A stretch of DNA of 55,746 nt, the filler included, from Jimgerdemannia flammicorona (Eukaryota), in assembly GCA_003990765.1 (NCBI GenBank). It is 2 parts of 2 records of this genome, joined end to end, with 100 filler letters (N's around TTAATTAATTAA, not from the genome) between each part and the next. Parts side by side here need not be neighbours in the genome. Positions count along the whole stretch, not along the records: positions 1 to 27,832 come from RBNJ01000596.1; 1 more part is not named here. The stretch is one strand, 5' to 3'. Under the pieces are notes generated by a model. The model did no database searches. It was not told the origin of the DNA and worked only from the letters and a program-made list of their open reading frames with translations. Made by a program: the position numbers and the translations under genes. Below, one piece after another: positions 1-55,746 of this stretch. Position 1 is the stretch's first letter, and each line of letters begins with the position of its first letter.

Positions 1-23
1 AAAAAAAAAAAAAAAAAAAAAAA
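1..23 (+). repeat. poly(A) tract, possibly the tail of a retroelement outside the window
   Basis: Run of A at the window start. Confidence 0.5.
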
Positions 24-271
24 TTACCCTATAATACTTACACATAACTTCATTTTTCCCAGTTTTGATATAGTATTGCCAAACTTCAGAATGAGAAGTA
101 TAGTGTGGAATATTATTTAAAGAAGAAGTCTAACTTGAAGTATCACTAGTATTGAAAAATACTGATAACTAATCTGTTGATATTAATATTAATATAATAT
201 ATATATGAGTGTATATATATATATGTATATATTTATATTTATATTTGTGAATATACTCATGAATATTTTAA

Positions 272-2566
272 TTAGAAACCCAAAGAAGAGTGAGAACCTC
301 ATCCAATCCAAGAGTACTAGGCTCATAAGCCACAGCTTGAAGGAGGGCAGAAAGGCCATCAAGGTAGAGTGACTTAGAAATAAGTACAAAACCCTGATTC
401 TTATCAGTGACTATGAGTAAATGAAAAGGCAATTGCTTGACTGATTTAAGCATGGTATACATAGCATGGTCCAAAACCAAGTAAGAGCAAGCATATCCAG
501 AAATGGACAGTAAGTAAGCCATGTCAAGAAATATGCAGTATGAAGAGATATTGGGAGAGAGAACCCAATTGCTAGGAATATAATAGCAAGAGGGCATCTT
601 ATCACAATCCTCAAAGAAGATGGCAAGGTCAAGAGCATGACAGAAGTATGAGAGATGAGCTGGATCAGTAAAGGAGAATTGTGAGGAAGTCATAGAAAAA
701 ACAAAGTGAGGACCCAAGGATAAGGCAAAGACTTAAAGGGGAGAAAGAGAGCAGTCAGCCAAAGAAAAAGAAGAAGACAAAAGTGTTTCAAGAGAATAAT
801 AAACCTGAAAATTTGGGACAAGTAACTGAGAAAGACAAAGGAGAGACAATATAAGGAACTACTTAGGGTACACTAGAAGTGATGATAGAATCTAAGAAGA
901 GATGGAGATGCCAGGAGAGAACTACACCAGGGAGAAGTTTAAGAGTGAGAGGCCTTCCCCTTCTCTCTGACTTTTTTTGAAGGTAGCAAGCTCAATGAGT
1001 AGGAGTACACTCCATCAGAGTGCCAGACCTTGCAGCCACAGGCTTTTGTGTAACCCTTATATTCAGGAGTATGGATAGAGGAGGTGAAAGAAGAGCTGGC
1101 AGAGGAGGTAGAGAGAGAGCAAGCAGCTAAAGAGACAGCAGCATAAGAGATACCACTATGGGGGCAGACAGACTTAGCTAGGTACCAGTAGATATGGTGG
1201 AGGCAACTAGAGCAGACAGTACAGGGCCAAGCTCCAACAGAGTGAGAACCAAGTTAGCAGCTACACTTGGAAGTATAGGGAATGGAGAAGGAGGTCTTGG
1301 TGGGAGAGGGGGACTGAGAAGAGACCAATAAAGCCTGGTTGGGCTTGGCAGGAATCTTGGTGGGAGCTTTGGCAGTAGTAGTAGTAAAGGAACAAACCTC
1401 AGCATAGGCAGTGGCATGAGTCTTGGCATGGATAGCCTTAGAGACTGAAACCTCAGAGCAGGCAGGCAGAGGAGCAGTGGTGGTGATATGAGCAGTGGTA
1501 GCAGCATATGCCATTTTCTGCTCATAACAAATAAGGTGCTAGTGAGGAGAAAGCGATGAATAGTATTGATGTCAGCAGTGGCAGAGGATATATCTTGGAT
1601 GGCAAAGCCATAAAAAGGGGTAGCATCTACAAGATAAGAGGAGGTAAAGACCATGAAAGTGGTACTGATATGATAGAAGGAGGTAGGAGTAGCAATAGTA
1701 GAGGCAGTGGCAGCATCAGTAGTAGTAAGCTTAGTGGCAGCAGTGGCAATGTGAACCTCTTTGGAGAGGGCTTGGCAGTGGGCCTTAGAGAGAATGAAGT
1801 AGCAGATAGTAGACAGAGTAATGACATCAACATTACAGTAGAGGTGAGTCTCCTTGGCAGAGAGAGTAAGGACTGACTGGAACTGAGAGAGGAGCAGATA
1901 ATCAGAAGGGTGAAGGTCTAAAGGGAGGAAAAGGATAGCAGATGAGATGTAAGTCATGAATGAGACAGTGGCAGAAACAAAAGTAGGGGGAGGGAGAAGA
2001 GGAAGAACCTTATCTATAATCTCATCAACAGAGACAGAGGCTCTGAGAGCAGGTGGTACAGTAGTGGAGAAGGAAGGCCCAGTGGAAGCCATGGGAGCAA
2101 ACTCAGAGCCAGTGTCAAAATGAACAAAAGATATATAGAAGAGCATGTATAAGGAGAATGAACAAAGAACATAACCAAAAATGCATCAGTCATTTATTGT
2201 TATATAAAAACATAATCCTTATATATAAAATACAATGTTCCAAAAGAGAGAATATACCACAACTCAGGGCAAACTGAATTAGAAACCATATGATCACTGG
2301 AGATAAGTAGAGGTAAAGAGGGAGTCAATTCTAGTTGCAAGATAAAAATTACAAACAAACACAAATAAAACAAATCCAAATCAAGATTAAAAAACATCTG
2401 TAGACTCCAGAGGGGTGAGCATGAGTGAGGGGTGAGGCTGAAATGGAGTAAGCCACAGCAAGCCTGAGTGAAGTGAGGGGCTGAAGGCAGTGGAGGGGAG
2501 CAGAGTAAGGCTGAGACTCCAGAGTAAGTGTGAGATCCCAGAGGGGGCAAGAATGTTTTTTAATCC
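272..2566 (-). mobile_element. Penelope-like retroelement (PLE), partial tandem copy (5' region, ORF1, start of RT), degenerate
   Basis: Diverged direct copy of 3913-6188. Translates to LLIVTDKNQGFVLISKSLYLDGLSALL, matching the PLE RT 'ADKN.G...' motif. Confidence 0.75.
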
Positions 2567-2639
2567 TCTCTAGCAGAGCTGGAGGTACCAGAAGGTGACA
2601 AAAATGCAAAATGAGAGTAATAGATTAGAGAAGAAACAG

Positions 2640-4500
2640 AAGAAAGATATGAATGAGCAATCAGAGAGTATCAGAAAAGAGACAAAAGTCCATGGTGTGA
2701 AAGAGAAGAGCACAGGATAGTATCAGGACATTGTGCAATCCAATGAGTATGATTGAATGATATGTATGATAAGAATCAGGGGTGGGAATGAAGAGAGGGT
2801 ACAGAGAGGGTAAGGGGGGAGAGAGAGAAGAGAAGGAGGATAAAGGGGAGAGAGGAGGGAAGAGCAAACAACAGACCATTCAATAGAAGCAAGTAGATTA
2901 CAAATAATAGAAATAGGGTAGACATAATGATAGACCATGAAGTTGCCAAGAACCTGAACAGCAGACATCCAGTCAGAATGATGGGAGCAGTATAATATAA
3001 GATAATGAACCTCACCATAAATATATTTGAGAAGAGTGCATTGAGAATGATTGGAACAAAAGTCAGAGAACTTTTGAGAATGGGGAAAACAAGAATAAAC
3101 AATAGTTCAGAAGAGAGAAAGAGAAATGGAAAGGTCTAAAAAGAGAATACTGGTCATACTGTATACCTAAGTAATGGAATGATCAGGAGGATAAATACCA
3201 TGAAATATACTAGAAATATCAATATCAGTAATAGCAAGGACAATGAAGTTATCAATATATTAGTAAAATAAGATATCCCCAGCCCAGAATGCAATGGAAA
3301 GAGGTGAAGAAGAATTATGTATCATATGAAGTTCATAAGCCAGACCAATAAGGTTGATAAGAGTAGGGGTATAATTCATTCCCATAGCAATATCAGAAGT
3401 CTGGTGGAAGGAGCCAAGGGTCAACTCAAAATAGTTGGAGCCACAGATGAGGAGTATAAGCTCAACAATAGAAGCCAATGAGACTGAGGAGTCCAAAGAG
3501 AAGACAATGGAACCCAAGAAGTGAAGACAATCATCAATCTCATCAAAATGAATAGCAGTATAGAAGGAAGAGAAATTACCAGAGACCAAATGGAAAAAAT
3601 ATTGAACAGATACAATGGTGGAGCAGAGAAGGGTGAGCTCCTGAGTATTATGAAGAATTATATACTCAGACCCAAAACAGAGTTGTAAAAGAGCTATCCA
3701 AGAGAGAAAGAAGTAGGATAACTATTTTGAAATCTTGGTGGTAGGAGAGTTAAAAGTAGCTATAATGGGATATCAAGCCAAAGTAGGCTTATGAACTTTA
3801 GAAAGAGTATAGAAAACCAGAAGACAAATGTCTGGCAAGGACAAAGAGTCCTGGAAGAAGTTAAAAATGAGGTTTACAAAAGGAGAATTCAAAAGCAATC
3901 TAGTATGAGCCAGAGAAACCTGAAGAAGAGTGAGAACCTTATTCAATTCAAGAGCATTAGGCTTATAAGCCATAGCTTGAAGGAGGGCAGAAAGGCCATC
4001 AAAGTAGAGCAACTTAGGAATAAGTGCAAAACTCCAATTCTTATTAGTAACTATGAGCAAATGCAAAGGCAATTTCTTGACCAATTTAAGTATAGTATAT
4101 ACAGTATGGTCTGAAACCAAGCAAGAGCAGTGCATCCAGGAATAGATAGTGAGCAAGTTATATTAAGGAATATACAGTATAAAGAGACATTGAGAGGGGT
4201 GACCCAATTACTAGGAACATAATAGTGAGAGAGCATCTCACTACAATCCTCAAAGAAGATGGCAAGGTCAAGAGTATAATAGAAGTATGAGAGACAAGCC
4301 AGATTAGTAAAGGAGAATTGTGAGGGAGTCATAGGAAAAACAAAGCAAGGATCTAAGAATAAGGTAAAGACTTGAAAGAGAGAAAGAGAGCAGTTAGCTA
4401 AAGAAAAAGGAGGAGATAAAAGTGTTCCAAGAGAAGAATAAACCCGAAAATTCAGGATAAGTAACTGGAAAATATGAAGAGGGGATAGCATGAGGAACTA
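2640..4500 (-). pseudogene. PLE reverse transcriptase with stops and frameshifts; no GIY-YIG domain recognised
   Basis: ORF-track fragments 4051-4491, 3773-4156, 3260-3589 and 2723-2968 carry consecutive PLE RT motifs. Confidence 0.75.
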
Positions 4501-4599
4501 CTCAGAGCACACCAGAAGCAATGACAGAATCCAAGAAGAGACAGAGACACTGGGAGAGAACCATACCAAAGAGAAGTTTAATAGTGGGAGGCCTTCCCC

Positions 4600-5717
4600 T
4601 TCTCTCTGACTTTTTTTGAAGGTGGTGAGCCTGATGAGTAGGAGAACACCCCATCAGAGTACTAGACCTTACAGTCACAGGCTTTTGTATAACCCTTATA
4701 TTCAGAGGCATAGATAGAGGAGATAGAGGAGGAGCTGGCAGAGGAGACAGAAGGAGAGTGAGTAGCTGAAGGGACAGCAGTATGAGGGACACCACCATGG
4801 GGGCAGACAGACTTAGCTGGGTGCCAGTAGATATGGTGGAGGTGACCAGAGCAGACAGCACAGGGCCAAGCCCTGATGGGATGAGAACCAAGTTGGCAGC
4901 CATGCTTGAGAGTAGGGGGAATGGAAGAGGAGGTCTTGGTAGGAGAGAGGGACTGAGATGAGGTTGACAAAGTCTGGTTAGACTTGGTAGTAGTGGTAGT
5001 GAAGGAATAAACTTTGGTATAGGTGATAGCACAAGCCTTAGCATAAATGGCCTTGGAGACCAAAACCTCAGAAGAGGCAGACAGGGGAGCAGTGGCAGCA
5101 GTATGAGCAGTAGCAGCAGTATGTAATATTTCCTACTCATGAAAATGAGCAATAAACAAGGTACTAGCAAGGAGGAAATAATGAATAGTATCAATGTCAG
5201 TAGTGGCAGAGGGTACATCTTGGATGGCAAAACCATAAAAAGGAGCAGTATTCATAAGACAAGAGGAGGTAAAGGCCACAAAAGTGATACAGATATAGTG
5301 GAAGAAGGCAGAAGTGGTAGTAGCAGAGACAGCAGCAGCATCAGCAGCAGCAAGCTTGGCAGTGGTAGTAGCAGTGCAAATCTCTTCAGAGAGGGCTTAG
5401 TAGCAGGCCTCAGGGAGAATGGAGTAGTGGACAGCAGATAGAGCAATAACATCAATGTCATGGCAGAGGTGAGCCTCCTTAGTGAAGAGAGCAAGGACTG
5501 ACCAGAACTGAGAGAAGAGCAGATGACCAGAAGGATAAAGGTCCAAAGAGAGGGAAAGGATAGTGGACAAGACATAAGTCTTGAATGAGACAATGGCAGG
5601 GATGAAAGTGAGGGGAGGGAGAGGAGGGAGAACCTCATTCATAATCTTGTTAATAGAGATAGAGGCTCTGAGAGCAGATGGTATAGCAGTAGAGGAGGAA
5701 GGCCCAGTGAGAGCCAT
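4600..5717 (-). pseudogene. PLE ORF1-like, Ser/Thr/Pro-rich, with Cys/His cluster CAVCSGHLHHIYWHPAKSVCPHG
   Basis: Fragments 5397-5867 and 4662-5063; homologous fragments at 1178-2146 and 1254-1514 in the second copy. Confidence 0.55.
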
Positions 5718-6175
5718 AGAAGTGAACTCAGAGCCAGTGTCAAAATGAACAGAAGATATATGAAAGAGTATGTATAAGGGAACAAATAAAGAATATAACT
5801 GAAAATGCATCAGCTGTTTATTGCTATGTAAAAACATAGTCCTTATATACAAAATATGATATCCCAAAAGAGAGAATGTGCCACAACTTGGGGTGAACTG
5901 AATTAGGAACTACATGACTATCAGAGATAAGCAGAGATAAAGAGGAAACCAATCCCAGTTGCAGGATAAAATCACAAACAAATACAAACAAAACAAATTC
6001 AAATCAAGATTAAAAAATATCTGCAGACTCCAGAGGGGTGAGTATGAGCAAGGGATGAGGCCAAAATGGAGTGAGCTGCAGTAAGTCTGAGCAAAGCAAG
6101 AAGCTAAAGGCAATAGAGGGGAGCAGAGTAAGACTGAGACCCCAGAGTAAGTATGAGATCCTAGAGGGGATAAGG

Positions 6176-6516
6176 ATGTTTTTTAATCTTAATTTGGATT
6201 TGTTTTATTTGTATTTGTTTGTGATTTTTATCCTGTAACTGGAATTGGCTCTCTCTTTATCTCTGCTTATCTCTAACAGTCATGTAGTTCTAATTTAGTT
6301 CACTCTGAGTTGTGGTATATCCTCTCTTTTGGGACATTGTATTTTATATATAAGGACTACATTTTTATGTGGCAATAAATGGCTGATGCATTTTCAGTTA
6401 TATTCTTTATTCATCTCCCTTATACATACTCTTTTATATGTCTTCTATTTATTTTAACACTGGCTCTGGGTTTGCTCCCATGGCTTCTGCTGGGCCTTCC
6501 TCCTCTACTACCATCT
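6176..6516 (+). repeat. Inverted duplication of the PLE 5' segment (~5685-6021), inverted pseudo-LTR-like
   Basis: tttaatcttaatttggatttgttttatttgtatttgtttgtgattttt is a near-exact reverse complement of 5965-6016 and continues to gggccttcctcctctactaccatct. Confidence 0.85.
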
Positions 6517-6709
6517 GAAAAGGTTGTCCACACTCCTTACTCAAGGTGTATTATATATGGGATGTGCTGCAACAAAACCAGACAAAGTGAATATTTGATG
6601 TCAGGCTTATTTTTGCTCTCACTTTATCCATAATATTTTAATTATTTAAATAAAAGTATAACTCAATGCTCTTTGCTTTCACACTTCTCTTATTTGATAT
6701 TCTGTTATT

Positions 6710-6713
<4 letters not shown>

Positions 6714-6757
<44 letters not shown>

Positions 6758-7912
6758 GACTCAGAGTCTTGTAGATTTTTATTGAAAGAAAACTTAGACT
6801 ATATAGGCCAAAACTCTCCTCCACCACTCATCAAGCACTACCCCCCTATTAATCTGGGCTAGCTATTGTCCAACAGCTCAATCATACTAGGTGCAGCAGG
6901 ACCTATGGTGGCCTGCACCTCATTTTGCACATCATGATCAGGGGAAACCCAGCCATATACTAATGACTGAAAGTACATACTCAAGACCCCAATGTATGTA
7001 CATATAAGGCTATGCTCAAGTTGAATAGAATAGCCCCTACCATCTCAAAGAGAATAATAGGTAAAGAAAAACCCTTATCAAAGTACATTATAGTAGATAG
7101 AACCTAGTTCTCTAAGTCAAGATAAGTAAAGAATTTATACATAAGGTAGGAGGAGACCTCCAATACCCCACTACCAAGTCTGTGGGCCTTGATCATATTG
7201 CTATATCAGCTCTCAGTTCCAGTTAAGTGTAGCCAAGATGTCTAAAATAGGTAGCCTCAGGCCCTCTGACCTCCCCCAATGACTAGGGCCCAACTTGCCA
7301 AATCACCAAAAGAAGCTAAGAGTGATACCTACTATTTAACTACTTTATACCAATCAAAAGGCCCCACTGAAATAGCACCCACTCCAGCCCTGATGACCAT
7401 CTCCAGTCTGGCACTCTACTGGTTTACTGTAATTGCCCTTCCTCCTATCTGTAATGGCCATCTCTCCTCTCATCCTGATATCATCTGAAAAACAGTCACC
7501 TATACCAGAACTATACTTGCTAGGAAGCTCACCAAAGCCAGAGGGCCTCACCACAGATACTGAGGACCTACAGATAACCTACACTAGGCACTTGATGCCC
7601 AAGGTTAGCTGACTCTTTATGTAACCCATAATGCACTGAGACAGCACCTTGTTGGCAATAGCCAAAGGAAGAAAGTGCCACACCAAAATGAATACACTTC
7701 AGATATAGCTGAAGGTATCAAAAACTGCAAAAAAGTGGAAAAGACACTGATCAGACACTAATAAAGGGACAACCCATCACCATTGCCTCCCTTCCACTAC
7801 TCTGTAACAGATACAGCAAACCAATCTAAGGTAGAGAGGATAATAATTGTAGAAAGTAAACTCAGAAGATCACCTATCAAACTATTGTGACTAGTAAGAT
7901 AGTGGAGAAAGA
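6714..7912 (-). mobile_element. Non-autonomous poly(A) retroposon, copy 1
   Basis: Reverse complement of 24248-25440; poly(T) 6712-6754; degenerate 18-bp TSD gatattctgttattcatt (6696-6713) / gacattccatcattcatt (7913-7930). Confidence 0.85.
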
Positions 7913-8092
7913 GACATTCCATCATTCATTTGTTTATTTCATTTTATTTCAATTTTACCCAGAACTGACCACCAGGCTAATAATATTATTACAGCTTTAT
8001 ATCAAATAGAAATCAAGCCTACTTTTGTAACTTATTTTTTTTTTCTGGGGTCTCTTTCTGATGGAGTGAGATCCACATAATATTTATTGTGT

Positions 8093-8382
8093 CTTCTTCA
8101 CTACCTTACTAATCACAATGGTTTGGTAGACAATCTTCTGAGTCTACTTTCCACAATTATTACCCTCTCTACCTCAGGTTGATTTACTATACCTATTGTA
8201 GGGCAGTGAAAGAGAGGCAATAGTGATGAGTTTCCTCTTTATCAGTGTCAGATTAGTATCTTTTCTACTTTTTCATGGTTTTTAGTACCTTTGGCTGTAT
8301 CTGGAGTACATCTGTTTTAGTATAGTGCTTTCTTCCTTTTACCATCACTAACAAGGTGCTGTCTTGATATATCTCAGACTAT
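8093..8382 (+). mobile_element. Non-autonomous retroposon copy 2, 5' part (split by Gypsy-1)
   Basis: Matches 24255-24545; continues at 17178; TSD aatatttattgtgt (8079-8092) / aacatttattgtat (18119-18132). Confidence 0.85.
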
Positions 8383-8607
8383 TGTCATGTAGTGGTCGCT
8401 GAGTCCTTCAAATATGCCAGATTCTCTTCAAGGTGTATCTCTTAGACTAACTCAAGTTGTTATAAGCAAGTTCTTATTGGAGTGCCTTCCCAAGGTCTTA
8501 TAGTCCTCAAACTTCTTATCTTTAACTGTCTTGTTATCTCTTAGATTGCTTGCAAGGGATTGTATATTGCACTGAGAGGAACTGACTTTATTTCAGAGGA
8601 AATAAGA

Positions 8608-8620
8608 GGGGTATTTATAC
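8608..8620 (-). promoter_or_regulatory. Candidate LTR TATA box (gtataaatacccc)
   Basis: Lies downstream of ~34-bp tandem repeats (8690-8825) in element sense; a similar motif gtacaaatacccc is at 35278 in the solo LTR. Confidence 0.5.
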
Positions 8621-8827
8621 AAAATATAATTCAATGGTTGCTAAGATATAAAGCTAAATATAAATTCCAATAACTAAACCTACTGAGTTCCAGGGCTGGC
8701 ATTATTTAGTATCACATCAAAATGCCAGTGCTGGAACAATTTCGCGTCACCTCAGAATACCAATGCTGGCATTATCCAGTGTTACATGAGAATACTGGTG
8801 CTGGCATTATCCAGTGTAACAAAGAAT

Positions 8828-9685
8828 TTAGAGCAAAAAGTTCAGGATCATGGGGGCTTCATCATCATCATCATCATCATTACTGAAGGAGATGAGATCC
8901 GCGAATTCGTCATGTAGGTCACGCATTTCGCATACATTGTATGCCTCATTGTGTGGTTCACGTGCTTCAGGTATGTCACACGGGGTGACGTCATCGATGA
9001 CATCATCACGTTCGGCTGTGGCAGAGAAATCGGGAACAAGATCTGGAGCTCTCCAGTTTATGAGGTTCTCTTCCACAAAATAAGGAACAAATGTGGGGTC
9101 TTGGGGAGATCTAACCCGGATGCTTGGGCCTTGGAATACTGAGATCAATCCTTACAGGAATTGGTCTGGGTTGTCCTGAAGGATAGGGTACCAGAAGTCT
9201 TCTACTTCTTCGCTGTTGAGGGTGATGGTGGACTGGGCTTCTGTAGCTACTCTGGCTTCTAGTGCATTGATATGGCGGGATGACAGGTCTCTGAAATCTG
9301 AGACTCTAACATACTCCAAGTTGGGGATCGACCATGGTGCATGCCTGAAGATCTGATGGATCTTCTTTGCTGTCCTTGCCTTACATAGGTCCATGGGAGT
9401 AGCATCTTGTAGCTCTTGAGGGCTGGCGTGTGGGAACTCCTGGCAGAGGAGGTTTCCTATTTCATATTCCTGCCACATTTGGAGGCATTCGGTGGCAATG
9501 GTGATCCTTGTTTCCATTTCGTGGCAGTAGAGAATAAAGTAATAGGGGTCTGCAGTACCCAGGCTGATGCTAGGAGTCCTTCTTGAGCGGGTCCTCATGG
9601 CTCTTCTGATGTCTTGGAACATCCTTTCCTCGACCGAGATACCTTGATGATTCCTTGACCTTGAGGTTTGGTGGGCAGCAGGCAT
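8828..9685 (-). pseudogene. LTR(U3)-encoded accessory ORF, ~285 aa, one internal stop
   Basis: ORFs 9152-9685 and 8828-9148 are in frame across one TAA. The 5' LTR copy reads QFLQELISVF at that site. Confidence 0.8.
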
Positions 9686-9928
9686 TTTGTTTGTGGTAAG
9701 TCTTTGAGCTATTTTTGGGATTAGTGGTTCTTGTTAGTTACTGCTACTGCAGTTCCTTGATCCTTCTTTTATATTCTTCAGGATGCTTGTGCTGTGGTCA
9801 CAATGACTCACAGTTGGTCATCATTGCTCATCTCATATGCCGTATAATCTTCTTGTACTCCGATCTGGTGGCTTGTAAAGAAAGGCTATCTCCTGTGCTG
9901 ATGTCATCATTCTGGGGTCACCATTACA

Positions 9929-9939
9929 TCTTCCTCCTG
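9929..9939 (-). other. Polypurine tract
   Basis: caggaggaaga immediately before the TGTAATGG start of the 3' LTR. Confidence 0.75.
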
Positions 9940-10289
9940 AATAAGGATCTTCCTGAGCATCCTTATTCATTGGTCCAGTTCTGAAAAATTTGCTGATCCC
10001 ATAACCTCTGGCAAGGGGTCAAAAACTAGTGTTTATGGGCTGGTATCTTCCCTTTGTATTTTGGCATGATGGTGAAGGGTCGCTCTCTTCATATAGAGCA
10101 AGGGCCTGATTCTGATCTTGACCAATCAGTTGATGGTTCGAACTCCTCTGACTGCGAAAGTCTTTACAGATGAGTAGTTGCCAGTGCCATATCCCTTAGA
10201 GAATGGTCCAGACAGATAGCCTGCTGGTCACGGGACATGCTGTTATGATTCGCGGACTAGAACCTTGTGGGCAGTCATCACATTTTGCT

Positions 10290-11490
10290 TCTCTTATATA
10301 GGTTCATGGTACTTCTTGAGTCTGTTCCTATGCACCGTGGTAGGCAGTATGGTCCCTGAGATTTTTCTAAGCCAGAAGGTAGTTCCCTTGATATCTTGCA
10401 TGTAGAAGGGTCCTTCCCATTTAGGCTCCAGTTTTCATGACCATGAGGCTTCTACCATATTTCGATACAGTAGAACCTTTTCTCTAATTCGGATGGGTTC
10501 TAGGGCCTTGTGATTCTTTTCTGCATTCTTCCTTATCAGTGCTTGTGACTTGGTGATGTAATCTTCAGCCTTCTTCCTGATTTGGTGTAGTCTCTGGATT
10601 TCTGCATCAACCCATCTCTAAGTTAGGTCTAGATTTGTGGCTGAGGTTCCATTAGAATATTCTTCTCCAAAGAGCAGCTCTCTTGGGGTAAAATGTATAC
10701 TCTGTGATTGTATGTCTCATAGAATGGAGAGGGCAGTTGAGAGATAGTTATCCCAATTCTCATATGTCTCTGAGATCTTTGCTAGGATGTTCTTGAGGGT
10801 CTTATTGGTTCTCTCTGTCTGTCTATTTCCTTGAGGGTGGTATGCAGTGGTCTTGATGTACTGGATCTTGTATTTCTGGTACATTGTCTCATGGAATCCA
10901 TTAACAAATTCTGTACTGTGGTCTGTTGTAATTTACTTTGGTGTCTTGTAGCGGCAGATGATTTCTTGGTGTAGAAAATTGACTATAGAGAGGGCATTGG
11001 CTTCTTGTAATGCTCCTGCCTCTATCCATTTGGTAAAGAGGTCTACAATAACTATAATATAGTGGTTTTCTGATAGTGTTACTGGTAGTGGTCCAATGAT
11101 ATCCATTGCAATGTAGTGGAAGGGGATAGGTTCGATTCTTGATAATCCGGGTGCCTGGTCTTGCTGATCTTGTTTCTGTTTTTGGCACTTGTCACACCCT
11201 TTGACAAATTGGCGCAGGTCTTCTTCCATCTTGGGCCACTACATGGTTCTTCTTGCCTTATCATATGTGTTGGTTCCTCCTAAGTGTCCTTGCTCATGTA
11301 CTTCCTTCATTACTTGATACTTCTTGTATTCAGGTATTACTAGCTTTCCTCCTTTTCTGAGTGTAGTGTTGTCTAATTCAAACTGTTTCCAAGTCCGGTT
11401 GATGATGGTGATTGTCCAGGGTTCAAGGTGGTTGGGCATCTTCTGCTGCCCAAGGTAGCTGATTAATCCATAGTATAGCTCCTTATTCAT
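10290..11490 (-). pseudogene. Gypsy-1 integrase in a separate frame starting MNKELYYGLISYL
   Basis: HEQGHLGG...CDKCQK zinc motif, DIIGPLP...VDLFTKW core, C-terminal KLEPKWEGPFY...TVHRNRLK. Confidence 0.9.
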
Positions 11491-14400
11491 GTTGAATAGT
11501 CTTAATGGGGATATTTCGAAGTGTCCTTGAGAGTGCATCGGCATTGGTATTGGTCTTTCCTGGGCAGTGCTTGACAGTACAGTCATATTCTTGCAACCTG
11601 TAGATCCATCTGGCATATATTCCTTTGGGGTTCAGAGTGTGGAATAGCCAGGCAAGAGTGGAATGGTCTGTCTGAATGGTGAAGTATTTTCCAGCTAGGT
11701 AGTAGTGGAACTTGTCTACTGCCCAAACTACTGCAAAGCATTCAAGCTTGCATGACTCGTAGTTCTGTTCTGCTCCACGAGTACCTCAGCTTGCATAGGA
11801 GATGACATATTTATGTCTATCTTTCTTCTGAGCTAGGACCGCTCCAAGTCCTATAGCACTCGCATCTGTCTGCAGGATGAATTCTAGGTTCCAGTCTGGT
11901 CTTTTGAGGATGGGTGCTTGGGTCAATCTGGTCTTAAGTTCATTGAAGGTTTCTTGGCACTCCTTGGTCCATTCGAATTTGGTCTCCTTCTTCAGTAGCT
12001 CATAGATAGGTGCTGCAATGTTGGAGTATTCTCTGATAAATTTTCTGTAGTAGCTGGCCAGTCCAAGGAAGGCGTAGACTTCTGTGGTTGTTCTGGGTCT
12101 TGGGTAGGCTGCAACAGCCTTGACCTTCATAGGGTCTGTGTGGATTCCGGTCTGGTTGATGAGGTGTCCTAGGTAGGCGATTTCTTGAGCTGCAAACTTG
12201 CATTTCTTGGGCTTGATGTAGAGGCCATGCTCCTTGAGCCTCATGAGGGCTAGCTGTATGTGATTGATATATTCCCATGTAGTGTTGCTGAAGATGATCA
12301 CATCATCAACATAGACAAAGAGCCATTTTCCAATCTTGTTGCTGAAGACTCTGTTCATCATTCACTGGAAACTTGCTGGGGCATTGCACATTCCAAATGG
12401 CATTTGCAGATAGATATAGGTGGCATCAGGTATGATGAAGGCTGATTTCTCACTGGCATCTTGAGTGAGACCGATCCGGTGGAAGCCTGAGAACAGATCC
12501 AAGGTAGTGTAGTATTTGGCTTTGCTTCCAAGGGTGGTAAGGATTTCTTAAATATTTGGCAAGGGCTGCCTATCCTTCTTGGTGATGGTATTGAGTTTCC
12601 TGTAGTCAATGAAGAGTCTTGGTGCAAACTCTCCAGGCTTGCTTCCTTTCTTCAGGGCAAGGACAATGGGTGAGGCCCAGGGGCTGATAGCTTGCTTGAT
12701 GATTCCAGCTTCTTCCATTTCCTTGAGTTCGGCTTGCAGCCACTCTCTGTAGACAGGTGGTATGGGTCTGGCTTTCTGATAGATAGGCTTGGCATCACCA
12801 GTGTCAACTTCGTAGTGGTACTTGGGTTCTTGATTGTGGATATCCCTAAAGTCTGTAGCAAGTACTCCTTCATTCTGGTGCAGGATCTTGAGAAGTTGTT
12901 CCTCCAGGGGAAATTTTTCTCCAATGGTATATGTGTGCTTGTTCTGGTCCTTGTCTTTCTTGTGCTCAAGTTCAGTAATCTTAGTGGTGGTATAGGCTCC
13001 TCTTCCAGTAGATCCAAAGCCTTATTCTCCTCTCTTGGTCTTGATAAGTTCAGTGGCCTCTATGATTCTGGGCTTCTTGATTTCATGGATCAGCATCTGG
13101 CCAATCCTGTCATGCTTCTTGACTTCGAAGGGGGTGGTGTGGTTGTGATTTCTGACTATGAGAAAAATCTCACCAGTGTAATCAGGGTCAATTACTCCTC
13201 CTTCAACTGAGATTTCGCTTTTGGCCAGACTGCTCCTGGTCTTGATAATTCTGGCATGGTTTTCTGGCAACTTGACTCCAATTCCAGTGCCAAGTAGGGT
13301 GGTGGTCTGTGGTTCGAGGGTAGCATCTTGGATGCTGGCAAGATCCATTCCTATGGCTCCTTCAGTCTTGTATTCTGGGATCTTGGCTTCAGGGTAAAAC
13401 TTCTTGATCTTGAGAGTGATGTCTGGTTCTTGTTCCTCCTCATCATCACTGTCAGCTTGAAGCTCTGGGGGCTGGTCATCTTCTTCAGCTTTCCTTTTTG
13501 CTTCGGCAGCTTCTTGCTCATATTTTTGTTGGCGGATTTTCCTGACTTCACTGATACAGGACCAGCAGTCATTCAGGTGTTTGGAGCAGTACATTCTAGT
13601 ACCATGGGGGCATCTTCCTTGAGGGGCATACCTATCAATGATCTTGTTATACCACTGCTCATCTATGAGCTTGGGTATCTTGTTCTTGTTCTTGTTCACC
13701 GAGTGCATGAAGACCTCTGTGTCTTCTTCATCTCCTTCCTCCATGTCTGGCAGGACTCCTTTGTGGACATTGATAGAAACTCGTACCTTTCTCCCTCTGT
13801 AGTTGATCTGCATCTTCTGGGCATTGAGGTCAATGATAGCCTTGGCCTTGTAAAGCCATTGGTTGCCAATGAGAATGTCATAGTTGGTGGTACTTATAAC
13901 AATTATGTCTACTGGGATAGTAGCTCCTCCTATCTTGATGGGGACTTCTTGGATTTTGCCAAGGGGGGTAGCTTGTGTACCATCTGCTGTGACATAGACC
14001 ATCTTAGTGGACTCTTCAATGTCCCAACCTAGGCGGTCAATTGCCTTCTTACTCATGAGGCATCCTCCAGCACCAGTATCAATGATAGCATCAAAGATAC
14101 AGTCTTCGATCTGGCAGGGGGTATAGGCTGATGTCTTGCGCTAGTCTTCGGATTCTTTACCTGAGTTCTCAGATTCTTCTTGTGCATTGTGAGCTTCTAC
14201 AATCTTGTACTCTTGATTCTTGACAGTAGTTGCAAGTCCTACTCTCAACTGCTGTCTGAAGGCAGGGACTTCAGCTAGCTGCCCAAAAGTGGCATTGACC
14301 TTCTGTTCCTTGAGGTCCTTGTAGATGTCATACTGGTGGATCTTAGTCTTGCACAGCTTCTGTTCCTTCTTGCTCTCACTTTCTTCTGAGACTGGAGTAG

Positions 14401-15511
14401 TGCCTTCGATAATTTGGTGAGCAGCTTCGTCTAACTCCATGTCTTGATCAATCTCCTTGTATTGGGTCTTGCTTTGAATAGTGACAGCTGGAGTCTTTTT
14501 TGGTCTTCCAACTGGCTTACTGTTGCTCTTCTTGTCATAGGGCTTGGACCAGGTTCTGGTACCTTCAGTAGCAGGGTAGAATTCGAGCTCCTTGTAGTAT
14601 TCTTCATCATCAGTGTCACCAATCTCCTCGATGACTACTGCATTAGTTTGTTCTCTAGTTCTGCTAGCATTGCTTGGTTGGGCTTTATGTCTTATTTCGG
14701 TCATGCAATTCTTTGCATAGTGGCCTTCTTCTCCACATCTGAAGCATGTGATGTTATTTCATTCTTCTGTAGCAGCTGCAAATCTCTGCACTGGTCTCCT
14801 GTTGGCACTTCAGACTTCTCTAACAACATCACCAAGGTGTGCAGTTATCTCGGCAAACTGCTTGGCAAGTTCTTCCACTGGGTCAGCTTTGGCTGTCTTG
14901 GGGGTAGGTGGGGTTGGTTGTCTGTTTACAACTGTGGCAGGTAAGATACTAGTTGGCTTTGATGGCTCCATCTTGATGCTAGTTATTTTCTCCATTGAGT
15001 GTTCAGCAGAGTGTCTGGCTATCCAATATCTCTGTGCAAAGACCACTTTCTGATCAAGGGTCAGTGCAGCTGGGGTAGACCAGATTGCTAGGGCAATTTC
15101 AGGGTGAACTCCTTTGAGAAAGATTGAATCTGCTATTTGTTCCTTGAGGCAATCATCATAGCCAGCCAAGACAATCTGGTGGCAGATTCGGGTATAGAAT
15201 GAGTTGGGATCTTCACTAAGTCCCTGGCAGATAGTTTTGAGTTGATCCTTGAGAGCTTGCTTGATCTTTTTGGTATAATATGTTGTTCTGAGGAAGGCCT
15301 TTATGTTGGCAAGTTTGGCTGCACCAGCATCAGCAATGGTGGCTACATTGAACTTATCTCTAGCAGGTCCTCTGAGACTGACTGGTAGAAGGGCCAATTG
15401 AGCATCCACACCAAGGGCTCGTATGACGGCAAATTGTTCAAAGTCTTCAATAAAGGTCAGAATTGACTCTTCAGTAGTATATCTATAGAATATAGGGGGA
15501 CACATTTCCAT
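11483..15511 (-). pseudogene. Gypsy-1 gag-PR-dUTPase-RT-RNase H polyprotein, mostly one frame, with stops
   Basis: Gag at 14810-15511; CFRCGEEGHYAKNC knuckle ~14705-14750; IIDTGAG protease ~14075; YVDD ~12305; FILQTDASAIGLGAVL; ends NADALSR...QHE*. Confidence 0.92.
13000..13415 (-). pseudogene. dut: dUTPase domain between protease and RT
   Basis: Motifs AIGMDL, TRSSLA, GVIDPDYTGEI, DRIGQM, RGE*GFGSTG. Confidence 0.92.
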
Positions 15512-15610
15512 CTTGTCTTGAATTCTTGCAGGGGGTGACTCTTGTAGTCAGGGTAGTTGTTGTGGGGTTGTTTGTTTTTCAGCTTGAAAGTGAGAGATTT
15601 GTCTTGAATC

Positions 15611-15628
15611 ACCAGCCAATGGGCACCA
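15611..15628 (-). other. Primer binding site TGGTGCCCATTGGCTGGT
   Basis: TGG start 3 nt after the 5' LTR end; tRNA identity not assigned. Confidence 0.75.
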
Positions 15629-15631
15629 AGT

Positions 15632-17177
15632 TGTCACATAGTGGTCGCTGAGTTCTTCAAATATGCCAGATTCTCTTCAAGGTGTATCTCTTAGACTAAC
15701 TCAAGTTGTTATAAGCAAGTTCTTATTGGAGTGCCTTCCCAAGGTCTTATAGTCCTCAAACTTCTTATCTTTAACTGTCTTGTTATCTCTTAGATTGCTT
15801 GCAAGAGATTGTGTATTGCACTGAGAGGAACTGACTTTATTTCAGAGGAAATAAGAGGGATATTTATACAAAATATAATTCAATGATTGCTAAGATATAA
15901 AGCTAAATATAAATTCCAATAACTAAAACTACTGAGTTCCAGGGCTGGCATTATTTAGTATCACATCAAAATGCTAGTGCTGGAACAATTTCATGTCACC
16001 TCAGAATACTGGTGCTGGCATTATCCAGTGTTACATGAGAATACCGGTGCTGGCATTATCTAGTGTAACAAAGAACTTAGAGCAGAAAGTTCAGGATCAT
16101 GGGGGCTTCATCATCATCATCATCATCATCACTGAAGGAGATGAGATCCATGAATTCATTATGTAGGTCGCGCGTTTCGCATACTTCGCATGCCTTGTCA
16201 CGCGGTTCATGTGCTTCGGGTATGTCATGCGGGATGACATCATCGATGACGTCATCACGTTCGGCTGTGGCAGGGAAATCAGGAATAAGGTCTGGAGCTC
16301 TTCAGTCTATGAGATTCTCTTCTACAAAATAAGGAACAAATGTGGGGTCTTGGGGAGATCTAACCCAGATGCTTGGGCCTTAGAATACTGAGATCAATTC
16401 TTGTAGGAATTGGTCTGGGTTATCCTGAAGGATAGGGTGCCAGAAGTTTTCTACTTTTTTGCTGTTGAGAGTGATGGTGGACTGGGCTTCTGTGGCTACC
16501 CTGGCTTCTAGTACATTGATACAGCGGGATGACAGGTCTCTGAAATCTGAGACTCTAACATACTCCAAGTTGGGGATCGACCATGGTGCATGCCTGAAGA
16601 TATGATGGATCTTCTTTGCTGTCCTTGCCTTATGTAGGTCTATGGGAGTGGCATCTTGTAGCTCTTGAGGGCTGGCATGTGGGAACTCCCAGCAGAGGAG
16701 GTTTCCTATTTCGTATTCCTGCCACATTTGGAGGCATTTGGTGGCAATGGTGATCCTTGTTTCCATTTCACAGTGGTAGAGAATGAAGTGATAGGGGTCT
16801 GCAGTACCCAGGCTGATGCTAGGAGTCCTTCTTGAGTGGGTCCTCATGGCTCTTCTGATGTCTTGGAACATCCTTTCCTTGACCGAGATACCTTAATGAT
16901 TCCTTGACCTTGAGGTTTGGCAGGTAGCAGGCATTTTGTTTGTGGTAAGTCTTTGAGCTATTTTTGGGATTGGTGGTTCTTGTTGGTTGCTGCTACTGCA
17001 GTTCCTTGATCCTTTTTTTATATTCTTCAGGATGCTTGTGCTATGGTCACAATGACTCACAGTTGGTCATCATTGCTCATCTCATATGCCATATAATCTT
17101 CTTGTACTCCGATCTGGTGGCTTGTAAAGAAAGGCTGTCTCCTGTACTGATGTCATCATTCTGGGGTCACCATTACA
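15632..17177 (-). repeat. Gypsy-1 5' LTR, containing the second copy of the U3 ORF (~16077-16934)
   Basis: Direct repeat of 8383-9928. Confidence 0.95.
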
Positions 17178-18046
17178 TTATATAGAGAGTTGGCTGATCT
17201 TGGGCATCAAGTACTCAGTGTAGGTTACCTACAGGTCCTCAGTACCTGTGGTGGGGCCCTCTGGCTTTGGCGAGCTTTCTAGTGAGTGCAGTTCTAGTGT
17301 AGATAACTGCTTTTTGGATATTGTTGGGATGGAAGAGAAGATGGCCATTATAGATAGAAGGAAGGATGATAATGGTGAACCAGTAGGGTACTAGGCTGGG
17401 GGCAGTTGTTAGGGCTGGGGCAAATGCTGCTTCAGTGGGGCCTTTTTATTAATACAGAGTAGTTAAGTGATAGGTGTTACTCTCAACTTCTTTTAGTAAT
17501 TCAGCAGATTGGGCCCCAATCATTAAGGAGAGTCAGGGGGCCCAAGACTACCCATTTCAAGCATCTTGGCTATACTCAACTAGAACTGAGAGCTAATACA
17601 ATAATATAATCAAGGCCTGCAGACTTAAGTAGTGAAATATTAGAGATCTCCTCCCACCTCATGTGTAAGTCTTTTACTCATCTCATCTAGGAGAACCAGG
17701 TCTTATCCACTATAATGTACTTTGATGAGGGTTTTTTCTTTGCCTGTCATTCTTTTTGGTTATTCTATTTGGCTCAGACATAGCCTTATATATATATACA
17801 TTGGAGTCTTGGGCATATACTTTCAGTCATTAGCATATGGCTGAGTTCTCCCTAATGATAGAGAAAGCATAGTATGCAGAATGAGGTACAGGCCAACATA
17901 GGCCCTACTGTATCTGGTATAGTTGAGCTACTAAACAATAACTAGCCTAGGTTAATAAGGGGGCAATGCTTAATGGGTGGTGGAAAAAGGTTTTGGCCTA
18001 TATAGTCTAGGTTTCCTTTCAATAAAAATTCGCAAGACATTGAATC

Positions 18047-18120
<74 letters not shown>
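17178..18120 (+). mobile_element. Non-autonomous retroposon copy 2, 3' part with ~70-nt poly(A)
   Basis: Matches 24545-25440; aataaa signal near 18021; poly(A) 18051-18120. Confidence 0.88.
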
Positions 18121-18121
<1 letters not shown>

Positions 18122-19074
18122 ATTTATTGTATTATCAAAGGAGATTTGCTCTACCAGCTCAAACTCCTCATAAATCAACTCCTTGTAATTGCTTACTATT
18201 CATTGAATCAAGTTCTATATATATGAATATTAAACATGAGTAAAGACAAACATTAACACATTTGACAAAATATTAGAATATGCATGCTTACTCTGAATTA
18301 TAGTATACATTTTGCCATTCATACAAAATCTGATGGGAAGGAGGATGATATCGAGATTGGAACTTAAAATTTCTCCACCTCTGTATATCCATACTATCCA
18401 TTTGTAAGATATACCATAGAAAAAACATAGAAATAAAACCAAGAGTTCAGAAGCCCACTGTATGGCAGCTTTCTCAAAAATTTGATAGTAGCAGCCTGCT
18501 GTTTCTTGCAAGCTTCAAGCATAACTCGGGTGAGCACTAAATGGCAATCTTATAGCAAAACACTGAGTCCAATTCCATTGGTAACATTTTTTTTTAATTT
18601 TCCAGGAGAGGCTCTAATGTTAGCTATAACACTAAATTCACAGCCCCATTACAGATCTGGACCAAAGGCATAAACCTTTGCATTGTTTGGAAAATAAATA
18701 AATCACTCAGCCAGTTGCTTTATATTAATGGTTATGATTTTACTGCCACAACTAGATCTAGCTTCCCGAAATTATAGTATTAATAAAATTAATTAATCTA
18801 CAGTAAATAGCCAATCACAATTAATATCTCTCACTTAAGACAAAATTGCAACTTTGAAGTTTGATGGTATGGTTGCTGATAATGCTGTCAATATTGATAC
18901 CATGAATGCTTTTCTAAACCTAGATGACCATGATTCAACTTCTCTACTAGCAAACATAGTGAGATAGATATTATTAAAAGCAATAGCATTACAAAAGCAA
19001 TAGTAAGAAAGAAGATACCTACTAGTGGACATTAAGATATTTATATATATATTTATAGAGATAGATGTTAAAAT

Positions 19075-20393
19075 CACTATCTCTTTCTCTGCTATCTTAC
19101 TGGTTACAAGGTTTGGTAGGCAACCTTCTGAGTCCCCTTTCCCCTATTATTACCCCCTCTATCTCAAATTGGTTTACTATACCTTTATGAGCATAGTGAG
19201 AGGAGGGTAATGGTGATGAGTTGCCCCTTTATTGGTATCAGATCAATGCTTTCTCTACTTTTTCATAGATTCTGGTACCTTTGGCTATATCTGGGATATA
19301 CCCGTTTTGGTGTGGCACTTTTTTTCTTTTGCCATCACCAATAAGGAGTTATCTTGGTATATTACAGGTTACATAGAGAGTCAGCTGACCTTGGGTATCA
19401 AGTGCCTAGTGTAGGTTACTTGCAGGTCCTTGGTATCTATAGTGGGGCTCTCTGGCTTTGGCAAGCTTCCTGGTGAGTGCGGTTCTGGTGTAGGTGACTG
19501 TTTTTTGGGTATTATCAGGATGAGAAGGGAGATGGCTATCACAGATAGGAGGAAGGGTAATAATGGTGAACCAGTGGGGTGCTAGACTAGGGGTGGTCAT
19601 CAAGGCTGAGACAGATAATATTTCAGTGGGACCTTTCGATTGGCTGGTAAGGAGTGGGGTGGTGCAGGGGCTGGTATCCTGGCTGTATCCAACTAGAACC
19701 GAGAGCTGATGTAGCAATGTAATCGAGGCCTACAGACTTAGAGAGTGGGGCCTTCCTCATTTGGCAGTATCTGACTGGAACTGAGAGCTAACACAATAAT
19801 GTGATCAAGGCCCACAGGGTCAAGTCCTTCGGGACTGCTGATACTTGAAAAAATTGGAAAAATACAGAGAAGATTAGCATGGCCCCTGCACAAGGATGAT
19901 ACTATCTTCAAGGTCCACAGGCTCAAAGAGTGAGAGTGGGATCTTTTCTAGCCCTAGCCCATGTGTTAGTCCTTTGAGGAAAATTCTACATGTAAGTCTT
20001 TTACTCACCCACTTTGAATCTGCTTTGCTCTCTGTTAGTTAGTTGGAGAATTTTTTCTTTGCCTCAGACTTTCTTTTAGAATTTAGGAGACTATTCTTTA
20101 TTCAATCCTGATGCTGCTAGATTCAATACATAAGTATACTCTCACATATAAACAATGATCCAGCCCTAATGAACAGACAAATCTAATCTATATTATGGGG
20201 GTCAACATAACCAGTGTTTAACAGACATAATTGGAACAGTGGAACTGCTGGACAATTTAATAACTTAAATTAATAAGGGGATATTGTTTGGTGGATAGTA
20301 GAGAAGGGTTTTGGCCTATATAGTCTAGGTTCCCTTCCAATAAAAATCCGCGGAACTATGAATCCGTTTAAAAAAAAAAAAAAAAAAAAAAAA
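19075..20393 (+). mobile_element. Non-autonomous retroposon copy 3, variant with internal U6 fragment
   Basis: Shares 5' and 3' ends with the other copies; 18-bp TSD agagatagatgttaaaat (19057-19074) / agagatggatgttaaaat (20394-20411); poly(A) tail. Confidence 0.88.
19824..19902 (+). ncRNA. U6: U6 snRNA fragment (approx. nt 1-80, 3'-truncated; probable pseudogene)
   Basis: 5' hairpin GTCC-TTCG-GGAC, then aaaattggaaaaATACAGAGAAGATTAGCATGGCCCCTGCACAAGGATGA (ACAGAGA box, AGC triad, ISL). Confidence 0.92.
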
Positions 20394-22524
20394 AGAGATG
20401 GATGTTAAAATTAACATCGATGTCTCTTTCTGAGTTTGCACGAGTGGTGAAACCGGAGTCGATTATCTCGACGCTATACAATTCGGTAACAAAGCATAAT
20501 GAGCATAACATAATTCGGTTAAACTTAAAACCGGATGCGATATGTATCTACTTGTATCTCAACAGGTCCAGAATGTACTCCACGTCTGGGTCGTCGCAAT
20601 CCGAAATATCGACTGATGAGTCCTGGCTTTCCTTTTCAACTGTAAGCTTCCTTTTGGTTTGTCGATTTTTCCGCTTTCGATTAGGAATTTAACAGCTCCT
20701 TCCGTACCCCTTTCAAGCAATCATTCTCGCGAGATTGGCTAATGTGGAAGAGTCAATCTAAAGCATATAAGAGCAGAGACAGCCTTAAGTTGAATTCAAA
20801 AAGCCATGCAAAAACAGCATTTTGCTACCTTTAAAAAGGTCTGAAGTATCCTTTCCGAAGAAATGCTCAGCTCTCGCCAGTCGTCATCACCGTCTATGTT
20901 TTTGAGACCGCTGAATATTTCGTTGCGCAATGCCGCGTACTCGTCCGGTGTTAATATCCTACTCGGGTGGAAGGTAAGCATTGGTTGCCCCTCTGCTGGA
21001 GGGCTAATGTCGGCAATTTTTCGTCGCAGAAGGGCTGTATGAACATATGTTGTGTCAATTCCTACATTTCATAGTTTAATAACAAAATGGAAACAGTACA
21101 ATTGCCACATACCGATCTGTGATTATCTCGGGTGTGTTTTCAATCAGGTTTGTGCGTACATCTTCCAACTTGTTCAACCACGAAGCATTTCCTTCGGGTT
21201 GTGAAAATAATACCCTGGCCACATCTTGGTCATCTTCATCTTCATCTTCATCTTCATCCTTATGGTGAGGCAAAATAAATCGTTAAGACATAAAATTTGC
21301 TCAAAAAAAAGTAAAAAAAAAAAATTGGCCAAAAAAAAAAAAAAAAAAAAAAAGAAAGAAAGAAAGGACAACAGAAAACAAACCTCATCCTTGTGAGGTT
21401 CACGCAATCGTTTTTTAGCTGATTCGCACGGTGATTCGTCACTGTCGCTTTCATTCTCATCACCATGGATCGTGCCGTGAGACCTTTTCTGCCTCTATGA
21501 ATGAGAATGTAATTTAGTCACGTAGACAAGTGTTTTCTTGGTATATTCACCACGACTTGATTTACCTTTACTCCCTCTGATTTCCTTAATAATTCAGTAC
21601 CACTATTAATTGCTCCGACGATCCCTCCTCCAAAAGAGCTGCCATGGATAAACCCTCCAAAAGAGCTACCATTACTAAATCTTGGTCGGTATAAGTGCAC
21701 CGAACTAGTGGTGTTTTCACCACTCTTTTCCCATTTTTGGGCCAATTTACGGTCATTTTCCTAGATATGGAATATATAGAATTTAGTAATATTCAAAACT
21801 AATATCTCATTCTCTGTCTGATTTTCCATCCCACCGGTTACCAGCGTTGGGTCCCCGCCCAAAGGCTCTTTCAACAGGCAAACTCGAAGATCACCTGCCC
21901 CAACGCTGGGTGAAACATTAGGCAAGCTAGTAGGTCACCTATGCCCCGATGGGGCCAGTGCCGGGTCGACTAGTAGTCTTGAACACAGGCAAGCTAGTAG
22001 GTCACCTGTGCCCCAACACTGGCATTGTGGCTCAACTAATAGTTTTGAATGGCAAGGAAGCTATCAGGTCCCTCCCACGCCACTACTTTCTATTTAACAT
22101 TCAACATTTCAAGGGAAAAATCACTTGCCTTCCTATAGTTGTCAATAAGCAGCTGTGCTTTTTCTTGTCTCCTGCCTTGCTCAGTATTGGCAATGATCTT
22201 GAGGCTTTTGATGTATGAATCCAACTTCTGTTTGAGTGGCCCCTCCTGTCTGTTCTCATTCAAGAACCCAATAATGTCCCATTCCGTAGACTTGCGACTG
22301 AAGTAAGTATCCTTGACTTTGGACATGGACGCGGGCAAAGTAATAGATTAGATTGATAAAGATAGTTGTGGATCAAAGTCAAACATTCATGAATCTTACC
22401 AGGACAATTAGACATCTGGTGGTGGATGGATAACGTGAATGAGCAGTAAAATTAACTACAAGCATTGTGTACCTTTGTAGTCAAGTTCGAGGGCACTTTA
22501 TTACACACAGGTATGATCAGATAC

Positions 22525-23584
22525 TATACCTCTTCCTCGCTCTCCTCCGAATCACCGTCCTCCGACGTGTCGCTCTCTTGTTGATTGTTTTAAAACTCGG
22601 TTTAGTAGAGTTGCTTCGGAATGCGCCTCGTCCTCATATACCCTTCGAAAACAAGAATACTGTTATACCTCCGACACTTCCGGAGCGGCCTTGGATTGTG
22701 GAAGTGACATAGTGTATTCGGCGGCGGTTTCCATTGTGACGAGATCAGCATCAGTTCAGTATAATTCCGGCATAATAGGGAGTTTGCGCAAAATCGCGGC
22801 CCGAAGTGGCGCATATTTTTAGACAAGAAATAAGAATATTATACCTCGCCCGTCACGGCAGGCTTAGGCGACGTCATAAATTGATCATTAGGGAGTTTGC
22901 GCAAATGGGATATCCGTGTAGATTTCGGAAAAACAGTCAGTCAGATATCCGTGTAAGAAATGAGTTTGCGCAACACGGATTTCTCGTATGGGTATAATCA
23001 AAACAAGAGTCGATAACTTGTATAAAAATAGCCGAAAAGAATAATACCTCGTTTTCGAATACATTTACTTGGTCAAGCTCCCTGCGGAACTTCCCGTCCG
23101 AGTTTTTCCGCTCATTGACGCTTAAGCGGCTCTTCACAACTTTAACAAGTTGCTTATTCAAAGGCAAAATATAATACGATTAGAACGTACCCCTTTTGGG
23201 CGCCTTCAGCAGTCACCGGGCGACGAGGAGTAACCCAGCTAGCCGCTGAAAAGGCATCGGCGAGGAGCCATCACCGGGCGACGAGGAGTAACCCAGCTAG
23301 ATACCACAACACCCAGGGGAACACTCGAGATTCACAGTGTAAAGGATTGAATGCCATTCGACCATGACGATAATAACATTAACAAACAACGCTTTACTTA
23401 CCTGCCAGCCGGAATCCAAAAGCTTCCGTGCTTGCACGGCATCGCGATCTTTTCTTTCAGCACGTCGCTGAAGATCCTTTTTAATGTTGTCGAAAACACG
23501 ACTTATGTTGTCGTCGCCGCCATAAATCGCTGCAATGGCCTCATATGTCCAAGTTTCTGCGGGTGCGTCGAAGAGCGTTGGCAT
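22525..23584 (-). CDS. Putative multi-exon hypothetical gene or fragment, N-terminus related to the 22326 gene
   Basis: Exon 23584-23402 (MPTLFDAPAETWTYEAI...ARKLLDSGWQ|gtaagt), a phase-0 exon QLVKVVKSRL...ELDQ|gt, and an acidic stretch ESDTSEDGDSEESEEE near 22530-22580. 3' structure unresolved. Confidence 0.45.
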
Positions 23585-24247
23585 GTTTGGGCAGCGAAAA
23601 ACTATGCACAGTGAAGAGGGGAATGTTTAAAATCGGGTAAAACGCGTTAAAAAAGAGTGAGAGAGAAGAGGTAAGGGAAGTTCACGCGTCACGTCAAGGC
23701 TGTGGAAAAAAAATAATGATGTCACGTGTCACGTGAGTGAAAGCTTTATATGGGTATGTAATAGCCGGTGTTCATTATTGCCCTTGAAATCACAACGAAT
23801 ATCGGTTTTAACCTTTTTTTTTTTGGACCATCTTATTGATGAGTTTATGTTATGTTATGTAGGATTATCTCTATATAAAAATATCAATATGAAACTAATT
23901 TATATTAAGTCCACTATGGAACCAAAAAACTATAGTACTATCAGGAGTATTCTGAAAAGACAATAAGGCAAGAAAATTGCCCCATACATTTTCAAAGTAT
24001 CTGACACCAAAGCTATTCAAGAATATTTAGATAAAGAGAGAATCACTTATGAAATTTACCAATGATTAGATGTCAATTCTAATAGAAGTATAAATCTATC
24101 TTATTAAGAAGATATTTCTAAATAAAGTTAGTAGAAATTAAATTCTAAGAAGCAAGAATTACCAGAAACTGCCCAAGAACCAAGGAAAAAAAGGAAAATC
24201 TCTGAAGAGTAGAAGATTGCATGAGTATTCATATATAGGGGTATTCT

Positions 24248-25440
24248 CAGCCCCTTTCTCTGCTACCTTACCGGTCACAAGGTTTGGTAGGCGACCTTCC
24301 GAGTCCCCTTTCCCCTAATATTACCCCCTCTACCTCGAGTTGGTTTGCTGTGCCTGTAGGGGCATGGTGGGAGGAGGGCAATGGTGATGAGTTGCCCCTT
24401 TATCAGTGTCGGATCGGTGCTTCCTCTACTTTTTTGCGGATTCTGGTGCCTTTAACTGCGTCTGGGGTGTACCCATTTTGGTGCGGCGCCTTCTTCCTTT
24501 TGCCGTCACCAACAAGGAGTTGTCTCGGTGTGTCTCAGGCTACGTAGGGAGTTGGCCGACCTTGGGCGTCAAGTGCTCAGTGTAGGTTACCTGCAGGTCC
24601 TCGGTGCCTGTGGTGGGGCCCTCTGGCTTTGGCGAGCTTTCCGGCGAGCGCGGTTCTGGCGTAAGTGACTGCTTTTCAGGTGTTGTCGGGATGGGAGGGG
24701 AGATGGCCATCACAGATAGGCGGAAGGGCAATTACGGTGAACCAGTAGGGTGCCAGGCTGGGGGCGGTTGTCGGGGCTGGGGCAGGTGCTGCTTCGGTGG
24801 GGCCTTTTGATTGGTGCGGCGCGGTTAGGTGGTAGGTGTCACTCTCGGCTTCTTTTGGCGGGTAGCGGGGTGAGGCCCCAGTTGTCAGGGGGGGTCGGGG
24901 GGCCCGAGGCTACCCATTTCAGGCATCTTGGCTGCACTCAACTGGAACCGGGAGCTGACATGGCAACATGATTGAGGCCCGCAGGCTTGAGTAGTGGGGT
25001 ATTGGGGGTTTCCTCCCGCCTCACATGTAAGTCCTTTACTCACCTCGACTGGGAGAACCAGGCCCTACCCACTGTGTTGTGCTTTGATGAGGGTTTTTTA
25101 TTTGCCTGTCATTCTCTTTGGGGTGGCAGGGGCTATTCTATTCGGCTCAGGCGTGACCTTGTATATACGATGGGTTCTCAGGCGTGCGCTTTCGGTCGTT
25201 GGCACATGGTTGGGTTTCCCCTGGTGGTAGGAAGAGCATGGTGTGCAGAATGAGGTGCGGGCTTATCAGCCCTGCTGCATCTGGCATGGTCGAGCTGCTG
25301 GACAATGGCTAGCCTAGGTTAATGGGAGGGCAGTGCTTGGTGGGTGGTGGGGGAGGGTTTTGGCCTATATAGTCTAGGTTCCCTTCTAATAAAAATCTGT
25401 GGAACATGAGTCTGTTAAAAAAAAAAAAAAAAAAAAAAAA
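24248..25440 (+). mobile_element. Non-autonomous retroposon copy 4, youngest and CpG-rich
   Basis: Perfect 17-bp TSD atatataggggtattct (24231-24247 / 25445-25461); aataaa near 25388; poly(A). Confidence 0.9.
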
Positions 25441-25565
25441 ATATATATATAGGGGTATTCTTATATATATTCTTCAGCAACAACACCTTTCACTGGTAAC
25501 TTTCAGGTGACACAAGATTTGGACAACACTTTCCGCGAAGTTTTTGGTGAAAAGCTACTATCAAC

Positions 25566-27485
25566 ATGGCGAGCAACGAGCATACTGGTGGGCAGGTCGG
25601 CCAGGGGGGCAGCCAGGCCTTCGACTGGCAGCAGGTTGGGAGGAAACGAGGAGATGGTTTGAGGATGCCAGGGCCGTCTGTGGTGGGCGGTGGCGCTGGA
25701 GGAGGAGGGAGAGGCAGACTGAGGCAGAGAGGTGGGGGGAGGGCGACCTTTGCTGATAAGGTCAGGATGGGGAAGATGGCCGCAGGGCTGGATGGTTGGT
25801 TGGGACTGGGGAAGGCGATGCCGGGTTCAGTAGGAGGGCAGGGAGGACCCCCCATGGGAGCCTCAGTCGGTATGGGGGGAGGGGGAGTAGGGGTTGGAGA
25901 TGTGACTGCTGATGGGGCTGTGACGGGGAATCTGGAAAAAAATCCAGATGTGACGGTGGTTGACGGATCCAGTCAGAAGGAGGGCATGAGGTCCGGGGAC
26001 CTGGCTGATGGCGTGACAGGCATGGTGTCGGCACCGTTACTCAAAAAGTCGAGGTCAGAATTCGCGGTCACATTGTGTTTCCGAGGCTTGGTGGTGACTG
26101 CGAGGATGATCCTGGGGCTGGTGGCGCAGGAGGTGAAGGGGGCAGCTATGGTCAAGTTCATGAAGGGGAAGAAAGGGATTGAGGTTGGGTTTGAAGAAGA
26201 GGTGTCAATGCTGGAGGCTATGGAGAAAGGGGTAGTAGTGGGTGGAGTGGTAGTTTCTATGGCGAGGTGCATGCGCTGGGACCCGAGAGTGGTGCAGTTG
26301 ACAGTGCTGGATCTTCCTACGATGTCGCGGGAGAGGGCTAGGGAGTTGATTGTGGGGGTGGTAAAGGAGTATGGGGATGTCATTGATATCGGGTTCAAAG
26401 TCTGGGAGGGTACGGACCTTAGGACTGGCGACGTTGATGTCAGAGTGCGCTTGTTTGGTTGGGAGAACACGGGGAAGGCGAGGGACTGGCCGGCGACACT
26501 GAAGTGGGGACCAGTTGAGTGTAGGGTCTCTCGGGTAAAAGGGATGCTGGAGGAAGAGGAGAATTTGCTGGAGGCTCTTGAGGATCTGACGGGAGCTGTC
26601 GAGAGGAGACGATTGGCTTGGAAGGAGTATGAGGCCAAGACGGTGGTGGAAATTGTAGAAGGGAAGAAGATCAGGATGGATCGAGGAGCTTGGGAGAAGA
26701 TGCAGGGGAGGCGTATTCAGAAGGAGCTGCTGGAGAAATTGGGAGGTGGCATGGTGGAAGGTGGAGAGGGAGGAAGTGGCATTGGATCGAGGGAAAGTGA
26801 CTGGGCTGGGGAGCCCAGAGTGGATCAAAGGGTGGCCCAAGAGGTCCATGGGGAAGGAGGGCAGAGCGGCGTGGTGGAGGATGCTGAGATGAGCATAGAA
26901 GTACAGCCACAGTACAGGGTCCCGGGAGGAGTCGGAGGTGAGGAGGAGCTTCTTGATGTCCTGGAGGAGGAGTGGGATGAGTCAGGAAGGAGGATCGCAG
27001 TGGTGGACCCAGTGGTTGGGGGGGAAGGGAGTGCCCAGGGTGCCGAGGCAGTGGTGGAGGAGGAGAAGTGGCTGTGGAAGACTCTGGAAGGGGTGGCAGC
27101 TGAGGAGCTAGGAGGTGAGGACTTCCAGGTTATAAGTGATAGGCACTGGGAGAAAATTCTGCGTGGTGAGGAGGTGCCACAGAAGGTCCGGAATGAAATT
27201 CTGGCGGTGCTCCTGGAGTCGGTGGAGTATCAAGTTGATGATCAGCGAGAGGAGGAACTTCGAGTGATTGCGAATGATCGAGCAGCTTACCTGTGGAACT
27301 CGAAGAAAGGGTTGGAGAAGTGGGGTGTAGTGTACAGGGAGTATCGGACCGAATTCGAAGTAGTGGATGGAGCAGAGTGCCAGGAGATCTTGGAGGTGCT
27401 GGATGCACAGGAGGTGATGGAGGACGAGTTGGAGGCTGAGCGGCGCCTGGATATGGAGGGGGACAGGAGGAGCATAGAGTTCTAG
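25566..27485 (+). CDS. LINE ORF1 protein (639 aa; RRM-like central region, acidic C-terminus)
   Basis: Intact ORF directly upstream of the APE ORF; contains LTVLDLP...VVKEYGDVIDI...LRTGDVDVRV. Confidence 0.8.
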   Translation: MASNEHTGGQVGQGGSQAFDWQQVGRKRGDGLRMPGPSVVGGGAGGGGRGRLRQRGGGRATFADKVRMGKMAAGLDGWLGLGKAMPGSVGGQGGPPMGASVGMGGGGVGVGDVTADGAVTGNLEKNPDVTVVDGSSQKEGMRSGDLADGVTGMVSAPLLKKSRSEFAVTLCFRGLVVTARMILGLVAQEVKGAAMVKFMKGKKGIEVGFEEEVSMLEAMEKGVVVGGVVVSMARCMRWDPRVVQLTVLDLPTMSRERARELIVGVVKEYGDVIDIGFKVWEGTDLRTGDVDVRVRLFGWENTGKARDWPATLKWGPVECRVSRVKGMLEEEENLLEALEDLTGAVERRRLAWKEYEAKTVVEIVEGKKIRMDRGAWEKMQGRRIQKELLEKLGGGMVEGGEGGSGIGSRESDWAGEPRVDQRVAQEVHGEGGQSGVVEDAEMSIEVQPQYRVPGGVGGEEELLDVLEEEWDESGRRIAVVDPVVGGEGSAQGAEAVVEEEKWLWKTLEGVAAEELGGEDFQVISDRHWEKILRGEEVPQKVRNEILAVLLESVEYQVDDQREEELRVIANDRAAYLWNSKKGLEKWGVVYREYRTEFEVVDGAECQEILEVLDAQEVMEDELEAERRLDMEGDRRSIEF

Positions 27486-27515
27486 ATTGTGATATCCCTA
27501 CCAACATTATTCAAT

Positions 27516-27832
27516 ATGAACAGTACAACTAGAATCTTTTCTTTGAACGTCAATGGGCTAAGGGGGGCAAAACGGCATAGAAACATTTTTAGCTGGTTGA
27601 AGGGTCTGGAGGCAGATCTCTTCCTATTGCAGGATGTGCGGTATGAGCCAGATGTGGACCTATTGGACTGGACTCGGAAATGGGGTGGGGCAGCTATTTG
27701 GACAGGGCAGGTGGGCATCCTGGTTAGAAAAGGGATGGGGGACATTGGGGACGATGGACATTGGGGGAGTAGGCTGGTGTGGGGAGTGTGGAGGAGGCCT
27801 GGTTGGAATGCTTTGACTGTTGGGTCGTGCTA
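27516..27832 (+). CDS. LINE ORF2 N-terminus, APE endonuclease (partial)
   Basis: IFSLNVNGLR...DLFLLQD...VGILV motifs. Confidence 0.88.
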
Positions 27833-27932
27833 NNNNNNNNNNNNNNNNNNNNNNNNNNNNNNNNNNNNNNNNNNNNTTAATTAATTAANNNNNNNNNNNN
27901 NNNNNNNNNNNNNNNNNNNNNNNNNNNNNNNN
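27833..27932. other. Artificial contig-join spacer
   Basis: N-run with central TTAATTAATTAA, which gives stops in all six frames. Confidence 0.9.
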
Positions 27933-27940
27933 AAAAAAAA

Positions 27941-28401
27941 AAGAAGAACTCATCACTAGTATAATTCTCAGTGAGTTTATTCAGGAGGAATCAATGCCAC
28001 TCTCTATTTCCAGTAAACCTGTACCCACATTAAGGTATCCAGAAATCACATACTTTTGGAGATTGTCATGCTACACAGTGATCATATGTCACTTAAGAAG
28101 AAAACTGCTAAATTACCAGAGATCATTGCACTACATTGAAATTATCCACTACCCAAGAAGGCGACCACTTGCACCACATATCCATAAATCACTGCTACAC
28201 CCAGAGAACTATCCCAATATGGAAATTGACACATAAATCACTCACAGATATCCAGCTTTGACTATTTTACCACTGAACATCAATAAGGACACCAGAATCT
28301 TAGAAAATTTTATTGCTTTTAACAAAGTAACTGGGAGCTTAAGCCAAACTACATCAACCCCCAACCTTGTAATTTGCCTCCATTGAGCCAGGCATGTTAC
28401 A
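27941..28401 (+). repeat. Gypsy-2 5' LTR (3' part only)
   Basis: Homologous to 42245-42349 joined to 47828-48217; ends in CA before the PBS. Confidence 0.85.
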
Positions 28402-28499
28402 TTTGGAGGCTCAATTGGGAAGATTTTTAAAATTGATGTGACTTTTCAACTCACAAGAACTCACAGTCAAACTGGATATATTTGATATAACACCAATCT

Positions 28500-30030
28500 C
28501 TGCTACTATAGGAGAACCAGTTATCACTAGCATTTGGACAGAAAGAGAAGTAATTATCTCAAGAGTTGCCAATTATCAAACATCAGAAGGATCCCAACCA
28601 GAAACCAGTACAGTCTGAAATCCTTAGCCAGATCAACCAGACAATACAGGTGGCCCTGCTGGACAACTTGAAGAACTTGCACAAGAACTAGAAGATCTCA
28701 TTACACAAGCCTGAGATCTTACAGCCAGACACCCTACCAGTTCCACCAATCTCACCCATTGAACCTTTACCACTAGCCCTTACTGAATTGAAAGTAGCTC
28801 CTACAAGAATACCTAGGCTTATTCTAATTTGTCCAAGATCCAGAACACTATCCTCAAGATACCCAAGCACTCCCATCTCTATTGATAGTTTAGAAAGTGA
28901 ATCAGAGTCAGAATCTGAACCAGAATCTGGACCAGAACCAGAATCAGAAGAAAGTGACAATGAAATGGCCACTTCACAGACAACTTTTGTAGGATATTCA
29001 GAGGAAGACCCCAGAGAATTCCTTGATGAAATTAAGGGAATTGCAGCTCTGAGAAATCTCTTAGATAAAAGAAAAATTGCCATCTACAAGGCCCAGCTCA
29101 TAGAACCAGCAAGAGGAATTTTCCACTGAACAGCAAATGACCCACATTCAGAACTGGTGAGATAGATACATATAAGCAGCAGTATCTTATGAGCTAGAAT
29201 ATGTATCCATGGTCCACTTGCTTATCAAAAAATATACAGGAAATGAACCCCACCACAAGGCTCAAGAATCTAGCATTGAGATGAAGATGAATCTTAGAGA
29301 ATTACCCAGAGCTTTCTTTACAAGAATCCAGAAGAGAATGCATACTGCTGGATTCAAAGCCATCAATCAGGACATCATAGGTCCAATGATCTTCATGAAT
29401 GTGATTCCTCCAAACATTACTCAGTATTTCTGCACTCTAGACATCAGAATGTCCAAAGAGTAAGTAGATACAGCCCAAGGATTCTTTGATATCAGACAAG
29501 GAACTATGTACCTGGAGTGATCATGACAAGAAAGGAGATAAAGAAGACATCCTGGTGAAAACTCTACAAGGACTTCTTCAAGAATAAGAGAGATCTGAGG
29601 AAAGAAGGCCAGCCAAAGAAGGGAAGAAGGACAGGAGTGAAATCAAGACCTTAGCTCTAAATTGAACTGATTGGTTGAGCAGATTGAAAAACTCACCATA
29701 TACAAAAATCAAGTTACCAAAACAACAGAGGATACCCTCCACAAAGGAGCCAAGATTACCCACCCTAAGATAACAAAAGCTATCAGTAAGATAAAAGAAG
29801 ATACTCTGTCTAAGATATAACCCAAGTCCAATACTTCTACTATAGACAATTTGGATACTATATCACTGAATATTATAACAAAAGAAGTAACTAAAGAGAC
29901 TCAGAACCACCAAACTAAAGGAATGATATTTAGTATAAGAAGACTGAAGTCTATCCTGTTAAAAGCAAGCAACAGTGAAGACTATAGTAACCTAGACTTG
30001 TACTCTACCAAGATTACTATCTGAAAAACA
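28500..30030 (+). pseudogene. Gypsy-2 gag remnant
   Basis: MATSQTTFVGYSEEDPREFLDEIKGIA...; ELPRAFFTRIQKRMHTAGF, similar to Gypsy-1 gag EDPNSFYTRICHQIVLAGY. Confidence 0.7.
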
Positions 30031-30536
30031 GTTTACCTAGCTCAATATTTCTATGTAATCAATGTTTAAATCTGAAATATATATATGTATATATATGTAT
30101 ATATCTTATTTGGGAAGTCTGAAAAAGGAAAGGAGTATGAAAAAGGGAAAGGGCTATAAAGTCCAGCCCAGCCCAACAGAAGTAAGTATGGAAAAAAAAA
30201 AAAAAAAAATAGGAAACCAAATAGAGAGATGGTGGGCAGGAAAAAAGAGATGAGCAGTAGAGTGAACAAGTGGTAAAGCAGATAATTAAGTTATTCAGTA
30301 TTCAATATATAAGCAGCATATGTCTATCTTAGGTATTAGCTAGTATACATAAATTGCATAGAGGTGCAAAATGTCTTTGGCACTAAATGTCTAGAACTAA
30401 CATATGTATGCAACATAAGACCTCTCTGCCCACTCCTAATCTACTACTGCAAGTAACTAATTGATACATAGCCATTGACTTGTAATTATGATTGATATTA
30501 CCTATTTAATATTTCTATAGGATCAATGTTTAAATC

Positions 30537-30573
<37 letters not shown>

Positions 30574-30744
30574 TTATTTGGGAAGTCTGAAAAAGGAAAG
30601 GAGTACAAAAAAGTGAAAAGGCTACAAAGTCCAGCCAAAATAAATGTTCCAAATAAAAAGGAAGATACAGGATGCTATGAGAGCAATAAGAGAGAGCAGA
30701 GGGAATGTGAGAATCTCAGAAGAGGAGGAGTAAATGGTGGAGCA

Positions 30745-31077
30745 ATGGGCAGTCATTAGAAACAGATACAGGCAGTGCAGCAGGGTAGGATGATGAGCAG
30801 TCATGGGGTTGACAAGTGGTTGGGAGGTCAGGTAGAGTGGAAAGGTCAATGAACAATTGATAGAAATGGGCACAGGCAGTGTAGCAGGGTAGGATGATGA
30901 GCAGTTGATAGGAATGAGCATAGGCAGCACAGTGGGGTAGGATGAGCAGTCATTGGATCAATGAGTAGTTGGGAGGTTGGGTGGGGTAGAGAGGTCAACA
31001 AGTGGTCATTAGAAATGGGCATAGGCAGTACAGCAAGGTAGGACAATGATCAGTCATAGGTCAATGAGCAGTCACAG
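30745..31077. repeat. Degenerate ~40-bp tandem repeats 3' of the YR
   Basis: Recurrent agaaatgggcacaggcagtgcagcagggtaggatgatgagcagtca. Confidence 0.75.
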
Positions 31078-33703
31078 TAAATTGGAGATGAAGATGAGCA
31101 TTAGGGATAGTGGAAGAATGAAGAGAAAGAAAATATAGATAGGTATATGAATATAAGAGCAGAATGCATCACTCGACTAATAGCTCAAGATTTGAATTTC
31201 ATAGTCAGTCAGACCAGCCACTACAGCATCAGATACAGCATCTATCCAAAAACTATATCCAGTATAAAGGCGAGGATTAAGACCAATTCAAGGTAATAAG
31301 GATCACAAGTGGTCCACCAGCCAATGCCAGGAGAATGCCTACTGGTTGGGCAGAGAAAAGAGCAGAATGGTGTCAGGAGCCAGAGAGGAAAGGAATAGCC
31401 AGCAGAGCAGGGCAACAATGCAGAAAATGCTGGAGGGTGTCCACAGGATATAGATCAAGATGCTATGATGGAAAGGATCAGTCTTAAAAGAGGGAAGAGT
31501 GAGGATGATATAGGAGGGAAAGGTAAGGGAGGGGCAGAAGGACATGTAATACCAGGATATATATATAGTGGGGTCAAAGGGGTGGTTGCAATTAATTTCT
31601 CCAGACCAGAGGCAACCAAAGTAAGTGAGTATAATAGTGGCCACAAATATGAGATCAGAGATATTACCATTCAGTTAGAGGTATAGGAGTAGGCAATAGA
31701 GGCAGTCAGATGTGAAAGGAAGTTGGGGTTATATAGAGTGAGTACCCAGCCACCATTTGATGTGGTGAAGGACTCTGGGCAGTTATTGAAGCCCAACTAG
31801 CAGATCAGGCAGGCCAGAGTCAATGTGAAAAGAATGAATAACAGAGAGGTACTTCTTGATGGTGGTTGGTATAAGGTGATGCAGGGCCAGTAAGTAGATC
31901 TAGTGCATCAATACTAGCTTGAATGTGGGGAGGGTGGGATGGTCAGTTGGAGTGTGAAGGGTGCAGAATTAGTGGAAGCTCTGCTGGCCAGATGAATATA
32001 ATCAGCATGTCAAACTTGCCAGTCTGAACTAAAGGAAGAAGACCATGAGGGGTGGAAGGTGAGAGTATCAGTGGAGCCTATCAGTGTTGGGAGTAACTAT
32101 ACAGAGGGGGCTAGAGAGTAGAAATAGGCCATATCAGCATATAAGAGGGTATCAGTGATGCCATTTTCTTGAGATGAGAAATATGTTGCACAGAAATGGA
32201 AGACATATTGAGCCATCAGCAGAGAGACATACTGTAGCAGTTTAAGGAGAGTGGGGTTAGTAGTGGTGCCAGAGTTAATGATGTGAAGGATGGCCTAGTT
32301 ATTGGTATGGAGGAAGATGCAGTGGAAAGTCCAACATGGGCTCTATATGGCAGCAGTCAGAATGACTGCATATAATTATTTGAATTGAATATCAAGATGT
32401 TGTCTTGTGGAGGACTAGGGGGAGGTAAAGTATTCACCTTCAAAGTAGGTATCCAGACCTATATTACCACTAGCATCTGTCCATATATGAGCATCTGGAG
32501 CAGCTGTCTAGTCCACAGAGTGAAAAACTGAAATGCCATTTCAGCATGATAGAAATGTGAGCCACCATTGAATATCAGCCTGGAATTCATAATCAAGCAG
32601 GATAGAAGAATGGTTGCTTATCAAGTAATTGATAAAACATCATAGGAATAGACAGTCTGGCAGGATAATTTTGCAGGCAAAGCTCAATGACCCAGTGAGG
32701 AATTGAAGCTATAGTCAAGAGTAAAAGCATTGGAGGGGCCAGTAGTGGAGCTTGTCTAAGATACCAGTGAGATTCTCAGCTGGGAGGTGGGCCTCCATAG
32801 CATCCATATCTAATTTGATATCTAGGAAGATAATATACATCAATGGGCCAACAATTTTCTGTGGCTGCATTGACTATCCAAGGTGGTGGCAGAGTTAAAG
32901 GAACTGAGAGAGATTGAAAGAGGCAAGTGGAAGATCACTGGATAGTGAAGCAAGGATAAAATTATCTATATAATGAAGGAGATGATGGAGGTCTTGATGG
33001 TGGGCAATTCATGTGAGCCATTTGGCAAAGATGTTGAATAGGAATGGGAATGAGCTGGTGCCAAATGGGAGGCAGCAGTCAAAATAATACTGACCCAGCC
33101 ATTTGAATCTGAGAAATTCTCAGTTGGAGGAGTGGATGTGTATGTAATGGAATGCATCAGTGAGGTTGACTTTAGATAGTAGGCAGCCCAAGCTGAAGCA
33201 CTGAATAAGGTCTAATCTATTGTTGAAGTATATGTAAGATATGCAAAATACATCTATTTCAATACCAGCATTGATGGAGGGTCTATGTCAAGACCAGAAG
33301 AGGTTGTGGATGCATTGCTATTTGAATGATGAATTCTTCTTATTGACTATGCCCAGGGGTGAGGAGTGGAATAAGGGAAATGGTGGAGTTGAGAATGAGC
33401 CACATATGATCTGCTGCTACCTTCTAAGTGATATCTATAGAGACTGCCTCAGCATGAGTGACCACAGATTGGTGATTAAAGCTGATATGATGATATTGTG
33501 TATTTTCAAAGCCCATGAGAATGCCTTGAGAGATGGTATTGATAGTAGCATGAGTGAGGTCCTGGTCTGAATATGTAGTAAGAGCTTGTGATCAGACAGA
33601 AGGCTGAAGGGCAGTTGTGACTGGAGGGAAGAGAGCCTGGATTTCAGAGGAAGCAGTGTCAAGGGGCTTAGAGAAGGGGTGATGGAGAAAGGTGTTTGGA
33701 GCC

Positions 33704-35766
33704 TGTAAGCACATAACCTCCAAATCACCGAAATTACACATCACCCTCTGAACAAGCCACTGAAATCACACATGACCTCTGAACAAATCTAGAAATCACC
33801 TGCTTGATCACAAAGCTGAGTCAAACTGAAGTCACAGCATTCAAAGCTGAGTCAATATGAAGTCACAGAATATAAGAATTACACAAATGGAATCTTACCA
33901 ATCAGGATCAAATGCATATATATGGAGCACTGAGATATGTCGAATCAGAGAACCAAAACAAAAAACAACTACAACTTCCAAACACACAAACATGACTACT
34001 GAGATCTATACTAATATCCATGCTGATATTTGAAATGCCATTGTCAACCGAGCCACACCCCCTCTGCCCCTCATGAATATTCATAGCCTAGCACCCCTCT
34101 ACTTCGTGGAAGCCTGATGGAATGCTCTGAACATGCTTAGCAAGGCCCACCGAATCAGACAAATCTCAAGCTACTACCAGATCAGTCACCACCTGAAAGA
34201 CATGATCGAATACTACCACAATACCAACATTACCCAGATGTCTCAACACCAGAAGCTCATTGCCCACAAACATTGAGAACTCTTCTATGAGTACAGTACC
34301 ATTATTCCCTGCCTCTGTGTTACCACCAGCAAAATGGTTGCTATCCTGTCCTATGGCCAAATCGATGACATGATACAAGAACTCAACCACAAGTACCTCA
34401 AGTACGTCGAAACCACAGACAGAACTTTCCCACACCCCAATGATCATATCCTGCAAATGCCCCAAGTTGGATATGCCATGAAGGATATCTATGATATAAT
34501 CCAATTCGATGAAGACGAAGCAGAAGACAATGATCTCTCTGATGCTGATATGACCTCTAGCCAAGGATCTCTGCCAACCCTGATCAAACTGCCAACCTTG
34601 CCAATGAACTTATAACAATTTATAACAGCCTACAAGACTTATTGTGACAATGACCACTGGCACAAATACCAACCTGCATTCACCCTCAATTACTTCAACT
34701 ACAATGAAGAGACCAGAGAATACAACCTGTACCTCCAGACAACCCTTGAGATTGAATGAACCACTCCACCACCTAAGTATGAGCAACATGAACCACAGCC
34801 ACCAGCTTACTACAATCCCACAACTCATAGTGCTGTAACCTACAGAAGGTATACAGATGGCGAATCTGACAAAAGTGAAGATGATGCACCCCTCCTTCGC
34901 CCACCAACACCTTATCCAGCATATGAGACAGACGATGCCATCTTGTGGAATAGAGACAAAGTTCTAATGTATTATTACCTCAGCGAACAAGGAGAAGTAA
35001 TCCATGAACCACTCTTCTTAGATAACTACTTCATCGGAGATGATACAATCAATGGTGATATCATTGAAGACTACCCAGACAGTACCTAAACCATAAATAG
35101 CCTAAGCAGTCATAGTATAGTTAGATTGGCCTTGTACAACGTGACTGTGAACTGACTCAGCAGTCAGATGATATCTTGATATATCAGATCACACTTGTAC
35201 TATGTGACTGCATTCCAACTCAGCAAGGCACTTAGTGCTACATCCAAATTCAGCATAGTCCAGATAGCCCCTCACTAGTACAAATACCCCCTCCCCCAGA
35301 CCTCAGAATCTCAGACTCGAACACACAAGAACATTTCTGAATACTTCCCCACAATATCCCTTTATACAACTACTTCTAGTATAGAAATATCATGAATAGT
35401 AAATAAACCTATTCAAATAACCCACAAATCACTCTTAGGTAAATCCACTCCCTGTTAGGTCCCACTCCTAACCCCATCGAGAAATTTCCTAATTGGGTAT
35501 TGTCTGCAGCGATATGCCAATTCAACTAAGCTGGTCTTAGTTTCTTGAACTTCCTGAAATATGGAAAATCCTGAACATTCAGAACTAGTCCAAAAAAGGA
35601 CTTTGGTTGAGATGTCAACCCGAACTTGAAATCAATAAGTGTAGAGGATGTACTCCATATGAAATTAATCTTGACCATAAGAAAACAGTCTTCCAGAATA
35701 TCCAGAACTTCCAGAAAACCTTTCCAGAACTACATAACGGTTACCCTAAAAAGCAACCCTCTTACA
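33704..35766 (+). mobile_element. Solo LTR (2063 bp) inserted in Ngaro-1
   Basis: TGTAAG...CTTACA terminal inverted 6-mer and perfect 5-bp TSD GAGCC (33699-33703 / 35767-35771). Confidence 0.88.
33992..35089 (+). pseudogene. Solo-LTR-encoded accessory ORF (~365 codons; TGA stops and probable frameshift near 34590-34625)
   Basis: MTTEIYTNIHADI*NAIVNR...APLYFV...RQISSYYQISHHL...LIAHKH*ELFYEYSTIIP, alignable with the Gypsy-1 U3 ORF. Confidence 0.72.
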
Positions 35767-37569
35767 GAGCCAGGTGGAGAGGGGTATTGCTATTGGGTAT
35801 CACATAGTCAGGGGCAAGTTCCTAGGGTTGTTTCAAGGGATTGTTGGGGCAGTTCATCCAGGAGTGGTCAATGCTATATTTTAAGCATACATATGTATAG
35901 ATATACTTATACTGGAGGCAGCCAGGATCTTGCATTGGGGTGTCATTGAAGAGAGATCCATTGTAGTTGTGGCACACCAGTGGGATTTTGGAGGAACTGG
36001 GGCTGTAATTAGTGTGAGTTGAGCAAGAGATCTGGTGTAAGTGAGACAATGCTTTGGAAAATAAAGCTGCAGTAGAAACAGATACCAGTGGCTTCAGATG
36101 GAGACTCAGGGACATGAATAAATCAGGGTTATGTTTAGCCCAATGGCAGCACCATTTAGTCAAAATCTCATCATGAGTGACTTTGGCAATGTGTTTGTTG
36201 TGGAAGAAAATATGGTGATTGAGGAGGGCATATCAGAGTGACATTTTTGCAAGAGAGATAAAGTTGATAGTGTAAGAGAGGAATGATGTGGGTTTAGTCA
36301 GATCTGGGTAGGTATTGTGGATGATGCTGAAGTAGGTTAGTAAACTAGAGATGAAGGTGGGGATGTCAGAGAGGTCCTTAGATAGAGATATAGCTTTCTT
36401 GGTGATGATGCATGTGCCCAAATCCTCCAGAGATTCAAAAAATTTGTTGTTCCATGTCAGAACTCCTTATGTCAGGTGGTGTTCCAGTAGCCAACCAAGT
36501 ACTGTTGCTGGGACTGTCTCAAGAGACACAAGTGCTCTGAGTACTCCACCAAGATCAATAGAACAAGGAATTCGCCTGGTACAGCATGCCCAGAGTACAG
36601 AAAGAAGAAGAAGAAATGTAGACATGTTTCAGAAACACCTGCAGCTGAAGCTGCAGAAGTATAATCAAATTGGGGTCAAGACTCATCTGAGAAAAAAGAA
36701 GCTTCTGATCAAGAAGTTCCTTAAAAAGAAGCACCCAAAGAAGAAGAGACCACTGAACTCATTCTCTGAGATAACCCTTGCTGGATACCACCTGAAGACA
36801 ATGACTCTTGGAATATAGAAGAAGGACCCAGCACAATTCCTATTATTCCTAAGAAAAAAACTCACCAAGAGAAGGCACTTCAGTTAGAAAGATATCTATA
36901 CCAAATGGTCTTCCACTCTTTCTGTGGCTACTGCTACCAGTACCATCTAATAGACCAATAGGAGAGACAGAGACCCAGATACCAGAACCCCCAAATATAG
37001 TTGTACAGTCAACTACTTTCCAAGAAGTTACCACCAAGTTGCAAAGCCAATTCAGAGAACAAGTTCTCTTCACCTGAACAGAAGTATACCCCTTGTCCAC
37101 TCTTCCCCCAACTTATGATCAAGATGGATACTGATTCCTGAGAAAACAAGAGATCAATAACCAGAAACTATATTTTCAAGTAATCAGATATTGCAACTAT
37201 AAAAGACACCCAGACTACTGAGACTGTAGATATCAAAAGATTCATCTCAGTCATTATGTTGCAATCCACACCTTGAAGAGAGGAGATAATAGAGGCTAGA
37301 TCAGAAAAAGCTAGACCAAGAAGCCAGGAAGAAGAACTCTCAAGATCTGATTTAGGAGAAGATATTCTAGCTCTCACTAGATATGCAACCCATCAAGAAT
37401 GGGTAGAGGATGCCACCAACTTCATGGAAGCCCTAGACCCTATAGAAAGAAGAGAAATCAACTATCTCTGAGTTCCCTCCACTGTAGCCAGATGGCCACA
37501 CCTCAACCTCAGAGTCTGGAGGCTCTCTGCTAGTGGAGCTTCAGCCCTAGGATAGCCTGAACTTAGTAA

Positions 37570-37985
37570 GAATATTGCCCAGTATGCCCTACTATATCCC
37601 AAGGCCAAACCCCTGACCAAATCCCACCCAGAGGATATAGGATATGATCTTCACAGTCTGGAGGATGAATCTATTAAGTCTGGAAAAACATTTATAATCA
37701 GAACTGAACTAGTCATACAGCTACCCCAAGGAGCTTACATCCAACTAACCTCAAGGTCTGGACTTGCCAGATAAGAAATAACCTTAGAAGGAGGAATCAT
37801 CAACCTAGGATATATAGGTGAAATCAAGGTCATTCTATATAATAGTAGTACAGAATGGCACCAAATCATTAGAGGATAGAAGATAGTCCAAGCAGTCTTC
37901 ATGAAGGTCAAGATCCCACAATTACAAGAAGTCTTTTAACTGACTGAAGAAACAAGACAAGCCAAAGGATTTGGAAGTTCAGACA
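37570..37985 (+). pseudogene. dut: Gypsy-2 dUTPase domain
   Basis: DIGYDL, SRSGLA, GGIINLGYIGEIKV, KIVQAV, RQAKGFGSS. Confidence 0.88.
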
Positions 37986-38399
37986 AGAAGAAAGTACATC
38001 TCCTTCAAGTCAACTACCTTAAGAGAAATGTCCCTCAGCAAGTATATCACCAACCAGTCAAACTGCCCAGGAATCTCATCCTGGAGCCTGGAGACCAAAC
38101 CACCTTCGAAATCTTTGCACTACCCAACCCCAGAAATCTCCAATGAAGATATCCCACACCTAGACATAGAAGGATACATCTTCTCTGACAAGATGAACTC
38201 AGTATATTCCCAAGCAACCAATAAAAGTTGAGAAACTATCATCTTGCCAAAAGGAACTATCATAGGGCATCTGGTGCCTTTTCTATACTGAACTTATAGA
38301 GAAGTTTATGAATTAAACCTATTGGGAAATAGCAAAAGGTCCCAGAAGAAAGGCATGGCCCCTCTGTGACCCAGGAGATAGTGAAGCCTTCTACCAATA

Positions 38400-39784
38400 T
38401 TGGAGAAGAATTGACATTCCAACAACACCAAAAACTAGTAGAACTTCTCAACAAATATCAAGATATCTTCACTATCAATTATGGCAACCTGCCATATAAT
38501 CCATCATAGTACTTATTAATATAGGAAATGTAACACCCATCTGGCAGAAATCCTATAGAATATCCCATTTCTTAAAAACATTTAAAAAGGAACATATTCA
38601 AGAACTCTTAGACAATAAAGTTATCTGATCCTCTATCAGCCCCTGGCCAGTCCTATACTTATTGTATCAAAGAAAGAAGGATGGAGACTCTGTATAGATT
38701 ACAGGAAACTCAATTCAGTCACCAAAAAGGATGTCTATCCTTTACCCAGAATTAATGACCTTTTGGATCAGTTATAAGATACCAGATACTTCAGCAGTAT
38801 GGACCTTTTTGCAGAATTCCATAAGATCTCCATAGACCCTAAAGATACTCAAAAGACAGCCTTCCTTACTCTGGGAAAACTTTTTGAATACCTCTGAATA
38901 CTCTGTGAACTTTACAATGTACCTCCCACCTTTAAGAGGATGATGAATTCAGTCTATACTCCCTTAATCCACTACTGTCTGATTGCATATATAGATGATT
39001 TCATCATCTATTCAGCAAATTTTGAAGAATACCTATACCATCTAGAAGAATTCTTCAAGCTCTCCTACAAGAACTACATGAGACTCAATGTAAAAAATAC
39101 TACTTTAGGAAACAGAGACTTAAATTCCTTGGATTCATAGTTTCAAAAGAAGAAATCTATACAGACTCAAAGAAAACCAAGAAGATCAACAATTGGCCTA
39201 TATCTAAGACCCTGAAGGAAATACTATCAGTCCTGATGCTAGTATCTTACTGCAGAAGGTTTATCAAGAATATTGCTCAAATTGCTGCCCCAATTCAAGT
39301 TCTTCTCAAAAAAGAAGTACCCTACAAATAAACAGATTCATAAGAAAAAGCCTTCAAAGAACTCAAGAACCATATGACCACAGCACCAATCCTTGTACAC
39401 CCCAATCTACAGAAGCCATTCATCTTATATATAGATACTTCCAAAGATAGCCTAGGAGAAGTTCTAGCCCAAGAGGGACCTGACCAACAACACTATGTAA
39501 TAGCTTATATAAGTCAAGCTACTAATTAGTAGTAGATGAACTATGGCAGCACTAAACTAGAATGCCTTGCAGTTATGGGTGGTTACTCTGTTCAAGCATT
39601 ATCTCATTGGAAAAAGGTTTAGCCTGATCACAGACCATATAGCCCTCAAATGGCTATTTAACTATAGGAACCCAATGGAATCCTAGCCTACTGAATTCTT
39701 ATCCTTCAGGATTACAAAATCACTATCATCCACAAAGTATGGAAAGCTCACAACAATGTTAATATACTTTTCTGCCAGCTCTAA
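38400..39784 (+). pseudogene. Gypsy-2 RT-RNase H
   Basis: [49 protein letters not shown]; ends AHNNVNILFCQL*. Confidence 0.9.
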
Positions 39785-39789
39785 TAAAC

Positions 39790-40869
39790 CAGAAGAAGGG
39801 TGTCCTGAGGAATTATACCCTAAAGGAAGCTCCTCAGACCATTAAGGCACAACAAGATCTCATCTAAAAAAAACATCAGAAAGCCCACCAAGGACAAGAA
39901 AACATAAAAGAAAAGTTGTAAACAATATATCAATATTGGCCCAATCTCAGAACATAAGTCTAGGACATACTCAAGAAATGTGACATCTGCCAGAAGTACC
40001 AAGGAAGGACGAACTACCAAGCACCACTGCAACCAATTATACTATCAGACAACATCTTTCAGTGATAGAAAGTAGATGTAATTAGACTTCTACCAGTTAT
40101 ACCAAGAAGAAACAAATACATCCTTATATTTGTAGAACATCTGACTAAATAGCCTAAGGCTTACCCAATGTAAATTGCAGATGCCTTAACTATTGTAGGC
40201 CTTCTCCATGGACTCACACTCAGATATAGACCCCCAGAAGAACTTATCTCTGATTAAGACACAGAATTCATCAATAATATAATTGTAAGTTATACTTAAA
40301 TTCATAATATCTACCTCAAATAGACCACATCATACTACTCTCAGACCAATGGCATGATAGAAAGAATGAACCAGACCATTAAGAAAGAACATACCTGAGT
40401 CAATTCTACTAACTGGGATCTTTGCTTACCTGACATCCTATGAAAAATTCAGAACACCCCTGCTGCCTCCACCAAACAAAAGCCATTTGAAATGATATTT
40501 GCCAAGAAAACCAGAACTGCTGATCACATGAATCTTGGAGACCTCCTCAAGAAGGCAGAAGAGTTACATAATCAGGCCCAAGTTCAAATTACCAAAGCCC
40601 AAGAAAGACAAACAAAGAACTATGACCAGAAAAAGAAGGACTAGAAGATCAAGATTGGATATTATATACTATTTTTAGTTTAGAGAAGCATGATTGAAAC
40701 AAACTTTGCTGCCAAATTGGAGCCCAAATGGGAAGGACCTTATCTTGTATATAATATCAGAGGAACCAGCATCTATTTAAGAGGCATGAATGGATGAACC
40801 CTGAGGACACTAGTATACATCAATTGCCTCAAGATATACCTTTCCCCACATCATAAATCAGAGAGTTAA
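39790..40869 (+). pseudogene. Gypsy-2 integrase, N-terminal part partly deleted
   Basis: KCDICQK, DVIRLLPV, YYSQTNGMIERMNQT, AKLEPKWEGPY. Confidence 0.85.
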
Positions 40870-40879
40870 CAACTGCCTT

Positions 40880-41366
40880 CAGACTCTGATTCTTAGCTGA
40901 TTTCAATCACTGCTAGTTCCCCTACTCCAATTTCGAGAAATCATTGAGACTACCCTCCAGAGAATTCAGATTTATCAAGAGAATCTTGTCCTGGCCAGAT
41001 GATTGTACAGACCAATCAACTTCAGATCCACTATGAAATTGGAGAACAATTGTAGAACCTCCCAGCCTCAGAACAAACATATATTAGAAATACTACAGAA
41101 CTATTAAGAAGAGATATTACTGCTGCAGACAGGCTTTACACTCTTTATAAACATAACTCTGCAGCCTTATTACAAGTACAATTCCCCTGGTGTAATGTAC
41201 AAAGAATGAACCTGGCCACCTATCTGAGTATCACCAATACTATTGAAATCCTATTTCTAGAAGAAGAAGAAGAACTCTTAGAATAGAGCAACTAGGGTAC
41301 AGATGACAAAGATAATGGAATGGTATTGATACAGAAGATGCTTACCCACACTGGAATGATGACTAA
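40880..41366 (+). pseudogene. Gypsy-2 post-integrase accessory ORF, third homolog of the U3 ORF family
   Basis: QLQIHYEIGEQL*...DITAADRLYTLYKHNSAALLQVQF...EEEEELLE. Confidence 0.62.
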
Positions 41367-41849
41367 AGGATAGTCTGAGAACAGGCCATCCTTTAGTGTG
41401 GGCTGATGTGATAAACCAAAATATATCACCCAAATTATAACTTAGCCAGATGATGTGAACACATAGTATAGTAACCAGACACAGCAATCATTACTGTGGA
41501 AAACTATATGAATAACCAGACTACTAGATAAGGTATATCTTTGCAGGACCTGCACACCTGTCCTAGATCTGCACATCTGTACTAGACCTATACATCTATA
41601 CTGAACCAGTACAACTTGTCATAAGTAGCAAATCTATAATTAGCAACACAGCAACCAGATAGCAACTATAATGTATAAAATATCCCAGAGACAAGAGTGA
41701 ATAAACCTCAGTCTAAAAAGTCTGAATTAAGAGCAAAAGATAAGTCTGCCTATTATACTTTGAGAGATATGCCTGCTAAAAGCCACTTGATCCAGAAAGG
41801 ATTGCAACACTTAGGAGAAATGTCCACTCTATAGCCACTGCTAGGAGAT

Positions 41850-42349
41850 TGTGAGCTTTACCTTTTTCCACTCTAGTCCACTTTCTGATATAAAGAACAA
41901 GGTTTGCTTACCAGATAAGCCGAGTTTGCTGCCCAAGTTTAAGGAAGAACTTCAATACCATTTCCAAGGTATCTGTATTCCCAGAAAGCCACTTTAAGAA
42001 ACCTTACCATAAGCCAGTCTCTTGATGCAACTTTGCAGTAGAGCTAGTCCAACAATATAACTCTGTGCAAATAAAGCCAGTCTTTGATGTAACTTGCCAA
42101 GAATCTGAGTATTATATCTAGAGAGCCTACTGATTCAGGAATAATATATAATATCTGAGTTATTTAAGTTACCCAAGTTATCTGCAACATCCAAGTTATC
42201 TATGTCATTTGAGTTATTCATTTATTCCCAATGAGTCTGGTATAGAAGAATCTGTCACCAAGTATAATTTCCAGTAAGCCTATTCAGAAGGAATCTATAC
42301 CACCCTCTATTGGTAGTAAACCTGTACCCAAATTGAGTTATCCAAAAAT
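41850..42349 (+). repeat. Gypsy-2 3' LTR, left part (start uncertain)
   Basis: 42245-42349 matches 27943-28047; internal short tandem repeats; candidate TG start after ctaggagat. Confidence 0.55.
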
Positions 42350-45300
42350 GAAGAGATCCCAAAGGGATAGTTCATTAAAGATGTATATTACTTGATTAGG
42401 CAATTACAAATATATATATCATACAATTATAGAATTCATTGTATGTCCAACATCTTGTCCCCTTTCCCTTATACTTAATTAACTTCACTATTATACAGTT
42501 TTACTCACACATTCATTGTTAAAACATAGTTACCATTATAACTAATAATTACAATAGTAATATACAAATACATATGTATAAAAAAAAAAAAAAACTACAC
42601 AAATTGAACTAACCATGACACATCCCTGCAACTCTTATCAGATCTGCCATACTGCAGGTGATGACTTCCCTGGATGACATTCTACTGGCTCAAATATGTG
42701 CCCCTTATCTCATAATATGGAGGCTATCATGGCTGCTATTGCAGTATGTACTGAAGGGGACAATGTGGTTTTAGCAACTTTTCTCCAACTTTGCAATCAT
42801 TGCAATATACTATGATATTCACCTGAACTCACTGCAAGTGCATCTACCAGACTACTACAGACAGATTTCAACTGGGATGCCCACATCACTAAGCAAGACT
42901 AACTAATTGCCACTCTATGCCACTACCTTGAAAAAGCCTGAGCTCCACCTCTTCTGATCACTATCATCGACCCAGCATCTGACTCTGATTATCTTACTGA
43001 CCCTGAACCTCTGGGCACTGTACCAGTAGTGTCTGTGTTGTATCCAGTGCCAATTTCAGTTTTAGGCATAGGTATACCCCCAATGTGAGTTTTAGGTATT
43101 TCTGTCTCAGATATTTTCATACCTCAGTCACTGGAGCTTCCCACTCAGCAGTCTTTACATACAATAGTTCAGTCAGTTTTTTGGCCATTGTTACCACCTG
43201 CTGCCTTTCTACTTCTGATATTGCCAGACCCTTTCAGTTTCCAGCACCCACCTACCCAAATTCCACTTACCACCTACTCTGACATCCAATCTCTATTTCT
43301 GGCATCCAGCTACTTTTCTTATGCACAAAGCTCCATGAGACCTCCTATTACTATGACTATACTATACACCTTTATGATTGCCCCAATACCCATAGGTGTG
43401 GTCTCAGGTGTCCTTTTTTCCTTCTGCATACAATGTCCCCAACCTCACTAAGTACTTAAGTGCAAACCCCATTATAGTCTCTGCCATTCTCCACAATACT
43501 TTTTAACTGTGAGATCTGAGAAAACTAGTTATCTGCTCCCCTTCGACTCTTGCTCCTCTCAATTCTCATTTTATTGAATAGGTCAACCCTACCACTCTCA
43601 TGCATGTATTATGGCCACAGGAAGTTACCATAATCAAGGATTTCCCCCATCTTCTTGTGCTACTTGGCCCTTTGTTACTATATTTCAGCATACTCTATGA
43701 TGCATTCTCAGGTCTTACTAATCTGACAACATTCTTTTGCTACATCTCTGACCTCATCTAACTAAACAGCAATTATCAATGAGAGGCAATACTTGATTAT
43801 CACATTAAGTTCTATGTACAACAGATTGCTACCCCCCTCTCTCACACATCATGTTTGGCATGGGCTACTTGGGATGGTGAACTTATATCTTAGCATCTAC
43901 TCCCTTGACCTCTACACCATTCCACTGGATCCACCTCATCTGTAGCTTATTTACTGAGAATCTCTCCTCCATTATGACCATCTTGGTACAACCATTCTTA
44001 TCAATCATCAAATATATGCCATGTATTTAACCACATTGTTCAGAATGGTACTGTCAACTCCTCCTTAACTGGCTGTACCCACCAAAACTGCCCTTACTGA
44101 CATCTATGCTCCTATTGCACAAGACCATATAGTGTATTTGAATGTACATTATAGGATCCTGTGGGCGAATCAATGGACCATATTGTAGTTCCCCCTTCTG
44201 CCCCATCAATAAGACCCCACCCTTCCACTCCTTTAACATTACTTCCCCCTCAACCACCTAATACCTCCTTCCCTCTCACCACTTCCCTGATTTCGGCCAA
44301 ACATATCCTGGATATCTTCTCTTTTCCAAAAACCTCTCCTTGAGCCAACATATGGACATTGGCATTCTAGGCCTTCCCTGACTGCCACTTATTATCCATG
44401 ATCTTACTCACATTATGTTAAGGTGTTTACATTGGCTTTATGGGCATGTACTATGCTTAAACATGTCACAACTTACCTTTCATGCATGCCTTTCCTCAGG
44501 CAATTTTAGATGACATTATAACTAAAATTGCTGCAGACTGCATTGCAGGCCCCTTTCCTCATCCTCCTTTCCAAAACTTTTGGGATTCTTCACTGGGCAT
44601 AGTGACAAAGAAAGAATCTGTCAAATAGTACCACATTCACCACTTATTATTGCCCTATAGTATATCAATCAATGATGCCATTTCACCTAATGATTTTACT
44701 CCAGGTATACAGCCTTTGACCAGGTATTTGACATCATATGATGACTTGGTAGAGAGATCTTACTCTTCAAGGTAGACCTGGCCAATGTTTTTCGATATAC
44801 CAGAAGACTGGAAACTTCTTGGCTTCTATTGATGCAGTCTTTCCTACTTTGATCAGTTTCTTCTATTCAGCCTATGCTCATTGTTATTTCTCTACAATGT
44901 GTTTGGAGAGATACTAGAATGGCTGTTCAAGTGCCATGGTCTGGAGGACATCATCTGATATATTGATGATATATTGGGTGCATGCCACTCTTCTCAGGTA
45001 TTAGCTCTGCTGCAGCTCCTCAAATCAATCTACCATACTATCAGTTTTTCTGTATGAGATGAGAAGGTTGAAGGCCCCTTGACCTGTATCCCCTTTTGGG
45101 TATTGATATTGATACCAATGACAAGGAAGCATGTATCACAGAGGGAAAAATCCAAGCCATCCTCTCTACAATCTCCAGCTTCCACAGTTATTCTAACTAA
45201 GCAACTGCTATAAAACAGGAAATACTCTCACTCATCAGTTCCCTCTCCTTCACATACTGTGTTATTCCACAAGGTTGACCCTTTCTCCACTACTTCATTA

Positions 45301-47827
45301 ATATTTCAACCTCTGTCACTTATCCAGACCACTACATTAACTTATTAGCAGACTTTTTTGCTTATCTCTAATAGTGATCACAATTTCTTATATTATGGAA
45401 TGGGGTTGCAATAATCACACCTTGGGAAGAAGTCACTGATGACCAGTTCTGGACAGATGGCAGTGGCACTTTGGGCTTCACTACCCTTTTTGATAAAGCT
45501 TGGTTCACTATCTTTTGGCCAGCAGAACTCTATTTTGAGAATATTCAATTTAAGGAATTATATGCTATTATAGTCACTACTACTACTTGGGGTCTGTACT
45601 GGTGCTTTTGATATATTCATGTGCATATAGACAACTAAGCAGAAATATCATATATCAACCCAGGCACCTCTTATAACTCCAAACTCCTTGAGCTACTATA
45701 CTAATTATTGTTTTTAGGCACATCATATTCATTTCAGTTATATACATCATACATCCCCTCTTACCTAAATGCCATTGTTGATACAATGTTCTGTCTTGAT
45801 TTCTCCTACTTCCACACCCTTACCACTTATATGGATTAGACCCCTACTATACTGGGCTCTCTCCCTACTATGGTTTTCTACTTCTCACTGCATTCTTCCT
45901 AGGCTCAGCCTGGCAGACTCTATATAATGGACATATTCCACTGGTCAATACAGCTTCATTAACTTCTGCACTGCTAATAACCTCTACAACTTAGACAGTT
46001 CCCTTCTGCCAGTCTCCAAACATCATTTAATTCTATGGATATCTACTCTGGCTCTTCAATATCTATGCCCAATTACTATCAAGATATATCTCTCTGCCAT
46101 CCACTCCCTCCATATTGACATTGGTCTTCCTGACCCTCTGGATGACTTGATTCAACTCTCCTGAGTCCTTCAGAGCATCAAATGCTAACTCAGTGAACCT
46201 CTCTCTTGACCATACCTCCCTATCTCTATCTCTATTTTGGTATGGATTCTTCCTTTTCTCGACCTCTCTATTAAAAACCACCTTAATTTTGCAGTGGTCA
46301 TTATGCTTGCATATTTTGGATTCCTCTGATCAGGTGAATTCACCTGGGGCTCTTCATCATTTGACCCTACTACCAACCTCACCCACTCAGCTATATGGTT
46401 CATGACCTCAATATATAAACTCTCCTATATCTCTCTGACTATTTCTTCATTCAAAACTGATCCATTTTGAAGAGGCACCACTCTCTATATTGCTTGAGCA
46501 CCTACTAGTGCCACATGTGCCATCCTTCTCTCTGAGCTCTCTTTCTCTCCTTCTCTGCTCTGCCTAATTCACCACTTTTCTGATATACTGGTGATGCCCC
46601 ATTTTCTTGTACTTGGCTCTTATCTGACCTACAGCCCCTCCTCACAACCATCAGGCTCTCAGTAACAGTATTCACCAGTCATTGTTTTCATATTGGAGCT
46701 GCCTCTAATACCACTAAAGTGGAGTTCTCAGACTATGAGATTCAAATTCTTGGACAGTAGTATAGTGATGCCTATCAACTATATATTTGGATGCCAAAAT
46801 CCTGCATACTTTATCTTATATCAGCTTTAGCATTATGTTTACCCAACACTCTCTGATCATGATGTAGAATCAGTCTATGACAATCTATATAAGACATGCT
46901 TACTAGTATTTGGTCCCAAGACTGTGGTAGTATAAGATTCCATGACCATATTTGAGTCCTTGCCACTATGATGCAGAATTAGTCCATGATAATCTACATA
47001 GGAAATGCCAATTTCATGCCTTGTCCTTAGACTATAGTAGTATAGAATTTCATGACCATGGTTTGGTATAGCCCACTATGATACAGAATCAGTCCACAAT
47101 AATCTACATAGAACACACCTCATGAGGTAAGTCCCAAGACTGTGGTAGTGCAGGATTCCATGACTATGGTCTGGCATTTACTCTTCAATCTATCTCTATT
47201 CTATTCTTTTACCTGTGCAAGGCTCTTGCTCATGGATATATATCCCAGGCAGACCTGATGACTACTAGGTAAGTTCTAATCTCTTTAGATTGAGTTCTTT
47301 GAAACTGACTGATATAACATATTCAAGATAGAAACATTCCTCATGCATGCATTTGCCCAAATATACAAACTTATACTTATCTAATTTGTTATCATATATA
47401 ATTTAGTATAAGAGTTGCAGCCATGAGAGGACATAAGTTATTGAAGGAGTAAGACAGAGATTTAATGAAGGGATCTCAAAGAGATAGCACATTAAAGATA
47501 TATTATTAGGCAATTACATATATATATATCATACAATTACAGAATTCATTGTATACCCAACATTTTGTCCCCTTTTCCTTATACTCAATTATTTTTGCTA
47601 TTATATAGTTTTACTTCTACCCATCTCTCAATTCATACACATATTGTATATTGGGTTCTTTGGAACTAACTGATGTAATGCATTCAAGACAGAAACATTC
47701 CTCATATATGTATTTGCCCAAATATACAAACTTATACTCATCTAATTTGTTAAGACATACAATTTAGTATAAGGGTGACAGGCATGAGAGGGCATGAGTT
47801 ATTGAAGGAGTAAGATGGGGATTTAAT
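42350..47827 (+). mobile_element. Ngaro tyrosine-recombinase retrotransposon 2, structurally complete, degenerate ORFs
   Basis: A1 42350-42505, B1 ~47289-47466, A2 47467-47615, B2 ~47650-47827. RT (FKVDLANVFR, YIDDILG), RH (WTDGSG, NIQFKELYAI), YR (HCFHIGAAS...YEIQILG...SDAYQLY). AAT at all three junctions. Confidence 0.92.
46859..47175. repeat. Three ~110-bp tandem units with conserved blocks and variable spacers
   Basis: Units start at 46859, 46968 and 47078. Confidence 0.85.
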
Positions 47828-48217
47828 TGCATACTTTTGGAGATCATTATGCTAAAAAGAGATCACCTATCACCTAAGAAGGAAACCACTAAATTGCCAG
47901 ATCATTACTCAAGAAGAAAACCACTAAATTGCCAGACATTATCACACTTTACAGAAATTATCCACCACCTAAGAAGGAGACCACTCATCCCATATACCTA
48001 CAAATCACTGCTATATCCAGAGAACTACCCCAATAAAGAAATCAATACACAAATTACTTACAGATATCCTACTTTAACTATTATACTACTGAATATCAAT
48101 AAGGACACCAGAATCTTAGAACATTTTGTTGCTTTTAACAAAGTAACTAGGGGCTTAAGCCAAACTACATTAACCCCCAACCATGTAATTTGCCTCCATT
48201 GAACCAGACACATTATA
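47828..48217 (+). repeat. Gypsy-2 3' LTR, right part
   Basis: Matches 28048-28401. Confidence 0.85.
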
Positions 48218-50458
48218 GTATCATTAAATTGCTTGGCTATACCATTTTTCTGAGGTATATAAAGAGCTGTCATCTGATGGCTTATGCTATATTTTATCAA
48301 GAATTTTTTGAATATATTATTGATACATTCATATCCATTATCTGAGTATATAGTACATATTCTATATCATATTTAATTCTCAGCAATTGCTTTGAATTCT
48401 TTGAACTTCTCTATAACTAGGCTCTTCATCAATGGAAAATATACATATTCCTTATATAATTATTGATAAACAACAGAAAATATTTCTTACTGGAGTATTA
48501 TAGAATACACATTAGACTGCATATATTGGTGTGGATGAAGTCAAGAATCTCTGAGGCATACTTCAATTATTCTTTGAATGCTTACTAGAAAGCTTTGTTT
48601 TTCATACATATCTTATAAAAGTTATTCTCTGGATATATATATGCTGGCAATTCACTCATCAAGCTACTACTTATCAAATATTTGAGGCTTGTCTTGCTGA
48701 TATGTTCTAAGTATTGATACCATATTATGGATATATCAGACATAGTTGTTATATAAGTGAAGGCTTTTATGTTATTCAGTATTCTATTAATTATATAAAG
48801 ATTACCATATTTTGAGACTGTCATCATCTTGTTATTATATAAATCATATACTATAGAACTCTTTGAATATATATAGATCTCCTTATTATTACGAGTCTTT
48901 ATTTTATCTTTAGAGAAGAGGTTCTTTTCTATCTTCAGAGTATACAATATATTTACAAAAGTAGAAGCAGGCTCAATAACATTGCTCTAAAGATGTATCC
49001 CTATATTTTCTTTTTCTTGAGTGTAGATGATATTATTATCTCCTTATTTGATAGGTATAGGATAAAAAAAGGCTCATATTTAGAGAACAATTTCCTATAT
49101 AGTATTATATAATATGTATATGGCTCCAGAATCCATTAGCCAGACATTATTATTATTAGATATATTGGCAGTATATTTATTGGATATATGGCTGATATTA
49201 TTACCACCTTTCATTAGATGAAAAGTATTTTGCTTTTTCTGTTGACCAGAATTTGTTGATAATGGGTAGGTGGATTTAGTAGTAGATCTTGTACTGATGA
49301 AATTGGCAGTAGAGCTGATAGCTTGTACATAAAATAGATTACTACTTCATTAGTTTCAGTAGTATTTGCATTATCATACTTTTCTTGATAGATTATTCCA
49401 CTATTCCTATATTGCTAATGTTGGCCTTTTTCACTCTTATTTTTAGTACTCTTCTTGTTATTTTTCCAACTATATAATGCTGCTTCCTGTGTTCATACTT
49501 GGCACAGTATTTATAGTAACTATTATACTTGGTTGATTGATTGATAGGCTGGTTATTACATTTGTTGAGCTTAGAGTTGAGTTCATCCCCTTCAGCCTTA
49601 TTGCTCATACTTTTGACCTTGTTTAGCACCACATTTATGAGATCTATAGAAGGTATTTTTGTCATCTTCAGCAGTACTATTTCCTAGGTGCATTTTGTCA
49701 TTTATGAGACTTATTATTATATAGGTATAATCTATGAGTCTACTACTCTCATATAGTCACTACTATAATAATACATATCTGAAAGTCCTTTTGTGAGTAC
49801 TATAACCTTGTCTTCATTCTCAATGCAATCCACAGATGCAGTGAGGGAATTCATTTGATTTACCAGACCATCAACATAACTGGCATATTCATAGATATTC
49901 TTCTTAGACTTCATTTGAAGATTGAATAGCTGAGCTTTCAAGTGAAACTGATTTGATGCAGCTGTTTGGACATGATGATTGTATAGGACTTCTCATGCAT
50001 TATGAGTCAATGATATTACAAGCTTTATTAGATAATTTAACAATATAAATATAATCTTACATAATGCTCAGTGATTATTTGTAGTATCATAATCTTGAAT
50101 TAGTACTTGTAGCTTCATATACTCTGCCAAGCTGCATTTGTCAAGGAGATTTATCTTATAAAATACTCAGATCATATAATCTTTCCCATCTAAGATCAGG
50201 ATGGACCTCTTGGCTATATTTACACTTATAACTAAAACTGTTTTTCCTATACCTATTAAGGATGCAGGGGAACTTCGAAATTGCCTGCTTAAATTTGTGG
50301 CTTTGAAAATGCAATCTGACTCAGGACTGACCAGACTGACCTTGATTTGGCAGGCAGCAGTCCAGCAGTCTGGCAGTCCAGTGAGACAATAGTGACGAGC
50401 CTTCATTATGAGCAAGCAAGTGATGGTATTCAGTTAATAATAATATAGTATTCTGACA
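48218..50458 (-). mobile_element. Ty1/Copia remnant (gag-PR-IN), cut in the integrase where Gypsy-2 ends; possible 5' LTR ~50184-50458
   Basis: LKAQLFNLQM...EDKVIVLTKGL (gag), WLMDSGA (PR), IWYQYLEHIS (pre-integrase), SDNGYE...YIPQKNGIAKQFNDTI (IN). LTR bounds are low confidence. Confidence 0.8.
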
Positions 50459-52214
50459 GCAGTCCGGTGAGAAATTTCAGATAAGAATTAGTAAGTGATG
50501 TAACAGACACCAAGATGCTGTATACCACTCACCAAACTACTATTATTCATCTACAACAAGACTGTTCTAAGGATGTGGTCACTGCCTTTATTCTGCATCA
50601 GCAATAGTCTATGATAATTGACTTGTTGGATCTATGACATCAACAAAATATTGACAGCTCAGATACAGCCACTCTTCTGCCATAAAGTTCTGTACCAGAC
50701 CAGATATATATATTGTCAACTTCTGCCCTGTTAGTGTGCTCACCAACCCATAACCCATCAATCAAAAAATATCTCTTCTTGTTCATCATTGATCTCTTCT
50801 TGATCCCACACAGACTGCATACCACTTGATGTCCTGCACAACCTAGCTATGGCCAGCCTATGCCAGCTATCCCCTGGACACTGCTATTGGTACATTTGCA
50901 AGCTTTTTCACTGTCTCCAGCCATAGGCCTGCACACTGATGCTGTAGTCTTCGTATATCACACATGCACACACATACTCTAGCTGTATCTTAGATACCTA
51001 TATTATATAATAATAAAAAAGAAGAGATTGATGGACAGATTGCAGGGTCGGAATATTTTATGCTCAACCCTGCCAAATCAGTAAAAATGTATATATATGC
51101 TGTACAAAAAAATATACTGCAATCCAAACATCACTGATTTACATACCTGCTTTCACAAATACCATACGAATCCTATTGATATACAAACCCAATCATCATT
51201 ATAGCAAGTCTTCATTTGTATATATGTGCATGTGTATAGAATAGATCAACAGCAGCAACAAGCTGGGTAATGGCAAGGAGATTTCGGTGGCTGCATTGTA
51301 CTTACAATGGCAGTGAACAGGATAGGAGACAAGGGTGGTTGACCAGGAGACAGCACATCTCATGGTTCACAGAAGGGCAGGGAAGATAGTCTCAGAACAG
51401 TAAGAAATACCTGGATTAATAGATAATAGGCCTTGGAACTATTGTCAGAGCATTAGAATGAAATGTGCATGACTGTTCAGGCATACAGGTGTCTGCTATA
51501 TGTCAAAGTAACTTTCTGTAGAGAGCTTGTATAAGATGACATGTTTAATTCCTGGATAATGTGAATCAGACAATAATTAAACTAAGTAATATCTAGAAAA
51601 TTGATGAATGATATAGGTAGATACCAAAATTCAACACTTATGATAGAGTTAGGAAATGGAAATCACCAGAGGACATCAACCTCTTCTCTTGAATAAAATG
51701 CTATTTTGCCTCACTATTATAGACAATATATGGGCATTAGTATGATATTGTCAATCATTTCAATGATATACATGTACATCATACCTAATTACTGCCTGGT
51801 ATGCAGGCTGAAGGTTATTGTTATGATTCTTCATCTGTCATCACAATGATGAACCTCCCCTACTATCATGCCAATCCCAAGTACTGATGGAATAGATAGA
51901 GGACTGTGCAGATACAGATCCAGAATGATGATAGATTAACAGGATAAACCTCAGTACATTGTTCATTCTATTAGTGTTATTTCATTACTTACATTAGCTT
52001 TAGATAGTATATATCAGGATAATTCTCAGTAACCCTCAGCATTCTATTTTGTAGTAATTGCTGTTTCACCTCACTGTTAAAAATAAGACAGTTATTAATA
52101 TAATCCTACTATGTTACTTGATGACAAACTGTACTCAATTACTTACTTGATTTGTACTTAGTATACTGGTTCAAATCAGTCAATAAAGGTTTGCCAGCTA
52201 AATTGCAAAAACTT

Positions 52215-53100
52215 CTATGTATCCTCACACTGCAGTGCTCCATTCACCAATATATCATTATTGGTAGTGATGGTGGATAGAGGGCTGTGCATGAATGGAG
52301 CAGATATACTGAAGGTGGGCATATGACCAATCTGTGTATAAGCTGTAGTTGGGCCATGTCTTATATATATGTTTGGCATACTATTGATAATTACTGCACT
52401 TTTTTTTAGCAGCCTTTTGGACTCAGGTTCGTGGATCCTGGGATTTGTGTGTTCAGCTGACAGAAGAACCAGGCTGCAGCAGGTAATTGAATGCATTGGT
52501 GTGAGTTACAGAAATACTTATGTATATAGCAATATTGACAAATACACACCATTTTAGATCTGGCCCATTTGGACTGTGGCAAACAGTCAGGCTCATCCAG
52601 CTTGCATTTTGGTGGTACTGTGCTGCTACTACTAGTACCATTGCCATCAATATAACTGCAAAGGCTGTCAGAGTGCACCAGCTTTGGCAGATGGGTGGTA
52701 TTCTGTACTGCCCAAGCATCCATGAGTGCTTTCAGTTGCAACCGAAAATATTGATCATCCAGGTGTATTGAAATCTCATTTAGTATCTTCTGTTGTACCT
52801 TTTGGGATGAAGGTGGATACATATCCTCTATCTGGATACCTTCATCCTGATATTGGATAGCAATTGTCTATTTATGAGTACTAGCACAGATTTTTATGGC
52901 CTTGGTAAATTGGCCTTTGGAATCATGAGGTGGGAGCCCACAACTTGCTGCCCTGTCATAGGGGGTTGGGCTCAGACATGATTGGATCTTATTGACTTTG
53001 GGCATAGTAATAGATGTTTGTATAGGAGCAGAGGTGGTTGGTATAAATAACCTTTTTTTGAATACATTGATCTAAGCCACTGGCTAAATACTGTCAGAAC
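52215..53100 (-). pseudogene. Degenerate coding remnant of unknown type, possibly a DNA-transposase C-terminus
   Basis: Overlapping ORF fragments 52406-52822 and 52215-52496 with Cys/His clusters; no diagnostic motif. Confidence 0.25.
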
Positions 53101-53393
53101 CATGTGATGTCATGATAATTTCTTATATTGCCCACCAGGTAAAATGGAGGGTGTGAGCCAGAGCACCAAGATGGGCATCTCTATAATGGTCCCTGTAACA
53201 GGAATCACAGTCCCTGCATAAGCGCAGTCAAAAGGACAATCCCAGATGGATTCAAGATGATGAACATGGTCATTACCAGCCGAGGTGGTGAAGAAGCCTG
53301 CTAATGGTGACAACAAAGTTCTCCCTGATGGCAGAGATGATTCTCCCAGGCAAAGGCAACAACAAAGTCCTTCCAGGTGGCAGACAAAGTCCT

Positions 53394-53527
53394 TCCTGGT
53401 GTTTGAGGTATTTACGACAAGTTTTCCCTAGTGTTCGAGACATTTATGACAAGTTTTCCCTGGTGTTCAAGGTATTTATGACAAGTTTTCACTGGTGTTC
53501 GAGGCATTTATAACAAGTCCTCCCTGG
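53394..53527. repeat. 32-bp tandem repeat, ~4 copies
   Basis: Unit ccctggtgttcgaggtatttatgacaagtttt. Confidence 0.85.
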
Positions 53528-53814
53528 TAGCAGAAGGTGATTACGACAAAGGCACCTGCTCAGGTGTTTGAGGCAATCACAAAGTCCTCCTGGTGGCAGA
53601 AGGTGACTATGATAAAGGCGCCTATGGCAATTATCACAAGTCCTCTCAGGCAGCAGACAAACTCTCTGATATTCGAGGCAAATGCCAACAAGGTCAAAGT
53701 GTGGAGGAGGCAAGAAACACTGATAAGGTCCTAAGCCAAGAAATGCCGACAAGGTCCTAAGTATGGATGAGGCCACAGAAAAGGCCAACAAGGTCGCCAA
53801 TGGGTGTGGTCACA

Positions 53815-54423
53815 GTGCAGTTCAATGCATTCATCATCCAGAGCAGAGATGACATGCTCAAAAAGAGGCAGAAATGGCTCGCCGGCATCGCCGAGGACAC
53901 GAGGCTCCAGCAAGAATTCGAATCCTATACAAATCAAGAGCCTGTCCTCTCGTGTACTATGGAAAAGGAGTATAAAGAGGTCACCAAGGTCAGCAGCGCA
54001 ATCAATGAGTTCTCGTGGCAGAAGTTGGCTATGGAGGAGTGTTGGAACGCATTGCAGGCGCAAGTCAACATACTCAGAGCTGAGCTGAGGAGAAAGAGAG
54101 AGGCTAAGCAGGCAGCGCAACATATACTTGAGGTACAGCGGGGCAAGAATGAGCCTGAGCTTCAATTTTTTGAGGACAAGCTTACAATGCAGATCATTGG
54201 GATCAAGGAGGATGTCCTCTCCTTCATGTTTACACATATCGATGATAAGGACTATGATCACAAATTCGCATTCATGATCAACATTAGCGAATGGGAGTAC
54301 AAAGTCATCAAGTGCACTCCGCCTATTGCAAATCTGCAGGAACTGATAGACATACTGAACTGAACCAGAGACTTCTATGCATTCCTCAAGTACATGCACA
54401 AGGCATTCAAGGATCAGTACTAG
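53815..54423 (+). pseudogene. SPC25: Kinetochore Ndc80-complex subunit Spc25; intronless, apparently 5'-truncated, premature TGA at 54361
   Basis: Coiled coil followed by NEPELQFFEDKLTMQIIGIKEDVLSFMFTHIDDKD...EYKVIKCTPPIANLQELIDILN*TRDFYAFLKYMHKAF, typical of the fungal Spc25 C-terminal RWD domain. Confidence 0.82.
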
Positions 54424-54709
54424 GCATTGAAGTGCAGGTAGTGGGGATCAGTGTGGATGGAGGAGATGCGTCATAAAGGTGGAGGGTGTAGGGCAAGGGG
54501 ATGCAGGGTATGTAGTGGGAGGATCAGTGTGGGTTAAGGGGTACATGTAATGCATATAATGGTGTTGTCTCTCTTTATTATTTATTCTGTACAATTATCT
54601 GCACGTTTTTATCATTTCCCATTTACTTGTCTCCTATTTTTATTTCCTTTGACTCCATCTCTTTCAAATTTTTCATCACTAGATATCCAATTTTCAGGCG
54701 AGCTATCGA

Positions 54710-55490
54710 AATGGATGGGTAAGATGGCAAGATGGCAAGATGGCAAGATGGGCAACATGGGCAAGATGGGCAAGATGGGTAAAACGACACAGGCAAGACA
54801 GGTAAGATGGGCAAGACAGGCAAGACAGGCAAGACAGACAAGACAGGCAAGACAGGCAAAATGACAGGGGCAAGACAGGCAAGATGGGTAAGACGGGCAA
54901 GATGGGCAAGACAGGCAAGACAGGTAAGATAGACAAGACAGGCAAGACAGGCAAGATGGGTAAGACAGGTGAGATGGGCAAGATGACAAGATAGGTGATA
55001 CAGACAAGACAGGCAAGATGGGCAAGATGAGTAAGATGGGTAATACAGGTGAGATGGGCAAGACAGGCAAGATGGCAAGATGGGCAATATGGGCAAGACA
55101 GGCAAAATGGGCAAAATGACATTGGCAAGATGGGCAAGATGGGCAAGATGGGCAAGATGGGTAAGATAGGCAAGAAGGGTAAGACAGGCAAGATGGCAAG
55201 ATGGGCAACATGGGCAAGCAGGCAATACGGGCAAAATGACACAGGCAAGATGGGCAAGATGGGCAAGATGGGCAAGATGGGCAAGATGGGCAAGATGGGC
55301 AAGATGGGTAACACAGGCAAGACAGGTAAGACAGGCAAGACAGCAAGACAGGCAACATGGGCAAGACAGGCAAAATGGGCAAAACGGGCAAGATGGGCAA
55401 TATGGGCAACATAGGCAAGATGGACAAAATGGGCAAGACAGCAATATGGGTGACATGGGCAAGACAGACAAAATGGGCAAAACGACATGA
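54710..55490. repeat. 9-bp minisatellite (GGGCAAGAT / AGGCAAGAC) with higher-order variants
   Basis: ~780 bp array; variant (ggc)aaaaYgac recurs near 54780, 54856, 55111, 55231 and 55478. Confidence 0.92.
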
Positions 55491-55715
55491 TCTATGAGTA
55501 GATGTTACATACATTGTTTACATCCTTCACCTATGAGTGGGTTATGGTACATTTCTGTGGGTATTACAGAACACTTTCCGACCCATGAAAATTCCTAGAT
55601 AGTTGTAATTCTGGGTTATATATAGTTCTAGTTTTTTGCATGCGTTGTATTGCTTTTTTATTCTAGTTTGCATTTTATTGCAGGTTTCAATTCTTTTTTT
55701 GGAGTATGTGTTGTA

Positions 55716-55733
55716 TTTTTTTTTTTTTTTTTT
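55716..55733 (-). repeat. poly(T) tract, possibly the tail of a minus-strand retroelement beyond the window
   Basis: T run at the window end. Confidence 0.4.
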
Positions 55734-55746
55734 GGCATATATATCT

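What the first reader, a model, noticed from the sequence alone, without database searches (positions are those of the whole stretch)
8828..9685. A ~285-aa gene encoded entirely inside the U3 of a Gypsy LTR
Seen: both 1.55 kb LTRs of Gypsy-1 carry the same long sense ORF, with stops at different positions (QFL*GL in the 3' LTR; QFLQELISVF* in the 5' LTR), so the ancestral ORF was open. It lies upstream of the tandem repeats and TATA-like motif, i.e. in U3. Established: U3-encoded genes are known in retroviruses (MMTV sag; HIV nef overlaps U3) but are unusual in Ty3/Gypsy elements. Inference: an accessory factor, for example anti-silencing or trans-activating, that every LTR and solo LTR would carry. 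I do not recognise the domain.
Basis: partly seen in the sequence, partly recalled or inferred. Interest (0 to 1): 0.8.

Follow-up and report, generated by a model that had tools for sequence, protein, structure and literature searches.

The report
Protein gene inside a retrotransposon LTR
Both long terminal repeats of a decayed Ty3/Gypsy retrotransposon carry a roughly 285-codon gene for a previously undescribed acidic protein that has conserved relatives elsewhere, a gene position otherwise known mainly from a few complex retroviruses.

Summary
A minus-strand Ty3/Gypsy element (8383-17177) has two 1546-bp LTRs, 93.8% identical, with 93 of 96 differences being transitions. Each LTR carries the same 285-codon sense frame (9685->8828 and 16934->16077). 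It is broken by 1 stop in the 3' LTR and by 3 in the 5' LTR, and every stop is a sense codon in the sister LTR.

The frame is longer than chance gives (0 of 2000 shuffles). It belongs to a small orphan protein family of about 15 public proteins, 27-90% identical, with a conserved start and intact frames. Differences from related copies are 13 synonymous to 8 non-synonymous against 30% synonymous expected (p=0.002). The two LTRs compared with each other look neutral (32% synonymous). Listed length changes inside the frame are multiples of three.

No Pfam, PDB or fold match was found. The protein has a short basic N-terminus, a helical core and a long acidic disordered tail, with no membrane segment.

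The gene lies upstream of four 35-bp repeats, a TATA box and AATAAA, so a U3 position is likely. It has its own TATA 88 nt upstream. No RNA data were available, so the U3 position, expression and function remain inferred. I rate it a new variant of the known kind 'accessory ORF of an LTR retroelement'.

The parts
8383..9928 (-). 3' LTR (1546 bp, TG...CA)
   Evidence: blastn pair; ends read; contigs of runs X1 and X3 join the LTR end to the internal start (joint 15630->8382)
15632..17177 (-). 5' LTR (1546 bp)
8828..9685 (-). LTR-borne ORF, 3' LTR copy: 285 codons plus TAA; one premature TAA at codon 178 (9152-9154)
16077..16934 (-). LTR-borne ORF, 5' LTR copy: premature stops at codons 14, 185 and 211
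9767..9773 (-). TATAAAA at LTR nt 156, 88 nt upstream of the ORF ATG (also 17016-17022 in the 5' LTR). No ATG lies between nt 108 and the ORF ATG at nt 244. Candidate promoter of an LTR-only mRNA (inferred)
8681..8820 (-). four ~35-bp tandem repeats directly after the ORF stop (5' LTR: 15930-16069); candidate enhancer (inferred)
   Evidence: read; TRF finds 8754-8821, period 35, 1.9 copies; length varies in run X10 (joint 8678->8763)
8613..8619 (-). TATAAAT at LTR nt 1310 (5' LTR: 15862-15868); candidate promoter of the genomic RNA, which would mark the end of U3 (inferred)
8587..8592 (-). AATAAA at LTR nt 1337 (5' LTR: 15836-15841); the only AATAAA or ATTAAA in the LTR
15616..15628 (-). primer-binding-site-like TGGTGCCCATTGG, 3 nt after the 5' LTR
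   Evidence: 9 contigs of run X1 carry the same letters beyond the LTR end (loose end at 8382)
9929..9938 (-). polypurine tract directly before the 3' LTR
9939..15615 (-). internal region: gag with CCHC knuckle, protease, dUTPase, RT, RNase H, integrase; several stops and one frame change
8379..8382 (.). target-site duplication CTAT (partner TTAT at 17178-17181); the element sits inside another repeat whose uninterrupted copies lie near 19362-19369 and 24542-24545

Best explanation
The frame is a real protein-coding accessory gene that a Ty3/Gypsy family carries wholly inside its LTR. This copy is dead, decayed by C->T/G->A transitions that hit CpG hardest. The gene was intact at insertion and is kept open in related lineages.

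The product is about 285 aa. It has a short basic N-terminus, a helical core without a recognisable fold (about residues 18-185), and an acidic, disordered C-terminal third with short conserved hydrophobic motifs. It has no membrane segment and no enzyme signature.

Inferred, not shown:
(a) The gene lies in U3, because the TATA box (nt 1310) and the only AATAAA (nt 1337) that fit a genomic promoter and terminator lie downstream of it.
(b) It is expressed as a ~1.2-kb LTR-only mRNA from the TATAAAA at nt 156, ending at the LTR's own poly(A) signal. Every LTR would then be a complete transcription unit.
(c) The protein acts through protein-protein contacts as a regulator or adaptor for the element. 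It could be an acidic activator working on the 35-bp repeats and promoter just downstream, or a factor that counters host silencing.

My odds: coding gene under constraint about 0.85; U3 position about 0.6; own promoter about 0.35; activator or anti-silencing role about 0.2.
For: Anatomy:
- Canonical element with TG...CA LTRs, PBS-like site, PPT, TSD and gag-PR-dUTPase-RT-RH-INT.

Open at insertion:
- All 4 stops are sense codons in the sister LTR.

Not chance:
- 0 of 2000 shuffles reach 301 codons with at most one stop.

Protein family:
- 5 proteins among 316 candidates.
- 5 of 1.84 billion representatives with the profile.
- 12 among 4667 candidates with the wider profile.
- Three sublineages, 27-90% identical to the window protein. 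The MPxxR start is conserved in 6 members, with shared blocks and an acidic tail of variable length.

Selection:
- Of the 21 variant sites that read laying listed inside the frame, 14 are at codon position 3, 5 at position 1 and 2 at position 2 (chi-square p=0.004).
- 13 are synonymous and 8 are not, against 0.30 synonymous expected (binomial p=0.002).
- Internal control: the two LTRs compared with each other give 23 synonymous of 71 (32%), as expected for neutral decay after insertion.

Length changes:
- Inside the frame they are -84, -87, (-2 and -1 together) and +3.
- The 8 listed single-base indels all lie outside the frame and outside gag-pol. One lies 27 nt upstream of the ATG.

Composition:
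- GC by codon position is 0.55/0.39/0.52, like the element's own PR-dUTPase (0.51/0.36/0.52).

Signals:
- TATAAAA at nt 156, no ATG between nt 108 and the ORF ATG, A at -3 of the ATG.
- TATAAAT at nt 1310 and AATAAA at nt 1337, conserved in both LTRs.

Protein features:
- pI 4.5-4.9 and net charge -21 to -28 in four members.
- No hydrophobic 19-mer above 1.07.
- Domain model pLDDT 70.3; the tail is below 50.
Against: - No transcript evidence at all. No listed run is on record as RNA, so the transcription start, poly(A) site, splicing and translation are unknown.
- The selection test uses only the 21 ORF rows among 40 shown; 746 further rows were not shown. Most of those 21 rows come from two contigs of one run (X10).
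- 13 indel rows were not shown.
- I could not see the DNA around any homologue, so I cannot say that other family members also sit in LTRs.
- The homologues are gene-caller predictions on short contigs (567-4848 bp). That choice favours intact frames.
- The protein is acidic throughout, which argues against direct DNA binding.
- The fold matches to helix-turn-helix proteins are at noise level (Z 3.5-4.6).
- In run X10 the LTR is covered 400-fold or more above the internal region, including U5 and flanking DNA. The model above does not explain this.
Confidence: 0.5

Rival explanations
1. The gene is real but does not lie in U3. The TATAAAA at LTR nt 156 is the promoter of the genomic RNA, so the frame lies in a very long R region (about nt 190-1360). 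It would be the first cistron of the full-length RNA, like the leader ORFs of some plant Gypsy elements.
For: TATAAAA at nt 156, an ATG-free stretch up to the ORF ATG, and a good start context. Nothing measured excludes it.
Against: - A 285-codon upstream frame would hinder gag translation.
- The only AATAAA (nt 1337) would then sit 1.15 kb from the cap in the 5' LTR and should end most transcripts before gag.
- A second TATA at nt 1310, 27 nt before AATAAA and 236 nt from the LTR end, has the usual U3/R/U5 geometry.
Confidence: 0.2
2. It is a passenger. A host gene, or a gene of another mobile element, was captured into the LTR and copied along, without any role in the element's life cycle.
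For: - Orphan protein without a TE domain.
- The LTR without the frame would be about 690 bp.
- CpG observed/expected in the frame (0.36-0.44) is higher than in the rest of the LTR (0.20) or the internal region (0.17).
- In run X10 the LTR-like sequence is abundant while this element's internal region is nearly absent.
Against: - Three diverged sublineages keep the full frame and the same start.
- No longer or fused form among 7999 scored candidates.
- All sources are jgi or ena records on short contigs, none a named gene.
- Excess of synonymous change and in-frame indels between lineages.
- Codon-position composition like the element's own genes.
- Capture at the origin and a present role do not exclude each other.
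Confidence: 0.12
3. It is not a gene. It is a chance open frame in non-coding LTR sequence.
For: Both copies in the window are interrupted. The two copies differ as neutral DNA does (32% synonymous).
Against: 0 of 2000 shuffles reach the length. Homologues down to 27% identity share motifs. Third-position bias and in-frame length changes are present.
Confidence: 0.02

Closest known systems
MMTV sag (superantigen gene in the U3 of a betaretrovirus LTR)
   Same: A sense frame of about 300 codons lying inside the LTR, upstream of the LTR promoter, so carried by both LTRs. In my phrase searches for an 'LTR ORF', most of the papers listed concerned MMTV (listings only; the biology is recalled).
   Different: Sag is a type II membrane glycoprotein of a vertebrate virus (recalled). 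This protein has no hydrophobic segment and no sequence or fold match to anything. It also starts inside the LTR with a TATA box of its own.
Additional ORFs (aORFs) of plant and fungal Ty3/Gypsy elements (Ogre, Grande, RIRE2, Retand, Boty)
   Same: Lineage-restricted orphan proteins of unknown function, conserved in the copies of a family and without host homologues (PMC7264820, part 1 of 3 read).
   Different: Those are described in the internal region, upstream of gag or between pol and the 3' LTR, in sense or antisense (PMC7264820; PMC6431247 passages). This one lies wholly inside the LTR.
Foamy virus tas/bel genes and their internal promoter
   Same: Works-like comparison only (recalled): regulatory genes at the 3' end that reach into U3, are driven by a separate promoter, and make a protein of about 300 aa with an acidic C-terminal activation domain that switches on the LTR.
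   Different: Tas binds DNA. This protein is acidic over its whole length. There was no match in BFVD at E <= 0.001. The host is not a vertebrate retrovirus setting.
VANC anti-silencing proteins of VANDAL DNA transposons
   Same: Concept only (recalled): an element-encoded factor that relieves DNA-methylation silencing of its own family. The LTRs here show heavy CpG decay (47 of 94 CpG cytosines changed).
   Different: Different transposon class. No similarity was tested or seen.
ORFs captured by bdelloid rotifer LTR retrotransposons
   Same: LTR retrotransposons that have picked up extra frames (PMC5408684; title and start of abstract seen in the listing).
   Different: What those ORFs encode and where they lie I know only from recall (enzyme domains, in the internal region). 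This protein has no known domain and lies in the LTR.

Membership tests
Ty3/Gypsy (Metaviridae) LTR retrotransposon | Paired LTRs ending TG...CA with a target-site duplication | tested here: met
   1546-bp LTRs, 93.8% identical. TSD is CTAT/TTAT, differing by one transition. Uninterrupted paralogous sites exist in the window.
Ty3/Gypsy (Metaviridae) LTR retrotransposon | Domain order gag - PR - RT - RNase H - INT (integrase after RT) | tested here: met
   Pfam hits: zf-CCHC, aspartyl protease, dUTPase, RVT_1, RT_RNaseH, Integrase_H2C2 and rve, in that order on the minus strand.
Ty3/Gypsy (Metaviridae) LTR retrotransposon | PBS after the 5' LTR and polypurine tract before the 3' LTR | tested here: met
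   A TGG-initiated 13-mer lies 3 nt after the LTR. A 10-nt purine run abuts the 3' LTR. The matching tRNA was not identified.
U3-encoded retroviral accessory gene (MMTV sag type) | The frame lies in U3, upstream of the start of the genomic RNA | not testable with these tools
   Only motifs are available: TATAAAT at nt 1310 and AATAAA at nt 1337, downstream of the frame. No RNA run was listed.
U3-encoded retroviral accessory gene (MMTV sag type) | Membrane-anchored glycoprotein (feature recalled) | tested here: not met
   Highest 19-residue hydropathy is 0.62-1.07 in four members. The protein is acidic and largely disordered at the C-terminus.
env-like ORF of LTR retrotransposons | Sense frame between pol and the 3' LTR encoding a protein with transmembrane segments | tested here: not met
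   The frame starts 244 nt inside the LTR. No hydrophobic segment was found.
aORFs of plant and fungal Ty3/Gypsy elements | Located in the internal region between the LTRs | tested here: not met
   The whole frame, 9685-8828, lies inside LTR 9928-8383 and is repeated in the other LTR. Definition from PMC7264820.
aORFs of plant and fungal Ty3/Gypsy elements | Conserved among copies and related families, without host homologues | tested here: met
   About 15 homologues in three sublineages, none with a family name. No longer form was found.
Acidic transcriptional activator (Tas/VP16-like), works-like only | Acidic C-terminal region with hydrophobic motifs, plus nuclear targeting or DNA or co-factor binding | tested here: inconclusive
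   The acidic tail and a predicted short amphipathic helix (residues 257-265) are present, and the N-terminus is basic. No DNA-binding fold appears above noise (Z <= 5.3).

The most novel reading that the evidence does not exclude
Each LTR of this family, solo LTRs included, is a self-contained gene with its own TATA box, a 285-codon frame and the LTR's poly(A) signal. It makes a trans-acting acidic factor that switches on the neighbouring 35-bp-repeat enhancer and genomic promoter, or that counters CpG-methylation silencing of the family. That would be a regulatory gene of the complex-retrovirus type in a simple Ty3/Gypsy retrotransposon, and a way for dead elements and solo LTRs to keep supplying the factor in trans.
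Probability: 0.2. Interest if true: 0.85.

Novelty: new variant of a known kind. Interest (0 to 1): 0.6.

Why it matters
Accessory genes of LTR retrotransposons are rare, mostly of unknown function, and in the reviews I read they are described only between the LTRs. A conserved gene placed inside the LTR has two consequences. It is duplicated at every insertion, and it survives as a possible stand-alone unit when recombination leaves a solo LTR.

If it is expressed from its own promoter, LTR copies across the genome would form a dispersed multigene family that serves the element in trans. The case would also give a concrete, testable candidate for how such elements regulate themselves or resist methylation-based silencing.

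For annotation, it means that long frames in LTRs should not be discarded as noise. It also means LTR-LTR divergence is uneven here: 8.3% inside the CpG-rich frame against 3.6% outside. That distorts insertion dating.

Tried and rejected
- Whole genome of the window: not held. Cluster members and their accessions: switched off. So the DNA context of the homologues could not be seen.
- Metagenome scan with the family profile: 3 loci, each a 58-residue, 40% match. L001 was read and is a bacterial contig in which a 328-codon frame, which I judged heptosyltransferase-like by eye, happens to contain the PILQDNPD pattern. L002 and L003 show the same match and were not read further. I rejected all three as relatives.
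- Viral contigs: none.
- Longer or fused forms: none among 7999 scored candidates.
- Pfam: nothing for the two window proteins or for the 10 aligned members (best E 0.14).
- PDB sequences with the profile: 0 at E <= 10.
- hhalign against the element's gag: probability 0.2.
- ESM Atlas: best score 0.83, no family. Its own model has pLDDT 0.35.
- Fold searches, full model: Foldseek PDB best E 0.47; VIA-align wide best Z 4.0.
- Fold searches, domain model: VIA-align wide best Z 5.3 (9hyu_M, 77 aligned, rmsd 2.8), followed by TetR, AraC and sigma-type helix-turn-helix rows at Z 3.5-4.6, all below the noise level the tool states for helical proteins. BFVD best E 0.64.
- Sequencing runs: no RNA holder listed. 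20 of 24 listed rows hold part of the LTR, with the best share of words 0.36.
- Run X23 (raw DNA reads): laid 0 reads, so it gives no test.
- Run X10 is only guessed to be RNA. It covers U5 and flanking DNA, so I did not use it as expression evidence.
- Other copies in the window: none beyond the two LTRs (tblastn and hmmsearch).
- Literature: six completed searches found no description of a gene inside a Ty3/Gypsy LTR. One fungal hit for 'LTR ORF' meant pol frames (PMC12037069 passages). The Podospora 'crapaud' paper concerns non-coding U3 variation (PMC10787394 passages). Subscription journals and supplements were not searched.
- No complex prediction was run, because the report claims no binding partner.

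Full report
**What is there**

A self-comparison of the region finds one direct repeat pair, 8382-9929 and 15631-17178. It spans 1548 aligned bases at 93.8% identity with no gaps. Trimmed to the TG...CA ends, the LTRs are 8383-9928 and 15632-17177, 1546 bp each. The element is on the minus strand.

- Three bases after the 5' LTR comes a TGG-initiated primer-binding-site-like 13-mer. A 10-nt purine run abuts the 3' LTR.
- The internal 5.7 kb encodes gag with a CCHC knuckle, aspartic protease, dUTPase, reverse transcriptase, RNase H and integrase in Ty3/Gypsy order. It is broken by several stops and one frame change.
- The element interrupts another repeat whose uninterrupted copies lie near 19362-19369 and 24542-24545. 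The flanks give a duplication CTAT/TTAT.
- In independent public data, contigs of runs X1 and X3 join the LTR end to the start of the internal region. Nine X1 contigs carry the PBS letters beyond the LTR end.

So this is a canonical, nested, dead Gypsy insertion.

**The frame**

On the element strand each LTR has the same frame from an ATG at LTR nt 244 to a TAA at nt 1099-1101. The window coordinates are 9685->8828 and 16934->16077, 285 codons.

- The 3' LTR copy has one premature stop (codon 178).
- The 5' LTR copy has three (codons 14, 185, 211).
- Each stop is a sense codon in the sister LTR: three are CAA->TAA and one is TGG->TGA. The frame was therefore open when the element inserted.
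- The 96 LTR-LTR differences are 93 transitions and 3 transversions.
- If the C/G allele is taken as older, 47 of 94 CpG cytosines have changed, against 27 of 234 CpA, 13 of 180 CpC and 6 of 212 CpT. This is methylation-type decay.
- In dinucleotide-preserving shuffles of the LTR, a stop-free run of 193 codons or more occurred in a fraction 0.003 of 2000. A run of 301 codons with at most one stop occurred in 0 of 2000.

**Is it coding?**

Pfam finds nothing, but the protein is not alone.

- A word-indexed search found 5 proteins among 316 candidates, 57-84% identical.
- A profile read against all 1.84 billion cluster representatives found 5.
- A wider profile found 12 among 4667 candidates.
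- Together about 15 proteins fall into three sublineages, with alignment identities to the window protein of 27-90%.
- Six members from all three sublineages start with the same MPxxR motif at the position of the window's ATG.
- They share blocks (W-x-E/D-Y-E-I; H-Q-x-F-R-H-x-P-W; F-x-G-P-x-I) and end in an acidic tail of variable length.
- All are unnamed or 'hypothetical' jgi/ena predictions on contigs of 567-4848 bp.
- No longer or fused form was found among 7999 scored candidates.

Related copies in public runs give a direct test. Of the 40 variant rows shown (746 more were not shown), 21 fall in the frame.

- 14 are at codon position 3, 5 at position 1 and 2 at position 2 (chi-square p=0.004).
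- 13 are synonymous and 8 are not. For the same mix of transitions and transversions, 0.30 synonymous is expected (binomial p=0.002).
- As an internal control, the two LTRs of this dead copy differ at 71 sites in the frame, of which 23 (32%) are synonymous. This is the neutral expectation.

Of 12 indel rows shown (13 more were not shown), the 8 single-base indels all lie outside the frame and outside gag-pol. One lies 27 nt upstream of the ATG. Inside the frame the length changes are -84, -87, a -2/-1 pair and +3.

GC by codon position (0.55/0.39/0.52) resembles the element's own PR-dUTPase (0.51/0.36/0.52).

I conclude that this is a protein-coding gene kept open along element lineages and decaying neutrally after insertion.

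Weak points:
- Most of the 21 rows come from two contigs of one run.
- The tool chose which rows to show.
- The homologues are gene-caller output, which favours intact frames.

**The protein**

- Four members have pI 4.5-4.9 and net charge -21 to -28. The first ~60 residues are basic and the last third is strongly acidic.
- No 19-residue window exceeds hydropathy 1.07, so there is no membrane anchor.
- AlphaFold on the full protein gives pLDDT 55.7, with the tail from residue 217 below 50. The model shows one short helix at residues 257-265.
- On residues 15-215 with 15 sequences it gives pLDDT 70.3 and pTM 0.63. The model is mostly helical with a small beta hairpin.
- No fold search gives a match above noise. 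Foldseek PDB best E is 0.47. VIA-align best Z is 4.0 for the full model and 5.3 for the domain model. BFVD best E is 0.64.
- PDB sequences, Pfam on all members, hhalign against gag and the ESM Atlas are all blank.
- The run of helix-turn-helix proteins at Z 3.5-4.6 is a lead only.

**Where in the LTR, and how it could be expressed (inference)**

Directly after the stop come four ~35-bp repeats, then TATAAAT at nt 1310. The only AATAAA follows 27 nt later at nt 1337, 210 nt before the LTR end. That is the usual enhancer-promoter-R-U5 geometry, so the frame most likely lies in U3.

Upstream, TATAAAA at nt 156 lies 88 nt before the ATG. No other ATG occurs after nt 108, and the start has A at -3. 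Both LTRs keep these signals.

The simplest reading is an LTR-only mRNA of about 1.2 kb that any LTR could make. Alternatives are a spliced subgenomic RNA, or a very long R region. No run on record as RNA holds the sequence, so none of this is shown.

**Function (inference, low confidence)**

The protein is non-enzymatic and non-membrane, with a basic head and an acidic, disordered, motif-bearing tail. That suits a regulator or adaptor that works through protein contacts. It could be an acidic activator acting on the adjacent repeats and promoter, or a factor that counters host silencing. The overall acidity argues against direct DNA binding.

**Comparison with what is known**

- The position is that of MMTV sag, but the protein type is different and there is no similarity.
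- The known additional ORFs of plant and fungal Gypsy elements are orphans of similar standing. A review (PMC7264820, part 1 of 3 read) and passages of PMC6431247 place them between the LTRs.
- Six completed literature searches gave no case of a gene inside a Ty3/Gypsy LTR. The library lacks most subscription journals, and I read no supplements.
- I therefore rate it a new variant of a known kind.

**Unexplained**

- In run X10 (type only guessed) the LTR bins have depth 384-6388. The internal bins have 0-1.2, apart from one at 163, and the best internal contigs reach 2-2.5. The covered part includes U5 and non-PBS flanks. Either that organism has very many LTR-only copies, or the LTR-like sequence there belongs to something else.
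- In X1 and X3 the LTR-to-internal depth ratio is roughly 2-3, as expected for mostly full-length elements.

**Verdict**

Noticed in passing
window 13025-13800 (-): The Gypsy pol carries a dUTPase domain between protease and RT (Pfam E 7e-24). This placement has been described for some fungal Gypsy families (PMC2864245 passages).
   Followed up: partly
window 8383-9928 vs 15632-17177: LTR-LTR divergence is uneven: 71 of 855 sites (8.3%) inside the frame against 25 of 693 (3.6%) outside. 93 of 96 changes are transitions and half of the CpG cytosines are hit. Dating the insertion from whole-LTR identity would mislead.
   Followed up: yes
window 8093-8392, 17183-17482, 19083-19673, 24254-24844: Gypsy-1 is nested in another repeat family with at least two uninterrupted copies in the window, 72-82% identical.
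   Followed up: partly
window 25551-27485 (+): A 644-codon open frame in the only GC-rich (52%), strongly GC-skewed part of the window. The product is rich in G, E and V and has no Pfam match. Two runs of N follow at 27833-27876 and 27889-27932.
   Followed up: partly
window 274-2565 and 3914-6188: A direct repeat of 2.3 kb or more with about 3.63 kb spacing, 77-85% identical. Each copy has long minus-strand frames (1178-2185, 335 codons; 4502-5251, 249 codons) without Pfam matches. It could be another long-LTR or tandem element with an unknown frame.
   Followed up: partly
window 54714-55480: An array of 88 copies of a 9-bp unit (73% matches), overlapped by three minus-strand frames of 262-301 codons.
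   Followed up: no
window 8300-9929 in run X10: A small run of guessed type covers the LTR at depth 384-6388 but the internal region at about 0-2.5. Its copy is about 90% identical, with in-frame -84 and +3/-3 changes in the ORF.
   Followed up: partly
window 28091-28390 and 47907-48206: Another direct repeat pair, 84% identical and 19.8 kb apart. Not examined.
   Followed up: no

Follow-up and report, generated by a model that had tools for sequence, protein, structure and literature searches.

We analysed a window of 55,746 nucleotides of Jimgerdemannia flammicorona (the whole stretch of DNA, filler included). Positions 33704-35766 of the window are a solo LTR of a repeated family, with the following features:

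33704..35766, plus strand: solo LTR of 2063 nt with a 6-nt terminal inverted repeat (TGTAAG/CTTACA), placed by sequence, depth steps and contig joints
33699..33703, no strand: left target-site duplication GAGCC, placed by sequence and by an empty-site contig with 5 shared bases
35767..35771, no strand: right target-site duplication GAGCC, placed by sequence
33721..33799, plus strand: 32-nt tandem repeat of about 2.5 copies near the 5' end of the LTR, placed by sequence

TGTAAG occupies 33704-33709 and CTTACA 35761-35766, with GAGCC on both flanks. The depth, joint, loose-end and empty-site data come from contigs of other samples and not from the genome of the window; in the four public runs X1, X2, X3 and X5 the depth rises from about 3 to about 900 at both ends of the LTR. 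In X1, the values on the two sides of 33704 are 13 and 870, and those on the two sides of 35766 are 1219 and 1. One contig joint in the public runs ends at 33704, and loose contig ends are found at 35764-35766 in three of the four runs (X1, n=3; X5, n=2; X2, n=1). The first-pass annotation had described a solo LTR with these ends and this duplication: both are confirmed, an empty site is seen in one X1 contig that links 33698 to 35767 with 5 bases in common, and the depth steps, the loose ends and the joint show that other copies share the same TG..CA boundaries. The parent LTR retrotransposon would have been inserted with a 5-bp duplication, and recombination between its two LTRs would have left the solo LTR.

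The contigs with loose ends continue past the last base of the LTR into PBS-like ACT-TGGTAGCAGCGG or a near variant. Neither the window nor viral contigs contain a match to the PBS-like string. The sole hint of a PPT is a purine-rich stretch of 30 nt before 33704 in one contig. A second copy of the solo LTR is not found in the 55.7-kb window, which also contains no tRNA genes.

Reading frame of the solo LTR

The LTR contains a long, decayed frame in sense orientation (P0001), whose stops are listed with the residues found at the same place in its relatives:

33851..35089, plus strand: decayed ORF frame P0001 of 413 codons, with in-frame ATGs at 33857, 33887 and 33992 (the relative P0010 begins at 33992)
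34031..34033, plus strand: in-frame TGA, X61, Trp by comparison with P0010
34115..34117, plus strand: in-frame TGA, X89, Arg by comparison with P0010
34274..34276, plus strand: in-frame TGA, X142, Arg in P0010; most other copies have C at 34274
34613..34615, plus strand: in-frame TAA, Gln by comparison with P0004
34757..34759, plus strand: in-frame TGA, X303, Pro in P0004; other copies have CC at 34757-34758

P0001 is interrupted by five internal stops (four TGA and one TAA); the two remaining forward frames have 19 and 34. Its relatives are open: P0004 (247 aa) is 62% identical, differs by two in-frame indels and has the same end point, and P0010 (128 aa) is 79% identical. When neutral drift to equal divergence was simulated for the pair P0001/P0004, 5 of 300 simulations were free of stops and none of the 300 reached the observed conservativeness. 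Judged from its open relatives, with their in-frame indels and conservative replacements, the frame was formerly coding. It had been proposed that the TGA stops read as Arg once CGA is restored; since the relatives read Trp, Arg, Arg and Pro at the four TGA codons, this applies to X89 and X142 and fails at X61 and X303. The fifth stop, the TAA that is Gln in a relative, lies outside the TGA-to-Arg scheme. The further suggestion of a standalone gene copy does not hold: with five stops, and with the sole promoter-like motif located downstream of the ORF, the copy in the window is, on its sequence, a pseudogene and not a working standalone gene.

Concerning known families, a Pfam scan at E up to 1 returned only a chance-level match for P0001 (PF23040, E=0.22) and none for the Gypsy-1 LTR ORFs P0002 and P0003, while a sequence search of the PDB gave no match for A2 and only chance-level ones for A1 (E=0.33). 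HMMs of A1 and A2 revealed no additional copy in the six-frame translation of the window. With P0001 or A1 as query, no relative was found in metagenome contigs or viral contigs; A2 likewise found none in viral contigs, and a search with A1 among proteins of 30-69 aa only gave no match. Outside Gypsy-1, the window has 83 further ORFs of 90 aa or more; Pfam was run on 40 of them, with a single weak copia-type match.

The A/C-rich, G-poor strand (A 729, C 544, T 485, G 305 in the LTR) would lower the frequency of stops, so that the long frame might be a by-product of composition rather than a gene. Skewed parts of the window do hold other long ORFs without a Pfam match, and the ORF of the LTR itself matches nothing in Pfam or PDB. 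We nevertheless consider this explanation very improbable: a single sense frame is open, with five stops against 19 and 34, the relatives at 62-79% identity are open and share the same end, and their conservativeness exceeds that of neutral drift. In the Gypsy-1 ORF family, a block of 70 residues is also near-invariant over seven sequences; there, the simulation of neutral drift for P0002/P0006 gave 11 of 300 stop-free sequences, and 14 of 300 reached the observed conservativeness.

Layout of the solo LTR and of the Gypsy-1 LTRs

The window also contains the Gypsy-1 element (domain order gag(CCHC)-dUTPase-PR-RT-RH-IN), both LTRs of which carry an ORF. The features used for comparison are:

35131..35225, plus strand: two 32-nt direct repeats, 63 nt apart and 75% alike, lying after the stop of the ORF and before the TATA-like motif
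35278..35290, plus strand: TATA-like motif GTACAAATACCCC; with the T found at 35281 in other copies it is the exact 13-mer of the Gypsy-1 3' LTR
35402..35407, plus strand: AATAAA of the solo LTR, placed by sequence
8383..9928, minus strand: Gypsy-1 3' LTR, with the ORF at 8830-9700 (P0002), four 35-nt repeats at 8695-8821, GTATAAATACCCC at 8608-8620 and AATAAA at 8587-8592
15632..17177, minus strand: Gypsy-1 5' LTR, with the ORF at 16079-16949 (P0003), then, in the sense of the element, ACT and the PBS-like TGGTGCCCATTGG at about 15628-15611

Both ORFs are in sense orientation, upstream of GTAYAAATACCCC and at the same position in the LTR: from the LTR start to the DI motif the distance is 321 nt in the solo LTR and 315 nt in Gypsy-1. 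The layouts had been described as matching. The order of ORF, direct repeats, GTAYAAATACCCC and AATAAA is indeed common to both LTRs; the repeats of the solo LTR, however, are not a tight tandem. AATAAA follows the TATA-like motif at a distance of 124 nt in the solo LTR vs 28 nt in Gypsy-1. Within the window, the 13-mer GTATAAATACCCC with up to one mismatch is confined to the solo LTR and the Gypsy-1 LTRs. The ACT spacer before TGG is common to the solo LTR family and Gypsy-1, whereas their PBS sequences and LTR lengths differ. As reported earlier, the two LTRs lack nucleotide similarity (best blastn match E=0.064 over 29 nt, off register). The description of the solo LTR as unrelated to Gypsy-1 is not supported: the small common features, namely the TGTAA start, the ACT spacer, the identical TATA 13-mer and the common ORF offset, agree better with diverged LTRs of a single lineage than with a gene carried in unrelated LTRs.

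These data also bear on the nature of the 2-kb unit. If the unit were instead a non-autonomous element, complete in itself and of another class, that ends in TG..CA and is flanked by a 5-bp duplication, this would agree with the fact that our searches recovered neither an internal region nor a partner LTR of the solo family. This reading would have to account for the several contigs which run from the last base into the PBS-like ACT-TGGTAGCAGCGG, where the PBS-like part starts with TGG, for a terminal inverted repeat of just 6 nt, and for a TATA-then-AATAAA layout like that of the paired Gypsy-1 LTRs; of the readings considered, it has the slightest probability.

Comparison of the two ORFs

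The region of P0001 which aligns to the Gypsy-1 LTR ORF consists of two segments:

34004..34324, plus strand: N-terminal, helix-predicted domain, residues 52-158, aligned to the Gypsy-1 LTR ORF by hhalign, MAFFT and permutation tests
34493..34540, plus strand: DIIQF followed by an acidic tract, the second hhalign match, to DLISF and the acidic tract of Gypsy-1 (P=0.27)

Homology of the two ORFs had been claimed from aligned peptide blocks. All eight quoted blocks are found in their places, and the register of the claimed alignment was recovered independently by hhalign and MAFFT. The significance of the block alignment against shuffled sequences depends on the test: unrestricted tests are not significant, and significance is reached once the register is fixed by the LTR offset.

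Looking at the unrestricted tests, BLASTP of the window copies gave a best E=2 (E=5.2 for the claimed block), and the observed Smith-Waterman score was reached in 361, 151 and 300 of 1000 shuffles. The best hhalign match joins residues 52-158 to residues 23-131 in the claimed register (P=0.042, probability 1.2%), its score being equalled in 7 of 226 column shuffles; the profile of the solo family behind it contains three sequences, and the N-terminal domain is covered by two of them only. The second hhalign match, with the acidic-tract block, is collinear with the first. The MAFFT alignment is in the same register, contains two small gaps and has 15 columns that are invariant. A different alignment, the top one by BLASTP, was rejected: hhalign pairs the C-terminal extension of the solo ORF with the central block of Gypsy-1 at P=0.099 over just 15 acidic residues. 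Among intact proteins, the best BLASTP pair is P0010 and P0005 (E=0.008), and P0010 vs P0006 gave E=27. A phmmer search with P0001 across 1.84 billion representatives returned no member of the Gypsy-1 family, and P0005 and P0010 share no cluster in the Atlas. The Atlas neighbours, which are leads only, are Basidiomycota hypothetical clusters for P0005 (0.86) and assorted viral and bacterial clusters for P0010 (0.93).

The claimed register is the single diagonal on which both ORFs lie equally far from the start of their LTR, and with the register so fixed the P values are lower. The same-offset band ranks second among the distinct bands over 643 diagonals; its score was reached in 32 of 2000 shuffles for the window copies, and in 1 of 2000 each for P0010/P0005 and P0010/P0006. 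Under joint column permutation of eight cross-family pairs on this diagonal, the observed mean was reached in 2 of 4822 permutations; the register was noticed once the alignment had been seen, and corrected for about 70 independent bands P is about 0.03. The intact P0010 scores 36-49 on the same-offset diagonal and the decayed window copy 25-30, which is the pattern predicted by homology and not by chance.

We give an appreciable, though minority, chance to the explanation that the ORF of the solo LTR is real, specific to its family and unrelated to that of Gypsy-1, the likeness being due to chance and to common constraints on LTR design, namely the space of the end sequence, then coding, enhancer repeats and the TATA motif. 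It is consistent with the weak results of the unrestricted tests, the lack of a common Atlas cluster, the different PBS and the LTRs without nucleotide similarity, and also with the later parts of the proteins (residues 231-412 of the solo ORF and 148-267 of Gypsy-1), which do not align. It is less easily reconciled with a best alignment that falls on the diagonal of the same LTR offset, with the higher scores of the intact P0010, and with the fact that MAFFT and hhalign converge on a single register of about 120 residues with almost no gaps. In addition, one genome would by coincidence have gained a long sense ORF twice, independently, at the same LTR offset. In the AlphaFold models, the first 140-190 residues of both proteins are predicted as helical, an unspecific feature, and with pLDDT values of 30.5 and 36.4 the two folds are not comparable.

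Taken together, homology with the Gypsy-1 ORF is suggestive (unrestricted P 0.02-0.04), and strong only in the register of the same LTR offset; the Gypsy-1 ORF at that offset is probably remotely homologous to the N-terminal domain of the solo ORF, which spans about 125 residues. The reading we hold to be rather likely, from these sequence comparisons, is that the solo LTR and the Gypsy-1 LTR belong to diverged families of one lineage with a common, old accessory ORF upstream of the TATA-like motif.

Proposed working and relation to known systems

The LTRs of the solo family carry a sense ORF of about 400 codons, kept open in the family; lying upstream of the TATA-like motif, it would be in U3, a placement we infer from that motif alone. 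The genomic transcript of a full element would contain only the ORF copy of the 3' LTR, at its 3' end; the message for translation would be subgenomic or spliced, or would start at a promoter in the LTR's first 250 nt. By reverse transcription the ORF would be copied to both ends, and each solo LTR would retain one copy. The predicted protein, with a helical N-terminal domain, an arginine-rich start (in Gypsy-1) and an acidic C-terminal half, would most likely be a trans-acting factor in the expression of its own element or in the handling of that element's RNA.

If two families which do not align at the DNA level share a gene, that gene would be of long standing and would benefit the element. 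It would be overlooked by annotation pipelines that assume LTRs to be non-coding, and solo LTRs, usually deemed dead remnants, would still carry copies of the gene. The LTR ORFs of the solo family and of Gypsy-1 also give a concrete orphan protein family with a candidate role in retrotransposon expression. More doubtful is the broader proposal that a Ty3/gypsy lineage, probably fungal, kept a U3 accessory gene for so long that the LTR DNA of its daughter families stopped aligning. If true, this would be the retrotransposon counterpart to retroviral U3 genes, with two gene copies per integration and one per solo LTR, and hundreds to thousands of LTRs would form a reservoir of one orphan protein with a helical domain and an acidic tail, perhaps transactivator- or Rev-like, acting on the TATA-adjacent repeats or on the RNA of the element.

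Retroviral genes within or overlapping U3 include MMTV sag, HIV/SIV nef and foamy virus bel/bet. To our knowledge, long sense ORFs inside LTRs are textbook cases for a few retroviruses only, and a full-text literature search (partial coverage, exact wording only) returned no report of one within the LTR of an LTR retrotransposon. As in these retroviruses, the 3' LTR would hold a sense ORF upstream of its promoter, and after integration both LTRs would have it; unlike in them, the ORF has no match to a retroviral family in Pfam (E up to 1), its host is not a vertebrate, and the parent element is, in the case of Gypsy-1 at least, a Ty3/gypsy retrotransposon that lacks env. An MMTV Sag-like superantigen was considered and rejected, as the chance-level PF23040 was the only Pfam match in that scan.

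Among LTR retrotransposons, unrelated lineages of bdelloid rotifers share types of ORF3, according to the available part of PMC5408684. In both systems an accessory ORF other than gag and pol occurs in more than one LTR-element family per genome, and dUTPase-bearing elements are present. The rotifer ORF3s, in that part of the source, are separate ORFs with homology to enzymes or membrane proteins, none of them placed in an LTR, whereas the present ORF is inside the LTR and without a known family. Ty3/gypsy elements with a dUTPase are described from basidiomycetes and Tuber in the accessible portion of PMC2864245; the dUTPase domain of Gypsy-1 (Pfam E=7e-24) is N-terminal of the protease, as in some PosPlaTy3 families there, and that portion does not mention an ORF within the LTRs. 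A figure in PMC2864245 marks an 'add. ORF'. Concerning the divergence of LTRs, PMC10787394 reports that the subfamilies of the Podospora crapaud LTR differ above all in U3, in front of the TATA box, with the layout kept, which resembles the diverged LTRs and preserved layout of the present families. The crapaud LTRs in that text are 339-443 bp long and non-coding, whereas those compared here are 1.5-2.1 kb long with a U3 that would be mostly coding.

Boundaries and repeated family of the solo LTR

Both the solo LTR and the ORF it carries are real. The sequence was read from 33600 to 35900, and the coordinates proposed by the first-pass annotation are confirmed by the ends of the LTR and the flanking duplication:

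33704–33709 (+): TGTAAG, start of the solo LTR
35761–35766 (+): CTTACA, end of the solo LTR
directly outside the LTR, on both sides: GAGCC, target duplication

A second copy of the 2063-nt unit was not found by self-comparison of the window. Small shares of the window are present in eight public sequencing runs (six from soil metagenomes, two from 'organism A'), and the contigs from four of the eight were compared with the window at a likeness of at least 80%. Run X1 gave 2962 matching contigs (313 at ≥99%, 731 at 95–99%, 1328 at 90–95% and 590 below 90%); as the contigs come from other samples, they show that a family with these boundaries exists and give no copy numbers for the genome of the window. 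The summed contig depth in X1 is 13 before and 870 after the bin boundary adjoining 33704, and 1219 before and 1 after that adjoining 35766; the same steps are seen in the other three runs compared. An empty site is represented by one X1 contig, in which 33698 is joined to 35767; five bases fit both sides, matching the GAGCC duplication in size.

Beyond the last base of the LTR, contigs (three in X1, two in run X5 and one in run X2) show ACT-TGGTAGCAGCGG or a close variant of it. The part after ACT starts with TGG and reads like a primer-binding site (PBS), which would mean that full-length elements with the same LTR exist or have existed. One X2 contig has a joint exactly at 33704, with 30 purine-rich nucleotides before the LTR start. 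In this contig the ORF is matched to 34501, followed by 30 other letters (their end purine-rich), after which the LTR restarts at 33704; the copy may be rearranged or nested, or the contig may hint at an internal 3' end of the element that resembles part of the LTR ORF. Direct repeats of 304 nt (28091–28394 and 47907–48210, 84% alike, 19.8 kb apart) lie on either side of the solo LTR, which may be nested within a larger, older element.

Coding status of the LTR ORFs

The frame of the solo-LTR ORF (33851–35089, conceptual protein P0001) spans 413 codons, five of them internal stops, against 19 and 34 stops in the two remaining forward frames. Relatives were sought by a word-indexed search and by exhaustive phmmer over 1.84 billion representatives, and both found very few. 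P0004 (247 aa, uninterrupted) is 62% identical to P0001 residues 162–411, with two in-frame two-residue gaps and the same end point; P0010 (128 aa, uninterrupted) is 79% identical to residues 48–175.

Internal stops of the solo-LTR ORF and the residue in the relative
34031: TGA; Trp
34115: TGA; Arg
34274: TGA; Arg
34613: TAA; Gln
34757: TGA; Pro

Most compared contigs have C at 34274 (349 of a depth of 403 in X1) and CC at 34757–34758. The TGA stops had been taken for decayed CGA (Arg) codons; this holds for only two of the four (34115 and 34274), the relatives having Trp at 34031 and Pro at 34757. With its five stops, the window copy is a pseudogene which cannot make the protein, and the proposal that this solo LTR leaves a standalone gene copy therefore fails.

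The ORF in the LTRs of Gypsy-1, the neighbouring Ty3/gypsy element, has five database relatives with 57–84% identity to the query (BLASTP), of which P0005 and P0006 are full length and open. A block of about 70 residues is almost invariant in this family, and length changes in the acidic region are in-frame. Between the two copies in Gypsy-1 itself, 13% of residues differ, and the copies have one and three stops; this is the decay that neutral change since insertion would bring. Neutral drift was simulated from the window DNA to the observed divergence, with 300 runs per pair.

Neutral-drift simulation (pair; mean stops; stop-free runs; runs as conservative as observed)
P0001/P0004; 4.1; 5/300; 0/300
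P0002 (Gypsy-1 3' LTR copy)/P0006; 3.0; 11/300; 14/300
P0002/P0008 (Gypsy-1 family); 2.2; 35/300; 5/300
P0001/P0010 (short pair, uninformative); 1.1; 93/300; 75/300

Based on the open relatives, the in-frame changes and the drift simulation, both ORFs are real coding sequences kept open within their families. No relative in Pfam or the PDB was found for either family.

Probable kinship of the two ORFs and of the two LTR families

The two ORFs had been proposed to be homologous, and the unrestricted tests of this are weak. Between the window copies, the best BLASTP match has E=2 and the claimed block E=5.2; local alignment scores were reached in 361, 151 and 300 of 1000 shuffles for three choices of stretch, and a semi-global alignment of stretches chosen from the claim in 17 of 1000. 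Comparison of the three-sequence solo family with the seq­uences of the seven-member Gypsy-1 family by hhalign gave P=0.042 and a probability of 1.2%; its score of 21.6 was reached by 7 of 226 column shuffles (reversed profiles: 19.1 and 18.8). The phmmer search with P0001 did not reach the Gypsy-1 ORF family, no Atlas cluster is common to both families, and the AlphaFold models of the two proteins (pLDDT 30.5 and 36.4) are unusable.

The alignment register of the first-pass annotation, on the other hand, was found again: the top hhalign match has exactly this register (106 columns, 120 without realignment), and MAFFT independently arrives at it, opening two small gaps and keeping 15 columns unchanged throughout both families. 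The second hhalign match is collinear and joins the acidic-tract blocks (DIIQF and DLISF, each followed by acidic residues; P=0.27). On the diagonal of this register, the two ORFs are equally far into their LTRs, LTR start and DI motif being 321 nt apart in the solo LTR, 315 nt apart in Gypsy-1. Among all 643 diagonals, scanned in bands, only the acidic-tract band (38) outscores the same-offset band (36); shuffles reached the same-offset score in 32 of 2000 cases for the window copies, and the pairs P0010/P0005 and P0010/P0006 gave one such case each, also in 2000. The family-level test used joint column permutation, chosen to respect relatedness among the sequences, and took two of the three solo-family and four of the seven Gypsy-1-family sequences (the other four, P0004, P0007, P0008 and P0009, do not include the N-terminal region and were therefore excluded). 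The observed value over the eight cross-family pairs was reached by 2 of 4822 permutations; the offset coincidence was noticed only after the alignment had been seen, and allowing for about 70 independent bands the strong P becomes about 0.03. The intact P0010 scores 36–49 against the Gypsy-1 family, and the decayed window copy 25–30; by BLASTP, P0010 matches P0005 with E=0.008 and P0006 with E=27. The register, the LTR offset and the better score of the intact relative count for homology, which is plausible but draws on thin families and an after-the-fact register argument. The N-terminal domain of about 125 residues is probably homologous; solo residues 231–412 and the Gypsy-1 central block 148–267 do not align.

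Concerning the LTRs themselves, the features of Gypsy-1 are:

8382–9929 and 15631–17178 (−): LTRs by self-comparison, 93.8% identical
8383–9928 and 15632–17177 (−): exact LTRs, termini TGTAAT..ATGACA

No clean target duplication surrounds Gypsy-1 (TATAA before the 5' LTR, ATAGT after the 3' LTR). Nucleotide similarity between the solo LTR and the Gypsy-1 LTRs was not found, the best match (E=0.064, 29 nt) being off register. The order of parts, previously described as the same layout, is indeed common to both (ORF, direct repeats, GTAYAAATACCCC, AATAAA), but the number and spacing of the repeats differ (in Gypsy-1 four units of 35 nt, in the solo LTR two of 32 nt which lie 63 nt apart), as does the TATA–AATAAA distance.

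Comparison of the LTR families (feature; Gypsy-1; solo family)
LTR length; 1546 nt; 2063 nt
TATA to AATAAA; 28 nt; 124 nt
PBS-like sequence; TGGTGCCCATTGG; TGGTAGCAGCGG

Within the window, the 13-mer GTAYAAATACCCC is found with at most one mismatch only in the three LTRs; position 35281 is T in all other copies compared, which makes the 13-mer identical to that of the Gypsy-1 3' LTR. Both LTRs start with TGTAA, and in both families ACT and then TGG directly follow the LTR. Each of these small features is weak taken alone. Rather than a gene carried by 'unrelated' LTRs, they fit better two old, diverged LTR families of one lineage.

Possible function, related elements and surroundings

Genes within U3 are known from retroviruses (MMTV sag, nef and bel). 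Both ORFs lie upstream of the conserved TATA-like motif; if this is the LTR promoter, the ORF would be in U3, the genomic RNA would have it at the 3' end and lack it at the 5' end, and reverse transcription would copy it to both LTRs. Expression would then proceed via a subgenomic or spliced RNA, or from a promoter within the first 250 nt of the LTR; the Gypsy-1 LTR has a TATA-like AATATAAAAG about 155 nt from its start. Alternatively, a transcription start upstream of the ORF would place the ORF within a very long R. Both proteins are net acidic with acidic C-terminal halves, the Gypsy-1 N-terminus is arginine-rich, and AlphaFold predicts helices over the first 140–190 residues of both with low confidence. 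Our best, though tentative, guess is that the protein acts in trans, serving the transcription or the RNA handling of its own element.

The host is probably, as a tentative assignment, a soil fungus. In the Atlas, P0005 lies closest to clusters of basidiomycete hypothetical proteins, at a score which serves as a lead only. PMC2864245 reports gypsy elements with a dUTPase in basidiomycetes and Tuber, and a figure of that paper draws an 'add. ORF' which could bear on the novelty of the LTR ORF. A full-text literature search by exact wording for ORFs inside retrotransposon LTRs gave nothing relevant; the closest concepts found are ORF3 types common to unrelated rotifer LTR lineages (PMC5408684) and the U3-specific divergence of crapaud LTR subfamilies (PMC10787394).

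The surroundings of the solo LTR are degraded repeats. A Pfam scan of 47 ORFs other than the three LTR ORFs gave matches for three: the two pol ORFs of Gypsy-1 and a fragment at 48588–48986 (−), where a weak match to PF13976 (GAG-pre-integrase, E=1.3e-4), which falls short of the curated cut-off, suggests a copia-type element. Direct copies of 2.3 kb at 274–2565 and 3914–6188 (79% alike, 3.6 kb apart) contain long minus-strand ORFs (335 and 249 codons) without a Pfam match; they may represent a further family with long LTRs, or two LTRs in tandem. An open frame of 644 codons, also without a Pfam match, is found at 25551–27485 (+), with 52–55% G+C and a strong G-over-C skew; two stretches of 44 N (27833–27876 and 27889–27932) lie just beyond it. 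Arrays with a period of 8–11 nt are present at 17983–18148, 21254–21391 and 54714–55506; several frames are open in the last, which reads as PSC/LPI-type repeats.
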